Notes: generated by a model not told the origin, from the sequence alone. A stretch of DNA of 64,000 nucleotides from Dehalococcoidia bacterium (GCA_963422295.1 OY729417.1:1917537-1981536); one strand, 5' to 3'. Counted from the stretch's first letter, positions 1 to 64,000 are shown. Translations and numbers: made by a program.

Positions 1-1161
1 ACCGTGTTGGATGCATTCGGCGAGATCGTTCGCAGCAGCGTCGAGGCGTATCGCGACTATGTTCGCAGCGTTGTCGTCGAGGGGGAACACCACTTCTTCG
101 ACTATGTAGATCGAGACCCCGTGGACGATGCCCCGCGCAGGGTCGATGTGAAGCTGACGCATCACGACGGTAAGGTTACGGCAGATCTCACCGGAAGCGG
201 CCCGCAGGCCAAGGGGCCAGTAAACTTCATTACCAGCCCCGGAGCGCTCAACCTTATCTTCGCCCGCCACTTGAGCTGGATGAACCCCGATCTGGCGCTA
301 AACGAGGGCGCGGTATCTTTTCTGGACGAGGTTCGCACTCGGCCCGGCACCGTTACATACCCCAATTTCCCCGCGCCCGTGGGACTTCGCAGTCATACCG
401 TTATCAGACTGATGAACATACTGGGAGGCGTCTTGGCCCAGTCGAACGGCGGCAACGCGCCTGCCGCCTCGCCGGTCTATGTCATCTACAATCTGCGGTC
501 GATGGGGACGGACGGCAAATATCTCTACTTCAGCGAAGGTGTCGGATCAGGGCAGGGCGCGCGACCAGCGGCAGACGGTCTGAATGTCATATACTTCCGT
601 GATCAGCGCAACTATCCTGTGGAGTTCGAGGAGGGAGAGTTCCCTCTGAGAGTGGAGCGATACGCTATCCGTCCTGACTCTGGCGGCCCCGGTCTCCAGC
701 GCGGCGGATGCGGCGTCGTGCGGGATGTCCGTGTGCTGGTCGATTGCACCCTAAGCACGCGGATGGACAATGTTCGGTTCCCCTGTTTCGGAATCGCAGG
801 CGGCGGCGCGGGCCAGCCTGGCCGTTTTCTGCTGAATCCCGATACACCGCGCGAGACAGAGCCGCCGCCTGCCGGCGAGAATATTTCGGTCAGAGCGGGC
901 GATCTGCTCAGAGTGGAGACGGGCGGAGGCGGAGGCTGGGGTGACCCGTTCGAGCGCGACCCCGGACATGTGCGCCGCGATGTGCTGGAAGGCTTCGTCA
1001 CTGCCGAGGCCGCTGCCTTAGATTACGGCATCGCGCTGGCCGATGATATGAGCATAGACAGCGAAGAGACGGAGCGACTGCGTTCGGCATCGCGCCCCTC
1101 GCGTCCTGCCGTGGACAGGGGGCCACGCGCGAACGAATGGCTGCGCCGATTGGGGGTTTAG
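1..1161 (+). CDS. hydantoinase B/oxoprolinase family protein, C-terminal part (5' end outside window)
   Basis: The frame is open from base 1. The translation carries family-typical segments (GPVNFITSPGA, GGGGGWGDPFERDP..VRRDVLEGFVT.E.A..DYG). Confidence 0.8.
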   Translation, partial: TVLDAFGEIVRSSVEAYRDYVRSVVVEGEHHFFDYVDRDPVDDAPRRVDVKLTHHDGKVTADLTGSGPQAKGPVNFITSPGALNLIFARHLSWMNPDLALNEGAVSFLDEVRTRPGTVTYPNFPAPVGLRSHTVIRLMNILGGVLAQSNGGNAPAASPVYVIYNLRSMGTDGKYLYFSEGVGSGQGARPAADGLNVIYFRDQRNYPVEFEEGEFPLRVERYAIRPDSGGPGLQRGGCGVVRDVRVLVDCTLSTRMDNVRFPCFGIAGGGAGQPGRFLLNPDTPRETEPPPAGENISVRAGDLLRVETGGGGGWGDPFERDPGHVRRDVLEGFVTAEAAALDYGIALADDMSIDSEETERLRSASRPSRPAVDRGPRANEWLRRLGV

Positions 1162-1300
1162 CTCAGCTTAGTTCTCAGAGCCTAGCTATTACGGCCTGAC
1201 ATGGCTTAGCTGTCATCCTTGCGTTGCGCGCTGCTTACTGTGCTAGTACGATATGGAAGCCGCCTGAAACCGCGCATCTAACCTTATTTGGGAGACAACC

Positions 1301-2500
1301 ATGAACTTTGGCCTACTGTTCGAGATGCAGCGTCCTTACGAGGGAACGGAGATCGACTGGAATACCCTGTACAAGGAGACGCTCGACCAGTGCGAACTTG
1401 CGGACAGAGTCGGGTTCGACAGACTGTGGTTCGTCGAACACCACTTTTTGCTAGGATTCTCTGGCTCGCCGTGTCCGGAGGTGATGTTCGGCGCTCTCAG
1501 CCAACGAACGAAGAACGTCCGCATCGGTTTCGGAGTGTCTATCCTGCCGCATGCGCATCCGGTGCGCATCGCGGAGCGTGTGGCGATGGTCGATCAGCTC
1601 ACCGACGGGCGCGTGGAGTTTGGCACCGGACGCTCGAACGCATACGAACAGGTAGGGTTGGGCGTCGATCCTCGAGACACGCGCGCAATGTGGGACGAAT
1701 CCATCTCCATGCTCCCCCAGATATGGCAGTCGGAAGACGAGTTCGAGTGGGAAGGCAACTTCTGGAAAGTTCCCCCGCGTCGTGTACTGCCCAAGTTGGT
1801 TCAGAAGCCGCATCCGCGCATATACCTTGCTTGTACGCAGACTGCCAGCTTCGAGCTGGCGGCGCAGAAGGGAATCGGGGTGCTGTCGTCTGCTTCGTAT
1901 GCTACATCCGTACTCGCCAGCCATGTCGATAACTACAAGCGCAAAGTGCAAGATGCAGACCCCGTTGGCGCGTTCGTAACGGACTATTGGGCAAACAATG
2001 TCCACGCCTTCTGCGGCGCCGATAATCAGGAGGCGCGTGAGCTTGCCGCGCTTTCGATGAAGACATTCTTCGGCCCCGACAAGCCATACATAGCCGGTCG
2101 CGTCGGCGCATACGAAGACCTGCTGAAGTCTTGGGGAGGCGTGCCGGATCATCTTCAAGCAGACTTCGGACGATGGCTGCGGCAGTCAGACGAGGCGCAC
2201 AAGCAGCAGGCGGAGGAGGTGGGCATATCGCTCGACAGCGGCCCCGGAGCAGCGCGCGCCGCCATCGCCGAACTCGACGCTAACACACTCGCCGACCGCG
2301 CCGTAACTATCGCAGGCGACCCTGAAAGCTGCATCCGCGCCATCCAGATGTACGATGAAATAGGCGTCGATGAGGTGATGATGATAATTCAGACCGAGAC
2401 GATACCACACGACAAGGTTATGAGCTCCATAGAGCTGTTTGGCAAAGAGGTGTTCCCCGCTATACGCGAGATGGAGAAATCCAAAGTCGCCGCGGGCTGA
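1301..2500 (+). CDS. LLM-class (luciferase-like) flavin/F420-dependent oxidoreductase
   Basis: ATG preceded by GGGAGA. The N-terminus MNFGLLFEMQ...FDRLWFVEHHF and overall 399 aa length are typical of luciferase-like monooxygenases. Confidence 0.85.
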   Translation: MNFGLLFEMQRPYEGTEIDWNTLYKETLDQCELADRVGFDRLWFVEHHFLLGFSGSPCPEVMFGALSQRTKNVRIGFGVSILPHAHPVRIAERVAMVDQLTDGRVEFGTGRSNAYEQVGLGVDPRDTRAMWDESISMLPQIWQSEDEFEWEGNFWKVPPRRVLPKLVQKPHPRIYLACTQTASFELAAQKGIGVLSSASYATSVLASHVDNYKRKVQDADPVGAFVTDYWANNVHAFCGADNQEARELAALSMKTFFGPDKPYIAGRVGAYEDLLKSWGGVPDHLQADFGRWLRQSDEAHKQQAEEVGISLDSGPGAARAAIAELDANTLADRAVTIAGDPESCIRAIQMYDEIGVDEVMMIIQTETIPHDKVMSSIELFGKEVFPAIREMEKSKVAAG

Positions 2501-2543
2501 CTCCAATGAACTAATGGACTGATGAACTGCTGATGAACCACTG

Positions 2544-4688
2544 GTGAACTACTGGACTGACGACCAGCTGGCATCCATTCATAAGATGCTGAATCCGCGT
2601 TCGATTGCGGTTGTGGGCGCTACTGAGAGGATGCAGTATGGCGGACGCTTTTTACGCGCGGCGATGCAGGCCGCCGACCGCGTGCGCGTCTATCCCGTCA
2701 ACCCGCGATACGACGAGCTGCTGGGGATGCGCTGCTATCCCAGTGTCGCTGATCTGCCCGAAGCTCCGGACACCGTGGGTATCATCGTGCCGTATCATCG
2801 AGTTATACCTGTTATTCTCGAGAGCGCGGAGCGCGGCGCAGGTTCTGCCATAGTCATATCCGCTGGCTTCTCGGAGCGTGGAGACGAAGACCGCCGCGCG
2901 CTTCAGGTGGAGCTGGGCAAGGTCGCCAGAGAAACCGGCGTGCGAATCTCCGGCCCCAACTGCCTCGGACTCGCCAACATAAGAGACGATATTTGGGCAT
3001 GCTCCTCTTCACGGCTGGAGGGCGTAGAGATGAGCGGTGGCAGCGTTGGTCTGGTTTGCCAGAGCGGCGCGTCAGCGTTCGGGCCGTTTCTATCACGCGC
3101 TGTCGGACGGGGCATCGGCTATTCCTACATCGTCTCCACCGGCAACGAGGCCGATCTCGAAGCCGCAGATTTCGTTCGCTACATGCTCGACGACGACAGC
3201 ACCCGCGTCATCGCTCTCTTCATCGAGGGCTTGAAGGACGCGCGCAAGTTTCTCGCCGTCGCGCGTCTCGCCGCCGAGCGCGGCAAGCCTATCGTGGCAG
3301 TGAAAATAGGCAAGTCGGATGTTGGTTCGCGCGCCGCCCGCTCGCACACCGCCGCACTCACCGGCGAGGACGCCGTATACGACGCCGCATTCCGACAGTA
3401 CGGCGTAACCCGTGTACACGACTGGGACAAGCTGCTGGAAGTCGCCGGGTTGCTTGCCGAAAGCCCTGCGCCGAAGAGTCGGGGCATCGCGCTGGTCTCC
3501 CACTCCGGCGGAGTCTGTTCGCTCACAGCGGACAACTTAGGAGAACAGGGCCTGCGTCTGCCGCCGCTCTCCGATTCCGCGCGCGACGCCATCGACGGCG
3601 TGCTGGAAGGGTTCGGCTGGGCCGCCAACCCCGCGGACATCACCGGCCACGCCAGCCGCGACACCGTCGTGCCTATCATGCAGCATATGATACGCGAGCC
3701 GGATGTTGGCGCGCTGATAGTTGCCAGTTCCGGAAGCGATGCGCAGGCTCAGCATGTTATCGATATACGCGACACGCATGACGAGCTGGTCGCCTTCCTA
3801 TATACGGGAAGCGAGATGGGGCCGCCCACCGGCTTGGAGCGGCTGAAGTCGGCGCGAATACCAGTCTTTCATAGCCCAGAAAACCTCGCCTCCGCGCTGC
3901 GCCAGCTGCATGATTGGCACGCATGGCGCGAAGAGCGAGAGAAAAGCGGCTGGTTCGCCTCGCCGGATGATATGACGCCCGAACAGCGGGAAATTGCCGA
4001 AAGTCTGCGCTCCTCGACCCGCGCATCCCTGGGTGAATACGACGCCAAGCGCGCTCTCGCCGCATGGGGAATCGCCGCGCCCTCCGAACTCCGCGCATCT
4101 ACCCCAGACGAGGCCGTCGCCGCTGCCATGAGCATCGGCTTCCCCGTCGCGCTCAAAGTCGATTCGTCCGACATCTTGCACAAGACGGAGACGGACGCGC
4201 TGAGGCTGAATATAGTCGATGAGCGCCAGACACGCGCCGCGTTCGGTGAGGTTTTGGCGAATGCGGCGCAGTACGCGCCCGAAGCAGAAATCGGAGGCGC
4301 GCTGGTGCAGGAGATGGTAACCGGCGGAGTCGAAATCATCGTCGGCATTACATACGATGCCCAGCTTGGCCCTGTGATACTCTACGGAATCGGCGGCGTA
4401 TTGGTAGAAGCTCTCGGTGACTTCGCGCTGCGTATCTGCCCGATAACCGCAGCGGATGCGCAGGATATGATCGACGAAGTACGCGGCAGCGCGCTGCTGA
4501 GAGGTTTCAGAGGCGCGCCCAAAGCGGATATAGATGCGTTGGTAGATGCGCTGGTCAGCGTATCGCAGATGGCTGTTCACCTAGAAGGCGTGCTGGAAGA
4601 GTTGGACATCAACCCTCTCGCGGTTCTGCCGGAGGGGCAGGGGGTGTATGCTCTGGACGCCCTGATGACGCTTGCGCCGCCGTCGTAA
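2544..4688 (+). CDS. ADP-forming acyl-CoA synthetase (acetate--CoA ligase family; CoA-binding plus ATP-grasp domains)
   Basis: PRSIAVVGATE CoA-binding start, ISGPNCLG and SHSGG segments, and a C-terminal ATP-grasp-like region (GFPVALKVDS..ILHKTE). GTG start at 2544; an alternative ATG lies at 2586. Confidence 0.85.
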   Translation: MNYWTDDQLASIHKMLNPRSIAVVGATERMQYGGRFLRAAMQAADRVRVYPVNPRYDELLGMRCYPSVADLPEAPDTVGIIVPYHRVIPVILESAERGAGSAIVISAGFSERGDEDRRALQVELGKVARETGVRISGPNCLGLANIRDDIWACSSSRLEGVEMSGGSVGLVCQSGASAFGPFLSRAVGRGIGYSYIVSTGNEADLEAADFVRYMLDDDSTRVIALFIEGLKDARKFLAVARLAAERGKPIVAVKIGKSDVGSRAARSHTAALTGEDAVYDAAFRQYGVTRVHDWDKLLEVAGLLAESPAPKSRGIALVSHSGGVCSLTADNLGEQGLRLPPLSDSARDAIDGVLEGFGWAANPADITGHASRDTVVPIMQHMIREPDVGALIVASSGSDAQAQHVIDIRDTHDELVAFLYTGSEMGPPTGLERLKSARIPVFHSPENLASALRQLHDWHAWREEREKSGWFASPDDMTPEQREIAESLRSSTRASLGEYDAKRALAAWGIAAPSELRASTPDEAVAAAMSIGFPVALKVDSSDILHKTETDALRLNIVDERQTRAAFGEVLANAAQYAPEAEIGGALVQEMVTGGVEIIVGITYDAQLGPVILYGIGGVLVEALGDFALRICPITAADAQDMIDEVRGSALLRGFRGAPKADIDALVDALVSVSQMAVHLEGVLEELDINPLAVLPEGQGVYALDALMTLAPPS

Positions 4689-4768
4689 TATATTCGCGCA
4701 GATCTCATCGCCATTGTCATCATCATTGTAGCTATATCGTAACTATTTGGAGATCGGGGGAGGACTCC

Positions 4769-5680
4769 ATGCCATATACAGTCCGCCGCTCTTGCCGCCG
4801 CTCTTGGCTCATAGTCCCCGCGCACGACGATGCGCGCCTGTCGGACGCCGCCCGCGCCGGCGCGGATGTCGTTGTACTAGATCTTCAAGATACCGTTCAC
4901 GAAACGAAGAAGCGCGCCGCTCGCTCCAAAGTGCGCGAATCCGTTGGTAAGATGCGGAACGCCGGCTCCGAAGTGTTCGTCCGCGCGGATATCGAGCTGA
5001 TGTATGCCGATCTCGACGCGTCAGTTTGGCGAGGGCTGTCCGGTATCGTACTGCCGGGCGTTACACGCGTGGAGCAGGTGCGCGAGGCGGATGCCATTCT
5101 GTCCGAGTTCGAGTCGGAGCGCGGAGTAGTCAAGCCGCCATCAATAGGCGAAGTACGCGAGGCGGATGACCCTAGGGGGCCGGAACAGGCTCTCGAAATA
5201 CACCTTTCGCTGGACACAGGCGAGGGAAATTGGCACGCTGCAGAGCTGATCGGCGCGAGCGATCGTGTTCGTTCTGTGAGCCTAGGCCGCGCCGATCTCA
5301 CGATGGATTTACGCGCGGAGCCATCCGGCGAACTGCATATGCTGCCGTATCTCATGCAGCGGCTGATCGTCGTGTCGGGCGCCTGCGGCGTAGAGCCGGT
5401 CGGCGCATGGTGGCGCGCCGGCTCTCGCGGACTCGTTGCCTCTTCCGAAGACACGCTGCGCGCCGCCATCGCCGGACGAATGGCAGGATTCCGTGGCGCG
5501 CTGTGCATGAAGGCGGAGCAGGTGAACCCACTGCATGAGGGCTTTACGCCTTCCGCAGAAGACATCGCGCGGGCAGAGCGTGTGCTGAGACATGCGCGAC
5601 CTGATTCGCCGCGCGCCGCCGTCGCGCGTGGCCTGCTCGAATGGGCCGAGGCCTGCGCGCGGCGCGGACGCGCTTGCTGA
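4769..5680 (+). CDS. HpcH/HpaI aldolase / citrate lyase beta (CitE)-like protein, paralog 1
   Basis: GGGGGAGGA RBS upstream. N-terminal RSWLIVPAH...ADVVVLDLQDTVHETKKRAAR matches the CitE-type D-L-E-D-x-V..K..AR block with E replaced by Q. Confidence 0.75.
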   Translation: MPYTVRRSCRRSWLIVPAHDDARLSDAARAGADVVVLDLQDTVHETKKRAARSKVRESVGKMRNAGSEVFVRADIELMYADLDASVWRGLSGIVLPGVTRVEQVREADAILSEFESERGVVKPPSIGEVREADDPRGPEQALEIHLSLDTGEGNWHAAELIGASDRVRSVSLGRADLTMDLRAEPSGELHMLPYLMQRLIVVSGACGVEPVGAWWRAGSRGLVASSEDTLRAAIAGRMAGFRGALCMKAEQVNPLHEGFTPSAEDIARAERVLRHARPDSPRAAVARGLLEWAEACARRGRAC

Positions 5681-5780
5681 GAATCCTCACGGCAAGCCGA
5701 CTCCGAGTTGGATTCGCCTAGTTCATTGCTAAGCCTTTCGTCGCCAAATAGAAGCCGAACAGGATCAGGATATAGATACG

Positions 5781-6752
5781 ATGCCTCATAAGACTTCCAA
5801 GCCGCGCCGCGTCAGACGCTCCGGGTTGACCATGCCCATCAACAATCCTCGTTTCGTCGGCAGATGCTGGACGCGCGATTGCGACTATCTCAACTTCGAT
5901 TTCGAAGACTCCGTGCCGCAATCGCAGAAAGAGCACGCGCGGACACTGGTCGATTATGCCGTCGAGCAGGCGCGCAAAGGCGCGGCGGATGTTTGCGTCA
6001 GAATAAACTGCGCCTATCCAGAAGCGGATGTGGCCGCCGCCGTCCGCCACGGCGTAACACAGATCAACTTCCCCAAAGCCGAGACCGCCGAGCAGATAGT
6101 GAATCTCGACGAACTCATCACGCGCATGGAGAGGATTCAGGGAATACGTCCGGGCACTGTCAGGATAGGCGTCGCAATCGAGACGACGCTCGGTGTTGCC
6201 AACTCATACGAAATCGCCGCCTCCAGCCCGCGTATAGACTCCTTTGGGCCAGGGACCGGCTACGATATGTCGATGGATATGGGCGTGGAGATGTTCGTCG
6301 GATTCGACCAGTTCTTCTATAACCGCGGCGAGGGAGAGCTGATAGCGATGGCGTTGGGCTTGGAGCGCGACGGTGGCGTTTACATGTCGGATACGACTGG
6401 CAGCGTCGGCAACGCCGATCTAGCGCTCGACCGCGCCCGCGCCAGCCGCAAGGTCGGCCTCAGAAACGGCAGTGGTTTGCATCCCAATGTCGTCGCGCCG
6501 CAGAACGAAGGTCTGACGCCGACTGCAGACGATGTGGAACTTGCCCACCGTGTACTAGCCCGTTTCACCAAGATAGACGCAGCCGGCGAAGTCGAGGGAG
6601 ATATGGACGGCATCACCGTGGACGCATACGAAGCCGCCCGCGCCCGCGAGCTGATCGAGTGGGCCGAGCTGTGCCGTGCGCGCGACGCCGAAAAATCCGC
6701 CGCCCGCGCTCGAACTGTCGTCGAACATGAGGGCAGCGATGAGAGCGCATAG
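5781..6752 (+). CDS. HpcH/HpaI aldolase / CitE-like protein, paralog 2
   Basis: Canonical block LNFDFEDSVPQSQKEHAR, and GVAIETTLG typical of the CitE/malyl-CoA lyase family. An alternative start lies at 5829. Confidence 0.75.
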   Translation: MPHKTSKPRRVRRSGLTMPINNPRFVGRCWTRDCDYLNFDFEDSVPQSQKEHARTLVDYAVEQARKGAADVCVRINCAYPEADVAAAVRHGVTQINFPKAETAEQIVNLDELITRMERIQGIRPGTVRIGVAIETTLGVANSYEIAASSPRIDSFGPGTGYDMSMDMGVEMFVGFDQFFYNRGEGELIAMALGLERDGGVYMSDTTGSVGNADLALDRARASRKVGLRNGSGLHPNVVAPQNEGLTPTADDVELAHRVLARFTKIDAAGEVEGDMDGITVDAYEAARARELIEWAELCRARDAEKSAARARTVVEHEGSDESA

Positions 6753-6785
6753 ACCGACAAGCCGCGATATGGGAGTAAGACCGAT

Positions 6786-7709
6786 ATGAATCCGTTCGTC
6801 CGCCGATCCCACCTGCTCGTCCCCGTCCTCGACTGCGCTGCCGTCGCCGACAGCTGGAGGCACAACGCCGATGCCGTCATACTCGATCTGTCCTCCGCCC
6901 ACCCCCGTGCCGACTGTGCCGCTGCGCGCGAGATGCTTCCGGAGTCGATTCGCGCTGCGGGCAAGGGTGGCGCAGAGGTCTTCGCGCTGATAGACCCGGC
7001 CACGATCCATGCCGATATTGCCTCCGCCACGCTCGGCATCGCTGGCGTCGTATGCCCTATCCGTGTCGGCGCGGATGTCGATGTTGTCGCGTCGGCGCTG
7101 TCGGAGATGGAGCGTGACTGTGGAATCCCGCATGGGGAGCTTCGGATAATCGCGCTGCTGGATTCGGCTGTCGGTGTTTGGAACATCCGCGAGATCGTTC
7201 GTTCCAGCCCGCGAGTATGCTCCGTCGGCATCGACGAACTGCGGCTTTGCGCCGATATGGGAATAGTCCCGAACATCGAATTCGACCCGTTCGAGTATGC
7301 AAAGGGCAGGGTGATAATCGAGGCGCGCGCCGCCCATGTACAGCCCGTCGGCATGAGCCATCCATACGGCGTATTGCCCAGATTCGACGATGACGCTGAT
7401 ATATATCGGCTCGCTCTCAGATCCAAGAACCTCGGATTTGCTGGAGCGATATGCCCGCATCCGTCTTGGGTATCGCACTGCAACCGCGCCTTCGCGCCGG
7501 ATGAAGACAAGCTGGAGTTCTATCGTGAGACGCGGCGTCTATTCGCCGAGGGCATCGCGCGTGGCACCGCGGCCGTACCATATCCTGGCACCACGATGAT
7601 GATAGATGTCCCCGTCGATGAGAATGCCAGAGTCGCTCTGGAGCTATGGGAGTTATGCGCCGAACGCGAGGCGCAGAAGGCTGAGGCGTTGGCTGAGGCG
7701 GTTCAGTAG
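6786..7709 (+). CDS. HpcH/HpaI aldolase / CitE-like protein, paralog 3 (degenerate N-terminal motif)
   Basis: GGGAG RBS. Same architecture (RSHLLVPV..ADAVILDLSSAHPR...IIALLDSAVG), but the acidic ED pair reads SS. Confidence 0.65.
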   Translation: MNPFVRRSHLLVPVLDCAAVADSWRHNADAVILDLSSAHPRADCAAAREMLPESIRAAGKGGAEVFALIDPATIHADIASATLGIAGVVCPIRVGADVDVVASALSEMERDCGIPHGELRIIALLDSAVGVWNIREIVRSSPRVCSVGIDELRLCADMGIVPNIEFDPFEYAKGRVIIEARAAHVQPVGMSHPYGVLPRFDDDADIYRLALRSKNLGFAGAICPHPSWVSHCNRAFAPDEDKLEFYRETRRLFAEGIARGTAAVPYPGTTMMIDVPVDENARVALELWELCAEREAQKAEALAEAVQ

Positions 7710-7814
7710 ATGAATGAGTTGCGAAACCTACCTAGTCTGTTCGACGGGGTGATGGAATCATCGCATGTTCAGAACATATAGACTATAGATATGTATGGAT
7801 AAAGGTGCATTGGT

Positions 7815-9206
7815 ATGACAGAACGCAACTTCGAGAACCGCGCGCTTTACCACTGTGACAATCTGGATGTCTTACGCGGTATGAACAGCGAGACAGTCGA
7901 TCTGATAGCGACAGATCCGCCGTTCAACAAGAACAAAGATTTCCACGCTACTCCGGACAGCTTGTCGCAGAATGCCAAATTCGTAGATCGATGGTCTTGG
8001 AACAGGGATGTTCATGAATCTTGGATAGATCAGATCGAGGATGATTGGCCGAGTGTAAAAGCGGTTATCGAAGCCGCGCGGATAGCAAGCGGCGAGGATA
8101 TGGCCGCATTCTTGTGCTGGCTTGGTGTGCGAATAATAGAGATGCGCCGCGTTCTGAAGCCGACGGGCAGTATATATCTACACATAGACCACACTGCGCA
8201 TGCGTGGGTGAAGTCTATGATGGATGGTATATTTGGGCGTAAACAGTTTTGCAATGAAATCGTGTGGTGCTATAAATCCGGAGGGGCAAGTCCAAATAGA
8301 TACTTTAGCCGCAAGCATGATTCTATTTTATTCTATACTAGAACGGCATCTTACTTGTTCAACTCGCAGCGTGAAAAATCGTACAATCGCGGACTGAAGC
8401 CATATAGATTCCAGGGTGTGAATGAGTATAAAGATGAAATAGGGTGGGACACTCTCGTTGGTATGAAAGACTATTGGAATATCGATATGGTTGGTCGTAC
8501 TAGCGGCGAGCGTACTGGATACCCAACACAGAAGCCATTGGCATTGTACGAGCGTATTATCGAGGCATCTAGCAACGAAGGAGATATGGTTCTCGATCCT
8601 TTCGCTGGTTGCGCTACGACGCCAATTGCGGCTGAGAGGCTTGGGCGACAGTGGGTAGGTATAGATATTTGGGACGGCGCATACAAAACAGTTCTCGATC
8701 GATTACAGTCCGAACGCTTGGCAGTACCGGACGGCTCGCCTCTGCTGGAGCCTCACATGTTCACATTTGGAGATGTGCTCTACTCGAAATATGCGCCAGA
8801 ACGAACTGACGAAGGTGAGGTTGCAGCGCCTAAATTGCGTCTTAAGATACAAAGTCCTCTCGAAGTATGGCAGAGACTTTCTCGTAAGCAGATCGTAGAA
8901 TATTTAGTAGAAGCTCAAGCAAGCTCTGGTATGGTTATTTGCGGTGGTTGTGGTCGTTTACTAGAGAATGAGTTCATGCATCTGGATCATATACAGCCAA
9001 GAGCAGAGGGTGGAGCGAACGACATCACCAATCGCATTCTACTGTGCCCACCATGTAACAGTCGTAAAGGCGCAAATCTTACGCTGAGAGGTTTGCTGCG
9101 CGATAACAAACGGGTGAAATGGATGCAAGATGAGGGAAGAGCTAAACTTGCGCAAAGCAAGGCGCGCGATGTTGCGGAGCGTGTTCGGAGCGATATGATG
9201 AGCTAA
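7815..9206 (+). CDS. beta-class N4/N6 DNA methyltransferase fused to a C-terminal HNH nuclease domain
   Basis: Motif IV DLIATDPPFNKN lies before motif I VLDPFAGCATT (beta-class order), with TGYPTQKPLALYERII between. The C-terminus reads CGGCG..x..HLDHIQPRAEGGANDITNRILLCPPCNSRKG, an HNH signature. By eye the gene looks AT-richer than its flanks. Confidence 0.85.
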   Translation: MTERNFENRALYHCDNLDVLRGMNSETVDLIATDPPFNKNKDFHATPDSLSQNAKFVDRWSWNRDVHESWIDQIEDDWPSVKAVIEAARIASGEDMAAFLCWLGVRIIEMRRVLKPTGSIYLHIDHTAHAWVKSMMDGIFGRKQFCNEIVWCYKSGGASPNRYFSRKHDSILFYTRTASYLFNSQREKSYNRGLKPYRFQGVNEYKDEIGWDTLVGMKDYWNIDMVGRTSGERTGYPTQKPLALYERIIEASSNEGDMVLDPFAGCATTPIAAERLGRQWVGIDIWDGAYKTVLDRLQSERLAVPDGSPLLEPHMFTFGDVLYSKYAPERTDEGEVAAPKLRLKIQSPLEVWQRLSRKQIVEYLVEAQASSGMVICGGCGRLLENEFMHLDHIQPRAEGGANDITNRILLCPPCNSRKGANLTLRGLLRDNKRVKWMQDEGRAKLAQSKARDVAERVRSDMMS

Positions 9207-9313
9207 CGATAATAAAACATTTGTAACACCCCTATGAAACATTTACTCTGCGTAAAGCTATCTCAACAACGGCTTTGTATTGAACCCAGACAGCCCACAC
9301 AGGAGCCGCCCAC

Positions 9314-10213
9314 ATGCCTATAGAACGACACCATCCAGACCTCGACCGTCTGCTTACTACTGACCAGCCCATCGAGCAGATCGGCAGCGGATATGGCGGC
9401 AGCGGCGGCCCGACTGAAGGACCGTTGTGGTGGCATGAAGGCGGATTCCTGCTGTTTAGCGATATTCACAACAACCGCCGTATGCGCTGGGCCGAAGGGC
9501 AAGGCGCCAGCGTTCACCAACAGCCGACGAACCACGCTAACGGCCTCACGCGCGATCTCAAAGGCAGGCTCATCGCATGCGAGCATAGCTCCGGGCGCGT
9601 AACGCGGCAAGAGGCGGATGGCGAAATCACCGTCGTCGCCAACAGCTATCGCGGCAGCAGACTCAATCGCCCGAACGATGCCGTGGTGAAGTCGGACGGA
9701 AGCATCTACTTCACCAATCCGGGCGCGCCCGAACCCGGGTTGGAACTCGACTACTCCGGCGTGTATATGGTTTCGCCCGATCTCGGCTCGATCACGCTGC
9801 TGGTCAGGGACTTCCTGTTTCCCAACGGCCTCGCCTTCTCCCCGGATGAGAGCGTCTTGTACATCGATGATACCCGCAGACAGCATATCCGTGCCTTCGA
9901 TGTCCAGCCCAACGGCATGCTCGCGTTGGCATCCGACCGCGTGCTGTGCGACCTGAGTGGTGAGCGTCCGGGCGTACCGGACGGCTTGAAAGTAGATATC
10001 GAGGGTAATATCTACTGCGGCGGCTCCGGCGGCGTCTGGGTTATCGCGCCCGATGGACGACACCTAGGCACGATCGTACACGGCGAATCCGCTACGACCA
10101 ATGTTGCCTTCGGCGGGGACGACTGGCGGACGCTGTTCATCACCACTTGGAACACCGTCTGCCGCGTGCGCGTCTCGATACCCGGCATGCCAGTGCCGAC
10201 GAGCGCGGGATAG
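9314..10213 (+). CDS. SMP-30/gluconolactonase/LRE family protein
   Basis: AGGAG RBS. Beta-propeller repeat signatures EGPLWW, PNDAVVKSDGSIYFT, PNGLAFSPDE and PDGLKVD. Confidence 0.85.
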   Translation: MPIERHHPDLDRLLTTDQPIEQIGSGYGGSGGPTEGPLWWHEGGFLLFSDIHNNRRMRWAEGQGASVHQQPTNHANGLTRDLKGRLIACEHSSGRVTRQEADGEITVVANSYRGSRLNRPNDAVVKSDGSIYFTNPGAPEPGLELDYSGVYMVSPDLGSITLLVRDFLFPNGLAFSPDESVLYIDDTRRQHIRAFDVQPNGMLALASDRVLCDLSGERPGVPDGLKVDIEGNIYCGGSGGVWVIAPDGRHLGTIVHGESATTNVAFGGDDWRTLFITTWNTVCRVRVSIPGMPVPTSAG

Positions 10214-10280
10214 CGCAGGCAAAGAGGGCGGAAAGAAAAGATAGAAGACGGGGAGCAGACAGGCTTGCCGCTATGAGGAG

Positions 10281-11654
10281 CTAGGAACTGCTTATTTTGG
10301 GCTTTCTGACGAACAGCATCAGCGCGGCGCCGAGAAAGCTGAGCGCGGCAAATGCGGTGAACGGGGCGATGTATGTTCCTGTGGTGTCGAACATGTAGCC
10401 TGCGAACAGAGGCGCGAAGATCATGGCAATGTTCATCGGCAGCTGCGATACGCCCATGATGGTGGCGAACGCTTTGCGTCCGAAATAGTCGCCGCGAATC
10501 GCCGTCGTGAGTGGGCTGCGCCCGCCGAATCCCATGCCGTATAGCAGCGCGAACAGGTATGCCATTGGCGCGCTGTCGAACAGCGCGATTATCAGAATCC
10601 CCACACCCTGAAGCATCAGGAAGAACGCTATCATCAGCGTTTTGGGAAGTCTGTCGGCGAAGTATCCGGATACTAACTGCGTCGGCAGCGCGACTATCGT
10701 ATAGGCCAGCACCACTGTGCCAGCGCCGGTCAGGGACATTCCTGTATCTGTCAGCTTCGGCACCAGATGGAGCGCGAGTGTTACGATGGATACGCTCGAT
10801 GCCACCTGCGCTATGGTAAGCATCCAGAATGCAGGTGTTTTGAGCGCCTGCCAGACGGTGAAATCCGGCTCGTCGTCTTCGTCGGTCGTGGTCTGCGTCT
10901 GCTCGTTCGCCGTAGGATTTGCACCATCTCCATCGGGTCTCAGCCCCATATCCTCCGGGCGCGAGCGTATCGCCTTTGTCGCAGGCCCGACTATCACCAG
11001 CAGCAGGATGCCGATGCCCAGCGCGGCTCCGTCGAACCCTGCGCGTTCTATCGCAAACGCTAGAACCGGAACCAGCAGGCCGCCCAGATGTATTCCCGAC
11101 ATCGCAGACGCCATCGCCATCGTTCGCTTACGGCTGAACCAGTTGTTGACCATCGCAATTAGCGCCAGCCAGCCGCCGAGACCAGACCCCAGCGTTACGA
11201 ACATGTATGCGCCGTAGAAATGGATCAGCGGCTCGTCCACAGACTGGAACGGCAGGAATCGCAGGGTAAAATCTAGCCATGACAGCATCCCTGTCGCGCC
11301 GAGCGTATCTATTTGCGACAGCCAGATGAAGCCCAGCCCCATCATGGTGTATCCGATAAGCACCATGCGTCGCGTGCCGACCCTGTCCACTAGCACGCCT
11401 TCTATCGGCCCCAGCACCGCGCCCTCTACGCGCGCCAGCGAGAAGGCGAGCGAGAGCTGAGTTCGCGTCCATGCGTACTGGCGCTCCAGCGCGACCAGCA
11501 TCGTTCCGAGACCTTGGAACACAGTCAGCGACATGAGCGTCAGCATGAGCGCGGCGAGGGCGACGAGCCACCAGCCATAGAATACGCCGCGTGTGTCGGA
11601 TGCGATTTTTCTAGGCGAGCTTATCGCGCGCCGGACAGAATCGACTCTGGACAT
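10281..11654 (-). CDS. MFS transporter
   Basis: 457 aa with about 12 hydrophobic segments and a central hydrophilic loop. Close paralog of 32622-34025 (shared FYGWW and W.RTQLSLAF...EG..LGPIEG.L.DR.GTRR blocks). Confidence 0.85.
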   Translation of the reverse strand: MSRVDSVRRAISSPRKIASDTRGVFYGWWLVALAALMLTLMSLTVFQGLGTMLVALERQYAWTRTQLSLAFSLARVEGAVLGPIEGVLVDRVGTRRMVLIGYTMMGLGFIWLSQIDTLGATGMLSWLDFTLRFLPFQSVDEPLIHFYGAYMFVTLGSGLGGWLALIAMVNNWFSRKRTMAMASAMSGIHLGGLLVPVLAFAIERAGFDGAALGIGILLLVIVGPATKAIRSRPEDMGLRPDGDGANPTANEQTQTTTDEDDEPDFTVWQALKTPAFWMLTIAQVASSVSIVTLALHLVPKLTDTGMSLTGAGTVVLAYTIVALPTQLVSGYFADRLPKTLMIAFFLMLQGVGILIIALFDSAPMAYLFALLYGMGFGGRSPLTTAIRGDYFGRKAFATIMGVSQLPMNIAMIFAPLFAGYMFDTTGTYIAPFTAFAALSFLGAALMLFVRKPKISSS

Positions 11655-11952
11655 GTCCTATCTATTATGACTGCAAATGCGTGCTTTTGCCGAATGGGTC
11701 GAGACAGAGAGGTGAACTATCTATATATATACTGAATATATACTGACCAGCCACCTTAGTCAGTCCGAGATTATCACGAAAGTCGTAGAAGATGATAGAC
11801 AGTGGTAATTGACACTGCATCGATATAAGAGTATAACGATGAACAATTGTGCGGAATCGTCACGCGGCGATGGAAGGGATCAGTGAATTTCATGCACTTC
11901 TATGATGAACAAAATATATGAATTATGAATATGGAGATAATGGAGATATAGG

Positions 11953-13947
11953 ATGAGACGAATACTTCGTCCGACTGTTTTTATAACTACTGCAATGCTG
12001 ACACTTGCGCTGCTGTTCTCGGTTGCGTGCAGCGACGACGAGCCTGAGCCTGAGCCGACGGCTGCGCCAGCTCCGACATCCACGCCTGAGCCGACAGTGG
12101 CTGCGGCACAACCGACTGTCGCTCCGGCACAGCTTACTCCTCCCCCCCTTGCTCCGACATCTGTGCCTTCCGCCCCGTCTCAGCCGACGGCGATACCGGT
12201 GCCGATAGCGACGACGGGTGGGGAAGCTCCAGAACCCAAGAATGCGCAGGGAACCATAGTTTTCGCGCAGTCGAGCTTGGCATGTAATCCCGGCGCAGGC
12301 ACTGTCTTCTGCGGACAGTACGATGCTGTAGCTTGGGGTGTTGGTGAAGACCTTTTCACATGGAGATGGCGTGATGACAGCACTGTCGAATATGCTGCAG
12401 GCCAGCTCGCCGAAGGTTGGGAACTCGCATCCGACGGCCTGAGCGTTAATATCGACATCAGGCAGGGAGTCGAGTTTCACAAAGGCTGGGGCCCGATGAC
12501 CGCGCAGGATGTGGCATGGACTTATAATCAGGTCAACCCACTCATTACGACGCATAGCATCGCGCCGAGCGCATCGTATTTCTCCACTCTGTTCGGAGAG
12601 AACTCTGCGGTTGCTACTAGCGATTCCACCGTTGAGTACACATTCGCCGCAGTCGATTCTCATTGGCACACCTATATGATGAACGGCAACGGCTATGTCG
12701 GCCTTGTCGTGCATCCGGAGGCGGCGCAGGAGCAGAACGGCGAGGACTGGATGCGCGAGAATTTCGTTGGCACTGGCCCATTCGAGGTGGATGAGTGGAT
12801 ACGGGATGACCGCGCCGTGTTCACCAAGTTCGAAGATCACTGGCAGTTCGACCCTCAGATAGATCGAGTGATAATACGGTCGATGCCAGAAGATGCGACG
12901 CGCGTCGCTGCGCTGAAGACTGGTGAGCTGGACGCTGTCGAACTCGCCATCAAGAGCGTGCCGGAGGCGCTGGACGCCGGATTCGCCGGCACATCGTCCG
13001 GGAATGCTAGTCAGCAAGGTGTCATCTTCTCAGGAAACCTGTGGGAGACGCACAACGCGTTGACTGGCGAGGACCTCAATACTCCCGCCAACGGCGTTTA
13101 CGCCCGAGATATCGAGTGGATCGGCAACCCGTATAGGGGCTCCGACGGCAACGACCCGGATGCGCTGGCTTGCCCGGCAGGGGCCGACCCGATGGACATG
13201 GCCCAGAGCTGCGGCGATATGGAGCAGGCGAGACTCGTCCGCTGGGCAGTCGCTATGGCTATCGACAAAGAAGAGATCAACGAACATCTTCTCAACGATC
13301 TAGGGTGGCCTGTACATGTCGGATATGTGGACGAGAAGAGCGAGTTCTGGGACACTAAGTGGGAGTATCCATACGACCCAGCTATGGCGGAAGAGTATCT
13401 GGACAAGGCCGGATTCCCCAAAGGTGACAACGGCGTACGGTTCGAGATGCCGCTGTTTATAAGCTCTGGTCACACAGGCGGACTGGGCGAGGAGATTGGC
13501 GACGCCATTGGCGGCATGATGACCGATATCGGCATCAAGACTGAGGTGCTGAAGTTCCCCTATGCTGTCTATCGCCCCGGCCTAGTAAACCGCAGCGCGA
13601 CCGTACCGAGACTCACATCCGGCGACGACGGTCAGACCATATACCCGTTCGACTGGCCCAAGGGCATCGAGGAATCCAGCCTCTCCAGAGGCGGCTACTG
13701 CATGTGCTACGAGACGACATGGATTAGCGAGATATACCTCGATGTGGCTGAAGAGAACGATCCGGAGAAGCGGATAGAACTAAACCGTCGATACTTCGAC
13801 TTGATGCACTTCTGGGCGCTCAAGCCGGGCGTGGTGGCTGTGCCAAATCTGACCATCTACAACCCGAACTCCATCGAGGAGTGGGTCATGGAGCCGACGC
13901 CGTTTGGTACTTCGGCATTCTGGAACATCGTCCCGAAGGCGCGATAA
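11953..13947 (+). CDS. ABC transporter substrate-binding lipoprotein (family 5, peptide/nickel type)
   Basis: Signal peptide with lipobox LLFSVAC, then a roughly 70-aa Pro/Thr/Ala linker, then a family-5 SBP-sized domain. Two Dpp/Opp-type permease genes follow. Confidence 0.85.
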   Translation: MRRILRPTVFITTAMLTLALLFSVACSDDEPEPEPTAAPAPTSTPEPTVAAAQPTVAPAQLTPPPLAPTSVPSAPSQPTAIPVPIATTGGEAPEPKNAQGTIVFAQSSLACNPGAGTVFCGQYDAVAWGVGEDLFTWRWRDDSTVEYAAGQLAEGWELASDGLSVNIDIRQGVEFHKGWGPMTAQDVAWTYNQVNPLITTHSIAPSASYFSTLFGENSAVATSDSTVEYTFAAVDSHWHTYMMNGNGYVGLVVHPEAAQEQNGEDWMRENFVGTGPFEVDEWIRDDRAVFTKFEDHWQFDPQIDRVIIRSMPEDATRVAALKTGELDAVELAIKSVPEALDAGFAGTSSGNASQQGVIFSGNLWETHNALTGEDLNTPANGVYARDIEWIGNPYRGSDGNDPDALACPAGADPMDMAQSCGDMEQARLVRWAVAMAIDKEEINEHLLNDLGWPVHVGYVDEKSEFWDTKWEYPYDPAMAEEYLDKAGFPKGDNGVRFEMPLFISSGHTGGLGEEIGDAIGGMMTDIGIKTEVLKFPYAVYRPGLVNRSATVPRLTSGDDGQTIYPFDWPKGIEESSLSRGGYCMCYETTWISEIYLDVAEENDPEKRIELNRRYFDLMHFWALKPGVVAVPNLTIYNPNSIEEWVMEPTPFGTSAFWNIVPKAR

Positions 13948-14024
13948 GCGAACTAAACCGCGCTCTCACAGAACCCTCTCACAGAATCCTATTGATGTGA
14001 GTGGGCACGGGAGAGAATGGCCTG

Positions 14025-14063
14025 CTGGGTTTCCGTTCCCTGTTTTACAGGACGGGAACCCAG
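14025..14063 (+). other. imperfect intercistronic stem-loop between SBP and permease genes
   Basis: ctgggtttccgttccctg / caggacgggaacccag arms around a tttta loop, read directly from sequence. There is no clear U-tract. Confidence 0.3.
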
Positions 14064-14160
14064 CTAGGCGCAGAAATAGGACGATTGGGAAAGACTTTTA
14101 AGGATGGCCGATGCTGATGCCCATTGCTGGCAGGTCGAGTACTGACGATAGGCCATTGCG

Positions 14161-15114
14161 ATGAGACGATTTCTGATCAGACGGGCATATTTCGCCGTGC
14201 TGTCGCTGTTTGCGGCGACGCTTATTGTGTTCGGACTGTCCAGAGTCAAGGGTGATCCCCTCCTCGTATATACGCAGGAGGGTGGCGGATATGGTCTCAG
14301 TGAACAGCAGAAAGAGGATATATCGCGCTATCTGGGCTTGGACAAGCCTCTGATCGTGCAATATCTGGTGTGGGTAGGGAACTCGCTGCGTGGAGACTTC
14401 GGCAAGACGCTTCTCGACCGCGCGCCGGTGTCCGGCCTGATTTGGGGGAAGCTCGGCGCGACGGTGCAGCTCGCGGTTGCCGCGTGGGTGTTCGCCATCG
14501 TTACTGGCGTTCCGCTGGGTGTGCTGTCGGCTACTAGACGCGGCGAAATGCTCGACTACATCGGCAGAGGATTTGCGTTGTTCGGACAGGCACTACCGCA
14601 GTTCTGGATAGCCATTATGGCAATCGTCATATTCGCTGTGCAGCTCGACTGGTTGCCTGCGTCCGGTCGAGCGCTTCCGGGTGCGGACATCTGGAAGCAG
14701 ATGCAACATTTCGTTCTTCCGACCATAACGCTTGGCTGGCTCGGTTCGGCGACATACCTTCGGCTTGTACGCTCGTCGATGCTGGAGGTGCTGGATTCGG
14801 AGTTCGTCAAGCTCGCTCGCGCTAAGGGTATTCAGAGCCGAACTGTCGTATGGAAGCATGCTTTCAGAAATGCTCTCATCCCGCCTATCACATATTCCAG
14901 CCTGTTTCTCGCCAGTTTCATAACCGGCGCCACTGTGGTGGAGCTAGTCTTCGCATGGCCCGGTATTGGGCGTCTGGCGCTGACCGCTGTGGACAACAAC
15001 GATTTCGCTCTGCTGACTGGTATCGTGATGTTCTTTGCTGTTGCATACATATTTTTCAACTTCATCGCGGATGTGCTATACGGCCTGGTCGATCCAAGAA
15101 TACGCTATCAATAA
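14161..15114 (+). CDS. ABC transporter permease (DppB/OppB type)
   Basis: N-terminus MRRFLIRRAYFAVLSLF.ATLIVFGL.R..GDP and C-terminus DVLYGLVDPRIRY are hallmarks of the family. Confidence 0.9.
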   Translation: MRRFLIRRAYFAVLSLFAATLIVFGLSRVKGDPLLVYTQEGGGYGLSEQQKEDISRYLGLDKPLIVQYLVWVGNSLRGDFGKTLLDRAPVSGLIWGKLGATVQLAVAAWVFAIVTGVPLGVLSATRRGEMLDYIGRGFALFGQALPQFWIAIMAIVIFAVQLDWLPASGRALPGADIWKQMQHFVLPTITLGWLGSATYLRLVRSSMLEVLDSEFVKLARAKGIQSRTVVWKHAFRNALIPPITYSSLFLASFITGATVVELVFAWPGIGRLALTAVDNNDFALLTGIVMFFAVAYIFFNFIADVLYGLVDPRIRYQ

Positions 15115-15174
15115 TCAGTAATTAGCAGCAGGCATCTCGGAAATCAGATCCGAAAGACAGGGCGGAACAGGTCA

Positions 15175-16092
15175 ATGGTGTCCATACCCGTAGAGGACGC
15201 GTCGGCATCGGCGACTTCAATACTCGGCAAAGTGTGGTATGTGCTTCGCCGCTGGCCGATTTTGCCGCTGATTGTGCTGGCGGTACTGGTGATCTCCGGT
15301 ATATTCGCGCCGTTGCTCTCGCCCCAAGACCCTCTGGATCAGGAGCTGCCGTTGCGGAATGCGCCGCCGTTCTGGTATTCCGAGTTTTGGGACGCAGAGG
15401 ACGAGTTCGATGGCACATCACGGCTGCTAGGCGCTGACCATGTCGGGCGCGATGTGCTGAGCCGTATCATACATGGCGCGCGTATCTCGCTTCAGGTACT
15501 TGCAGTGTCGCTCACGACGGGCGTCCTGATCGGGACGACGCTCGGCCTGGTCGCCGGCTATGTGGGAGGGTTGGTGGACGAGCTGATAATGCGCTTGGTC
15601 GATGTGTGGCTTGCTCTGCCGTTCGTACTTATTGCATTGGTAGCTGTTGTCGTGCTGGGCTCGAGCCTTTGGCTCGTCATGGCTCTCTTGGCGATGTTTA
15701 CATGGGCTTCGTTCGTGCGCTATGTACGCGCGGAGGTGCTGTCGCTCAAGGAGAGGGACTATGTCGCGCTGGCGAAAGTCGCGGGCGCGTCCAATCTGAG
15801 AATCATGCTGCGCCATATACTGCCGGGCGTGTTGAACACTGTCATCGTAGTAACGACCCTGAGCGTTGGACAGCTTATCTTGACGGAGGCCACACTGAGC
15901 TTTATCGGCGCTGGTATCCCCTCGCCGACGCCCGCATGGGGGCTGATCGTGTCCGAAGGCCGCTCGTATGTTGTCGTCGCGTGGTGGAGTACATTCTTCC
16001 CGGGCCTTGCCATATTCTTGGTGGTGATGTCTCTGAACTTCCTCGGAGACTGGATGCGCGATCGCTTCGACCCGAGGCTGAGACAGCTTTAG
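15175..16092 (+). CDS. ABC transporter permease (DppC/OppC type)
   Basis: LLGADHVGRDVLSRIIHGARISL and the C-terminal GDWMRDRFDPRL are typical of DppC/OppC. Confidence 0.9.
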   Translation: MVSIPVEDASASATSILGKVWYVLRRWPILPLIVLAVLVISGIFAPLLSPQDPLDQELPLRNAPPFWYSEFWDAEDEFDGTSRLLGADHVGRDVLSRIIHGARISLQVLAVSLTTGVLIGTTLGLVAGYVGGLVDELIMRLVDVWLALPFVLIALVAVVVLGSSLWLVMALLAMFTWASFVRYVRAEVLSLKERDYVALAKVAGASNLRIMLRHILPGVLNTVIVVTTLSVGQLILTEATLSFIGAGIPSPTPAWGLIVSEGRSYVVVAWWSTFFPGLAIFLVVMSLNFLGDWMRDRFDPRLRQL

Positions 16093-16535
16093 ATTCTCGG
16101 TCTGTATGCTGTCCGCACAGCCCGAACTGCCATTCCAAACAGGTTCGCGCCCAGCGTCGCTCCGACGGTGATGCCTGTTAACGCTGGAATGCCCGGTTTG
16201 CCTACCAGCTTGAAAACATCGCGGCTGTCGTAGAGGCCGATTCCCGCGCCGATCATAGAGGCGGCCAGCGTAAGCAGCAGGATAGTCACTAGCCACCAGC
16301 TATTTGGAATACTGCTAGTCCATGCAAGATAGCTGCCGGCGGCGGCTCCGATTCCAACTATCAGCACGCCCATGAGCGCGAAGTTTATCTCACTGACCTC
16401 CCATATAGACTGCACAATCGGCAGAGCGATGATGTACAGCCCCAGCCCCAGCGTGGCGGACAAGAATAGCCCCAAAGCCGCGAGCGCGGCGAATATCAGG
16501 AGGTATTCCATAATATCTCGAAGATCGATTTGCAT
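16089..16535 (-). CDS. small integral membrane protein, unknown function
   Basis: The hydrophobic part of ORF 16089-16868 starts at the internal ATG (MQIDLRDIMEYLLIFAAL...), with about 4 TM segments. The upstream part of the tracked ORF overlaps the promoter and start of the SDR gene on the other strand. Confidence 0.5.
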   Translation of the reverse strand: MQIDLRDIMEYLLIFAALAALGLFLSATLGLGLYIIALPIVQSIWEVSEINFALMGVLIVGIGAAAGSYLAWTSSIPNSWWLVTILLLTLAASMIGAGIGLYDSRDVFKLVGKPGIPALTGITVGATLGANLFGMAVRAVRTAYRPRI

Positions 16536-16798
16536 TGCGCCTCTCGCTCGTGTCTCGCTGTCAGGGTTCTGAATTACTGCGGAGTCGTTGCAATGTTGCA
16601 ATTTAGGAGACTTCTTGGATCGACAGTTAGGAATAGGGGAGACGGTTTCCGGACATCCGCAAACGATGTGTCCATGAAGGGGGATCGATGATCGGTACGC
16701 AGCGCGCTGCGCAATACTGACACAGGTACTATAACGCCTGCTATAATACCGCATGTATAAATGGATATACATGTGAATATACATAGGGAGAGAACTGT

Positions 16799-17644
16799 AT
16801 GGGAAAGCTCGAAGGCAAGGTGTGCGTGATAACAGGGGCGAGCAGAGGGATTGGCGCTGAGATTGCACGCCTGTTCGCGGCTGAGGGCGGCAGCGTCGTG
16901 GCCGCGGCGCGAACGCTGCGAGAGGGCGATCATCCGCTGGAGGGGTCGCTCGAAAAGACGGTTATGGACATACGCGAAGCGGGCGGCGAGGCAACGGCGT
17001 CTGCCGTCAATATATCGTTGCCCGAAGACTGTGAACGGCTGTTCGACGAGGCGCGCCAAGCGTATGGCAGCGTCGATGTGCTGGTCAACAACGCCGCTCT
17101 GACATACTTCATCCCAGTCGAGGATTATCCGCTTCGGCGATGGATGCGCTCTTGGGCGGTGAACTTTCACGCTCCGTTCATTCTCAGCCAGCTTGCTTTG
17201 GGCGATATGAAAGACGGCGGCGGGAGCATCGTGAATATATCTTCTGGCGCTGCGATAGGGCCTGGCAGAGGGCCTTACCCGGACACGCCAGCGAATCTGG
17301 GCGGAACTTGTTACGGCGCAGAGAAGGCCGCGCTGGAACGCTTTACGCAGGGGATGGCGCAGGAGGTATATCGTTACGGCATATCCGTAACCTGCGTCTC
17401 GCCTTCGCAGGTGGTTCCCACGCCTGGCACGGTGTTCCACAACCTCGTTACCGGCATGGATGACCCGCGAGGAGAGCATCCGGAGCTGATGGCGAAATCC
17501 GCGTTGCTGCTGGCGACGGAACCGCTGGATTCGGTTACCGGCCGCGTAACATACAGCCAGCAGATTCTCAAAGAGTTCGGCTGGATAGACTACGCTAAAG
17601 GCACGGGCGTCGAGAGGCAAGGCTCTGGATACAGCATGGTGTAG
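16799..17644 (+). CDS. SDR family oxidoreductase
   Basis: GKVCVITGASRGIG Rossmann motif, NNAAL, and YGAEKAAL (YxxxK). Confidence 0.85.
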   Translation: MGKLEGKVCVITGASRGIGAEIARLFAAEGGSVVAAARTLREGDHPLEGSLEKTVMDIREAGGEATASAVNISLPEDCERLFDEARQAYGSVDVLVNNAALTYFIPVEDYPLRRWMRSWAVNFHAPFILSQLALGDMKDGGGSIVNISSGAAIGPGRGPYPDTPANLGGTCYGAEKAALERFTQGMAQEVYRYGISVTCVSPSQVVPTPGTVFHNLVTGMDDPRGEHPELMAKSALLLATEPLDSVTGRVTYSQQILKEFGWIDYAKGTGVERQGSGYSMV

Positions 17645-17867
17645 GCTCGGAATCAGCAGTAATGGCGATGAAGAATGTGCGCTTGCCATCCGCAATTTAT
17701 ACTTATACAAAATAATAGACAATAAATACCTTGAAACAGTTCGAGATAGATACTACTCTAGCATCTGATATTGGATTACGCATAACTGACATGGTGTTAC
17801 GCGAGCGTCTGCGAGATCTCAACGGAATCGTCAATAGACCGTTGTAGAGTCAAACTCAGGAGGAAGC

Positions 17868-19931
17868 ATGAACATAACTCGAGCGAGGGTTACCAACTAC
17901 CGGAGTATCGATGATTCCGGTTGGGTGAATCTGGATAATGTGACCTGTATGGTTGGGAAGAACGAGTCTGGGAAGACTGCGTTTTTACAGGCGCTTCGGC
18001 GTTTAAACCCCGTCGGCGGAGCCAGCGGAGTCAACGGAAACTTTAACCTGCGAGACTACCCCAGAAAGGGATATGTCCGATACCGACGGCAGCATGACGG
18101 TGAGCCGGCGACTGCAATCCGCGCCGAGTTCGAGCTGAGCGACTCCGAGCTGGCCGAGCTGGAAGCGAATTTCGGAAGGGGCGTCATCAGGTCTCGCCGG
18201 GTCATTGCATCGAAGACATACAAGAACCAGCGCTATTGGGAAGTGGATATCAACGACAGCGCTGCTATTGAACATATTATTGAGACTGCTAATCTGCCCG
18301 GCGAGATTCGGCAGTATGTGGATGGCGCGACCAGCTGGCATGAACTTCATAGGCGTCTCCAATCGTTGGAGATAAAGCCTACCTCTGTTGAAAGACTGCT
18401 TGCGGACCTGCCCAACAGTAACGATCTGCGTCAGCAGATCGTGCTCAACCACCTCGAACGATACCTGCCTGAGTTCGTCTATTTCGATAATTACAGCACC
18501 ATGCGCGGCAGCATATCCATTCAGGACATCAAACAGCGTATGACTACAGGCGAGGAGTTCGACGACGCAGACCGTACATTCCTTGCTTTGCTATCTATGG
18601 TTGGAGCTGACTTAGACGACCTCGAACAGCAAATGGGTTACGAATATATGAAAGCGGAACTCGAATCCGCCTCTATAGGTATCAGCGATGAGATTTTCGA
18701 GTTCTGGAAGCAAAACACGCAACTGCGTGTGGAGTTCGACCTTTCCCAGGGGAACCCGAATGATATTCCGCCTCTGAATTCGGGAACTATCCTGCATGTC
18801 CGAATTTGGAACGACAGACATCGTGTATCCGTACCGTTCGATGAACGCTCCAAAGGTTTTGTGTGGTTCTTTAGCTTCCTCGTCTATTTCTCCCAGATAG
18901 AGAATCGGCAAGATAAAGACATGATTCTGCTGCTAGATGAGCCGGGTTTGAATCTGCATGCGCTTGCTCAGCACGACTTCCTCCGGTTCATTGAGGAGCG
19001 GCTGTCGCCCAAGTATCAGGTTATCTACACGACCCACTCCCCGTTCATGATTGACCTCGACAATCTTGCGAATGTCCGCACAGTGGAGGATATGGACAAG
19101 CTCGGCACGGTGGTAGCCTCCGATGTTCTCCAGAACAATGAGGAGACAGTGTTCCCGCTGCAGATGGCGCTCGGCTATCAACTGGCGCAGACTCTGTTCC
19201 TTGCGCCACATTGTTTGCTGGTCAATTCCGCGTCCGATATGATCTATCTTCAGGTGCTGGGCGAGATATGCGCGTCGGAAGGGCGTTCCAAACTCGATCC
19301 TCGCTGGGTCATCATCCCCGTAGGCAATGCAGAGAACCTGTCCGCATTCATATCGCTTCTCGGTGAGAATTATACTAGTCTGGCCGTGCTGATGGATGTT
19401 ACGCCGACTAACCGGGATCGTGTGGAGAGTATAAACCAATCCATGGCTGCCGATGAGCTTACGCCTGTCAAGTGGGTCGAGGTGGCGCGTGTGCGCGACG
19501 CCGATATCGAAGACCTGCTGGACCCCGGATTCTACTTGCAGCTGGTCAATGCAACCTATAGTGATTACATACAGCGGCCGATTACGCTGCGCTCGATCAC
19601 GGACAGGTCTCCGCGGATCGTCGAGCGTATTAAGTCGTACTTCCAGTCCACTGGTATAGCGGGCGGCACTTTCAACAGCTATAAGCCTGCGGCGCACTTC
19701 CTCCAGAACTACGATGTGCTACGCGGTGGCATCAATCCTGTGGTGATGGACAATGTGGCATCGATGTTCGATCGCATCAATTCGTTGCTGCCGGACAATG
19801 CTTCTACCTCTTCTGCTGGTTCGCGAGGGCGAGACATGGCCGGCGCCCTGTCGTCGGGAGAGAGAATGAGTTCCTCCTCTACTCAAGAGCTGCGCGCTCC
19901 CGGTATCACTTATGATGGTAACGGAAGATAG
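17868..19931 (+). CDS. OLD/ABC-type AAA ATPase with C-terminal TOPRIM-like region (defence-type, standalone)
   Basis: AGGAGG RBS. The N-terminus ITRARVTNYRSI...VGKNESGKTAFLQAL supplies Walker A. Also present are an ERSKGFVWFFSF signature-like block, MILLLDEPGLNLH (Walker B) and YTTHSPFM (H-loop). The C-terminal CLLVNSASDMIYLQVL...IIPVGNAENL...AVLMDVTP resembles a TOPRIM layout. Confidence 0.7.
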   Translation: MNITRARVTNYRSIDDSGWVNLDNVTCMVGKNESGKTAFLQALRRLNPVGGASGVNGNFNLRDYPRKGYVRYRRQHDGEPATAIRAEFELSDSELAELEANFGRGVIRSRRVIASKTYKNQRYWEVDINDSAAIEHIIETANLPGEIRQYVDGATSWHELHRRLQSLEIKPTSVERLLADLPNSNDLRQQIVLNHLERYLPEFVYFDNYSTMRGSISIQDIKQRMTTGEEFDDADRTFLALLSMVGADLDDLEQQMGYEYMKAELESASIGISDEIFEFWKQNTQLRVEFDLSQGNPNDIPPLNSGTILHVRIWNDRHRVSVPFDERSKGFVWFFSFLVYFSQIENRQDKDMILLLDEPGLNLHALAQHDFLRFIEERLSPKYQVIYTTHSPFMIDLDNLANVRTVEDMDKLGTVVASDVLQNNEETVFPLQMALGYQLAQTLFLAPHCLLVNSASDMIYLQVLGEICASEGRSKLDPRWVIIPVGNAENLSAFISLLGENYTSLAVLMDVTPTNRDRVESINQSMAADELTPVKWVEVARVRDADIEDLLDPGFYLQLVNATYSDYIQRPITLRSITDRSPRIVERIKSYFQSTGIAGGTFNSYKPAAHFLQNYDVLRGGINPVVMDNVASMFDRINSLLPDNASTSSAGSRGRDMAGALSSGERMSSSSTQELRAPGITYDGNGR

Positions 19932-19963
19932 TCCGAATTTCTCTCTACACTGAGATGAGACAG

Positions 19964-20003
19964 AATACGCCTGCGCAAACTCTGCGCAGGCGTATTCTTT
20001 TTA
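19964..20003 (+). terminator. Rho-independent terminator after the ATPase gene
   Basis: Perfect 15-bp stem gaatacgcctgcgca / tgcgcaggcgtattc with a 4-nt loop, followed by TTTTTATT. Confidence 0.75.
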
Positions 20004-20057
20004 TTCGGCAAAGCCTTCGAGCAGGGCGCTAACGCGAGATACCGGCTTCGTTCGTTC

Positions 20058-21314
20058 TCAGTCTCCGAGTTCTGCGAGTCGCGCGTTGAGTATCCGCAAT
20101 CTTTGGGTGTAATCTGCCTCGTTTAGTTCTCCCGCTCGATGTCTCTGTGTGAGCTCGTTGATCATCGCGCGCAGGACGGCGCGTTCCTCTGTGCCCGAGA
20201 CAGTGTCGGCGCTGGGTGTCGTGTTCGTAGATACGCCGGCGGTTCGTCTACGTTTGCTGTCGCGCCTCCGAATCGAACCATAAACGAGCAGCGATGTCAT
20301 CAGCAGGCCGAGCGCGACAGGCGCGGCGAACTGGAACTCGATGCCCGAAAAACGGTTGCCGATTTTATCGACCAGCGTCGCCGTAGGCAGTTTGTCCAGA
20401 TCCAATACGATGCTTTCCTCCCGCGCTAGTCCATTCATCTCTATTACCCAGTATGGACGCTCCCCAATAATGACGGATTCCGGCGCGCCTAGTGCCTCGC
20501 CAGATATTTCCATCACCTCTTCTGGTGTTAGAATCCGCGCTGTTTCCGCGCCGTAGCGATAAGACTTGGATAGGGAGAACTTCTGCGTATCGTATGGGAA
20601 CTTATAAGAGAACATGATCTCGTGTTCACCGGGAGGAACGCTCGCGAGCAGCGCGAATCCTCTATCGACCTGTACGAAGTCCGCGCCGATGAGACCCGTA
20701 TCGAGATTTAGGTCGGTTGCGCCGGGCGGAAGGCCGAAGCGGAGCAGCTCCATAACGCCGGAGCCGGGGACATAGGCGAGGTTCGATCCGTTCACCAGCT
20801 CTACTATTTCCAGCGCGGCGACGGTCTGCGCCGTCTCGTCCACACTCGCCAGCAGAAGAGACACCGCTCCGGCGGACACTATCGAATCGTCCGAGCTCGA
20901 TTCATAAACCGTCAGTGTAACCGGCGCGGGGGAGCCGGCGGACAGATCGATGTCGGTGCCGTAAACCGTATTCTGATAGCGGACAGACACTCCGTATTCG
21001 AGCGCGGAATCGTAGTCGAACTCGAAGCGGAATCTACCGGATGCGTCTGTCGTGGCAGTGAGATCGTCCAGTATGGCATTGCCTACTCTGTGCAGGGTTA
21101 TCGGCTGGCCGGATTCGGATGCACCGTCTTTGGTGGCGTTCAGCACGATTCCGCTGACAGCCCGGGTCGTCGATTGGGCGTGAGGTTGCGCTTGCGTTTC
21201 GTGACCCGAAAACGATACTGCCAGAAAAACCGCTACGATAAAAATCGCAAATTTGAATGCCACCCGTGCCGTGAACCTCCCATGTTTTATGCTGTTAGAG
21301 CCGAGTTTATCCAA
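20058..21314 (-). CDS. hypothetical exported, C-terminally membrane-anchored protein (carboxypeptidase-regulatory-like N-domain)
   Basis: N-terminal signal/TM (FKFAIFIVAVFLAVSF). The segment GIVLNATKDG..TDASGRFRFEF is typical of CarboxypepD_reg-like beta-sandwiches. A TM near the C-terminus (APVALGLLMTSLLVY) is followed by a helical tail. Confidence 0.55.
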   Translation of the reverse strand: MDKLGSNSIKHGRFTARVAFKFAIFIVAVFLAVSFSGHETQAQPHAQSTTRAVSGIVLNATKDGASESGQPITLHRVGNAILDDLTATTDASGRFRFEFDYDSALEYGVSVRYQNTVYGTDIDLSAGSPAPVTLTVYESSSDDSIVSAGAVSLLLASVDETAQTVAALEIVELVNGSNLAYVPGSGVMELLRFGLPPGATDLNLDTGLIGADFVQVDRGFALLASVPPGEHEIMFSYKFPYDTQKFSLSKSYRYGAETARILTPEEVMEISGEALGAPESVIIGERPYWVIEMNGLAREESIVLDLDKLPTATLVDKIGNRFSGIEFQFAAPVALGLLMTSLLVYGSIRRRDSKRRRTAGVSTNTTPSADTVSGTEERAVLRAMINELTQRHRAGELNEADYTQRLRILNARLAELGD

Positions 21315-21410
21315 CTGAGAACGGGCGGGTCAACGCACATGCGCGCGCCTCGGCCCATTCATGAATATGTTCGAGACAATACCTGACGGTAATACCTGAC
21401 ATGGTACGCC

Positions 21411-22619
21411 ATGAACGATTACAATCGAGATTATCACTCGAATCATCAGGGGTCGAAATCGATGCTGGATTATTACAAAGTCTTGGACACACTTGGAGAT
21501 GAAGAAAAGCAGGTGCAGGCGTCAGCGCGCGTATTTTTGGATGCCGAGGCCGCGCCTGATATTGCCGATTACTGGGAGCGCGGCGAGTTTCCGATACACT
21601 TGATACCCATGCTCGGCGAGATGGGATACTTCGGCGCGAACCTGCCGCAGGAGTATGGTACGGCTGGCGTCAACAATATATCCTACGGTCTAATCATGTA
21701 CGAACTGGAGCGGATAGACTCCGGTCTCCGCAGCTTCGCCAGCGTGCAGGGTGCGCTGGTCATGTATCCGATATACTCCTACGGCTCTGAGGAGCAGCGG
21801 CGTGAGTATCTCCCAAAGCTGGCTTCTGGCAAGATGATCGGATGCTTTGGCCTGACAGAACATGAGGGAGGTTCCGATCCGGGCTCGATGCGGACGACGG
21901 CGCGTATGGACGGCGAAAGCTATGTGCTGAACGGTTCGAAGATGTGGATTACCAACGGCAGTATTGCGGATATTGCGCTGGTATGGGCCTCGGATGATGA
22001 TGGAATCGTTCGAGGTTTCCTAGTTCCGACCGATACACCCGGTTTCACTGCCAACAAGATCGAGCGCAAGATGAGTATGCGCGCTTCGGTTACGAGCGAA
22101 CTGGTGATGGCCGATTGTCGCGTGCCGGCGACTGCGATGCTGCCCGGTGTTCGAGGATTGCGCGGGCCGCTGTCTTGTCTGACGCAAGCGCGCTATGGCA
22201 TTACATGGGGTGTACTTGGCGCGATAGAGTCTGTCTATCAGGACGCTCTGGATTTCGCGCAGTCGCGCCAAACCTTCGGCCAGCCGATAGCTTCTCGCCA
22301 GCTCGTGCAGGACAAGTTGGTGAATATGGTTGCCGATCATACGCGCGGTCTGCTGTTGTGCTGGCGGCTGGGTGTCCTGAAAGACAGAGGCGAGATGAGT
22401 TTTGCGCAAGTGTCTCTGGCGAAGCGAGAAAATGTTCGCGCCGCGCTGAACGCCGCCAGAACCGCGCGGGAAGTGCTGGGCGGCTCCGGTATCGTCTTGG
22501 ATCATCCGGCCATTCGGCATATGCTGAATCTCGAAACCGTGGATACATACGAAGGAACGCGCGACATACACACGATGATATTGGGACGCGACCTCACCGG
22601 ACATAATGCGTTGGAGTAG
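21411..22619 (+). CDS. acyl-CoA dehydrogenase (glutaryl-CoA dehydrogenase-like)
   Basis: GCFGLTEHEGGSDPGS, WITNG and a C-terminal YEGT.DIH block. An alternative start lies at 21462. Confidence 0.9.
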   Translation: MNDYNRDYHSNHQGSKSMLDYYKVLDTLGDEEKQVQASARVFLDAEAAPDIADYWERGEFPIHLIPMLGEMGYFGANLPQEYGTAGVNNISYGLIMYELERIDSGLRSFASVQGALVMYPIYSYGSEEQRREYLPKLASGKMIGCFGLTEHEGGSDPGSMRTTARMDGESYVLNGSKMWITNGSIADIALVWASDDDGIVRGFLVPTDTPGFTANKIERKMSMRASVTSELVMADCRVPATAMLPGVRGLRGPLSCLTQARYGITWGVLGAIESVYQDALDFAQSRQTFGQPIASRQLVQDKLVNMVADHTRGLLLCWRLGVLKDRGEMSFAQVSLAKRENVRAALNAARTAREVLGGSGIVLDHPAIRHMLNLETVDTYEGTRDIHTMILGRDLTGHNALE

Positions 22620-22715
22620 GCGTGTTCGATGTCGCGGCTTGGGCGCAGGCCGATTCGCCCAGTTTCGCCTCACAGGAGTCGTTCGATCGGCAGAGTCATA
22701 AATCGGAGGCTTTCG

Positions 22716-23498
22716 ATGGCGACTAGTTTGATGAGTCAGAGTATGGTGATCGATAAGAAAGTGCAGCGCTCATCGCCGCTGCCCAGACCACCCCTTGGAC
22801 CGGAGTCTATGCAGCAAGAACCTACTAACACCGAAACTCGCTCTATTCTGAGGACTCATTTCGAGGGTCGTTCTGATGTGTTAGTGGGGGGTGAGGGTTA
22901 TCTGTGTTTCGACACAGCGATTCGGGATGATTGGCTGATTCCCGACTGCATAGTTGCGTTCGGAGTAGATCCCGAGACGGTTCGAGAGCGTATGGGATAT
23001 GTGATAAACGAGGTTGGCAAGCCACCGGACTTCGTGCTGGAGATAGCGTCTCGGAGTACTGGCAGGGCGGACTATGGCCGCAAGCGTATTTTGTATGCGA
23101 AATACGGAGTAGCAGAGTTTTGGCGCAGCGACTATACAGGCGGGATGTATCACGACAAGCCATTGGCAGGCGATATGCTGGTAGATGGCGAATACATACC
23201 GATAGAGTTGGAGTATATATCTGACGGTATGATTCGAGGATACAGTAATGTATTGGAACTGTATCTATGCTGGGAGTATGGCCGTCTGCGTTTCTACGAC
23301 CCGAAGAGGGGTGAATATCTGCGCAGCCTGGGAGAACAGGCTATCCGCGCTGATGTGGAGGCTGTTCGCGCTGATGCGGAGGCTGTTCGCGCTGATGCCG
23401 AGGCTATCCGCGCTGATGCGGAGGCTGTTCGCGCTGATGCGGAGGCTGCCGAAGTTAGACGACTGAGGAGAATCCTTCGTGAGCGAGGTCTGGAGTAG
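22716..23498 (+). CDS. Uma2 (DUF820) family PD-(D/E)xK nuclease-like protein, copy 1 (260 aa, 5 heptads)
   Basis: LIPDCIVAFG...PPDFVLEIASRST...KRILYAKYGVAEFWRSD matches the Uma2 PD..E-I-x-S..K..Y..G..E-[YF]-W pattern. The start is set at MATSL by analogy with copies 2-4, which share the same RBS. Confidence 0.8.
   Translation: MATSLMSQSMVIDKKVQRSSPLPRPPLGPESMQQEPTNTETRSILRTHFEGRSDVLVGGEGYLCFDTAIRDDWLIPDCIVAFGVDPETVRERMGYVINEVGKPPDFVLEIASRSTGRADYGRKRILYAKYGVAEFWRSDYTGGMYHDKPLAGDMLVDGEYIPIELEYISDGMIRGYSNVLELYLCWEYGRLRFYDPKRGEYLRSLGEQAIRADVEAVRADAEAVRADAEAIRADAEAVRADAEAAEVRRLRRILRERGLE
23340..23444 (+). repeat. 5 x 21-bp in-frame tandem repeat (A-[VI]-R-A-D-x-E heptads)
   Basis: gct[ag]t[ct]cgcgctgatg[tc]ggag units read directly from the sequence. 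Confidence 0.95.
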
Positions 23499-23551
23499 TT
23501 CTGTAAGCTCTTGCGCGCAGGCGGAGCGGAGTCATAAATCGGAGGCTTTCG

Positions 23552-24313
23552 ATGGCGACTAGTTTGATGAGTCAGAGTATGGTGATCGATAAGAAAGTGC
23601 AGCGCTCATCGCCGCTGCCCAGACCACCCCTTGGACCGGAGTCTATGCAGCAAGAACCTGCCAACACCGAAACTCGCTCTATTCTGAGGACTCATTTCGA
23701 GGGTCGTTCTGATGTGTTAGTGGGGGGTGAGGGTTATCTGTGTTTCGACACAGCGATTCGGGATGATTGGCTGATTCCCGATTGCATAGTTGCGTTCGGA
23801 GTAGATCCCGAGACGATTCGAGAGCGCATGGGATATGTGATAAACGAGGTTGGCAAGCCACCGGACTTCGTGCTGGAGATAGCGTCTCGGAGTACTGGCA
23901 GGGCGGACTATGGTCGCAAGCGTATTTTGTATGCTAAATACGGAGTAGCAGAGTTTTGGCGCAGCGACTATACAGGCGGGATGTATCACGACAAGCCATT
24001 GGCAGGCGATATGCTGGTAGATGGCGAATACATACCGATAGAGTTGGAGTATATATCTGAAGGTGTGATTCGAGGATACAGCAAAGTATTGGAGCTGTAT
24101 CTATGCTGGGAGTATGGCCGTCTGCGTTTCTACGACCCGAAGAGGGGTGAATATCTGCGCAGCCTGGGAGAACAGGCTATCCGCGCGGATGCCGAGGCTG
24201 TTCGCGCTGATACGGAGGCTGTCCGCGCTGATGCGGAGGCTATCCGCGCTGATGCCGAGGCTGCTGAAGTTAGACGTCTGAGGAGAATCCTTCGTGAGCG
24301 AGGTCTGGAGTAG
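23552..24313 (+). CDS. Uma2 family nuclease-like protein, copy 2 (253 aa, 4 heptads)
   Basis: Same motifs as copy 1, with GGAGG RBS. The heptad repeat occupies 24176-24259. Confidence 0.8.
   Translation: MATSLMSQSMVIDKKVQRSSPLPRPPLGPESMQQEPANTETRSILRTHFEGRSDVLVGGEGYLCFDTAIRDDWLIPDCIVAFGVDPETIRERMGYVINEVGKPPDFVLEIASRSTGRADYGRKRILYAKYGVAEFWRSDYTGGMYHDKPLAGDMLVDGEYIPIELEYISEGVIRGYSKVLELYLCWEYGRLRFYDPKRGEYLRSLGEQAIRADAEAVRADTEAVRADAEAIRADAEAAEVRRLRRILRERGLE
24176..24259 (+). repeat. 4 x 21-bp in-frame tandem repeat
   Basis: Read directly; encodes AIRADAE AVRADTE AVRADAE AIRADAE. Confidence 0.95.
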
Positions 24314-24366
24314 TTCTGCAAGCTCTTGCGGGCAGGCGGAGCGGAGTCATAAATCGGAGGCTTTCG

Positions 24367-25107
24367 ATGGCGACTAGTTTGATGAGTCAGAGTATGGTGA
24401 CCGATAAGAAAGTGCAGCGCTCATCGCCGCTGCCCAGACCACCCCTTGGACCGGAGTCTATGCAGCAAGAACCTGCCAACACCGAAACTCGCTCTATCCT
24501 GAGGGTTCACTTCGAGGGTCGTTCTGATGTGTTAGTAGGGGGTGAGGGTTATCTGTGTTTCGACACAGCGATTCGGGATGATTGGCTGATTCCCGATTGC
24601 ATAGTCGCGTTCGGAGTAGATCCCGAGACGATTCGAGAGCGCATGGGATATGTGATAAACGAGGTTGGCAAGCCACCGGACTTCGTGTTGGAGATAGCGT
24701 CTCGGAGTACTGGCAGGGCGGACTATGGTCGCAAGCGTATTTTGTATGCGAAATACGGAGTAGCAGAGTTTTGGCGCAGCGACTATACAGGCGGGATGTA
24801 TCACGACAAGCCATTGGCAGGCGATATGCTGGTAGATGGCGAATACATACCGATAGAGTTGGAGTATATATCTGACGGTATGATTCGAGGATACAGTAAT
24901 GTATTGGAGCTGTATCTATGCTGGGAGTACGGCCGTCTGCGTTTCTACGACCCGAAGAGGGGTGAATATCTGCGCAGCCTGGGAGAACAGGCTATCCGTG
25001 CTGATGTGGAGGCTGTTCGCGCTGATGCGGAGGCTGTTCGCGCTGATGCCGAGGCTGCCGAAGTTAGACGACTGAGGAGAATCCTTCGTGAGCGAGGTCT
25101 GGAGTAG
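24367..25107 (+). CDS. Uma2 family nuclease-like protein, copy 3 (246 aa, 3 heptads)
   Basis: Same motifs as copy 1, with GGAGG RBS. The heptad repeat occupies 24991-25053. Confidence 0.8.
   Translation: MATSLMSQSMVTDKKVQRSSPLPRPPLGPESMQQEPANTETRSILRVHFEGRSDVLVGGEGYLCFDTAIRDDWLIPDCIVAFGVDPETIRERMGYVINEVGKPPDFVLEIASRSTGRADYGRKRILYAKYGVAEFWRSDYTGGMYHDKPLAGDMLVDGEYIPIELEYISDGMIRGYSNVLELYLCWEYGRLRFYDPKRGEYLRSLGEQAIRADVEAVRADAEAVRADAEAAEVRRLRRILRERGLE
24991..25053 (+). repeat. 3 x 21-bp in-frame tandem repeat
   Basis: Read directly; encodes AIRADVE AVRADAE AVRADAE. Confidence 0.95.
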
Positions 25108-25160
25108 TTCTGTAAGCTCTTGCGGGCAGGCGGAGCAGAGTCATAAATCGGAGGCTTTCG

Positions 25161-25838
25161 ATGGCGACTAGTCTGACGAGTCAGAGTATGGTGACCGATA
25201 AGAAAGTGCAGCGCTCATCGCCGCTGCCCAGACCACCCCTTGGACCGGAGTCTATGCAGCAAGAACCTGCCAACACCGAAACTCGCTCTATTCTGAGGGT
25301 TCACTTCGAGGGTCGTTCTGATGTGTTAGTAGGGGGTGAGGGTTATCTGTGTTTCGACACAGCGATTCGGGATGATTGGCTGATTCCCGATTGCATAGTC
25401 GCGTTCGGAGTAGATCCCGAGACGATTCGAGAGCGCATGGGATATGTGATAAACGAGGTTGGCAAGCCACCGGACTTCGTGTTGGAGATAGCGTCTCGGA
25501 GTACTGGCAGGGCGGACTATGGTCGCAAGCGTATTTTGTATGCGAAATACGGAGTAGCAGAGTTTTGGCGCAGCGACTATACAGGCGGGATGTATCACGA
25601 CAAGCCATTGGCAGGCGATATGCTGGTAGATGGCGAATACATACCGATAGAGTTGGAGTATATATCTGACGGTGTGATTCGAGGATACAGTAATGTATTG
25701 GAGCTGTATCTATGCTGGGAGTATGGTCGTTTGCGTTTCTACGACCCGAAGAGGGGTGAATATCTGCGCAACCTGGGAGAACAGGCTGCCGATGTAAGAC
25801 GGCTGAGGGAACGCCTGCGCGAGTTAGAGCGGGAGTAG
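25161..25838 (+). CDS. Uma2 family nuclease-like protein, copy 4 (225 aa, no heptad repeat, divergent tail)
   Basis: The core is identical to the other copies, but the tail reads EQAADVRRLRERLRELERE. Confidence 0.8.
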   Translation: MATSLTSQSMVTDKKVQRSSPLPRPPLGPESMQQEPANTETRSILRVHFEGRSDVLVGGEGYLCFDTAIRDDWLIPDCIVAFGVDPETIRERMGYVINEVGKPPDFVLEIASRSTGRADYGRKRILYAKYGVAEFWRSDYTGGMYHDKPLAGDMLVDGEYIPIELEYISDGVIRGYSNVLELYLCWEYGRLRFYDPKRGEYLRNLGEQAADVRRLRERLRELERE

Positions 25839-25872
25839 CTCCGGTCTTGCTGATCGCGGATACTAGTACTGT

Positions 25873-26676
25873 CTATGATACCGTGAATTGCGCCTTTCCT
25901 AGCTCTTCGATGACTATCTCTGCGAAGTCCCCTCGCTGCAGCGTATGTGGTGGCGCGAAGCTGCCGGTCAGCACGATTTCGCCTGCCTTCAGGCCGATGT
26001 CTCTGGCAGCCAATGTGTTTGCAAGCCAAGCGAGTGGCTCGACCGGATGTCCCATTACATCTCGCCCTCGCCCTTCGCCGACTACCTCGCCGTTGACCAG
26101 CATCGCGCCGCGCGCGTCGGCCAAATCTATGGTTCCCCAATCCGTTGTTGGGGCGCCGATTACGGCGCCTGCGTTGCTGATGTTTGTTACGATTGCTTTT
26201 AGGAACGGGGTCGGGCTCGAGCCGTCAACGGCTTGCCTACCGTCCACCAGCTCGAACGAAGGCGCAAGCCATTCGATGTAATTGGAGACGCTCTCCCGCG
26301 TGTAGGGCGCGGCAGACGGGGGTATATCTCGTCCTATGAGGACAGCGACTTCGCATTCGATGCCCAAGCGTTCATAGCCGCTCGCGTCTATCTTCGCCGG
26401 AGATTCATGGACTCGTCCGGAGAGTATCAGCCCCGAACATGGCGAGCTTATCCCGGCGCGTCGTTGCATCACGGCGTTGGTGTATGCGATCTTGTAACCA
26501 GCAGGCGGACCGTGCAGTTCTGCCAAGCGCTTCAGGAACATGTCTTGAATGGCGTATGCCTCCGTCTCCGAGCGGGGCGCGAAGTCTTGCGCCATGATGT
26601 CCAGTGGTCTGCGCGCGCGGTACTCCGACGCCAGATATTCGCCGGCTCGCCTTATGGTATCTTCCTGTTGGGTCAT
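25873..26676 (-). CDS. 2-keto-4-pentenoate hydratase / fumarylacetoacetate hydrolase-type hydratase-decarboxylase family protein
   Basis: 267 aa. The pattern AY.IQD....GYKIAYTN...Q...G...P..G.I and the C-terminal GEIVLTGS are typical of MhpD/HpcG-like hydratases. Confidence 0.75.
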   Translation of the reverse strand: MTQQEDTIRRAGEYLASEYRARRPLDIMAQDFAPRSETEAYAIQDMFLKRLAELHGPPAGYKIAYTNAVMQRRAGISSPCSGLILSGRVHESPAKIDASGYERLGIECEVAVLIGRDIPPSAAPYTRESVSNYIEWLAPSFELVDGRQAVDGSSPTPFLKAIVTNISNAGAVIGAPTTDWGTIDLADARGAMLVNGEVVGEGRGRDVMGHPVEPLAWLANTLAARDIGLKAGEIVLTGSFAPPHTLQRGDFAEIVIEELGKAQFTVS

Positions 26677-26707
26677 GGCCTCTCCTATTGGATATATCTA
26701 TTCCTGT

Positions 26708-27970
26708 TCACATCGCTGCGACTAGCTTGTCGCCGAACTCTGGCGGGTCGCTGCGTTCTATAACCAGATCCCGCGCTTCGTGGAATTGCATGAAGTCGCG
26801 CATGGCTCGCGCTACCGACGACGCCAGCCGCGCGCTTGGTCGGACGCCAGGTTCCAAATACAGATTTTTCAGCCGAAGAAGCCCGGTCTTGCGCTCCAGC
26901 TTCGGATCGAAGCGGCCAACGAGACGATCGCGGTCGAGAATCGGAAGGCAGAAATAGCCCCAGATTCGTTCTGGCCCAGGTTTGTAGCATTCTAGCACTT
27001 GTGAGAACTTCCAAAAGCTCATGTCACGGCCTTTGGCCCAGAACAGGCTGTCGAAGGGGTTCAAGAATGTAGTACGGCGCGGCTTCGATTCTCCGTCCAC
27101 CGCCTGTTCCAGCAGCGACATATTGTCTCTATGTATGAGCAGATCGTGTGTCTGCTTATCAGCTAGAACAGCTCGTATAGGTACGAACACGCCGTCTGCT
27201 ATGAGCTCGTCTATAAACGGTTTTGTTTCAGTGCGTTTCATGTGCATATAGTCGCCAACCTGCGCCGGGGCGCATACGCCGAATGCCTTCATCGACATCT
27301 CCAGCAGATACTTGAAAGCCTCCTCTTCGGTCGGCTCGCCGAGATCTACCCATGCGGGCAGCACCCTGTCGCGCAGGTCGTATATCCGCTGAAAGTTCAC
27401 GCGGTTGGCGATGGCAAGTTCCCCTGTATCGTATAGATGTTCGAGGGCTATCTTAGCGTGATCCCAATTCCACCAGCTGCCCGGCGCTCTCTGCCCGGTT
27501 CTGAAATCCGCCGGTCGGGCAGGCCCATTGGCTGTTACATGTTCGAGTACCGATTCTACGAACTTGCGATTGTCCTGATCGGCTATCCAGCGTCTATGCC
27601 AGCTTCCCCTGCCATTGGCGCGTCTGCGCATCATCGGCATCAGATACCGGTATTTGCTCAGCGGAACGATGCATGCGGCGTGCGCCCAGTATTCGAATAG
27701 GCGGCGCGCATTGTGTGGGGAGTTGCTGCCGTCGTCGAACAGTAGGCGGTCGAGGTGTGCGGGGGCATAGCTGCCGAGACGGCTCCACAGCGTCAGATAC
27801 TGAGCGCGGTTGACCACCTGAAGCGTGTCTATCTGCACCCAGCCGATGCGTTCGATTGCGGAGTATATCTCCTCGACGCTCGGATTCCGTGAGGCAGAAG
27901 CGGGGTTCGACAGCCCTTGCGCATGGATGGCAATGGCTCGAACCGCGCTCAGCGGATATGTAGATGTCAA
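26708..27970 (-). CDS. YcaQ/AlkZ-like winged-helix DNA glycosylase family protein (DUF1006)
   Basis: IGWVQIDTLQVVNRAQYLTLWSR contains a Q-phi-D motif. FEYWAHAACIVP and LPILDRDRLVGRFDPK are family blocks. Confidence 0.75.
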   Translation of the reverse strand: MTSTYPLSAVRAIAIHAQGLSNPASASRNPSVEEIYSAIERIGWVQIDTLQVVNRAQYLTLWSRLGSYAPAHLDRLLFDDGSNSPHNARRLFEYWAHAACIVPLSKYRYLMPMMRRRANGRGSWHRRWIADQDNRKFVESVLEHVTANGPARPADFRTGQRAPGSWWNWDHAKIALEHLYDTGELAIANRVNFQRIYDLRDRVLPAWVDLGEPTEEEAFKYLLEMSMKAFGVCAPAQVGDYMHMKRTETKPFIDELIADGVFVPIRAVLADKQTHDLLIHRDNMSLLEQAVDGESKPRRTTFLNPFDSLFWAKGRDMSFWKFSQVLECYKPGPERIWGYFCLPILDRDRLVGRFDPKLERKTGLLRLKNLYLEPGVRPSARLASSVARAMRDFMQFHEARDLVIERSDPPEFGDKLVAAM

Positions 27971-28184
27971 AATCGTCGCATCCTCACTCGGTTTGGGGCG
28001 GGCTAGACAGTGCAGTACAATGATAGAGAATAATATACTCGATTATACAAATATATATTCATGTCGCCCTAACTGGATCGCAGCTATCTGCGGGCACACT
28101 CTTGAGTTGCCTGCTTTCTGGTCTTCATCCTATGATTGTACGCATCGTATCCGCTTTGTACGGTTCATATATCTCAGAAAGGCA

Positions 28185-28889
28185 ATGCAAGTGACAATGG
28201 AAAGACCGGAAAGGGCGTTGGTGGTGACGCCGCACCCCGATGATGCCGAGATCGGCTGCGGCGGGACTATGGCGGCATGGATCGCGCAGGGAACGCAGGT
28301 TTTCTATGTTCTCTGCACCAATGGCAATAAGGGTACAGACGACCCAGATATGACCTCCGAGCGTTTGGCAGAGATACGCGAGCGGGAACAGGCTGAGGCG
28401 GCTGAAGCCTTGGGCATATCGGAGGTGGTCTATCTTAGATACCCCGACGGGGCGTTGGAGGATACAGCCGAGTTTAGAGGCAAGCTAGTACACGCTATCC
28501 GCAAATTCAGGCCAGATGTGGTGCTGGCTACTGACCCGCACAGACGCAGCTTCTATCTGCACAGAGATCATAGAATGTGCGGAATGGTGACTATGGACGC
28601 AGTGTTCCCATACGCGCGTGACAGATTGCATTATCCCGAACATATCACAGAAGAAGGCCTCGATACCCACAAGGTGGGCGATGTACTGTTCTGGGGAGCA
28701 GAAGACCCGGATACTTTCATCGATATAACGGATACCATCGAGCTGAAGATCGAATCGCTGGAGAAGCATGCTTCGCAAGTATCGTCTGACAATGTAGGAG
28801 ATTTCGTCCGCGCCAACGCGCAGCGCATCGGCCAAAGAGCGGATATGCCGTACGCTGAGGCGTTTCGAAGGGTACACATCCGCAGATAA
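28185..28889 (+). CDS. PIG-L (LmbE-like) family deacetylase
   Basis: VVTPHPDDAEIGCGGTMA and HRDH motifs. The internal ATG at 28185 is chosen because the longer tracked ORF overlaps the ycaQ-like gene on the opposite strand. Confidence 0.85.
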   Translation: MQVTMERPERALVVTPHPDDAEIGCGGTMAAWIAQGTQVFYVLCTNGNKGTDDPDMTSERLAEIREREQAEAAEALGISEVVYLRYPDGALEDTAEFRGKLVHAIRKFRPDVVLATDPHRRSFYLHRDHRMCGMVTMDAVFPYARDRLHYPEHITEEGLDTHKVGDVLFWGAEDPDTFIDITDTIELKIESLEKHASQVSSDNVGDFVRANAQRIGQRADMPYAEAFRRVHIRR

Positions 28890-29650
28890 TGTACGATATT
28901 CATGCTCATGTCCTATACGAAACCGATGACGGAGCGCGTTCTCGTGAAGAGTCGCTGGAGATGTGCAGGGTGGCGGCTCGCTCTGGCACGAAGGTGATGC
29001 TCGCCACGCCGCACCGAAAGGATGTGACAGAGAATCTATCCGTCTCCCATATCGTCCAGCAGACTGCGGAGTTGAACGCCCAAATCTCAGAGATCGGCCT
29101 GAGTCTGACGCTTGCGTTGGGAATGGAGAATCATCTCGACGAAACTCTGCCCGACGAGATCGCTGCCGGACGCGCTCTGACAATCGACAGTGGCCCATAT
29201 ATCCTCATTGAAATGCCCTTCTTTGGCAGGCCGGACTGGATAGAGGATACTCTATACAGAGTGCAGCGGCGCGGATTGATACCGATTCTGGCGCACCCGG
29301 AGCGAATAGAGGCGTTTCAGCGAGATCCCGATATGCTTGCAGGCTTCATCGAGCGCGGGATGCTGAGCCAGATAACCGTGGGCAGCATAGTCGGTACATG
29401 GGGCGAGGAGGTGATGCGCTTCACGCATCTGCTGCTCCGACGCCGAATGGCGCATGTGATGGCGTCGGATACCCACTCACCGACGGGGTTGCGAAACCCT
29501 GATCTCATGCCCGGCGTGGGGGCTGCTGCGTATATCGTGGGCGCTTCGAGAGCGGTGGCTATGGCAGTGCATATACCAAAGGCCATACTGAATGGAGAGC
29601 CAATCGAAGTGGAATCTCCTATTCGCAGATCGGATCCGATATCCGAATAG
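28889..29650 (+). CDS. CpsB/CapC-type PHP-family tyrosine-protein phosphatase
   Basis: The N-terminus MYDIHAHVLYETDDGA and LAHPER..., SDTHS blocks fit the family. The start overlaps the previous stop (TAATG). Confidence 0.75.
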   Translation: MYDIHAHVLYETDDGARSREESLEMCRVAARSGTKVMLATPHRKDVTENLSVSHIVQQTAELNAQISEIGLSLTLALGMENHLDETLPDEIAAGRALTIDSGPYILIEMPFFGRPDWIEDTLYRVQRRGLIPILAHPERIEAFQRDPDMLAGFIERGMLSQITVGSIVGTWGEEVMRFTHLLLRRRMAHVMASDTHSPTGLRNPDLMPGVGAAAYIVGASRAVAMAVHIPKAILNGEPIEVESPIRRSDPISE

Positions 29651-29704
29651 GCAAAGCGAGCGCGTGGATCGTTGCGCGTTTCCCCTGAGACTTGGAGGAA
29701 CAGC

Positions 29705-30541
29705 ATGGGCAGATTGGAAGGCCGTGTCGCTATCGTCACGGGCGGCGGACTGGGCATCGGCCGAGCGACTTGCCTGCGACTCGCAGAGGATGGCGCCGCA
29801 GTCCTGCTCTGCGATGTCGATATTGAATCGGCAGGCGAGACGGTCGAGATCATCGTTCAGAATGGTGGACGAGCTGAGGCCGTGATCGCGGATGTCAGCC
29901 GCGCCGAAGACATCGCGCGGATGATAGAGCTGGCAATTTCTCGATTCGGCAGACTAGACATTTTGGTAAACAACGCCGTCAGCAGCGATGTTTGGGGCGG
30001 CGACAAAGCATTGGCGGACATCACCGAGGCGGATTTCGATGCTGGCATGGGCATCTTGGTAAAAGCGCATTTCTTGGCGGCCAAACACGCCGTGCCGCAC
30101 ATGATAAAGGCGGGCGGTGGCAGCATCGTCAACATATCGTCCGTGCATGGCATGTTCGGCGCGCCCGGCGCGTTGATATACGAAACAGGCAAGCATGCGG
30201 TTATCGGCATAACTCGGCAGCTGTCCACCGAACTCGGCCCCGACGGTATTCGTGTGAATGCTATCTGCCCTGGCCATATAGTTACGGAGCGACAGCGGAC
30301 GCGCTGGGATGAAATCCCCACGGGTCTGGGATTCTTCGAAGATCAATACCCCGTTCGGCGCGTCGGACGTCCGGTGGATATCGCCAACGCTGTGGCCTTC
30401 CTCTGCTCGGACGAAGCCAGCTTCATAACCGGCCATGCGCTCGTCGTCGATGGCGGTCTGACTGCTCAGCTGCAGGAAAACTTCGGCGTTCGGCAGGCGC
30501 ATTTCATTCGTCAGAACGAAGATGTGATACTGCCTTATTGA
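29705..30541 (+). CDS. SDR family oxidoreductase
   Basis: GGAGGA RBS, with GRVAIVTGGGLGIG, NNAV and YETGKHAV (YxxxK). Confidence 0.9.
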   Translation: MGRLEGRVAIVTGGGLGIGRATCLRLAEDGAAVLLCDVDIESAGETVEIIVQNGGRAEAVIADVSRAEDIARMIELAISRFGRLDILVNNAVSSDVWGGDKALADITEADFDAGMGILVKAHFLAAKHAVPHMIKAGGGSIVNISSVHGMFGAPGALIYETGKHAVIGITRQLSTELGPDGIRVNAICPGHIVTERQRTRWDEIPTGLGFFEDQYPVRRVGRPVDIANAVAFLCSDEASFITGHALVVDGGLTAQLQENFGVRQAHFIRQNEDVILPY

Positions 30542-30704
30542 AAACGCCGTACTTAGTACGGGTTGCGTAAAACTCGAGTAGAGTCGTGACGAGCTACGGT
30601 ATATGCGAAAGGGAATGATTGTTACGAGGTTTCGATAAATAGATACAATTCAAGATATGGATTCCGTGTTTATTGGTTCTTATTTGTCGAATATATCATC
30701 CTTT

Positions 30705-30740
30705 CTAATACTCTTAGCAAATCGTTGCTAAGAGTATTAG
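30705..30740. promoter_or_regulatory. perfect 16-bp inverted repeat (candidate operator) upstream of the VOC gene
   Basis: ctaatactcttagcaa-atcg-ttgctaagagtattag, about 40 bp upstream of the ATG at 30780. No U-tract follows. Confidence 0.35.
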
Positions 30741-30779
30741 AACAGTAGCGCACAGTATCCGTATAGAGGAGCATAGGAT

Positions 30780-31187
30780 ATGTCCACAGTCAGCATAGAT
30801 CACATCGCAATGCCGACGGCGAATGCGGAGAATCTGATAAGCTTCTACAAGCGTCTTGGGTTTACGATCAATGACGAAGAGGATTGGCGAGCTGGTCGCG
30901 CTAATGCCTTTTCGATACAGATTGGCGATTCCAAGATAAACATTCACCCCGAAGGCTACACTGCCGCGCTGCGCGGCCCTACCGCTGTTCCTGGAAGCGG
31001 CGATATCTGCTTCGTCTGGGACGGCTCTGCAGATGAGTGCCGCCAGTGGCTGGAAGATGCTGGCGTGGAGATAATCTCAGGACCCGGCCCTCGGCGCGGC
31101 GCTCTCACAGACAGAGCGGCTGTTAGTCTTTACGCCCGTGACCCCGATCAGAACCTGCTGGAGTGGATGATCTACTTGGACGAGTGA
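30780..31187 (+). CDS. VOC (glyoxalase/bleomycin-resistance/dioxygenase) family protein
   Basis: 135 aa. IDHIAMPT...FYK.LGF and ICF..D...L.EW are typical VOC modules. Confidence 0.8.
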   Translation: MSTVSIDHIAMPTANAENLISFYKRLGFTINDEEDWRAGRANAFSIQIGDSKINIHPEGYTAALRGPTAVPGSGDICFVWDGSADECRQWLEDAGVEIISGPGPRRGALTDRAAVSLYARDPDQNLLEWMIYLDE

Positions 31188-31328
31188 ACAGCGCCAGATA
31201 GTCGCTCTCGCTAGTTGCGCCCTATCTCTCACGCCTGCCAGCCGCGCGCGATGCCCAATTGACACAGCGCGGGACAGAAAATAAACTCCGTACAGCGCAG
31301 ATGAGCGCGGCAACGGAAGGGAGCATCG

Positions 31329-32618
31329 ATGGCAAGAAGAAGAGTTGGATACCAAGTTACACGGCCGGGGAGACGGACGGAAGACCCTCCGGTCGAGATT
31401 CCCGTTGCCGCAGATCTCGAATCCGTTCCCGGTACGCCTACACGGGACAACGAGATAACATACTATGCGCGCGAATATCCGCTGGAGAGTGTGGCGGTGG
31501 AGCATAGCGCATCATCGCTATGGTCGCTGGATGTTCGAGAGGAGGCCTCTCCAGAGACAGCGGAGCTGTACAGAAAGCATCAGGCAGAGATCGAACCCGT
31601 CGTAGAGTGGCTCAAATCCACTGGGGAGATGAAGCCGACGGCTCAGCCGACGGGCGCGGATGTGACCGATGCGATTCGCCAAAAGGCGCGCGATCTGGGC
31701 TATGGCGAAGTTGGATTCACGAACTTCGATCGACGCTATATCTATCAGAGCAAGCGTAAATATGTTCGCGGCGATCTGCGAAACGCCATATGCCTCGCTG
31801 TGGAGCAGGACTATATCGCTACACAGACGATGCCAAGCATCGAGGCGGAGTCCGCGCATGGTGATGCGCATATGCGTCAGGCAGAGATGGCGCGCGATAT
31901 GGTGGATTTCATCCACTCGCTCGGATACGAAGTACAAGTATGGGGTCCTACATGGCACTTCGGAGCGATGATCCCGCTGTTCGTCAAAGCTGGACTCGGC
32001 CAGCTGGGCATCAACGGCCAGCTCCTCTCCCCCCACTTCGGCTCGCGCGCGCGGCTCCAGATCATTACCACCAACGCTGCTATCACTCACGATAGACCTG
32101 TCGATTACGGCGTTACCAAGTTCTGTGAAATCTGTCAGATATGTTTCATGCGCTGTCCGGGCAGAGCTATCAACCAGAACAAGATATGGTACAGAGGCGT
32201 CGAAAAGAGCAAGCTGGACTTCCGCAGGTGCCGCCCCGTGATGACGCGATACTCTGGGTGTGGCGTGTGCATGAAGGTGTGTCCAATTCAGCGATACGGT
32301 ATGCCTGAGGTTATGAAGCACTACATCGAAACAGGCAATGTCTTGGGCAAGGCGACTGAGAACTTGGAAGGATATACCCTGCCGGACAAGGGATATTTCA
32401 AGACAGGGCAGCTTCCGAAATTCGAGCCTGCCTTCTTCGATATGCCGCTGGGCAGGTCGGAAGATCTCGTAGTGGATGATTACCGTGAGCGGTTACAGGA
32501 TGCCAACGGCGACAGCAAGATGAAAGACGCTGTGTGGATGGAGTTTCGGGAGAAGCTGGATAGCGCGCTGGAGCAGCGTAATCTGCCCGTCGATATGGGT
32601 ATGGACCTCGGCGGCTAG
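31329..32618 (+). CDS. 4Fe-4S dicluster protein of the reductive dehalogenase / epoxyqueuosine reductase superfamily
   Basis: AGLGQLGINGQLLSPHFGSRARLQIITTN is followed by CEICQICFMRCP and CGVCMKVCP cluster motifs separated by a ...DFRRC... segment. No twin-arginine signal is seen. Confidence 0.55.
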   Translation: MARRRVGYQVTRPGRRTEDPPVEIPVAADLESVPGTPTRDNEITYYAREYPLESVAVEHSASSLWSLDVREEASPETAELYRKHQAEIEPVVEWLKSTGEMKPTAQPTGADVTDAIRQKARDLGYGEVGFTNFDRRYIYQSKRKYVRGDLRNAICLAVEQDYIATQTMPSIEAESAHGDAHMRQAEMARDMVDFIHSLGYEVQVWGPTWHFGAMIPLFVKAGLGQLGINGQLLSPHFGSRARLQIITTNAAITHDRPVDYGVTKFCEICQICFMRCPGRAINQNKIWYRGVEKSKLDFRRCRPVMTRYSGCGVCMKVCPIQRYGMPEVMKHYIETGNVLGKATENLEGYTLPDKGYFKTGQLPKFEPAFFDMPLGRSEDLVVDDYRERLQDANGDSKMKDAVWMEFREKLDSALEQRNLPVDMGMDLGG

Positions 32619-32621
32619 GCC

Positions 32622-34025
32622 ATGAGCGCTAATACCACTTCATCCGATTCCTCCGAAGATGGTGACGCGTCGCCGCGTGAGCCTTCGTCTTCGAGCGACG
32701 GCGCGGCGACGAAGGATACCGATACTTCGCCCGGCAGATTTTCTCCCAGCCGCGTCTTCTACGGCTGGTGGATGGTGTTCATCAGCGGCGCGGTCATGGT
32801 CATATCCACCACGCCGATGTTTCACGCGATGGGACTTTGGTTCGTCGCTCTGGAGAATACTTTCGGCTGGAGCCGCACACAACTTTCACTCGCGTTCGCC
32901 TTCACTCGTATCGAGGGGGGCATACTCGGCCCGATAGAAGGATACCTGACCGACAGGTTCGGCACACGCAGGCTCGTCATGATTGGAATGACGATCATGG
33001 GCATCGGATGGCTGCTGTTCAGCCAAGTCCAAGAGCTGTGGATGTTCTATCTGGTATATATCTTCATCGCGCTGGGGCAGGGGCTGGGCAGCTGGCTTCC
33101 GCTGATGACGATGTTGAACAACTGGTTCAGCCGCAAGCGCGCCAGAGCGATGGGATTTTCCAACTCTACCAGCAGGCTGGGGAGCTTGCTGCTGATTCCT
33201 GCGATAGCGTGGGCGATAGATCCTGACTTCGACAGGTTAGGCTGGCGGGTGACTGTCGTGCTGATCGGCGTGTCTATTCTGATCGTCGCTCTGCCGCTAT
33301 CGACGCTCATTCGCAACAGACCAGAAGACTATGGCTTGCTCCCGGATGGTGACAAACCGTATGACGCGACCGGCGCGGATGGCGAGCTGTCCGCCGCGAA
33401 TGCCGCTACTCCGCCGCAGACGGACTTTACATGGCGGCAGGCGCTCAGGACACCCGCGTTTTGGCTCATCAGCATCGGACATGGTTTTACCTCGATGGTG
33501 CTCATAGCGATGATGGCGCATCTCGCGCCGATGATGACTGATCGTGAATACACATTGCAGACTGCGTCGTTCGTCATAACCGCCTATACGGTGGTGTCGA
33601 TGGTGTTCCAGATCGTTGGCGGATTCGTTGGCGACCGTGTGCCGAAGCGTCTCGCGCTGTTCGTATTCACATGGATACAGGCGTCGGGAGTCTTCTTGCT
33701 GACATTCGGCCCTGCTAATTTGATAGTCGCGTTCGGATTCGCGTTGCTGTTCGGCATCGGATTTGGCGGACGCAACCCGCTGACGGTCTCGATTCGCGGC
33801 GAATACTTCGGCAGAAAGTCTTTCGGTATGATAATGGGGCTTTCGCAGGTGCCGATGAATGTCTTGCTGCTTTCTGCGCCGGTGTTCGCAGGAGTCGTCC
33901 GCGATATTACCGGCGAGTACACATTGGCATTCGGCGTCTTGGCCGCGCTGAACATGCTCGGCGGTGTCCTGTTCCTGTTCGCTACTCGCCCAAGTCTGGC
34001 GAGCCAGAAGGCGAGCGGCGCATGA
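32622..34025 (+). CDS. MFS transporter (close paralog of 10281-11654)
   Basis: 467 aa with 12 predicted hydrophobic segments. It starts 3 nt after the previous stop. Confidence 0.85.
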   Translation: MSANTTSSDSSEDGDASPREPSSSSDGAATKDTDTSPGRFSPSRVFYGWWMVFISGAVMVISTTPMFHAMGLWFVALENTFGWSRTQLSLAFAFTRIEGGILGPIEGYLTDRFGTRRLVMIGMTIMGIGWLLFSQVQELWMFYLVYIFIALGQGLGSWLPLMTMLNNWFSRKRARAMGFSNSTSRLGSLLLIPAIAWAIDPDFDRLGWRVTVVLIGVSILIVALPLSTLIRNRPEDYGLLPDGDKPYDATGADGELSAANAATPPQTDFTWRQALRTPAFWLISIGHGFTSMVLIAMMAHLAPMMTDREYTLQTASFVITAYTVVSMVFQIVGGFVGDRVPKRLALFVFTWIQASGVFLLTFGPANLIVAFGFALLFGIGFGGRNPLTVSIRGEYFGRKSFGMIMGLSQVPMNVLLLSAPVFAGVVRDITGEYTLAFGVLAALNMLGGVLFLFATRPSLASQKASGA

Positions 34026-34128
34026 TGATAAGCAGCTAATATCAAGCTCTCTTCCGCCGCCCATCTCTTAGGGAGAACCCTTAGCCGCAGCGCAGGAGAT
34101 GCGCGAAGTAGATACGAGGCGAAGTGCA

Positions 34129-34509
34129 ATGCCTATAATAGATCACAATAATGCGACAGAGGTTCCGTGGCGTCCTAACTATCGAAAATGGCTCATCACG
34201 GAGCGCGGCGACGGCACTACTTCGACCGACGCCTCAATAAGCGAGGTCGGTGTAGGCACGGGCGCGCCGCTGCACACGCACGCCGACGATGAGCTTATCG
34301 TGATTCTGTCCGGACGCCTGCGCGTCAGAGTGGGGGACGAGACCCACGAAGTGGAATCCGACCACACCATCGTCATTCCGCCCGGCGTGCCGCACGGGTT
34401 CGAGGCTATCGGAGATGCGCCTGCGCGCATACTCGGTTTCTTCCCCGCGCAGGACCCGTTCCTAAGGACTGTGTTTTTGGAAGGCGGCCCACCTGTTGCT
34501 CACCGATAG
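34129..34509 (+). CDS. cupin domain protein
   Basis: G.GAPLHTHADDELIVILSGRLRVRVGDE...IPPGVPHGF cupin motifs. The ATG at 34129 has better GAGG spacing than 34099. Confidence 0.75.
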   Translation: MPIIDHNNATEVPWRPNYRKWLITERGDGTTSTDASISEVGVGTGAPLHTHADDELIVILSGRLRVRVGDETHEVESDHTIVIPPGVPHGFEAIGDAPARILGFFPAQDPFLRTVFLEGGPPVAHR

Positions 34510-34588
34510 CTGCTCTGCTCTTCTTGCAAAAGGCCTGTATCGTCTAGCCAAGCTCTTTTAGCCAAACTCTTTCTCGGTCGGCGCGCGC

Positions 34589-37480
34589 TCAGTCGGCAAT
34601 GCGCAGCATGTATTCCGTCGCCGGCGTTAGCATCTCTACTGGAACAGGCTCCATGCGTCCCCCGTTGGGCGGCAACCAGAGTATTTGGAACTGCGAGGGT
34701 GGTGATTCTGGGCGATATTCGACTCTGATACGATGGCTGCCTGTAGTAAGCGGCGTTTCGCCACGCGCGTTGGCGTCCGCGGTCGGCGGGTAGCGCGCAA
34801 TCAGGGCGTCATCTATGTACAGCGCGATGCTGCCCGCTCCTTCCAGCCTTACGCCGAACTCGTATCTTCCATCAGATGCGATGTTCAGATGACCCTCCCA
34901 GATTGCGGTGTAAGGCTCTGGAATCAGCGGGGTATAGTAGAACATATCCATAGTCGGCGTTATCTGCGTGTGGTCTGGGATGTCCGCGCTGTCGTTGTAA
35001 CTGTCACCTGCGAAGAATCGGCCTGCCATACCTATCGGGCGGACTGTATCGCGATATAGCTTCGTGAACGGTATGGGCGTCATGTATTCGGCGCCGGGTG
35101 GACGCCACAGCAGGCGCATATAGTCGTTGGATGAGGATATTCTGGAGCGTATCGAGAGCGAGTGTATGCCGAGCGCGGGGACGACGAGTGCGTTATCGAT
35201 GCCGTCGCCGAGTATCTGGATGCCGTTCAGCTCGACTACTGCCGACGCCGGCGCGTCCAGCTCGAATTCGTATTCGCCGTCTTCCACGATGTGCAGCGCG
35301 CCATTCAGCCGTACTTCATGTGGATATTCTGGCGCTCCCATGTCGGCATGCCATACGGTTTCGGATGCCGAAGAGATTCGGCATGGTATATCGGCGTCGT
35401 CTGCATAGCAGCGCGCGTCCAGTCCTTGTCTCTTGGCCAGCAGCTCTCGGCTCACGAAACCTGTATAGTACATCGGTTCACCGCCGCCGGGTGGGGTCAC
35501 GATCGCATACTCTCCGTCGGGATAGTAGGCGCGCATCACTTCCAAAAAGCCCCGCTCTCTCGGCTCGAAGTAGGCGGATGCGCCGTTCCATACTTTTGTC
35601 GAATCCATCGGCAGCGTTCTAGAAGCCGATATGACCTCGTATTTGGGTTCTCCGGCGATAAGTGAAGAGGTTCGCCCGAACATGAACTGTCGTGAGATCC
35701 AGAGAGTGTGTCCGTGTCCCTGCTGTTCTATCTGACTGTGCGCCATCAGCGTCTGGTCTGTGGAGAACGCCGCATAGACACGCGGATCGCTGGCCTGACT
35801 CCCGAAGTATGTGTCCACATTGGCGTAGGCGATTATGCCGAGTAGCGCGAGTATTGCAGGCGTGGAGAATCTGCGAACTCGCGGCCATGGGACGACACGG
35901 GCTGCGTCCCATAGACGCACTATGATATACGCCACAAGCGCGGCTACTGCAGGAACGACTAGCAGCGTGCGCAGCGATTGCGGATGCTCCCAAGGTATGG
36001 TCAGCATACCGGGCAAGAGCATGAGCAGTATCCACATCGGTAGGGCGAACATCGTGAGGCTGCGCCAGCGTGTCAGCGCGAATAGGAGGCCGAGAACGAA
36101 CAGCGCGCCTGTGAGAAAATCCAACATCGGCGCGCCGGGGAGGTTGTGGCGCGGGTTCGTATCTCCCTCATGGACGAACATCAGGATATGTTTCAGGAAT
36201 CCATCTACGATCTGTCCTGCCCACTGTTCACGCGGCGTGATCTCGAACAGCGAAGTCGTCTGCGTTCGTGCGAAGAACACTTCGGGGTTGTCCGCGGCGA
36301 ACTGCAATATGGGAGCGGCGGCGAACATCGCAGCTATGGACATGACGGCGACGCGCGCCGCAAATGCGCGGATGGGCGGACGCTGTATCACGAAATGGTG
36401 CGCGAGCATGAATCCGATGACCAGTGGAAACATGCGGAAGGAGGCGTAAAACCACATCCCTAGACCGAGCGCGGCGCCGGCGAAGGCGTAGTCGGACAGC
36501 TTCCGACTGCTAAGCGCCCTCAGCGTGAGCCACCCGCTCAGAGCCGCGAACAGTGTCGCCGTTATGCCGTGCATCCCGATGCGGCTCCAGTTGATGTCCC
36601 AACGCATCGAAGCCACCAGAAAGGCGGCCACCAGCCCCACGCGTGTTCCCAGCGCGTGGCGAGCGAACATGAAAACTGCTACGACTCCGAGCAGTCCGAA
36701 AGCGACGGAGACTAGCCGCCCCGCTGTTATCGACATGCCTGCCAGCTCGATGACCAGCGCAATGGGCAGCAGGAACATCGTCGGCAGGTTCGTGGATGGA
36801 GTGTACAGCGGCGTTCGCCCAGGGTCATTGGCATACATCTGAGCGTGCGCTAGGTTGTCCGCCTCGTCGAACCAGAGTCCGGCGGGGATCGTGTCTAGGC
36901 TGTACAGCCTGAGGCTCGCCGCGAGGATGAGAATGCCAAAGAGCGCGGCGAGCGGTATAATCGAGTGTGGGCGGAAGGCTATAGCGTCGATGTCTCGCAT
37001 CTTGGCAATTAGCCGTGACCAGCGTCTGTCCATGGCTGGGGCTGCAGCCAGCGCGAGCGTTACCGCCACGCCGAAGCTCCACCATGCGATCGTCAGATTT
37101 CCACTGTTCTCATCTGCGAAGTTCGTAAGTGATATGGACATAAGAAGAGCGGCTGCCGCGCCTGCAAACGCTCCGAACAGCTTCTCGCGGAACTCCAATT
37201 TGGATGCAACCGGGGCATCGACGACATCGGCGGAACGGCTGGGGGCTGACTGTGGAGCGCGTTTGCTGATGGATGCGAAGGACAGGCAGCCGACAGCAAT
37301 TATCAGCGGCGTTACTGCCCAAAGGAAGTTCCCGCTTCGTATGAACCAGCCTGCAAGTACGATCAGCGCGACGGACGACGCGATCAGCGTGAATTCCAGA
37401 GCCGATGCGCGGCTGTCGTTCATATCGTTTCGCATATGGTAGCTGTACTCGGCGGACGCGCAAATTGGCCGCCGACGCAT
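34589..37480 (-). CDS. GT-C fold (PMT_2/ArnT-like) membrane glycosyltransferase with two C-terminal PA14-like domains
   Basis: The N-terminal half has more than 12 TM segments, with the WFDEADN motif typical of GT39/83-like enzymes. The C-terminal third has two modules (GEYEFELDA...LNGIQIL and DGRYEFGVRLEGAGSIALYIDDALI) typical of PA14. The start is uncertain (37480, 37435 or 37423). Confidence 0.65.
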   Translation of the reverse strand: MRRRPICASAEYSYHMRNDMNDSRASALEFTLIASSVALIVLAGWFIRSGNFLWAVTPLIIAVGCLSFASISKRAPQSAPSRSADVVDAPVASKLEFREKLFGAFAGAAAALLMSISLTNFADENSGNLTIAWWSFGVAVTLALAAAPAMDRRWSRLIAKMRDIDAIAFRPHSIIPLAALFGILILAASLRLYSLDTIPAGLWFDEADNLAHAQMYANDPGRTPLYTPSTNLPTMFLLPIALVIELAGMSITAGRLVSVAFGLLGVVAVFMFARHALGTRVGLVAAFLVASMRWDINWSRIGMHGITATLFAALSGWLTLRALSSRKLSDYAFAGAALGLGMWFYASFRMFPLVIGFMLAHHFVIQRPPIRAFAARVAVMSIAAMFAAAPILQFAADNPEVFFARTQTTSLFEITPREQWAGQIVDGFLKHILMFVHEGDTNPRHNLPGAPMLDFLTGALFVLGLLFALTRWRSLTMFALPMWILLMLLPGMLTIPWEHPQSLRTLLVVPAVAALVAYIIVRLWDAARVVPWPRVRRFSTPAILALLGIIAYANVDTYFGSQASDPRVYAAFSTDQTLMAHSQIEQQGHGHTLWISRQFMFGRTSSLIAGEPKYEVISASRTLPMDSTKVWNGASAYFEPRERGFLEVMRAYYPDGEYAIVTPPGGGEPMYYTGFVSRELLAKRQGLDARCYADDADIPCRISSASETVWHADMGAPEYPHEVRLNGALHIVEDGEYEFELDAPASAVVELNGIQILGDGIDNALVVPALGIHSLSIRSRISSSNDYMRLLWRPPGAEYMTPIPFTKLYRDTVRPIGMAGRFFAGDSYNDSADIPDHTQITPTMDMFYYTPLIPEPYTAIWEGHLNIASDGRYEFGVRLEGAGSIALYIDDALIARYPPTADANARGETPLTTGSHRIRVEYRPESPPSQFQILWLPPNGGRMEPVPVEMLTPATEYMLRIAD

Positions 37481-37484
37481 ATGG

Positions 37485-39770
37485 TCACTTCACAGGCTCG
37501 GTCACTATCACGCCATCACGGTAGAGCGCGGCTATCTCCAATTCGGAAAAGCCGACTTTCGACAGCGTCTCTGCCGTGTGCTGTCCGAGCAGCGGCGTGG
37601 GCAGTTTTGGCAGGGAGTCTGCCCCATCGAAAGATACGAGATTTCCGCTGAGCCGGACGATTCCCAGCGTTGGATGTTGTATTTCTGCCGTCATCCTGTT
37701 GGCGCGCGTCTGTGGATCGTGGAAGAATCCCTGCGCATAGTCCGCGACCACCGGCGCGCAAGGTATCCCGTGGGCGGTGAGCATGGCTAGGGCGTCGTTG
37801 GCGCTCGACGCGGCGAGTTTGGTTTCGTCTAGGATATCTGCCAGGATGTCCGCGTCCGGGAGAGGCGATACACCGTCGGCGGCTATGTATATCCAGCCGT
37901 CGGAGACGCGATAGAGTCGGCGCAGCGGATCTATTCCCATCTGATCGGGGTCTGGCAGTCGGCGTGGCCGCTTTCCTTCATAGTCTAGGAATCCGTCTGC
38001 GTTCACGATGACACCGGCGGCCATTAGGTTCGTGTCCACCTTTTGGCCGGCTCCGAAACGGGCGCGGGCGAGCAGCGCGATGACCGTTCCCAGCGCTCCG
38101 AGCGCGCCGCCTGTGTAGTCGCAAGGCGCGAGCATGGATAGATATACGGGTGGCGCGTCGTATCCACCCTGAGCGTGTTGAAGTCCTGTTATCGCCTGCG
38201 CTATCGGATCGACACCCGGACGCTGCGAATAGGGGCCGTCCCAGCCGTATGCGGTGATGTGCGTCTGGATGATGTTCGGGTTCAGCGAACTGAGCGTTTC
38301 AGTATCCAGCCCGGTACGGTCGATTGCGCCGGGTCTCATATTGGAGAGAATCACATCGGATACGGCGGCGATCCGACGGGCTATCGCTTTGCCTGCGTCG
38401 GCGCGTGTGTTCGCGGAGACCGAGCGTTTGTTGGCATTGAACGCTATGAACCCCGCTCCACCCGCGGGACGCGATATATCGCCATCGAGCGACTCGAACT
38501 TGATCGACTCCGCGCCCAGATCGGCGAGCAGACGCCCCGCGACCGGCCCTGCGATCACATTGGTCATCTCCATTACACGGACGCCAACCAGCGGCAGCTC
38601 ATCTGAGTTCGAGTTCGAGTCTGCCTCGGATATGGGTGACGGTTCGGCTGTCTGCGAATCGGTAAGGGCAGTGTCAGGGGCATCGTTCGGCGCGGCGGCG
38701 CGCGGCGCGTGGATTCGTCCGGGAGTGGCAGACAGGTTGATCGGCAAACCGGCCATCCGCGTCGGGCCGAAAATGGGGTCTTCCAGCTGGTGTACGAGCG
38801 CGTTATGCAGGATTTGCGGATCGCGCATGGCGTCTTCGGCAGTCTGTGTTAGAGTGCACGGAACATCGGCGGCTTGCAGATCATCTATCCACTCGTGCGA
38901 TGGGCGTGTCCTGATGCGCTGCTGTACGATGTCGAACAGCTCGCGGCGGGCGTCCTCGTCGCGCGGCCAGCGTCCGTCGCCAAATCTAGGGTCTGCCGCG
39001 ATGACATCGACCACGCCGATGACGGCGGCTGCCAGATCAACGAATCCAGAGTGGATGCAGCCAATCTGAATCCAGCGCCCGTCGGCGCATTCGAACACGC
39101 TGTAAAACGGGCCGCCACCCTGTGGAGTCATGTTCATTCGGCGCACTGGGATGTTGTCGCTCGCGGCCTTCGGCGTGTAGAGCAGCGCGCCTGCCATGAG
39201 TGAGGTCCGAACGCGCCTGCCGTGTCCGGAGTTTTCTCTATGGTACAGCGCGGCGCAGATGCCCGTTGCCGCCAGCAACCCCGCGCCGATGTATGCTACC
39301 GGATGCGCTACATGAATCGGCCCGCCGCGATAGGACGGCTGGCTGGCAAGAACCCCGGCGCGCGCCGCCGCGAGATCGTGGTCGGCGGGCTCGTCCCGCA
39401 GAGGGCCGCGCGCGCCGTATGCGGTTATCGAGCAGTGGACGATTCGGGGGTGGACTTCGGTTAGTGTGTCCAGACCCAGCCGCGCGCGTTCGGTCGTCGG
39501 CGACGAGGGGAAGTCGTCGATGACGGCGTCCGACACGCTGTACAGATCTCTCAACGCAGCCGTGTCGTCTCTGTCCAGTCTTGCGACCTCTTTGCCCCTG
39601 TCGTACAGCGCGAAAATATCAGGGGCGCGAACGATGTCCGCATCTCGGAAGGCGACACGAACGACACGCGCGCCGTTGTCAGACAAAAACATCGACGCAA
39701 GCGCGCCTGCATACCCCGCAGACATATCCACAACGGTCATGCCGCTCAACGCGGATTGCGGTTCAGTCAT
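37485..39770 (-). CDS. tandem-fused family III (CaiB/BaiF) CoA-transferase
   Basis: Two CoA-transferase N-terminal signatures occur in one 761-aa chain: LSGMTVVDMSAGYAGALASMFLSDNGARVVRV, and LVGVRVMEMTNVIAGPVAGRLLADLGAESIKFE about 390 aa later. Confidence 0.85.
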   Translation of the reverse strand: MTEPQSALSGMTVVDMSAGYAGALASMFLSDNGARVVRVAFRDADIVRAPDIFALYDRGKEVARLDRDDTAALRDLYSVSDAVIDDFPSSPTTERARLGLDTLTEVHPRIVHCSITAYGARGPLRDEPADHDLAAARAGVLASQPSYRGGPIHVAHPVAYIGAGLLAATGICAALYHRENSGHGRRVRTSLMAGALLYTPKAASDNIPVRRMNMTPQGGGPFYSVFECADGRWIQIGCIHSGFVDLAAAVIGVVDVIAADPRFGDGRWPRDEDARRELFDIVQQRIRTRPSHEWIDDLQAADVPCTLTQTAEDAMRDPQILHNALVHQLEDPIFGPTRMAGLPINLSATPGRIHAPRAAAPNDAPDTALTDSQTAEPSPISEADSNSNSDELPLVGVRVMEMTNVIAGPVAGRLLADLGAESIKFESLDGDISRPAGGAGFIAFNANKRSVSANTRADAGKAIARRIAAVSDVILSNMRPGAIDRTGLDTETLSSLNPNIIQTHITAYGWDGPYSQRPGVDPIAQAITGLQHAQGGYDAPPVYLSMLAPCDYTGGALGALGTVIALLARARFGAGQKVDTNLMAAGVIVNADGFLDYEGKRPRRLPDPDQMGIDPLRRLYRVSDGWIYIAADGVSPLPDADILADILDETKLAASSANDALAMLTAHGIPCAPVVADYAQGFFHDPQTRANRMTAEIQHPTLGIVRLSGNLVSFDGADSLPKLPTPLLGQHTAETLSKVGFSELEIAALYRDGVIVTEPVK

Positions 39771-39785
39771 GATGTGTTATAACTA

Positions 39786-39869
39786 TATATGTAATCGGAA
39801 TGTACGGTAATCCGCGTCGCACATCCGTATATGTAATCGGAATGTACGGTAATCCGCGTCGCACATCCG
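39786..39869. repeat. perfect 42-bp tandem duplication immediately upstream of the CoA-transferase gene
   Basis: tatatgtaatcggaatgtacggtaatccgcgtcgcacatccg occurs twice with no mismatch. Confidence 0.95.
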
Positions 39870-40224
39870 TCATGTGTCGCGCAGGTGAGCGCGTGAGTCG
39901 AGTTCACGATACGGGAACTCTTCGTGATCATAGTCGCTAGGAAAAACATGGGAATTACAACGAATCCTCGATTTTGTGGATCATGCCTATTTTCTGTAAT
40001 TATAAACCCAACTGCCTGCTATGACGAAGTAATATCAGACGCCAATGAATGAGAATGCGCGCATGATATATATGACGGCAAGCGCGGTCTGAACCGAGAG
40101 ATATTGGTGAATGTCTGAGGATGTTCGGAGAGCGGCCGCGCCGCAAAGCTCTGCCATCGTATGTTCCCATCGTGTAGAATCTAAGCTGATGATTTCTCTT
40201 AATTAGATACCGGAGTTATATGCG

Positions 40225-40842
40225 ATGCTGAATAAGCTTGGACGTATTACCCAAATTCGCCCTGATAGGACTCGGCCCGATGCGCCGCCCGGCCAGTTCG
40301 TGACGGATAAGTTTCCTGTTCTGACCTACGGACCGACGCCGAGGATAGACTTGGCGGATTGGAAGTTCGATATATCAGGTCTGGTGGATGAGAAGATAAC
40401 ACTAGATTGGCAGCAGTTCGGCGACTTGCCGCAGGTTACTTTGGATGCGGAGTTTCACTGTGTTACGCAGTGGAGCAAGCTGCAGAATACTTGGCAGGGG
40501 GTGTTGTTCACCGATTTGGTGAAGCTGATCAGCCCGAGCTCGGATGCCAAGTATGTGATGGCGCACTGCTATGGCGGCTATACCACCAACATTGCGCTGG
40601 ATGTGCTGATGGATGACGATGTGCTGTTCGCGCATTCGCATGACGGCGAGCCTCTGACTCCGCCGCATGGTGGCCCACTGCGGCTGGTAGTGCCGAAGCG
40701 GTATGGCTGGAAGAGCGCCAAATGGGTGAATGGCATCGAGTTCATGGCGGAAGACCGCCCCGGTTTCTGGGAAATTCGCGGCTATCACATGGAAGGCGAC
40801 CCTTGGAGGGAAGAGCGGTTCTGGAGTTCGCTGAGCTATTAG
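40225..40842 (+). CDS. molybdopterin-dependent (sulfite-oxidase-fold, YedY/MsrP-like) oxidoreductase
   Basis: FHCVTQWSKL..W.GV, GGPLRLVVP..YGWKSAKW and GYH..GDPW blocks. Confidence 0.8.
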   Translation: MLNKLGRITQIRPDRTRPDAPPGQFVTDKFPVLTYGPTPRIDLADWKFDISGLVDEKITLDWQQFGDLPQVTLDAEFHCVTQWSKLQNTWQGVLFTDLVKLISPSSDAKYVMAHCYGGYTTNIALDVLMDDDVLFAHSHDGEPLTPPHGGPLRLVVPKRYGWKSAKWVNGIEFMAEDRPGFWEIRGYHMEGDPWREERFWSSLSY

Positions 40843-40926
40843 CAGTAAGCTCGTCAGGGGATATTTCGGATATTTCGGTTGCTTTGGTGGGGAGTCGGTT
40901 CTCGTTATTCGTTCGTGTTTCGCCTC

Positions 40927-41829
40927 CTAGTATATCTCAATTGCCAACGCTCGTTCGGCGCCTGTTAGGTCTCGGTGGGTATCTATGCTTCGGGTGTTCG
41001 GCATCTCGCGGGCGGCGATTTTGGCGGCAGTCTCCATCTGCTCTGGCATTAGCTCGACGATGAGTGTTCCGCCGGGGGCGAGTCTGTCTTTCGATTGCGC
41101 GAGCAGCCTTCTGAAGAGCGTTAGGCCGTCTGATCCGCCGTCTATTGCCAAGCGTGGTTCGCGCCGCACCTCTTCCTGAAGATTCTCTATCGAATCGCTG
41201 GGGATATAGGGCGGATTGGATACGATTATGTCTAACGGCCCTCTCAGGGGTTTCAACAAGTCGCCTGCGATAAAGCTCACGCTCACGCGCTCAGTTAGCT
41301 GATTATCCGTGTGCTCATTCTGGCTGAGTACGGCGGCGTTGCGTCTGGCGATGTCGAGCGCGCCGGTGTCTATGTCGGTGGCGATGATCGCGGCGTGAGG
41401 GGCGTTGGTCGCGATAGCCAGCGCGATCGCGCCGGACCCGGTGCCGATGTCCGCTACTATGGGAATGGGAGAAGAGTCGGTGCGACGCAGACGCTCCAAC
41501 GCGATGTCCACGAGCAGTTCGGTCTCCTGTCTGGGGATGAGTACGCGGTCAGTGACTCTCAATTCTATGCCATAGAATTCGCGTCGCCCGACGATATATG
41601 CCAGCGGCTCGCCGGCAAGTCTCTGATTCAACAACGATTCCAGATGGCGTGATTGGCTGGTCGAGATAGGACTATCTCGCGTGTAGAGCGTCGTCAGGAA
41701 GTCGCTTCGAGTCATACCCAGTGTGTGCCGTAGCAGAATCTCCGATTCTATACGCCACTCCGGCGCTCCATGATTGCGTAGGGAGGATGCGACGAAACGA
41801 AAACTTTGCGTCAGAGATGAGACCGTCAT
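40927..41829 (-). CDS. prmC: peptide chain release factor N5-glutamine methyltransferase
   Basis: GEPLAYIVGRREFYG, VLIPRQETE, DIGTGSGAIA and SNPPYIP motifs. Confidence 0.85.
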   Translation of the reverse strand: MTVSSLTQSFRFVASSLRNHGAPEWRIESEILLRHTLGMTRSDFLTTLYTRDSPISTSQSRHLESLLNQRLAGEPLAYIVGRREFYGIELRVTDRVLIPRQETELLVDIALERLRRTDSSPIPIVADIGTGSGAIALAIATNAPHAAIIATDIDTGALDIARRNAAVLSQNEHTDNQLTERVSVSFIAGDLLKPLRGPLDIIVSNPPYIPSDSIENLQEEVRREPRLAIDGGSDGLTLFRRLLAQSKDRLAPGGTLIVELMPEQMETAAKIAAREMPNTRSIDTHRDLTGAERALAIEIY

Positions 41830-41894
41830 AGTTTACCGTCGTCTATCTGTTCGTGTCCCGATTGGCGTTCGTTTGCTGTAATCTAGCGCGGTTC

Positions 41895-42803
41895 TCATGC
41901 CAGAGTTATGACGATTACGCCGCCGACGGTCAAGGCGATTGCCGCCAGTTTCACAGCGATTATTCTTTTCTCCAGCGGCTCGTCCAGTACGCGGGAGGCT
42001 CCTAGGCTGAGCAGTATGCCAAGCGCGAAGACGAATATCGGCCTGCTCGCCATGATCGTCGATGCAAGCGACACCGGGCCTGAGTAGATAGCGGCGAGCA
42101 TCAGCAGAAGCGCGATGAATACTAACGCGCCTTCTGTGAACAGCACTAGTCCGACGGACATCGGACGGCGGAGCGTGTCGATCAGGTCTCCCAGCGCGCG
42201 CGGCCTTATAGTCGGCATGATGCACGCGGTTCCTCCACCCAGCGCGCGCCACATCAGCAGCGTCCACACATCCATATCCTCGGCTACGACCTTGCTCAGG
42301 AACTGGCTCAGACCGAATCCGAGACTTGCCAGTATCAGCAGGCCGAAGGCCAGCAGTTCACCCCTGCCCCTGTCGGAGGTTCGCGCGGTTGGCCCTAGTG
42401 ACATGAGCGATGCCCCGACGACGGTTATCAGTACCCCGACCCATGCGAGCGCGCCTATCGTCTCGTCCAGGAGCAGCGCGGCAAGTATGGCGACGAATAT
42501 CGGATAGGTCGATGTTACTGGAATAACCCTCGAAACATCTTGTCGCCCCATCACCCAGAACATCAACACGAGATAGGCTCCCGAAGTAAGACCGGAGGCA
42601 TAGCCGACCGCGACATCCCATGAGCCGTATCCGCTCCACGAGACCCATGGCAGTACTACGACTGCCAGCAGCAGCTGTGTGAACCCGACCATACTGATGA
42701 AAGTCCAGGCGTTGGGGGTATGGCGCTGAATGATTATCTTGTCTAGCGCGGAGACTACGGCGAACGCTACCGTGCTGCCTAGCGCGAACAGCGCCCAGCT
42801 CAT
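41895..42803 (-). CDS. EamA/DMT family transporter
   Basis: 302 aa with ten hydrophobic segments arranged as two EamA-like halves. Confidence 0.8.
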   Translation of the reverse strand: MSWALFALGSTVAFAVVSALDKIIIQRHTPNAWTFISMVGFTQLLLAVVVLPWVSWSGYGSWDVAVGYASGLTSGAYLVLMFWVMGRQDVSRVIPVTSTYPIFVAILAALLLDETIGALAWVGVLITVVGASLMSLGPTARTSDRGRGELLAFGLLILASLGFGLSQFLSKVVAEDMDVWTLLMWRALGGGTACIMPTIRPRALGDLIDTLRRPMSVGLVLFTEGALVFIALLLMLAAIYSGPVSLASTIMASRPIFVFALGILLSLGASRVLDEPLEKRIIAVKLAAIALTVGGVIVITLA

Positions 42804-42848
42804 TCCAGCGCGAACCGAGAATATGAGGTAGGGGGCGGCGCGCGCATA

Positions 42849-44315
42849 CTAGAAGATCGCGTCGTCACCGAGTACATCTCGGATGAGCAGGCGCGAACGC
42901 TGGCTTTGCCTGATGTTGGCGTCCAGCAAGTTGGCATCGCCCCAGATGTCCATAATGCGGGCGGTCAGCTGCTCGCGGACCGCGGAGTGGGTTGGGTCTT
43001 CGGCGAGGTTGTAGAACTCGTCGGGGTCTGCTTCGAGGTCGTAGAGCTCCACATCGGGAGCGTCCTTGTGGTGGCTGTACGCCAGCTTCCAGCGCCCTCG
43101 TCGGAGCATCGCTCGCGGACGGTCGGTGCCGTGCGCGAGGTGTTCTGAGAATGCCTCGTCTCGCTCCGATTCGGAGTCGCCAGTAATCTGCGGGAGCAGC
43201 GACTCGCCGTCTGGGGACATCGTGGAGGATACTTCATCGCCGACTCCGGCCATATCCAGAATCGTGGCAGTCACATCCACCAGCGAGACCGCGCCGCCGA
43301 ATCGCTGTCCGCCATCTATGACGCCCGGCCAAGCTATCTGGAGCGGCACACGCGCGGACTGTTCATAGAAGTTCATCTTGCGCCAGAGGCCATGTTCTCC
43401 TAGCGATTCGCCGTGGTCGGATGTGTGGATGATGATGGTGTTATCGGTCATTCCCGTCTCATCTAACGCATCTAGCAGACGGCCTATCTTATCGTCAAGA
43501 TATGTGATTAGCCCGTAGTATGCCGCCCGCGCGCGGCGTATCTCGTCGTTCATGTAACCGGAGAATCCGAACGCCTGTCGCAGTTTGCGCGCGGCGGCTG
43601 GCAGGTTGTCCAAATGTCCTGGTGGATTGTTTGGCAGATCGGCATGATCGGGATAGTACATGGAGAAGTAAGGCTCTGGCACGACGAATGGAAAGTGCGG
43701 CGCGACGAACCCGACGCACAGAGCCCATGGCGCAGACCGCCGCGCCGGGTCGTGTATATATTCCAACGCGGCTGATTCGATAGCATCATCCGCCTCGATC
43801 ATCGGCCCAGTTCCGGCACGCGCCTGCCGTACGCTAGACCATGCTTCTTCTGCTTTCGGCACTCCGTCTTCCCACAGATAGATCGGATGCCTGCCGCCGC
43901 TGGACAGCCCCAGACGGCGCGATTGCGCGTCTCCGCCGTGTCCGTCGGCGTGGGGGTCGTATGCAAGTTGGCTTTGGAATCCGTGCAGCCTGTCGGGGCC
44001 GATCAGGTGCATCTTTCCGGATAGGGCGGAGTCGTACCCTGCGGCTCTGAGTAGATAGGGCCAAGTCGTGGCGTCGGCCGGCAGCGGCTTGGCATTGTCC
44101 CATCCCTCGCAGCGCGACACATATCGCCCGGTCATAAACGATAGACGGGAAGGGACGCAGAGTGGGGAGTTGCAGTATGCGGCGTCGAAGGTTGCCCCGG
44201 CCTCGGCGATGCGTTCCATGTTGGGCGTTCGCACGAAAGAGTGACCGTAGGCGGATGACCACATCGGCCCGTGTTCATCGGACATTATCACGAGGAAGTT
44301 GGGCTGTTTGCTCAT
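42849..44315 (-). CDS. sulfatase (formylglycine-dependent)
   Basis: MSKQPNFLVIMSDEHG start and CVPSR (CxPxR) motif in CNSPLCVPSRLSFMTGR. The ATG overlaps the upstream stop (ATGA). Confidence 0.85.
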   Translation of the reverse strand: MSKQPNFLVIMSDEHGPMWSSAYGHSFVRTPNMERIAEAGATFDAAYCNSPLCVPSRLSFMTGRYVSRCEGWDNAKPLPADATTWPYLLRAAGYDSALSGKMHLIGPDRLHGFQSQLAYDPHADGHGGDAQSRRLGLSSGGRHPIYLWEDGVPKAEEAWSSVRQARAGTGPMIEADDAIESAALEYIHDPARRSAPWALCVGFVAPHFPFVVPEPYFSMYYPDHADLPNNPPGHLDNLPAAARKLRQAFGFSGYMNDEIRRARAAYYGLITYLDDKIGRLLDALDETGMTDNTIIIHTSDHGESLGEHGLWRKMNFYEQSARVPLQIAWPGVIDGGQRFGGAVSLVDVTATILDMAGVGDEVSSTMSPDGESLLPQITGDSESERDEAFSEHLAHGTDRPRAMLRRGRWKLAYSHHKDAPDVELYDLEADPDEFYNLAEDPTHSAVREQLTARIMDIWGDANLLDANIRQSQRSRLLIRDVLGDDAIF

Positions 44316-44731
44316 ACAGCGGTTCCGTAGATGCGTTCGGGAACGATGATGACGGCGGCTCGGTTGTCTGAAATCATGGCTGAGTCGTATTCGTCCCAGT
44401 CTGGATGTTCTCTGCCGGATGCGGCTCGGTATATGCCGCGCAGGGCATCGCGCAGCTCCGTATCGTCCGAATGCCCCCGTCTTAGCAGACGAGCCCTGCC
44501 TTCCAGCACCACATATCCCCACCAGTCGTCTTTGGAGACGAGCAGTGAACAGCGGGAGTCGCGCGCTAGATTGCGCAGCTTTGCGCGGTTTTCGGTGGTG
44601 GTGAACCCGACGCCGTCTGCGTATGCGCCGACGGTGACTATGCTCATTTGCGCCGCGCCGTTCTTGCGAAAGGTCGTCAGAACGGCGTTATGGCTGTCCG
44701 AAACGAAATCCGAGATATTTGGAGGAAGCAT
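44312..44731 (-). CDS. PPOX-class (pyridoxamine 5'-phosphate oxidase-like) probable F420-dependent protein
   Basis: 139 aa; HNAVLTTFRKNGAAQMSIV...GRA is typical of the split-barrel family. Confidence 0.75.
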   Translation of the reverse strand: MLPPNISDFVSDSHNAVLTTFRKNGAAQMSIVTVGAYADGVGFTTTENRAKLRNLARDSRCSLLVSKDDWWGYVVLEGRARLLRRGHSDDTELRDALRGIYRAASGREHPDWDEYDSAMISDNRAAVIIVPERIYGTAV

Positions 44732-44749
44732 GCTCTAACCTAGAATGTC

Positions 44750-45256
44750 TTAGGCTGTGAAATCCGTTTCGTAAAGATCGTAGTGCGAGTGTTCCATGCC
44801 GAGTTTCTTGTATGTCTGCTGCGCTGGTGTGTTGGTTCGGTCCACATACAGACGGACGCCGCAGACGCCGCCGGTATCTTCGGCGCGCTGCAGGACATGG
44901 GTATGCATCTCTGTATATACCCCCCTGCGTCGGTATGCGGCATCGACATAGACACTCTGAATCCACCAGACAGTGGAGTTTCGCCAGTCGCTCCATTCGT
45001 AGGTAATTAGCAGACTGCTGACCACCACGCCGCCGATCTCCGCGACGATGTAGAATCCGAGATCGCGCGATGCGAGGACTGCGGTTACGCCCGCGAGCAG
45101 TGTGGATTCGTCGAGTGTCTTGCCTTCCGTCTCCATCGCCATGCTCTGCTGAAATCGGACGATGTGGGCGAGGTCTTCTTGGCGCGCGTCGTGGACTGTG
45201 ATTGGTGGTGTGGGAGCTGGTCGAGGCAATTCTCTCTCCGTAATATAAGCAACCAT
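44750..45256 (-). CDS. GNAT family N-acetyltransferase
   Basis: VVSSLLITYEWSDWRN...W.IQSVYVDAAYRRRGVY is an acetyl-CoA binding-type block. The ATG at 45256 is preferred; the tracked GTG at 45313 remains possible. Confidence 0.7.
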   Translation of the reverse strand: MVAYITERELPRPAPTPPITVHDARQEDLAHIVRFQQSMAMETEGKTLDESTLLAGVTAVLASRDLGFYIVAEIGGVVVSSLLITYEWSDWRNSTVWWIQSVYVDAAYRRRGVYTEMHTHVLQRAEDTGGVCGVRLYVDRTNTPAQQTYKKLGMEHSHYDLYETDFTA

Positions 45257-45444
45257 ACAGGATGATAATAGAACAGGGTGACAGTAGATCTGTGAGCGAA
45301 CAGATTGTATCACAGCTTAGGTGGAATGGGAGCGGAGGATGGTATCGCTAACGGACGGGTGTTCTCTGCGCATGCGGGCGCCGTTTTCGGTCTAGTTCCA
45401 GCAATGCTCTGCAAAATGCGTAATCGTTGGGTATATTTCAGCAG

Positions 45445-45864
45445 CTATTCACCTTTAGTGTAGTCTGCCACTCGCTGGGGTACGAGTCTGAAGATAACAA
45501 TGTTGGGGTGTTCGCCCCGGTATCCTTCGGCGAATGTGAGAGCTTCGTCTCTTTCGTAGTACCGGAGCGACATCGAGAGTACGAGATCGTACAGTGGCCG
45601 GCTGACTTCCTCTACCGCGCCGCTCAATATGACCGATTCGTATGGAGGTTTGCGGGAGTCGATGCACAGCGACGCATATGGTGTTCGTCGGAGGTTGCGC
45701 CATTTCAGGGTACGACGGTTCGTGAACATGTATGGCGCGCCGTCTTCCCAGTGATACCAGATTGGCGTGGAACGCGGTTTGCCATCAGCATCGACCGTGC
45801 TGATGACGGCGACGCGGGTTTGGTTTAGAAACCCGTTTACATGTTTGGGGATGGCGACGGTCAT
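45445..45864 (-). CDS. PPOX-class probable F420-dependent protein
   Basis: FLNQTRVAVISTVDADGKPRSTPIWYHWEDG. The ATG overlaps the methyltransferase stop (ATGA at 45861-45864). Confidence 0.8.
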   Translation of the reverse strand: MTVAIPKHVNGFLNQTRVAVISTVDADGKPRSTPIWYHWEDGAPYMFTNRRTLKWRNLRRTPYASLCIDSRKPPYESVILSGAVEEVSRPLYDLVLSMSLRYYERDEALTFAEGYRGEHPNIVIFRLVPQRVADYTKGE

Positions 45865-47093
45865 CTGATTTTCTCTACCCCTCTTCCCAACATCGTCTTT
45901 TCTATTGCGGTACCTGGAGAATCGATCACAGTTACTTCATCTGGGAATGCGTCATTTGGGAATGCGTCATTGTAGCCGGGCAGCTCATGATTTCTGGTTG
46001 CTACGAGAAACATTGCGCTCGCGTTCTTGTCTTTCGAGGCACTGTACAATTTCTTTGCTGCAGCAAGCAATGTCTCATCTCGGCGCTGCACTCGGATAGT
46101 GACAGGTGATCCGTCAGCCCGATTTTGGGCTATGGCGTCGATGCCGCGGTTGCGTTGAACAGGCACGCAGTCCAATCCGTTCAAGAGGGCGAGGGCTGAG
46201 TCGTTTGCTGACCGATAAGAGCTGCGCCCTCGCTGCGCTACGCGAGACTCGCTTCTAATCGGGTTATGTAGTCGTCTATTCGTGAGCGAGATGGCGGCGT
46301 CTTCTATATCTATGCCGATGGCCTTACGCCCCAATAGCATAGCTGCAACTATGGTAGTGCCGCTGCCGCAGAAAGGGTCTAGTACAGTATCCCCACTATT
46401 CGTGGATAGTTCTATGATCCGTTCTAGCAATACAAGAGGCTTTTGGGTTGGGAATCCAGTTCGTTCTCTTGCCTTTGGGTTCAAATAAGGTAAATCCCAC
46501 ACATCACCGAGTGGTACCCCCCGCTTATTGGCGTTGAATACAGTCCGCCCTCTGTCATTCTTTTTATATATAGACTTTCCAAACTCGTCACGGCTTCTGA
46601 GTTGGAGTATTTGATCGATGTTAGTGGTTGGAGAGTAGTCTTGCCAAATAGTGTTGAATGTGTATTCGTTAGATTTAGTGTAGTAGTAGATGGTTTGATG
46701 CGAAGATAGAAGACGCTTGCTCGAATTGGACCATCTGCGATAATTCCAGATGATTTCTGCCTTGAACATGGCAACGCCGAAAATATTGTCGAGCAGTCCC
46801 TTCACTATATGAGTGGCATTCTTGTCGCAGTGAACGAATATAGAACCAGTTGCGGATAGGACTTTGTGAATCTGCTCTATTCTTTTGCTCAGAAAATTAG
46901 AATAGTCTGAGCGCGATGTCCATAAATCATCGAAACCGAATTCTTCTGTGCGGCTCTTGTTATACGAACGATGAGATTTCATCGTCATAAACGGAGGATC
47001 CAAGTAGGCCAAATCTACTGAATTGGATTCCATGGTTTGAATAATATCTAAACAGTCCCCTTTGTATAGTTCGATATCAGCTAGGTTTGACAT
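45861..47093 (-). CDS. beta-class N4/N6 DNA methyltransferase with C-terminal Mrr-cat-like extension
   Basis: DLAYLDPPFMTMK (motif IV), TGFPTQKPLVLLERII and VLDPFCGSGTT (motif I). The roughly 140-aa C-terminal tail GIDAIA...VTIRVQRR...FLVAT...VTVID resembles the Mrr catalytic-domain layout. Strongly AT-rich by eye. Confidence 0.8.
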   Translation of the reverse strand: MSNLADIELYKGDCLDIIQTMESNSVDLAYLDPPFMTMKSHRSYNKSRTEEFGFDDLWTSRSDYSNFLSKRIEQIHKVLSATGSIFVHCDKNATHIVKGLLDNIFGVAMFKAEIIWNYRRWSNSSKRLLSSHQTIYYYTKSNEYTFNTIWQDYSPTTNIDQILQLRSRDEFGKSIYKKNDRGRTVFNANKRGVPLGDVWDLPYLNPKARERTGFPTQKPLVLLERIIELSTNSGDTVLDPFCGSGTTIVAAMLLGRKAIGIDIEDAAISLTNRRLHNPIRSESRVAQRGRSSYRSANDSALALLNGLDCVPVQRNRGIDAIAQNRADGSPVTIRVQRRDETLLAAAKKLYSASKDKNASAMFLVATRNHELPGYNDAFPNDAFPDEVTVIDSPGTAIEKTMLGRGVEKIR

Positions 47094-47712
47094 TCTCTCT
47101 TGCGATCTCGTTTAGAATATCGAATAGATCTACTCCCGTTCGGCGACTCACATACGGCCATGCGTCTCGACCGTGATAATACTCTCCACCAGCGCCGATG
47201 TATAGAGTTTCGAGAGTTTGTTGAGTCTTGATAGCTTGTGATCGGTTTGGATAGTAGAACATTACTCTTATAGGTTTATATCCTGCATCCTGTACACACT
47301 GTAACCTCGAATGTTCTTTGTTGATATGGTCGCCATCTGTGGTAGCATCTCGCCATATTATCTCGATTGCATCCGAACCAACCAAACAGTCTATTTCGTA
47401 AGTCTTCGGGCGACCACCTAGAGTATTGGGAATTCTGTGAGAATCAGAGTCCGGGAATCTCTCAGAGAATCAGAGCTTTGAGGCAGCTTCCAAAAACCGT
47501 CCTGCGTGGTTATACAGGAATCGTCCTTTGCTCTGGTATTGATCGACGAGACGGCCTTCTTCTTCGCTAATACCAAGAACTTTGTATATCAAGTAGTGAG
47601 AGTTGTCGTCTCTGGTCATTTCGACCATTCTGTTGGATATACGACCGGATAGTCTTTCGGCATATTCATTAGCCAGTACCATAATTTTGTCTGCAACCGT
47701 ATCGAATGACAT
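47077..47712 (-). pseudogene. putative type II restriction endonuclease partner, interrupted by a single in-frame TGA (47470-47472)
   Basis: ORFs 47470-47712 and 47077-47385 are in the same frame. My translation of 47386-47469 is stop-free (FSERFPDSDSHRIPNTLGGRPKTYEIDC), giving one 211-codon frame with one TGA. It overlaps the methyltransferase start by 17 nt and shares its AT-rich composition. The nuclease function is inferred from context only. Confidence 0.45.
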
Positions 47713-47739
47713 CTCTAAAGCAAGCTCTCGCAGTCCGTC

Positions 47740-50676
47740 TTAGTCCGCCGCGCGTATCGGTTCGAGATCCGCGCTTGGGTTTGGCGCGGGCAGATGCAGC
47801 ACATCGTGCAAGTATCGCGCTGTCTGAGATTGGGGCATTGCGACCAAGTCCTCGGGGACTCCCTGCGCCACGATGTCTCCGCCGCGGTGTCCTGCGCCGG
47901 GGCCGAGGTCTATGAGCCAGTCCGCGCTTTTTATCAGGTCTAGGTGATGTTCGATCAGCACTACTGTGTTGCCGGTGTCCACCAGTCTGTGCAGCACCCG
48001 CATGAGGTGGGCGCAGTCTTCGAATGACAGCCCGGTTGTCGGCTCGTCGAGTATGTACAGCGTCTGCCCAGTGGCGCGTTTGGACAGTTCTGTGGATAGC
48101 TTCACGCGCTGTGCCTCGCCGCCGCTCAGCTGTGTCGCCGGCTGCCCCAGTCTTATATATCCCAGTCCGACATCGTACATGGTTTGGAGCTTGCGTCTGA
48201 TTCGCGGTATGTTCTCGAAATGTTCCAGAGCTTCGGTTACGGTCATATTCAGCACTTCGGCTATATTCGCGCCCTTCCAATCGATTTCCATAGCTTCTCG
48301 ATTGTAGCGCGCGCCACCGCATATTTCGCATGGAACGGTTACATCGGGCAGGAATTGCATCTCAATGTTGATGTATCCATCGCCTCTGCATGCTTCGCAG
48401 CGTCCGCCTTTGACATTGAATGAGAATCTGCCGGGTTTGTATCCTCGCGTGCGCGCCTCCGGTACGGTGGCGAAAAGCTCCCGTATTGGTGTGAATGTGC
48501 CGGTGTAGGTGGCGGGGTTCGAGCGCGGCGTGCGGCCTATCGGGGACTGGTCGATGTTTACCACCTTGTCTATATTTTCGATTCCTTCTATGGAGTCACA
48601 TTCGCCGGGACGTTCGCGTGAGCGATAAAAGCTCTGCGCGAGCTTTTTGTACAGGATTTCGTAAATCAGCGTACTTTTGCCTGAACCGGATACACCGGTT
48701 ATACATACCAACCGCCCCAGCGGTATATCTACATCGATGTTGCGGAGGTTGTTCTGACGCGCGCCTTTGATGGTAATGGATTTTCCGTTGCCCTCTCTCC
48801 GCGTGTCTGGAATGGGAATCTGTCTGACCCCGCTTAGGTACTGGCCTGTGAGCGATTCGGGAGTGGCGATGACCTCCGGGACGGTTCCGCAGGCGACGAC
48901 ATGGCCGCCGTGTTCGCCCGCGCCGGGGCCCATATCGACGATGTAATCTGCAGAGCGCATGATGGCCTCGTCGTGTTCGACGATTAGCACGGTGTTGCCA
49001 ATGTCGCGCAGATTTTTCAGCGTACCTATGAGCCGATGGTCGTCGGCGGGGTGTAGGCCGATGGAGGGTTCGTCACAGACATATAGGACGCCCATCAGCC
49101 CGGAGCCGATCTGAGTCGCCAGCCGTATGCGCTGCGCCTCGCCGCCGCTGAGCGTAGATGCGGTGCGCGATAGCGTTAGATAGTCCAGCCCAATGTTTAC
49201 CAAGAAGGTTAGCCGCGCCTCTATCTCCTTCAGTATCTGCTCTGCGATGGCTTTCTCGCGCTTGCTGAGGGTATGTTCTGGGATGTTGTCTCCGTTATTG
49301 GAGTATGTGGCGGGTGATTGTCCTGAGATAGCGTTTATCCAGTCGAGCGCCTGCCATATGGAACGATTGGTCGTTTCGGTGATGTTCGCGCCGCCGACTG
49401 TGACGGACAAGGCTTCAGGCCGCAGCTTTTGCCCGCTGCATGCCGCGCACATGTTGGCGGACATGTACCGCTCGATTTCGCCCCGGACATGGTCGGATTC
49501 CGTATCTCGATAGCGTCGCTCCAGGTTGTTGATGACGCCCTCGAACTTCGTGTTCCATTCGTACTTTCGTCCTCGCTGCGTCCGATGCGTAACTTTGATT
49601 CTCTTGCCCTTCGTCCCGCGCAGTATCAGTTCTAGCTGGCGTTTCGTCAGCTTCTCTATAGGTGTATCTACCGAGAACCCGTATGCTTCGCCGAGCGATT
49701 CGAGCTGGCTCATGTTCCATGGCGCGACGGAGCCGGCTCGGGACCATGCTTCTATTGCGCCCTGAGATATGCTGAGGCTCTTGTCTGGAATCACTAGATT
49801 GGGGTCTATCTCTAGCTTGTAGCCCAGTCCGGTGCATGTGGAGCAGGCTCCGTGTGGGTTGTTGAAGCTGAATGTGCGAGGTTCCAGTTCTCCCATGCTG
49901 ATGCCGCAGTGGACGCAGGCGAAGTGTTCGGAGAAGAGCATATCCTCATCACTGCCGGGGATATCGACCAGTACTGTGCCGCCGGCCATTCCGAGTGAGG
50001 TTTCCACAGAGTCTGTTACACGGGAGATTTCCGCGCCATCGCCGATCGACAGTCTGTCCACCACTATTTCGATTGTGTGCCATTTCTGCTTGTCGAGATC
50101 GAACTCGTCGCTCAGGTCTCGGACTTCTCCGTTGACACGGACACGGACGAATCCTGATTTGCGCGCGTTTTCGAACACTTCCTTGTGTTCGCCCTTGCGT
50201 CGTACGACCATAGGCGCCAGAATCTGAAGCCGTGTTCGTTCGGGCAGCGAGAGAACGGCATCGACGATTTGCTGAACTGTTTGGCGCTCCACCGGACGTT
50301 TGCATTTGTAGCAGTGCGGGTGGCCGACTCTGGCGAACAGAAGGCGGAGATAGTCGTATATCTCAGTGACGGTGCCGACGGTCGAGCGAGGGTTGTGGGA
50401 TACACCCTTTTGGTCTATGGATATGGCGGGTGACAACCCCTCTATATATTCCACATCTGGCTTGTCCATGCGTCCGAGGAACTGGCGCGCGTATGCGGAG
50501 AGCGATTCGACATATCGCCGCTGGCCCTCGGCGTAGATGGTATCGAATGCGAGCGAACTTTTGCCCGATCCGGATACTCCTGTGATGACCACCAGCTTGT
50601 TGCGCGGGATGGTTACATCGATATTCTTGAGGTTGTGTTCGCGCGCGCCGCGGACGACGATGTTCTCGAGTGACAT
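47740..50676 (-). CDS. uvrA: excinuclease ABC subunit A
   Basis: 978 aa. Begins [61 protein letters not shown], and has two ABC modules plus zinc-finger Cys clusters. Confidence 0.97.
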
Positions 50677-50937
50677 ATTCCGAGAGCGTCCTTCAATTGT
50701 AGGGTTGGTGGAATGGCTTCCAGCGATACAGCTGTACAGTTAGCGCTGGCGCATGCTCCGCAGAGTAGATTCTATCATCGACGGTCTGCGATCGTCAGGG
50801 GGATGGCTGACCTTGCTCTGCCCGGTTTCGGATGTCTGTGAATAACAGAACTTCCCTTCTGCTCGATCGCTTTGCCAGTTTGCCAGATTGTCAATAAGAG
50901 CGAGCAGAAGGGAGGAAGGATACAATCCGATGTTTGC

Positions 50938-53022
50938 TTAGCTCATCACCGCTTCGGTTTCGGCTTCTTCGAGGGTGACAAGGGGTGGGACGAGTGGCAG
51001 CTCGATTATCATTTCGGTGAATTCTCCGGGTTCGGATTCGACGCGGATACTGCCGCCGTGTTTGCGTATGATGTCGTTGGACATGGCGAGTCCGAGTCCT
51101 GTTCCATGTCCAGCCGGTTTGGTGGTGAAGAACGGGTTGAATATGCTGTCTATAATTTCTGGCGGTATCCCAGGTCCGTTGTCCCTGATGCGGATTTCGA
51201 TCTCTTCCTCGCCCCGTTTGGTGACGAGCTGTAGTGTTGGGATGTAGCTTCCGTCGCTGCCGTATTTTTCGGTATCTTCGATTTGGTGTCGTCTCTCGTC
51301 TGTTGCCTGACAAGAGTTGCTCACCAGATTTAGGAACACGCGGCCGATGTCCTGCGGTATGATTTCGATTTCTCCAACATTGGGGTCGAGGTCGTTCCGC
51401 AGGTCGAGCTGGAAGTCGGGGTCGCTAGCGCGCGCGCTGTGGTATGCGAGGCGCGCGTATTCGTCTAGCAGTCTGTTTATGTCGGTGGGTTGATGGTCGC
51501 CGGAGCCGCGCCCCATGGAGAGCATGTCGTGGACGATGCGGTTGGCGCGTTCGCTGTGTGTGCGGATGCGCTGTAGGTTGCCTGCCAGGTCGTTCGATAT
51601 TTCGTCTATCAGTTCTTTGTGTTCGTCATCGAAATTGTCGCTCACCTCATCGAGGGTTTCCTGCATCTCTTCGATGAGTTCTTCGGACACTTCGGAGAAG
51701 TTTTTAACGAAATTCAGTGGGTTTCGTATCTCGTGCGCGACGCCTGCGGTTAGCTCACCGAGCGCGGCCAGCTTTTCACGCATGACTATCTGATCTTGCG
51801 CGTGATTTAGTTCGTCTAGGACTTTTTCGAGTTGTCCGTTCTTTTCTTGGAGTTCGCCTGCGAGCTGTTCTACTAGATTCAGTCGCTGAGCTTCGAGCGA
51901 GTTTTGGCGGAAGACTTCGAGGGCGGCGCCCATTTCAGCTACCTCGTCTCGCCCGCCGATCTCCACTTTGGTTTCCAGATCGCCTTCTGCCATTTGTCGC
52001 ATTCGGTCCGAAAGCGTCTTGAGACGACGCAGCAGAAATTGTCCGACGAAAAGCCAAGCCATGAGTAGAGCGCCACCGATGCTGACTGCGCTGATTGCCA
52101 GCAGCAGCGTGCGTCCTGTGAAGATTGCCTGCGAAGATGCCAGGGCTGCGTTTTGCGCGCCGTCTCGCGCCACGCTAACCAGTCCGTCCACTTCTATGAT
52201 CATATCGACGGCGATGTCGCTATTGCGCACCATCAAGTCTTGCTGATGCTCGATGAGGAGCAGCTCTTGTTCGACAAGGTCGAACACATTGTTTTCGCCG
52301 ACTCCGAGTTCGAGCAGGTGCTCTACGATAGGGAAGGGTTCCGAGGGAGTGTCTGACCCTTCGAGAGATGAGATATTTTCCTCGATTCGTTTGCGCGTAG
52401 ATTCGAAACGCTCGCGCGTCGGCTCTACTAGCGAGGAGTGCGAGACGGCGAACACGCTTTCGAGCAGCTGAATTGCGGTTCGAGCTTCTATCTCTACTTC
52501 TGCTATGAGCAGATAGCGTTCGAGTTCGGATTGGGAGAGTTGCTCCCCACTCTGAGAGGGCTGTATGTTGAGAGATCCATAACCCGTAACTGGGATATTT
52601 TCTATGGAGACTCTCAGTTCATCCAATGCTGTTCTTGCCTTCTTCCTTTTGGAAGTTACCAGAAAGAGTTCGGACATTCTGATTTGTATGGCCTCGATGC
52701 TGAGAATCAGCGCGTCGCTTTGTTCCTGAATGCGTTCGAAACGGGTGTCTCGTCCGGCCTGTTCTTTGAGAGCAGCCATTTCCTCTTCGAGGCTGTCACG
52801 GGCATAGTCGAGGCTGGCAACGACGCGAGCGAGTTCTGACGGTGTTGTCGCGTTTATAAGGAGAGGAGCTGCGGCGGCCAGTGTACCACTGTGCCGCGCG
52901 ATTCCGAACGCCACTGCCATATTGGGTACGCTTTTCTCATTTACATGAGTTTGCGCGTTGCCCACGCTGTTAAAGGAGAACCAACCAACGAGGCTGGCTG
53001 CCACAGTGAGCGCGACCGCCAC
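50938..53022 (-). CDS. sensor histidine kinase (extracytoplasmic sensor, HAMP, HisKA, HATPase)
   Basis: H-box AHEIRNPLNFV, N/G boxes RIRDNGPGIP and GTGLGLAM, and a second TM plus HAMP around LLLAISAVSIGGALL...RRLKTLSDRM. The tracked GTG start falls inside the first TM. The frame stays open upstream to 53154 with no ATG/GTG/TTG, so the true start is uncertain. Confidence 0.85.
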   Translation of the reverse strand: MAVALTVAASLVGWFSFNSVGNAQTHVNEKSVPNMAVAFGIARHSGTLAAAAPLLINATTPSELARVVASLDYARDSLEEEMAALKEQAGRDTRFERIQEQSDALILSIEAIQIRMSELFLVTSKRKKARTALDELRVSIENIPVTGYGSLNIQPSQSGEQLSQSELERYLLIAEVEIEARTAIQLLESVFAVSHSSLVEPTRERFESTRKRIEENISSLEGSDTPSEPFPIVEHLLELGVGENNVFDLVEQELLLIEHQQDLMVRNSDIAVDMIIEVDGLVSVARDGAQNAALASSQAIFTGRTLLLAISAVSIGGALLMAWLFVGQFLLRRLKTLSDRMRQMAEGDLETKVEIGGRDEVAEMGAALEVFRQNSLEAQRLNLVEQLAGELQEKNGQLEKVLDELNHAQDQIVMREKLAALGELTAGVAHEIRNPLNFVKNFSEVSEELIEEMQETLDEVSDNFDDEHKELIDEISNDLAGNLQRIRTHSERANRIVHDMLSMGRGSGDHQPTDINRLLDEYARLAYHSARASDPDFQLDLRNDLDPNVGEIEIIPQDIGRVFLNLVSNSCQATDERRHQIEDTEKYGSDGSYIPTLQLVTKRGEEEIEIRIRDNGPGIPPEIIDSIFNPFFTTKPAGHGTGLGLAMSNDIIRKHGGSIRVESEPGEFTEMIIELPLVPPLVTLEEAETEAVMS

Positions 53023-53319
53023 GCCGATTGCGAAGTACAGTTGCGTAGAGAGGCTGAATCGCTTTTGTATCAGGGTAGAGGGTAAGGGGTTCAGAATGGG
53101 ATTTACTCCGCTTTTAGATTTCCGACACAGGATAGCAACTGTCGTGATATCCGATTATCTTAGGGAATATCTCTTCTCCCGAACCTTGCATGCTCCTGGC
53201 GCAGTCGAGCTAGACCCCGTCCAGACCTACTGGATCTGGATACAGTGCAGCATGAACACTCGTTCTGACGGCGTGCCTGGCTGTGTCATCTGTGTTGCGG
53301 ATGCGCGTATGTTCTCGTA

Positions 53320-53745
53320 TCATATGTCTGTGCGTGTGACGAGAGTGAGGTGATTTTTGCCATCCGTGCACTCGTATCGCATGTCTTCTGTCATAGTTCG
53401 TACTAAGTGAATACCGAGCCCACCTATGCGTCTATCTTCGAGCGATGCGTCTATGTCGGGGGCAGGCGCCTCGGATAGAGGGTCGAATGGGCGTCCGTCG
53501 TCTATTATCTCTATGGTTAGGAGATTGTCTTCGGATATGAAAGTCACATCTATTTGGTGATTACGGTCATCGAATCCGTAGTCGATGATGTTGAGCATCA
53601 TCTCTTCCATAATTAGGTTGATACGGAAGATGAGTCCAAGCGACCAGCCGTTCTGTTCGCCGGCTCTTTCCACCTCTGCGACTATGTTAGGAAGTTCGTC
53701 GCGCTTTGGGTCGAACTCGAGCGACCATTTCTTGCTCACACTCAT
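53320..53745 (-). CDS. RsbW/SpoIIAB-like anti-sigma-factor-type serine kinase (HATPase_c_2)
   Basis: EEMMLNII.YGF, DDGRPFDP and GGLGIHLV motifs. The ATG at 53745 overlaps the upstream stop (ATGA). Confidence 0.75.
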   Translation of the reverse strand: MSVSKKWSLEFDPKRDELPNIVAEVERAGEQNGWSLGLIFRINLIMEEMMLNIIDYGFDDRNHQIDVTFISEDNLLTIEIIDDGRPFDPLSEAPAPDIDASLEDRRIGGLGIHLVRTMTEDMRYECTDGKNHLTLVTRTDI

Positions 53746-54917
53746 TTTTCGCTGCGACGGACCATCATGCATGTGATGTCGTCTGATTGTGGCGCATCTC
53801 CTTCGAAGTCGGAGATGGCACTGAAAAGAGCCGAGTTCGACTCATGCAAGTTGGTCGGTGGGGCGTCGGCGAACAGATTGCACAGACGCTCCATGCCGAA
53901 TTCTTCACCGTCGATGTTCATCGCCTCTGTTACTCCGTCCGTGTACATGATGAGGGTGTCGCCGGGCTCGATGGTGACGGTTTTCTGTTCGTATTCCAGC
54001 TCGTCCATAACGCCGAGCGCAATGCCTCCGGTAAGCGGAATCTGAGTAGCGCTGCCGTCTGGATGAACGATGATGGGGGTATTGTGGCCGCCGTTGGCGT
54101 AGGTAAGGTTTCCTGTGCGTGGGTCGTACACTGCGTATAGCATCGTGACGAACATGGCGGCATCGTTGTCTTCGGTCAACACATCGTTGACTTCTCTCAA
54201 CACATCGCGCGGTTCTTGGTATGTGTTTGCCGCGTATTTGAGCAAGGTTCTGCTGGACATCATGAACAAAGCGGCGGGAACGCCCTTGTCGGAGACGTCT
54301 GCAACGGCAAGACCGATTTTGCCACTGTCGAGCAGGATAATATCGAAGAAATCTCCGCCTACATTGCGCGCGGGCTCCATGTTGCCGAAGATCTCGAAGT
54401 CATCCCCTTTCGGAAAGTCGGTGGGAAGAATGGACTGCTGAATACTGCTGGCGACATTGAGTTCGTTCTGAAGGGCGACGAGTTTATCTCGTGTCGAGAG
54501 CGCTTCGCGCCACTTTGCCATGTGGGTGAGTGTGCGATCTATGGTCAGGGTGAGGTCTGTGAAGTCGATCGGCTTGGTGACGAAGTCGAAAGCGCCCCTG
54601 TTCATGGCTGTGCGGATGTTTTTCATATCGCCATATGCCGATATGATGACGGCGCGCATGTCCGGGTCGATTTCCGAAATTTGCCCTAGTAGCGTCAGAC
54701 CGTCCATGCGCGGCATGTTAATGTCAGAAAGCACCATGTCTATGTCGCTAACTTTTCGAAGCACTTCGAGAGCTTCCACTCCGTTGTGCGCGAAGACGAA
54801 CTCGTAGCGTTTCGCGCGAATTTGCCTTCGCATACGCTGCTTTACCAGCGGCTCCAAGTCAGGTTCGTCGTCCACAACCAATATCTTGTATGGGTGCGGT
54901 TGAGCTAGATTGTTCAT
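53742..54917 (-). CDS. response-regulator receiver fused to PP2C (SpoIIE/RsbU-type) phosphatase
   Basis: KILVVDDEPDL...DMVLSDINMPRMDG receiver domain, then GGDFFD...DVSDKG...YTDGVTEA PP2C blocks. Confidence 0.85.
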   Translation of the reverse strand: MNNLAQPHPYKILVVDDEPDLEPLVKQRMRRQIRAKRYEFVFAHNGVEALEVLRKVSDIDMVLSDINMPRMDGLTLLGQISEIDPDMRAVIISAYGDMKNIRTAMNRGAFDFVTKPIDFTDLTLTIDRTLTHMAKWREALSTRDKLVALQNELNVASSIQQSILPTDFPKGDDFEIFGNMEPARNVGGDFFDIILLDSGKIGLAVADVSDKGVPAALFMMSSRTLLKYAANTYQEPRDVLREVNDVLTEDNDAAMFVTMLYAVYDPRTGNLTYANGGHNTPIIVHPDGSATQIPLTGGIALGVMDELEYEQKTVTIEPGDTLIMYTDGVTEAMNIDGEEFGMERLCNLFADAPPTNLHESNSALFSAISDFEGDAPQSDDITCMMVRRSEK

Positions 54918-55038
54918 ATCAATGCTGTGTCCATATGTTACGAGGCACGGAGAGGTGCCCCAGAACCCCCGTCACTGCGTATCGCTCATTCTTTGTAATT
55001 ATATGCCGCTTCGTTACGATATGTCTGGTGGTAACTTC

Positions 55039-55413
55039 TCAACGAGGGGCTATCTGGATTATCTTGTCGAATCCGCTTATTTCAAAGACTTCTCGTATAG
55101 AATCCTGCATCGAGGATATTGAGAAATTCGTATCCTGTCTCTGGAGCATTCTGGCAGTGAGCAGAATGACTCTGAGACCCGCGCTGCTGATGTAGGAGAG
55201 TTGGGCTAAATCTAGCATAACGGCAGAATCGTTTCGTTCTATTGCGGATTCGATCGCGTTCTGAAAATCTCGTGCGTTGGTGCCATCGATGCGCCCAGAT
55301 GTCTTGGCGATCAGTACCCCGTCGTTCCGTTCGGCCTGTATCGTCAAGCTTTCAGTATCGGTGACGATCCAGCTGCTGCAAGTCCCACCATCCTGGTTGG
55401 TGTTAGTTGCCAT
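55039..55413 (-). CDS. STAS-domain anti-sigma-factor antagonist (RsbV/SpoIIAA-like)
   Basis: 124 aa; LDLAQLSYISSAGLRVILL contains the phosphorylatable Ser context. Confidence 0.8.
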   Translation of the reverse strand: MATNTNQDGGTCSSWIVTDTESLTIQAERNDGVLIAKTSGRIDGTNARDFQNAIESAIERNDSAVMLDLAQLSYISSAGLRVILLTARMLQRQDTNFSISSMQDSIREVFEISGFDKIIQIAPR

Positions 55414-55473
55414 CAGCTTTTCTCCTTATCTTGATCAGAGATGTACGAATTTATTATTGTCCTAGCGGCTCGT

Positions 55474-55513
55474 CTTCCTCATCGGGGCATATGAGCCTGA
55501 GCCGATGAGGAAG
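55474..55513. other. 12-bp perfect stem / 16-nt loop hairpin in the MFS-STAS intergenic region
   Basis: cttcctcatcgg ... ccgatgaggaag read directly. No clear U-tract on the minus (transcribed) strand. Confidence 0.3.
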
Positions 55514-55680
55514 CAGTTTCTGGCGGTTTACGCCAGAGATATTATATAGTAGATGGCTTTAGTATCCAACAACGATTCTCTAAGAATTGGATGAATACAC
55601 CGACCTGTCTATATACGCTGTTTTCGGCATGCGCGGGTCAGTCTGGGTAAGATTCTCTTTTCCCTTCATAATCGATCTCT

Positions 55681-56976
55681 TCACATGGCTGTTCGTATAG
55701 TGTGCTGGGCATCGGCTGCCGGATGGCGCGGCGGTTTTGCCAAGAGCGTGATGACGAAGGCGAGGCTTCCGATGATGGCGAAAGCTATGAATGCCGTCAG
55801 ATACTGCTCGGTCATATCATATATGATGCCTGGCACCAAAACTCCGATGGCCTGCCCCATGGATGTGAACGGCTCGGTCACGCCGCGTATCGCGCCGAGA
55901 GACTGTCTTCCGAAGTAATTAGCGTATGCCACAGGCGGCACTGTCAGCATTCCGCCGAGTCCGAGTCCGAACAGGGCGGAGTATGCCGCGGCCTCTGCTG
56001 CGGTATCGACGGTGATGAATAGGAGTGTCCCCGCAGTCATAGTGATCGCAACGCCGGCCATTACCCAGCGAATGCCGACACGATCCGCGATCCAGCCCCA
56101 GATGAGGCTGCCTATACCGAGAAACGCCGCGTTCAGCGCGATGCCGACGGTTGCGGTGATCTGGCTTAGCTCCTGGTCGCGGAAGTATGCCGCTATGTGT
56201 GTGTTCGTTCCTGCCTGTATGAGAAATAGCGATCCGGTGGCGATTGCGAGTATCCACAGCGCGGGAGTTCGCATCGCTTCGCGCAAAGTCCATTCTGCTT
56301 CGTCAGAGGTTTTCGTCTCTGCTGTCTGCGTTGGGAAGTCGTCCTGCGAGTCTCCGTCCGGTCTCATCCCTACATCTTCTGGTCTTTCGACGATGAGCAG
56401 AGCGACAGGGATTAGCGCGACGACCCATACTATAATGCCTAGTGTTATCCAAGCGTTTCTCCATTCGCCGCTGGCGATTATCAGCCCCGCAATTAGCGGA
56501 AACAGTATCATACCTGCCGAGTGCGATACTGTAAGGAATCCGTTTGCTCTGCCGCGCATCCTGATGAACCAGCGCGACACGACCACCGAGGCTCCGATTT
56601 GCACGGGGCTGGAGAATATGACGCGCCCCATGCCGTATGCGAGGTAGAAGGCTATTGGCGTCGTTGCCCACGCCAGCGATATGGTGGATAGGCCTAGTAT
56701 CAGAACGCTGGCGACCAGCACGATTCGCGCGCCATATCTGTCCACCATCCATCCGACGACTGGTGATGCGAACGATGCGGCTAATCCGCCGAGGGTTGCC
56801 GAGCCCGCTATGAGTGTTCGGCTCCAATCCAGCTCCTCTGACAATGGGAATATGAATACTGCTAGTGTCAGGCTTGCGGCGGCATTTCTTACGAACAGCG
56901 AGCTGCCGGCTGTGGGCAGAATAACCCATCCATAGAAGAAAGGCGTTCTCTGCGCCAGACGACGCCCTAGACTCAA
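55681..56976 (-). CDS. MFS transporter
   Basis: 431 aa with 12 hydrophobic segments and an N-terminal FFYGW block related to the other two MFS genes. Confidence 0.85.
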   Translation of the reverse strand: MSLGRRLAQRTPFFYGWVILPTAGSSLFVRNAAASLTLAVFIFPLSEELDWSRTLIAGSATLGGLAASFASPVVGWMVDRYGARIVLVASVLILGLSTISLAWATTPIAFYLAYGMGRVIFSSPVQIGASVVVSRWFIRMRGRANGFLTVSHSAGMILFPLIAGLIIASGEWRNAWITLGIIVWVVALIPVALLIVERPEDVGMRPDGDSQDDFPTQTAETKTSDEAEWTLREAMRTPALWILAIATGSLFLIQAGTNTHIAAYFRDQELSQITATVGIALNAAFLGIGSLIWGWIADRVGIRWVMAGVAITMTAGTLLFITVDTAAEAAAYSALFGLGLGGMLTVPPVAYANYFGRQSLGAIRGVTEPFTSMGQAIGVLVPGIIYDMTEQYLTAFIAFAIIGSLAFVITLLAKPPRHPAADAQHTIRTAM

Positions 56977-57262
56977 GCTCTATTCCTACTCTCTTGCCGT
57001 GAATGACTAATACTGTTCAGGATGCTATCACTGCCGAGTTTGTATGGTCAAACGGCTGACTTGCGCGTGAGCTTTGTTATTGGCGAGTCTGATTCGTATG
57101 TCCTCGGAGGTGATATAATCTCGGTGTCACTCCTCTATATTGTTAGAGTAGTTGTACACTGTCTGCGAATTTGTCGCAGACAATGTCGAGAATTCGAATG
57201 AGCGAAGAGTTCTGGCAGGCATGTATGATGCGCTGGTACAATTGGGCTGCGTATGATTCCGC

Positions 57263-57338
57263 GCCCCTGTAGCTCAGGAGGATAGAGCATCGGTTTCCTA
57301 AACCGAGTGCCCCGGTTCGAGTCCGGGCAGGGGTACCA
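57263..57338 (+). tRNA. tRNA-Arg (anticodon CCU)
   Basis: Hand-folded cloverleaf. Acceptor GCCCCTG/CAGGGGT (G1:U72 wobble), D-arm GCTC/GAGC, anticodon stem TCGGT/ACCGA with loop TTCCTAA, T-arm CCCGG-TTCGAGT-CCGGG, discriminator A, and CCA encoded. Confidence 0.9.
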
Positions 57339-57418
57339 AATTTCGTACCCCGCGCCGGTTTTGGGTTTCTGCGAGTGCCAGCCTTTGTGATGCCCTCAGA
57401 TCTATGCGTGTCTGTCAG

Positions 57419-59461
57419 TTATCGGGCCTCTGCTCGCTCCTTCAGTTCTTGCGTGACCTGCACGACACGGTCCACGAGATGCGCGGGGACTTCTTCGTAG
57501 TGGTCGAACTCGATTGTAAAACTGCCTTGTGCCTGCGTCTGGCCGCGAAGTTCAGTGGCATATGTTAGCATCTCGGATTGAGGCGCTTCGACTTCGACGG
57601 TTGTGGTGCCGTCTCCGTTGGGTATCATGCCCTGAATGCGTCCGCGTCGGCTGTTGAGGTCGCCGATTATGTCGCCAGTAAAGGTGTCTGGGACTGTAAT
57701 AGCGGTCTTCATAATCGGCTCTAGGATGATGGGTTTCGCCTTCTGGATACCTGCTGCGGCTGCATGGCTTCCCGCTATCTCGAATGAGACGCCGGAAGAG
57801 TCCACAGTGTGATAGCTGCCGTCCACGAGTGTGGCTTTCATATCGACGACGGGATATCCGGCGAGTACTCCGCCGCTCAGCGCGCCGCGTATTCCCTTTT
57901 CTACGGAGGGGATGTATTCGCGCGGTACTACTCCGCCGACGATGGTTTCGGCGAATTCGAAGCCAGTCCCGCGCGGCAGAGGTTCGACTTCTATCCAGAC
58001 ATGGCCGAACTGTCCATGCCCGCCTGTCTGTTTTTTATGGCGATATTCGACGCGGGCGCGTCCGCTGATCGACTCCTTGTACGGCACTCGAGGTACTTCC
58101 AGTATCATCTCAACGCCAAACTTACGCTTCATCTTTTCAATAGTTACATCGAGATGCGTGTCTCCGAGTCCACCCATTATCATCTCGCTAGTGTCTGGCT
58201 GGCGTGTCAGTACGATGGACTGATCTTCCTCCGCTATGCGTGCCAAGGAGCTTGTCATCTTATCGACATCGGCTTTGGATTTTGGATAGACAGCCATATG
58301 ATAGACAGGGTGAGGGAACGATATACCTTCCAGCGTCAGCGTAGCGTCACGGGATGTGAGAGTGTGTCCTGTGAGTACTGAGTTGAGCTTCGTGACTGCG
58401 CCTATGTCTCCGGCGGCCAAGCTAGGTGTGGAGTTCTGCTGCTTGCCGCATATGGTGAATACTTGCCCAACTCTTTCGGGCTCTCCCATGTTCGAGTTCA
58501 GCAGCTGGGAGTCGGAGGTGAAAGAGCCGCTGTAAACTCTGAAGTAAGAGAGCTTTCCGACGAATGGATCTGCGGCGGTTTTGAACACGAGCGCGGCAAG
58601 GGGCCCGGAGCTGTTGCAGGGGAGGCTGCTGCCGTCTTGGGATGTCACAGCGGGCATGTCCGCAGGGGATGGCAGATAGCTTGTGGCAAAGTTCAGTAGT
58701 TCGGTTACGCCGATCTCTTTGGAAGGGGCGCCAACAAGTATGGGGATGATTGTCCTGTCTAGGATGCCCTGTCGGACGCCTGCGATCATCTCCTCTGCGG
58801 TTATCTCCTCGCCTTCGAGGTATTTAGTGGCGAGGTCGTCGTCTATTTCTGCAACTGCTTCGATCAGACGCTCGCGCCCCTCTTCATATGCGTCGGCCAT
58901 GTCACTTTGTAAATCAGATTCGATATCTAGCAGATTTACGACTCCGGAGAATGATGCTTCTGCGCCGATGGGCAGCTGCACTGGGACGAGATGGCGTCCA
59001 AATCGTTCTTGCAGCTCGTCAACTACGCCGTCGAAGTCCGCATTTTCACGATCCATCTTGGAAATATAGACAATTCTGGGCAAATCATATTCGTCCGCCA
59101 GCTTCCACAGCTGTCCGGTTCCGACCTCGACGCCTGCCTGCGCTGCTACTAAGAAAATAGCGGAATCCGCCACACGCAGGCCAGATGCGACTTCGCCTCG
59201 ATAGTCCGCGTATCCGGGCGTGTCGATGAGGTTTATCTTGTGTTCTCTCCAGGACGCATTGAGGATAGAAGTGTTGACGCTGGCGCCGCGTTTATGCTCC
59301 TCCGGCTCGAAGTCCGATGCTGTGGTGCCGTCCTCTACTCTGCCGAGTCTTGTCGTGACACCCGCCGCATGAAGCATTGCTTCGGCTAATATAGTCTTGC
59401 CCGCTCCACCATGAGAAAGCAGGATTGCGTTTCGGATGCTCTCGGAAGGGACGGCTGACAT
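57419..59461 (-). CDS. elongation factor G family GTPase (EF-G paralog)
   Basis: 680 aa with G1 SHGGAGKT, G3 DTPGYADY and G4 SKMD. The EF-G domain II-V layout is inferred from length and from blocks such as GDTHLDV and HGQFGHV. Confidence 0.85.
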   Translation of the reverse strand: MSAVPSESIRNAILLSHGGAGKTILAEAMLHAAGVTTRLGRVEDGTTASDFEPEEHKRGASVNTSILNASWREHKINLIDTPGYADYRGEVASGLRVADSAIFLVAAQAGVEVGTGQLWKLADEYDLPRIVYISKMDRENADFDGVVDELQERFGRHLVPVQLPIGAEASFSGVVNLLDIESDLQSDMADAYEEGRERLIEAVAEIDDDLATKYLEGEEITAEEMIAGVRQGILDRTIIPILVGAPSKEIGVTELLNFATSYLPSPADMPAVTSQDGSSLPCNSSGPLAALVFKTAADPFVGKLSYFRVYSGSFTSDSQLLNSNMGEPERVGQVFTICGKQQNSTPSLAAGDIGAVTKLNSVLTGHTLTSRDATLTLEGISFPHPVYHMAVYPKSKADVDKMTSSLARIAEEDQSIVLTRQPDTSEMIMGGLGDTHLDVTIEKMKRKFGVEMILEVPRVPYKESISGRARVEYRHKKQTGGHGQFGHVWIEVEPLPRGTGFEFAETIVGGVVPREYIPSVEKGIRGALSGGVLAGYPVVDMKATLVDGSYHTVDSSGVSFEIAGSHAAAAGIQKAKPIILEPIMKTAITVPDTFTGDIIGDLNSRRGRIQGMIPNGDGTTTVEVEAPQSEMLTYATELRGQTQAQGSFTIEFDHYEEVPAHLVDRVVQVTQELKERAEAR

Positions 59462-59588
59462 GTGTGGATGCTCCTAATTTCAGATTTCAGATATTTTATT
59501 AGAACACTGATGGCTGCGCAATGGATGGATAGTGGATGGTTAAGGGGAGGGTGATATACGCGCGAGGAGGGCTATCGTTGTATTCTGG

Positions 59589-60302
59589 CTAGTTCAATGA
59601 GACCACGGTGGTAACGATGCTTGCGATGACAGTAGCCCATGTGAGTCCCATCATCCCTATCAGCACGGTCACAGCGGTTCGCATGTCCTTACGCTGGTTC
59701 TCCAAGCGCTCTCCGAGGTTGGTATCCACGGCGTGTATTTCGCTGCGCAGTCTAATTTCGGAGTCTTGTATTTCGCTGCGCAGTCTAATTTCGGAGTCTT
59801 GTATTTCGCTGCGCAGTCTAATTTCGGAGTCTTGTATTTCGCTGCGCAGTCTCATTTCTGACTCATTGATTCGTATATTGGTATCATCGATGCGCTTGTT
59901 GGTATCGTCGAATCGCTTATTGGTGTCGGAGCTAATTCGCTGGACATTCTCGTTCATGACATCGAATCGCTTATTGGTATCGGAGCTAATTCGCTGGACA
60001 TTCTCGTTCATGACATCGAATCGCTTATTGGTATCGGAGCTAATTCGCTGGACATTCTCGTTCATGACATCGAATCGCTTATTGGTGTCGGAGCTAATTC
60101 GCTGGATATTCTCGTTCATGACATCGAATCGCTTATTGGTATCGGAGCTAATTCGCTGGACATTCTCGTTCATGACATCGAATCGCTTATTGGTGTCGGC
60201 GCCAATTTGCCGGATATTCTCGTTCATGTCGCCGAGTCGGGCGGAGACCTGCTCATAGGCTCCTTCGAGTCTGCTTTGACGATCTTCGGTGGTCAGTGTC
60301 AT
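59589..60302 (-). CDS. tail-anchored, highly repetitive coiled-coil protein, unknown function
   Basis: The ATG at 60302 is preceded by GGAGGGAGAG. The body consists of 18-aa, 7-aa and 11-aa tandem repeats, followed by one C-terminal TM (TAVTVLIGMMGLTWATVIASIVTTVV). Confidence 0.6.
   Translation of the reverse strand: MTLTTEDRQSRLEGAYEQVSARLGDMNENIRQIGADTNKRFDVMNENVQRISSDTNKRFDVMNENIQRISSDTNKRFDVMNENVQRISSDTNKRFDVMNENVQRISSDTNKRFDVMNENVQRISSDTNKRFDDTNKRIDDTNIRINESEMRLRSEIQDSEIRLRSEIQDSEIRLRSEIQDSEIRLRSEIHAVDTNLGERLENQRKDMRTAVTVLIGMMGLTWATVIASIVTTVVSLN
59734..59866 (-). repeat. 4 x 33-bp in-frame tandem repeat (EIRLRSEIQDS units)
   Basis: gtatttcgctgcgcagtctaatttcggagtctt occurs at 59735, 59768 and 59801, with a diverged copy at 59834. 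Confidence 0.95.
59908..60230 (-). repeat. about 6 x 54-bp in-frame tandem repeat (DTNKRFDVMNENVQRISS units)
   Basis: tggacattct recurs at 59941, 59995, 60049, 60103 (as tggatattct) and 60157, with a diverged copy at 60211. Confidence 0.95.
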
Positions 60303-60476
60303 CGAATCTCTCCCTCCAATGCTATTGTACAACGAAATACAGTATGTTTGTGTATTGGGGAGCTGGTATCGGAGGCATATCGTTCTGGGCTAGAATCCGA
60401 TTGCGCGAGCTATGTGTCGAGTATCCCCAATTTCGGAGGATCCGATACCTGATTTTTAGTATGAGGAGATGTGCAG

Positions 60477-61121
60477 ATGATTGGATTCGTTGGAGGCACG
60501 GGGCCAGAAGGCAGAGGGCTTGCGCTGCGGTTTGCGCTGGCGGGTGAAGATGTGGCTATCGGGTCGCGCGACGCTCAGAGGGCTGCTGCTGCTGCTGAAT
60601 CGGTTTCGGCTCTGGCCGACGGCCTGCGCGTTCGCGGCGGTCTGAATCAGGAAATCGCCGAACAGTCTGATATGGTGTTCGTCGCTGTGCCGTATGCAGG
60701 GCATAGGCAGACAATCGAGTCTCTGCGACCGCAGCTAGACGGTAAACTGATCGTGGATGTGGTTGCACCACTGCGATTCAGCCGCGGCGCGGCGTCCGCA
60801 GTCGATGTGGAAGAGGGATCGGCGGCGGAGCAGGCTCAGACGCTGCTTCCTAACTCCCGTGTCGTCGGAGCGTTTCATAATTTGAGCGCGGAGGATCTGC
60901 TGAATCCAGATGCCGATGTCGTTGCCGATGTCGTTGTGTGCGCCGATGACTCCGATGCCAAAGCGCAGGTCATGAGACTTGCCGAGATGATTTCAGGTGT
61001 CCGAGCTGTAGATGGTGGCGGATTGTACTGCTCGAAGTACCTCGAGCAGCTTACCGCGCTGCTGATAAACATAAACCGAATCTACAAAGCGCATTCCTCA
61101 ATAAGGATAGTAGGTATCTGA
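60477..61121 (+). CDS. npdG: NADPH-dependent F420 reductase
   Basis: MIGFVGGTGPEGRGLALRFALAGEDVAIGSRD N-terminus. GAGGAG RBS 7 nt upstream of the ATG at 60477. Confidence 0.8.
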   Translation: MIGFVGGTGPEGRGLALRFALAGEDVAIGSRDAQRAAAAAESVSALADGLRVRGGLNQEIAEQSDMVFVAVPYAGHRQTIESLRPQLDGKLIVDVVAPLRFSRGAASAVDVEEGSAAEQAQTLLPNSRVVGAFHNLSAEDLLNPDADVVADVVVCADDSDAKAQVMRLAEMISGVRAVDGGGLYCSKYLEQLTALLININRIYKAHSSIRIVGI

Positions 61122-61144
61122 AGAACGAAACGAGAGATTCCGGC

Positions 61145-62401
61145 ATGAAGGCGACTCGCCGCGCCTGTATCGAGAGCATCCTTATGAGCATATCTGCATT
61201 GGTGGCGGCCATTTTCATGGTCATGTCGTTCATGTCTGTCTCGGGAAGTCTTCGAGACGACGCTGAAATCGGCGCCGATTCTGAAAGCGCCCGCCCTTCG
61301 AGCGGTGTCGAATCGGAGCATATGATCGAATTTCCTGACAGGATCCGGTTCGATCTCAGAGTGGATTCGTCTGATGATGTGGAGTCGATCAGACTGTTTT
61401 ACACTGTCGGCAGCAACCCTGTTAGCGTATATTCGCGCCCTCTCTCTGTGGATAGCGCAGGTGGAAACCTGCGGGCGAATTTCGTAATCCATACCAGTGG
61501 AGATGGGTTCATTCCACAGGGTGTGGACATCGAGTATTACTATGCGTTCACAGATTCTCGCGGTGTCGATATTGAATCCGAACGATTCCGGTTCGAATAT
61601 CTCGATCCTCGATACGAGTGGCAGCGGCTGGAGATGGACGATTTTACGCTATTCTGGCACGACCGTCCGCGAAAACGGGTAGAAGAAGTTGCCGCTGCCG
61701 CATCCGCGTCGCTCCTCTCCGTTCGTAGTGTATTCGGAGTGGATACGGATACGCAGTTCGCCGCGGTTGCCGTAAACAGCCGTCGTGAGGCGAACAGCGC
61801 GTTTCCCCCTATCAGCCAGACTTCTCAGGATATATCTCTCTACGGAGGCTTTGCGTTCGATGACTATGGCGTTGCCGTGATGTCAGGCATGGACAGCGCT
61901 TTGCTGACGCACGAACTGACGCATCTGATGTTGGATGAGGCGCTGGATTCGCCGCGCGCCGTAGTTCCTGCGTGGCTGAATGAGGGGCTTGCGATGTATT
62001 TCGAGCCGGGAGACTACTTCCGTGAACTTTCCGGACGGCGCGCGTTGCATCTGCGGCATATGACCGCGGTACCCGGCAAGCCCGAAGATGTACGACTGTT
62101 CTACGAACAGTCCGCGAGTGTGGTTCGCTTCATGCTGGAGCAGTATGGTGAGGCGAAGATGTCCGAACTGCTGTCAGCCATAAATGATGGGCATGGCATA
62201 GACGCCGCGCTGACATCGGCATACGGATTCGATGTCGAGGGGCTGGATTCGGAATGGCGCGTCCAGATGTCGGACAGAGCATATACCGGCGCAGCCGTCG
62301 ATTTCGGCGCGCTCGGTTCGTCCGCAATTGTTAGCGGCGCGGTACTCGTGGCATGCTGCGCAGTGGTCGTCCGCTGGCTCAGAAGTCGCGCGAATGCGTG
62401 A
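61145..62401 (+). CDS. membrane-anchored peptidase MA-like zinc metalloprotease (HExxH)
   Basis: HELTHLML (HExxH) and downstream WLNEGLAMYFE (third-ligand Glu context). Hydrophobic segments sit at both termini. Confidence 0.6.
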   Translation: MKATRRACIESILMSISALVAAIFMVMSFMSVSGSLRDDAEIGADSESARPSSGVESEHMIEFPDRIRFDLRVDSSDDVESIRLFYTVGSNPVSVYSRPLSVDSAGGNLRANFVIHTSGDGFIPQGVDIEYYYAFTDSRGVDIESERFRFEYLDPRYEWQRLEMDDFTLFWHDRPRKRVEEVAAAASASLLSVRSVFGVDTDTQFAAVAVNSRREANSAFPPISQTSQDISLYGGFAFDDYGVAVMSGMDSALLTHELTHLMLDEALDSPRAVVPAWLNEGLAMYFEPGDYFRELSGRRALHLRHMTAVPGKPEDVRLFYEQSASVVRFMLEQYGEAKMSELLSAINDGHGIDAALTSAYGFDVEGLDSEWRVQMSDRAYTGAAVDFGALGSSAIVSGAVLVACCAVVVRWLRSRANA

Positions 62402-62472
62402 GCTTTATAATATGTTTGGCAGCTGTGTGTTTTTAGAGCGTCGCGCGTTGTGCGAATGAGAGGCGGAATATC

Positions 62473-63627
62473 TTGAAAGAACCGAATGGCAACCAGATAC
62501 CGAACGCCGCCTTTGTATATGACGACCGTATGACGGGACATGTACTCAGCGACACGCACCCGATGAAGCCTGTCCGGCTCAGATATACTCATGATCTGCT
62601 GTCCGCATACGGAGCTTTCGCGTCGGACAACTCGCGCATCGTCGCGCCGCGCGATGCGACTGAGAGCGAGCTGCGCTGGTTTCATACACCAGAGTATGTG
62701 GATGGGGTGGAGCGTATCGGCGCGGGCAACGGGGGAATAGATCCGCGCGAGTTCAACTTCGGCCCAGGCGACAACCCCGCCTATCCGGGCATCTACCGCG
62801 CTGCCGCCCTATCGACGGGCGCATCCGTACTAGCCGCGGATATGCTCATAGAGGGGCGGGCGGACGCCGCCTTCAACATCGCCGGCGGCCTGCATCATGC
62901 TATGCCAGACCACGCATACGGATTCTGCGTGTTCAACGATCCGGTTATTGCCATACACCGATTCTTGAAAGAGGGCATGAAAGTCGCCTATGTCGATATC
63001 GACTGCCACCACGGCGATGGTGTTCAGCATGCTTTCTATTCCACAGATAAGGTGCTGACTATCTCGATACACGAATCGGGCGCGTTTCTGTTTCCCGGCA
63101 CTGGGTTCGTTCAGGAGACCGGCGCCGGCGTAGGTAGAGGATATTCCGTCAATCTGCCGCTGTATCCTTACACCTCCGACGAGGTATATCTTTGGGCGTT
63201 CGAGCAGGTAGTTCCTCCGTTGATACGGGCGTTCGCGCCAGATGTGCTGGTTACACAGCTGGGCATAGATTCTCACTATCGAGACCCGATAACGCATCTT
63301 GCGCTGACTGTGCAGGGGTTTGGGCAAGCAGTCGCGGAGCTTGGCGCTCTATCGCCGGGCAGATGGCTTGCTCTCGGCGGCGGAGGCTACGATCTTCAAG
63401 CCGTCGCCCGCGCGTGGACGATGGCATACGGCATTATGTCTGGGCAGCGGTTTTCTGACTCTGTCCCGGATGCGTATCGCCGTGAGCATGGCGTAACTGC
63501 ATTGAGCGACCCTGAATCTATTGGGCTGGATGACAAATTACGGCAAGACTCGCGTACTTTCGCTGAGGCCAGCGTCCAGTCAGTCCACAGGCTGATATTC
63601 CCGACGCATGGTATCGGAAGCGTATAG
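62473..63627 (+). CDS. histone deacetylase / acetoin utilisation (AcuC-like) family deacetylase
   Basis: GGLHHAMPDHAYGFCVFND and DIDCHHGDGVQ motifs. TTG start with a GAGAGG upstream. Confidence 0.85.
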   Translation: MKEPNGNQIPNAAFVYDDRMTGHVLSDTHPMKPVRLRYTHDLLSAYGAFASDNSRIVAPRDATESELRWFHTPEYVDGVERIGAGNGGIDPREFNFGPGDNPAYPGIYRAAALSTGASVLAADMLIEGRADAAFNIAGGLHHAMPDHAYGFCVFNDPVIAIHRFLKEGMKVAYVDIDCHHGDGVQHAFYSTDKVLTISIHESGAFLFPGTGFVQETGAGVGRGYSVNLPLYPYTSDEVYLWAFEQVVPPLIRAFAPDVLVTQLGIDSHYRDPITHLALTVQGFGQAVAELGALSPGRWLALGGGGYDLQAVARAWTMAYGIMSGQRFSDSVPDAYRREHGVTALSDPESIGLDDKLRQDSRTFAEASVQSVHRLIFPTHGIGSV

Positions 63628-63663
63628 ATTCGATCTGCGCGCTATGACTCTTTTTACGGGTTT

Positions 63664-64000
63664 TTACGGGTCTCTGTCCGTTAGCGCCCATCTCAGGGCG
63701 TTTTCGATGTCGTGGTGACGGAATACGAAGCCGCTTTTTATCAGCCTGTCAGGTGACATTCGTATGCTGCCCAACGCGGTATCTGCCATCTCCCCCATGC
63801 CGATTCGCAGGGCGAAACGCGGCGCGATGAACATTGCCGGTCTGTGTACCGCGCGCGCAAGACTTCGGGTGAACTCGGCGTTCGAGACAGGATTTGGGCT
63901 GGTTACATTTACTCCGCCTGCCATGTCTTCACACTCGATCATCCACATGATTGCATCCGTCAGATCCGCGCGTGTTATCCAGCTCATATATTGGGAGCCG
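63664..64000 (-). CDS. TIGR01777/YfcH-like epimerase family protein, C-terminal part (5' end outside window)
   Basis: The C-terminal block RMSPDRLIKSGFVFRHHDIENALRWAL is typical of the DUF1731 tail. The frame is open to the window edge. Confidence 0.65.
   Translation of the reverse strand, partial: GSQYMSWITRADLTDAIMWMIECEDMAGGVNVTSPNPVSNAEFTRSLARAVHRPAMFIAPRFALRIGMGEMADTALGSIRMSPDRLIKSGFVFRHHDIENALRWALTDRDP

What the first reader, a model, noticed from the sequence alone, without database searches (positions are those of the whole stretch)
22693..25838. Four head-to-tail Uma2-type nuclease genes forming a 5-4-3-0 heptad-repeat ladder
Seen in the sequence:
- Four near-identical genes (22716-23498, 23552-24313, 24367-25107, 25161-25838) are separated by near-identical 53-nt spacers, each ending in a GGAGG RBS.
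- The products are 260, 253, 246 and 225 aa.
- The only length difference among copies 1-3 is the number of 21-bp units encoding A-[VI]-R-A-D-x-E: 5, 4 and 3, decreasing in genomic order.
- Copy 4 has none and ends with a different helical tail.
- The substitutions are mosaic. N-terminal variants group copies 1+2 (VIDKK, LRTHF) against 3+4 (VTDKK, LRVHF). C-terminal variants group 1+3 (DGMIRGYSN, ADVE) against 2 (EGVIRGYSK) and 4.

Established knowledge: the core PD..(n)..E-I-x-S..K..Y..G..EFW pattern is that of the Uma2/DUF820 PD-(D/E)xK family. Its biological role is unknown, and it is massively expanded in Cyanobacteria, Chloroflexota and Deinococcota.

Inference:
- The mosaic pattern points to ongoing unequal crossing-over or gene conversion.
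- The graded coiled-coil tails could act as length variants, for example different oligomer geometry or spacing of paired nuclease heads, or as a contingency locus.
- I am not aware of such an ordered length series having been described for this family.
Basis: partly seen in the sequence, partly recalled or inferred. Interest (0 to 1): 0.75.

Follow-up and report, generated by a model that had tools for sequence, protein, structure and literature searches.

The report
Tandem Uma2 nuclease genes, variable tails
Four nearly identical copies of a putative nuclease gene of unknown function sit head to tail and differ mainly in how many 7-residue repeats lengthen a C-terminal helix, but the neat 5-4-3-0 order is a coincidence of this strain, because sister strains carry 4-5-5-3-0 and 2-3-4-0.

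Summary
Four intact Uma2 (PF05685) genes lie at 22716-25838, separated by 53-nt spacers that carry a ribosome-binding site. They hold 5, 4, 3 and 0 in-frame 21-bp repeats. Predicted structures show one globular Uma2 fold followed by a single helix of 52 residues in copy 1 and 20 in copy 4.

- Unequal exchange and gene conversion are supported. The cores differ by 1-3% but the last 54 nt of copy 4 differ by 26%, many site pairs are incompatible across strains, and one strain has two identical cores with different tails.
- The ordered ladder is not a conserved feature. Three contigs of the same species (flanks 98-99.7% identical) show 5-4-3-0, 4-5-5-3-0 and 2-3-4-0.
- Assembly artefact is unlikely, because independent contigs carry the array between the same flanking genes.
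- The cores are under purifying selection (pN/pS about 0.2).

Tandem Uma2 cassettes, including a four-gene array, were described in 2005 and 2009. What the searched literature does not describe is a large subfamily, found here only in Dehalococcoidia/Chloroflexota genomes. Its members end in a variable-length, heptad-periodic helix with a conserved cap, and its tandem paralogs repeatedly differ in tail length. Function is still unknown. Interest is modest.

The parts
22690..22715 (+). Leader shared with the spacers (26 nt, includes the GGAGG ribosome-binding site). It marks the 5' edge of the duplicated unit.
   Evidence: The sequence upstream of copy 1 matches the 3' half of each spacer, and similarity stops further upstream.
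22716..23498 (+). Uma2 copy 1, 260 aa: globular PD-(D/E)xK-type domain (about residues 29-196) plus a 52-residue C-terminal helix.
   Evidence: ORF. Pfam PF05685, E 1.7e-10. AlphaFold mean pLDDT 89.9, helix at residues 205-256. Foldseek matches 9y1l, 6okh, 3ot2 and 1wdj.
23340..23444 (+). Five in-frame 21-bp units encoding A-[IV]-R-A-D-x-E (unit types a b c d b).
23499..23551 (+). Spacer 1, 53 nt, ending in the GGAGG ribosome-binding site.
   Evidence: No plus-strand promoter-like or terminator-like site.
23552..24313 (+). Uma2 copy 2, 253 aa.
   Evidence: Identical to database protein P0001.
24176..24259 (+). Four in-frame 21-bp units (types e f g h).
24314..24366 (+). Spacer 2, 53 nt.
24367..25107 (+). 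Uma2 copy 3, 246 aa.
   Evidence: Its repeat array (i b c) is identical to that of the penultimate copy in sister contig L001.
24991..25053 (+). Three in-frame 21-bp units (types i b c).
25108..25160 (+). Spacer 3, 53 nt.
25161..25838 (+). Uma2 copy 4, 225 aa, with no repeat unit and a 20-residue C-terminal helix.
   Evidence: AlphaFold mean pLDDT 86.4, helix at residues 205-224.
25785..25838 (+). Diverged terminal cap of copy 4, 74% nt identity to the caps of copies 1-3. It marks the 3' limit of the homogenised tract.
   Evidence: The same cap is conserved in the last copy of sister contigs L001 and L003.

Best explanation
This is a tandemly amplified cassette of one subfamily of Uma2 (COG4636/DUF820) putative PD-(D/E)xK nucleases. 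In this survey the subfamily was found only in Dehalococcoidia/Chloroflexota genomes.

Shown:
- A unit of about 0.8 kb (a 26-nt leader with the ribosome-binding site, the gene, and a 27-nt trailer) has been duplicated head to tail between an acyl-CoA dehydrogenase gene and an FAA-hydrolase gene.
- The cores are kept 97-99% alike by gene conversion and unequal exchange. Purifying selection keeps all copies intact.
- The 21-bp repeats near the 3' end gain and lose whole units, always in frame. As a result both copy number and repeat number differ between strains whose flanks are about 99% identical.
- The descending 5-4-3-0 order is an accident of this strain. The one positional constant in this species is that the last copy has no repeats and keeps an older, diverged cap.

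Predicted: each protein is one globular nuclease-like head followed by a single long amphipathic helix. That helix consists of a variable rod of Ala/Val/Ile-Arg-Asp-Glu heptads and a conserved leucine-zipper-like cap (AEAE-x-RRLRE-x-LRRL in the subfamily).

Inferred:
- The genes are co-transcribed.
- The helix mediates oligomerisation or partner binding through the cap. The rod is a length-tolerant spacer adding about 10.5 A per heptad, giving helices of roughly 30 to 78 A.
- The proteins act as stand-alone nucleases of the toxin, defence or selfish-element type proposed for the family.
For: Genes, spacers and repeats.

Family membership: Pfam above cutoff. D77, E109, S112, D119, K123 and Y127 are invariant in the 28- and 33-sequence alignments of the window copies and their closest homologues. 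The fold matches the four solved Uma2 structures.

The array is real and variable. Contigs L001 and L002, both from ENA sample ERZ21742408, carry it between the same flanking genes, with 5 copies (4-5-5-3-0) and 4 copies (2-3-4-0). A Logan contig (L003) starts 26 nt upstream of the last copy. Flanks are 98.1-99.7% identical to the window.

Concerted evolution:
- Core divergence is 1.3-3.2%, against 26% in the last 54 nt of copy 4.
- Copies 4 and 5 of L001 have identical 624-nt cores but different tails.
- 46 of 120 informative site pairs fail the four-gamete test, giving a minimum of 3 recombination events.
- A W1-type repeat array sits on a W2-type core, and at position 2, in L001.

Selection: pN/pS is 0.13-0.23 in all six pairs.

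Generality:
- 105 of 119 homologue clusters have a tail of 30-93 aa after the RFYD motif. Where the tails are visibly repetitive, the period is 7 or 14 residues.
- 70 of the 105 have the cap motif.
- 643 clusters at 50% identity match with E<=1e-30.
- 12 of 80 loci from other species hold 2-4 same-strand copies. These include two four-copy arrays in OY282441.1, with cores 95.6-97.9% identical and tails of different, unordered lengths.

No partner gene: no neighbour is conserved across the 80 loci.

Helix lengths.

No plus-strand promoter-like or terminator-like site in the spacers, and G+C content is not anomalous.

Literature: tandem duplication is the only recurrent neighbourhood of COG4636 genes, with one four-gene run in Crocosphaera (PMC551604). 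[quoted passage not shown]
Against: - No experiment or transcript data are available. Nuclease activity, co-transcription and oligomerisation are inferred.
- A permutation test for spatial clustering of incompatible sites was not significant (p=0.29). With about 2% divergence the recombination signal rests on few sites.
- L002 is a low-quality contig with scattered 1-3 nt indels. Its repeat differences are nevertheless clean multiples of 21.
- Neutral slippage and selection for tail-length diversity cannot be separated with these data. Lineage-specific repeats arising repeatedly at the same position in many species could reflect selection rather than mere tolerance.
- The PADLOC hits to the defence candidate PDC-S03 are partial (E about 1e-8).
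Confidence: 0.72

Rival explanations
1. Tail-length diversity is itself selected, whatever the order. The cassette supplies several isoforms of one nuclease whose rod length sets the reach or spacing of the heads, or the distance to a partner bound by the cap. Fast repeat turnover diversifies this between strains, for example under pressure from phages or mobile elements.
For: - Strain-level variation in copy number and repeat number, including two configurations in one sample.
- Independent arrays in another species whose near-identical cores carry different tails.
- Unrelated, lineage-specific repeats (ARADAEA, ERDSAIY, 14-mers) at the same position across the subfamily.
- Cores under purifying selection.
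- Weak similarity to a PADLOC defence candidate.
Against: - In-frame minisatellites are unstable without any selection.
- No relatives on viral contigs, and no defence-island or partner genes around the loci.
- Most loci (68 of 80) hold a single copy.
- No test of selection on length was possible.
Confidence: 0.2
2. The ordered ladder is functional: a graded 5-4-3-0 series, arranged in genomic order, acts as a set of molecular rulers.
For: The monotonic order in this window. Predicted helices of 52 residues in copy 1 and 20 in copy 4, with 45 and 38 inferred for copies 2 and 3 from their repeat numbers.
Against: Sister contigs of the same species read 4-5-5-3-0 and 2-3-4-0. Arrays in OY282441.1 encode 249/264/249/270 and 245/251/262/254 aa. 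The chance of a monotonic order is 1 in 12 per array, and 1 of the 5 arrays with four or more copies is monotonic.
Confidence: 0.04
3. Assembly artefact: strain variants of a single gene were strung together by the assembler.
For: Near-identical 0.8-kb units are the kind of sequence that assemblers mishandle. The short-read Logan contig breaks exactly at the array.
Against: - Two further contigs carry multi-copy arrays anchored in the same unique flanks on both sides or on the downstream side.
- Every junction has the same 53-nt spacer.
- The last copy has a distinct cap and unique downstream sequence.
- The whole array is 3.1 kb, short enough for single long reads to span. That the source assemblies are long-read is inferred from the 2.67-Mb contig and the contig naming, not verified.
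Confidence: 0.03

Closest known systems
Uma2 / COG4636 / DUF820 (PF05685) putative PD-(D/E)xK nucleases; solved structures 1wdj, 3ot2, 6okh, 9y1l
   Same: - Pfam hit above the curated cutoff.
- Same fold by Foldseek.
- Same conserved residues as the PD-EXX-K active-site variant: D77, E109 and, by inference, the migrated lysine K123.
- Stand-alone genes inserted among unrelated housekeeping genes.
- Proliferation into many paralogs per genome.
   Different: The solved proteins are about 190 aa and lack a long tail. This subfamily adds a conserved N-terminal LPxPP...MQQ segment and a C-terminal helix of 20 to more than 60 residues with heptad-periodic repeats and a conserved cap. In this survey it was found only in Dehalococcoidia/Chloroflexota genomes, not in Cyanobacteria.
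Tandem paralog cassettes of Uma2 genes (Feder & Bujnicki 2005, PMC551604; Makarova et al. 2009, PMC2701414)
   Same: Head-to-tail runs of closely related Uma2 genes with no partner gene. A four-gene run was reported in Crocosphaera watsonii WH8501. The family was proposed to act as a solo toxin or selfish element.
   Different: Those reports do not mention C-terminal repeats or length differences between the tandem copies (the word 'coiled' does not occur in PMC551604). They also had no strain-level comparison showing copy-number and repeat-number turnover.
Repeat-length rulers in Type I restriction-modification HsdS subunits (from my own knowledge: EcoR124I versus EcoR124II, where 2 versus 3 TAEL repeats change the target spacer from 6 to 7 nt)
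   Same: An in-frame short repeat inside a helical or coiled-coil segment of a DNA-enzyme subunit, whose copy number changes by unequal exchange.
   Different: In HsdS the repeat lies between two DNA-recognition domains of one subunit, which works with HsdM and HsdR. Here the helix is terminal, there is one globular domain, no methyltransferase or other partner is nearby, and no effect on specificity is known.
In-frame minisatellite variation in tandem paralog families of bacterial coiled-coil proteins (from my own knowledge: streptococcal M and M-like proteins, mycoplasma Vlp)
   Same: Tandem paralogs, in-frame repeat gain and loss, gene conversion between copies, and size variants between strains.
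   Different: Those are surface antigens under immune selection. The Uma2 proteins have no signal peptide or anchor evident in the sequence (not formally tested) and are presumed cytoplasmic nucleases.

Membership tests
Uma2 / DUF820 (PF05685, COG4636) | Match to the Pfam family model above its curated gathering score | tested here: met
   41.1 and 42.1 bits against a cutoff of 27, E about 1e-10. Only model positions 62-131 of 172 align.
Uma2 / DUF820 (PF05685, COG4636) | Restriction-endonuclease-like fold as in the solved family members | tested here: met
   AlphaFold mean pLDDT 89.9. The only Foldseek PDB hits with E<=1e-3 are 9y1l, 6okh, 3ot2 and 1wdj, with target-normalised TM 0.52-0.70.
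Uma2 / DUF820 (PF05685, COG4636) | PD-EXX-K active-site variant: invariant Asp and Glu, with the Lys moved to the following helix (PMC551604) | tested here: met
   P76-D77, E109, S112, D119, K123 and Y127 are invariant in the 28- and 33-sequence alignments of the window copies and their closest homologues. The same E..S..D...K...Y..EYW pattern aligns to 9y1l. The assignment of K123 as the catalytic Lys is an inference.
Uma2 / DUF820 (PF05685, COG4636) | Nuclease activity | not testable with these tools
   I found no biochemical characterisation of any family member in the searched literature.
Classical contingency (phase-variable) locus | A simple repeat whose length change shifts the reading frame or promoter spacing and so switches expression | tested here: not met
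   All repeat differences within and between strains are multiples of 21 bp and keep the frame. There is no repeat in the spacers or the leader.
Classical contingency (phase-variable) locus | Repeat number differs between closely related strains | tested here: met
   5-4-3-0, 4-5-5-3-0 and 2-3-4-0 in contigs with 98-99.7% identical flanks.
Type II toxin-antitoxin module | An adjacent small antitoxin gene in the same operon | tested here: not met
   The spacers are 53 nt and hold no ORF. The flanks encode an acyl-CoA dehydrogenase and an FAA hydrolase. No neighbour is conserved across 80 loci.
Restriction-modification system (including the HsdS-type repeat ruler) | A linked methyltransferase or specificity subunit | tested here: not met
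   None is found in the neighbourhood of the window or among the recurrent neighbours at 80 related loci.
PADLOC phage-defence candidate PDC-S03 | Full-length match to the candidate's models, and a defence-island context | tested here: inconclusive
   Four PDC-S03 models hit at E 4e-8 to 8e-4, but only over residues 72-145. The context is metabolic genes, not defence genes. I know of no experimental validation of the candidate (from my own knowledge).

The most novel reading that the evidence does not exclude
The variable rod is a selected molecular spacer. Each cassette would encode a set of nuclease isoforms whose head-to-cap distance differs in steps of about 10 A (roughly 3 bp of B-DNA). 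If the helices pair antiparallel, or tether the heads to a common partner through the conserved cap, the isoforms would cut or bind at different spacings. Rapid repeat turnover would then diversify that specificity between strains. This would be a nuclease counterpart of the HsdS repeat ruler, and a first functional handle on the 20-year-old Uma2 puzzle.
Probability: 0.1. Interest if true: 0.75.

Novelty: new variant of a known kind. Interest (0 to 1): 0.35.

Why it matters
Uma2/COG4636 is among the most proliferated bacterial gene families with no known function. It makes up more than 2% of the genes in Gloeobacter (PMC551604) and has had solved structures since 2004.

This locus shows that one large Dehalococcoidia-centred branch has added a length-variable helix with a conserved cap. 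It also shows that tandem copies of this branch keep their nuclease-like cores under purifying selection while tail length and copy number turn over between strains that are about 99% identical.

That gives experimenters a natural allelic series (0, 2, 3, 4 and 5 heptads on the same head) for testing what the tail does. It is also a clean case of concerted evolution with a sharp conversion boundary. It does not reveal the function, and the eye-catching ladder itself carries no information.

Tried and rejected
- The exact-sequence look-up of copy 1 and of P0001 found no contig on record. Cluster members gave the sister contigs instead.
- An exact 27-nt leader pattern found nothing in the JGI metagenome contigs.
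- No relative of the protein is encoded on IMG/VR viral contigs, so a phage-borne origin was dropped.
- NCBIfam has no model for the proteins. Pfam finds nothing in the tail alone.
- A search for conserved neighbour genes at 80 loci found only large metabolic families at varying positions, plus an antisense artefact ORF. Operon-partner, antitoxin and methyltransferase ideas were therefore rejected.
- A PHI-like permutation test for recombination was not significant, so the recombination argument rests on four-gamete incompatibilities and the conversion boundary instead.
- Pseudogene decay was rejected: the ORFs are intact and pN/pS is about 0.2.
- Foreign-island origin was rejected on composition: G+C is 0.53-0.54 against 0.52-0.59 in the flanks.
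- No literature on PDC-S03 was found.
Full report
**1. The observation**

The region holds four same-strand ORFs at 22716-23498, 23552-24313, 24367-25107 and 25161-25838, encoding 260, 253, 246 and 225 aa. ORF listing extends the first to an upstream ATG at 22629. The start at 22716 is the one preceded by GGAGG-CTTTCG and aligned with the other three copies.

The three spacers are each 53 nt and differ at three positions. Only their last 26 nt are shared with the sequence upstream of copy 1, which places the 5' edge of the duplicated unit about 26 nt before the start codon.

Tandem Repeats Finder reports period-21 arrays of 5.3, 4.3 and 3.3 copies. A codon-phased pattern gives exactly 5, 4, 3 and 0 units encoding A-[IV]-R-A-D-x-E. 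Copies 1-3 differ in length only by whole units.

Copy 4 lacks the units. Its 17-residue end (AADVRRLRERLRELERE) is homologous to that of copies 1-3 (AAEVRRLRRILRERGLE) but only 74% identical at the DNA level over the last 54 nt, whereas the 624-nt cores differ by 1.3-3.2%. The description is therefore accurate.

**2. Family and fold**

Copies 1 and 4 were scanned, and both pass the Pfam Uma2 (PF05685) gathering score, although only the central third of the model aligns. NCBIfam has no model for them.

An AlphaFold model built on 28 homologues is confident (mean pLDDT 89.9). It shows a mixed alpha/beta domain (residues about 29-196) followed by one uninterrupted helix at residues 205-256. Copy 4 gives the same domain with a helix at 205-224.

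The only significant PDB matches are the four solved Uma2/DUF820 proteins: 9y1l, 6okh, 3ot2 and 1wdj. None has an assigned function.

D77, E109, S112, D119, K123 and Y127 are invariant across the subfamily alignment. This fits the PD-EXX-K active-site variant defined for COG4636 by Feder and Bujnicki (PMC551604). Membership is therefore met on sequence, fold and motif. Activity cannot be tested here.

**3. Is the array real, and is the ladder a feature?**

The four products are recorded on one 2.67-Mb contig. The same 90% cluster has members on three other contigs, which I fetched.

| Contig | Source | Uma2 copies | Repeat numbers |
|---|---|---|---|
| Window | 2.67-Mb contig | 4 | 5-4-3-0 |
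| L001 | ENA ERZ21742408, ctg4486l | 5 | 4-5-5-3-0 |
| L002 | same sample, ctg3459l | 4 | 2-3-4-0 |
| L003 | Logan short-read contig | last copy only | 0 |

- L001 starts in the acyl-CoA dehydrogenase gene, carries its five copies, then continues into the same FAA-hydrolase and AlkZ-like genes.
- L002 has the same flanks. It is peppered with 1-3 nt indels that also break its housekeeping genes, so it is a low-quality sequence. Its repeat differences are nevertheless clean multiples of 21.
- L003 begins 26 nt upstream of the last, repeat-less copy. This is where a short-read assembler would be expected to break.

Flanks are 98.1-99.7% identical to the window, so these are strains of one species.

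The array is thus independently confirmed. It varies in copy number and in repeat number, even within one sample. The descending order is not conserved. The only positional constant is that the last copy has no repeats and keeps its own cap.

A monotonic order of four distinct values is expected once in twelve arrays by chance. One of the five arrays with four or more copies that I examined is monotonic.

**4. How the array evolves**

*Within the window.* 26 core sites vary. Seven support (1,2)(3,4), all within nt 35-322, and only one (nt 514) supports (1,3)(2,4). On its own this is thin evidence for mosaicism.

*With the sister strains added* the picture becomes clear.
- Among ten cores, 46 of 120 informative site pairs fail the four-gamete test, giving a minimum of three recombination events.
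- Copies 4 and 5 of L001 have identical 624-nt cores although one carries three repeats with the 1-3-type cap and the other carries the copy-4 cap.
- The last copy in L003 combines a copy-4-like 5' end with copy-1/2-like states at nt 139-171.
- The repeat array of W3 (types i b c) is identical to that of the penultimate L001 copy.
- A W1-type repeat array (a b b d b, against a b c d b) sits in L001 at position 2, on a W2-like core.

A permutation test for clustering of incompatibilities was not significant (p=0.29), as expected with so few sites.

The sharp drop from about 98% to 74% identity at the cap of copy 4 marks the 3' limit of homogenisation.

pN/pS is 0.13-0.23 for all six pairs, so all four cores are held under purifying selection and are not decaying.

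The spacers contain no plus-strand promoter-like or terminator-like site, and composition does not stand out from the flanks. Co-transcription is plausible but not shown.

**5. How general is this?**

The closest homologues (about 45-65% identity) all come from Dehalococcoidia/Chloroflexota MAGs, including SAR202. The window's species is not among the GTDB representatives.

- Of 119 homologue clusters, 105 have the RFYD motif followed by a tail of 30-93 residues.
- Where the tail is visibly repetitive, the period is 7 or 14 residues. The units are lineage-specific (ARADAEA, ERDSAIY, EARAHRMEAERAEA and others).
- Most tails end in a conserved AEAE-x-RRLRE-x-LRRL-like cap.
- An exhaustive profile search finds 643 clusters at 50% identity with E<=1e-30. 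Full-length matches range from about 236 to 340 aa.
- Twelve of 80 loci from other species hold two to four same-strand copies.
- One genome (OY282441.1) has two separate four-copy arrays. Their cores are 95.6-97.9% identical and their products are 249/264/249/270 and 245/251/262/254 aa, differing in the tail and not ordered.
- No neighbour gene recurs across the loci, and no relative lies on viral contigs.

**6. What the tail is**

In the window's unit A-[IV]-R-A-D-x-E, the Val/Ile and the x position (Ala/Val/Thr) fall 3 and 4 residues apart, as the a and d positions of a heptad do. Arg and Asp fall at the flanking e and g positions. The cap has Val/Leu/Leu/Leu at 3-4-3 spacing. This is read directly from the sequence.

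In many homologues the rod is almost purely Ala/Arg/Glu/Asp, while the cap stays amphipathic. I read the tail as a length-tolerant rod plus a conserved interaction cap.

Each heptad would add about 10.5 A. The helices are then roughly 78, 68, 57 and 30 A for copies 1-4 (plus helix geometry; the lengths for copies 2 and 3 are inferred from their repeat numbers). Whether the helices pair, and in which orientation, could not be computed here.

**7. Comparison with what is known**

- Feder and Bujnicki (PMC551604) showed that COG4636 genes insert seemingly at random. The only recurrent neighbour is another family member. One four-gene run exists in Crocosphaera. They suggested the family behaves as a selfish, possibly recombinogenic element.
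- Makarova et al. [quoted passage not shown]
- Omelchenko et al. (PMC1274311) counted 15 paralogs in Thermus thermophilus.
- PADLOC lists weakly similar models as the unvalidated candidate PDC-S03.

The cassette itself is therefore known. What I did not find in the searched literature:
- the tail-bearing Dehalococcoidia-centred subfamily;
- the recurrent tail-length differences among tandem copies;
- the strain-level turnover.

The defining context of that system is absent here: there are not two recognition domains flanking the repeat, and there are no HsdM/HsdR partners.

**8. Verdict**

This is a real, correctly described locus and a confirmed Uma2 member, with well-supported concerted evolution and repeat slippage. 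The ordered ladder is a coincidence. The locus is not a phase-variable contingency locus in the classical sense. Whether tail-length diversity is selected remains open; I put that at about 20%, and the stronger ruler reading at about 10%. Function remains inferred from family-level proposals. Interest is modest (0.35): it is a useful natural allelic series for a long-unsolved family, but not a surprise to a specialist.

Noticed in passing
window 22843-23163 (-), 22881-23153 (-) and the equivalent positions in each unit (e.g. 24494-24814, 25288-25608): Antisense ORFs of 106 and 90 aa recur in most units (in copy 2 the 106-aa one is cut to 60 aa), and a minus-strand promoter-like and a terminator-like site recur in every unit. 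They are most likely by-products of duplicating one sequence four times, but this was not tested.
   Followed up: no
window 22629-22715: An in-frame upstream ATG would extend copy 1 to 289 aa, starting just after the acyl-CoA dehydrogenase stop codon. The other copies have no such extension, and the ribosome-binding site favours 22716.
   Followed up: partly
window 22800-25600: GC skew is strongly positive (about +0.22) across the whole array, against roughly 0 to +0.1 in the flanks. It probably reflects the G-rich codon usage of this one gene repeated four times.
   Followed up: no
L002 (ENA ERZ21742408 ctg3459l) 1-12842: This contig has scattered 1-3 nt insertions that split the acyl-CoA dehydrogenase, AlkZ-like and Uma2 genes. 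It looks like a low-coverage long-read contig, so its frameshifts should not be read as pseudogenes.
   Followed up: partly
L003 (Logan ERR11641160) 1-30: The short-read contig starts 26 nt upstream of the last Uma2 copy, that is, at the array boundary. This is typical of repeat-induced assembly breaks, so short-read MAGs will under-report such arrays.
   Followed up: no
L026 5129-8518 and L030 3340-6717 (both from OY282441.1, uncultured Dehalococcoidia): One genome carries two separate four-copy arrays of this subfamily, each with near-identical cores and tails of different length. In L026 some copies carry an extra HWLA(T/A)ERQAREA segment.
   Followed up: partly
window 26708-27970 (-): An AlkZ-like DNA glycosylase gene (PF06224, E 5e-55) lies two genes downstream of the array and is syntenic in all sister contigs. 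No link to the Uma2 genes is evident at other loci.
   Followed up: partly
window 57263-57335 (+): A single tRNA gene is the only Rfam match in the 64-kb window.
   Followed up: no
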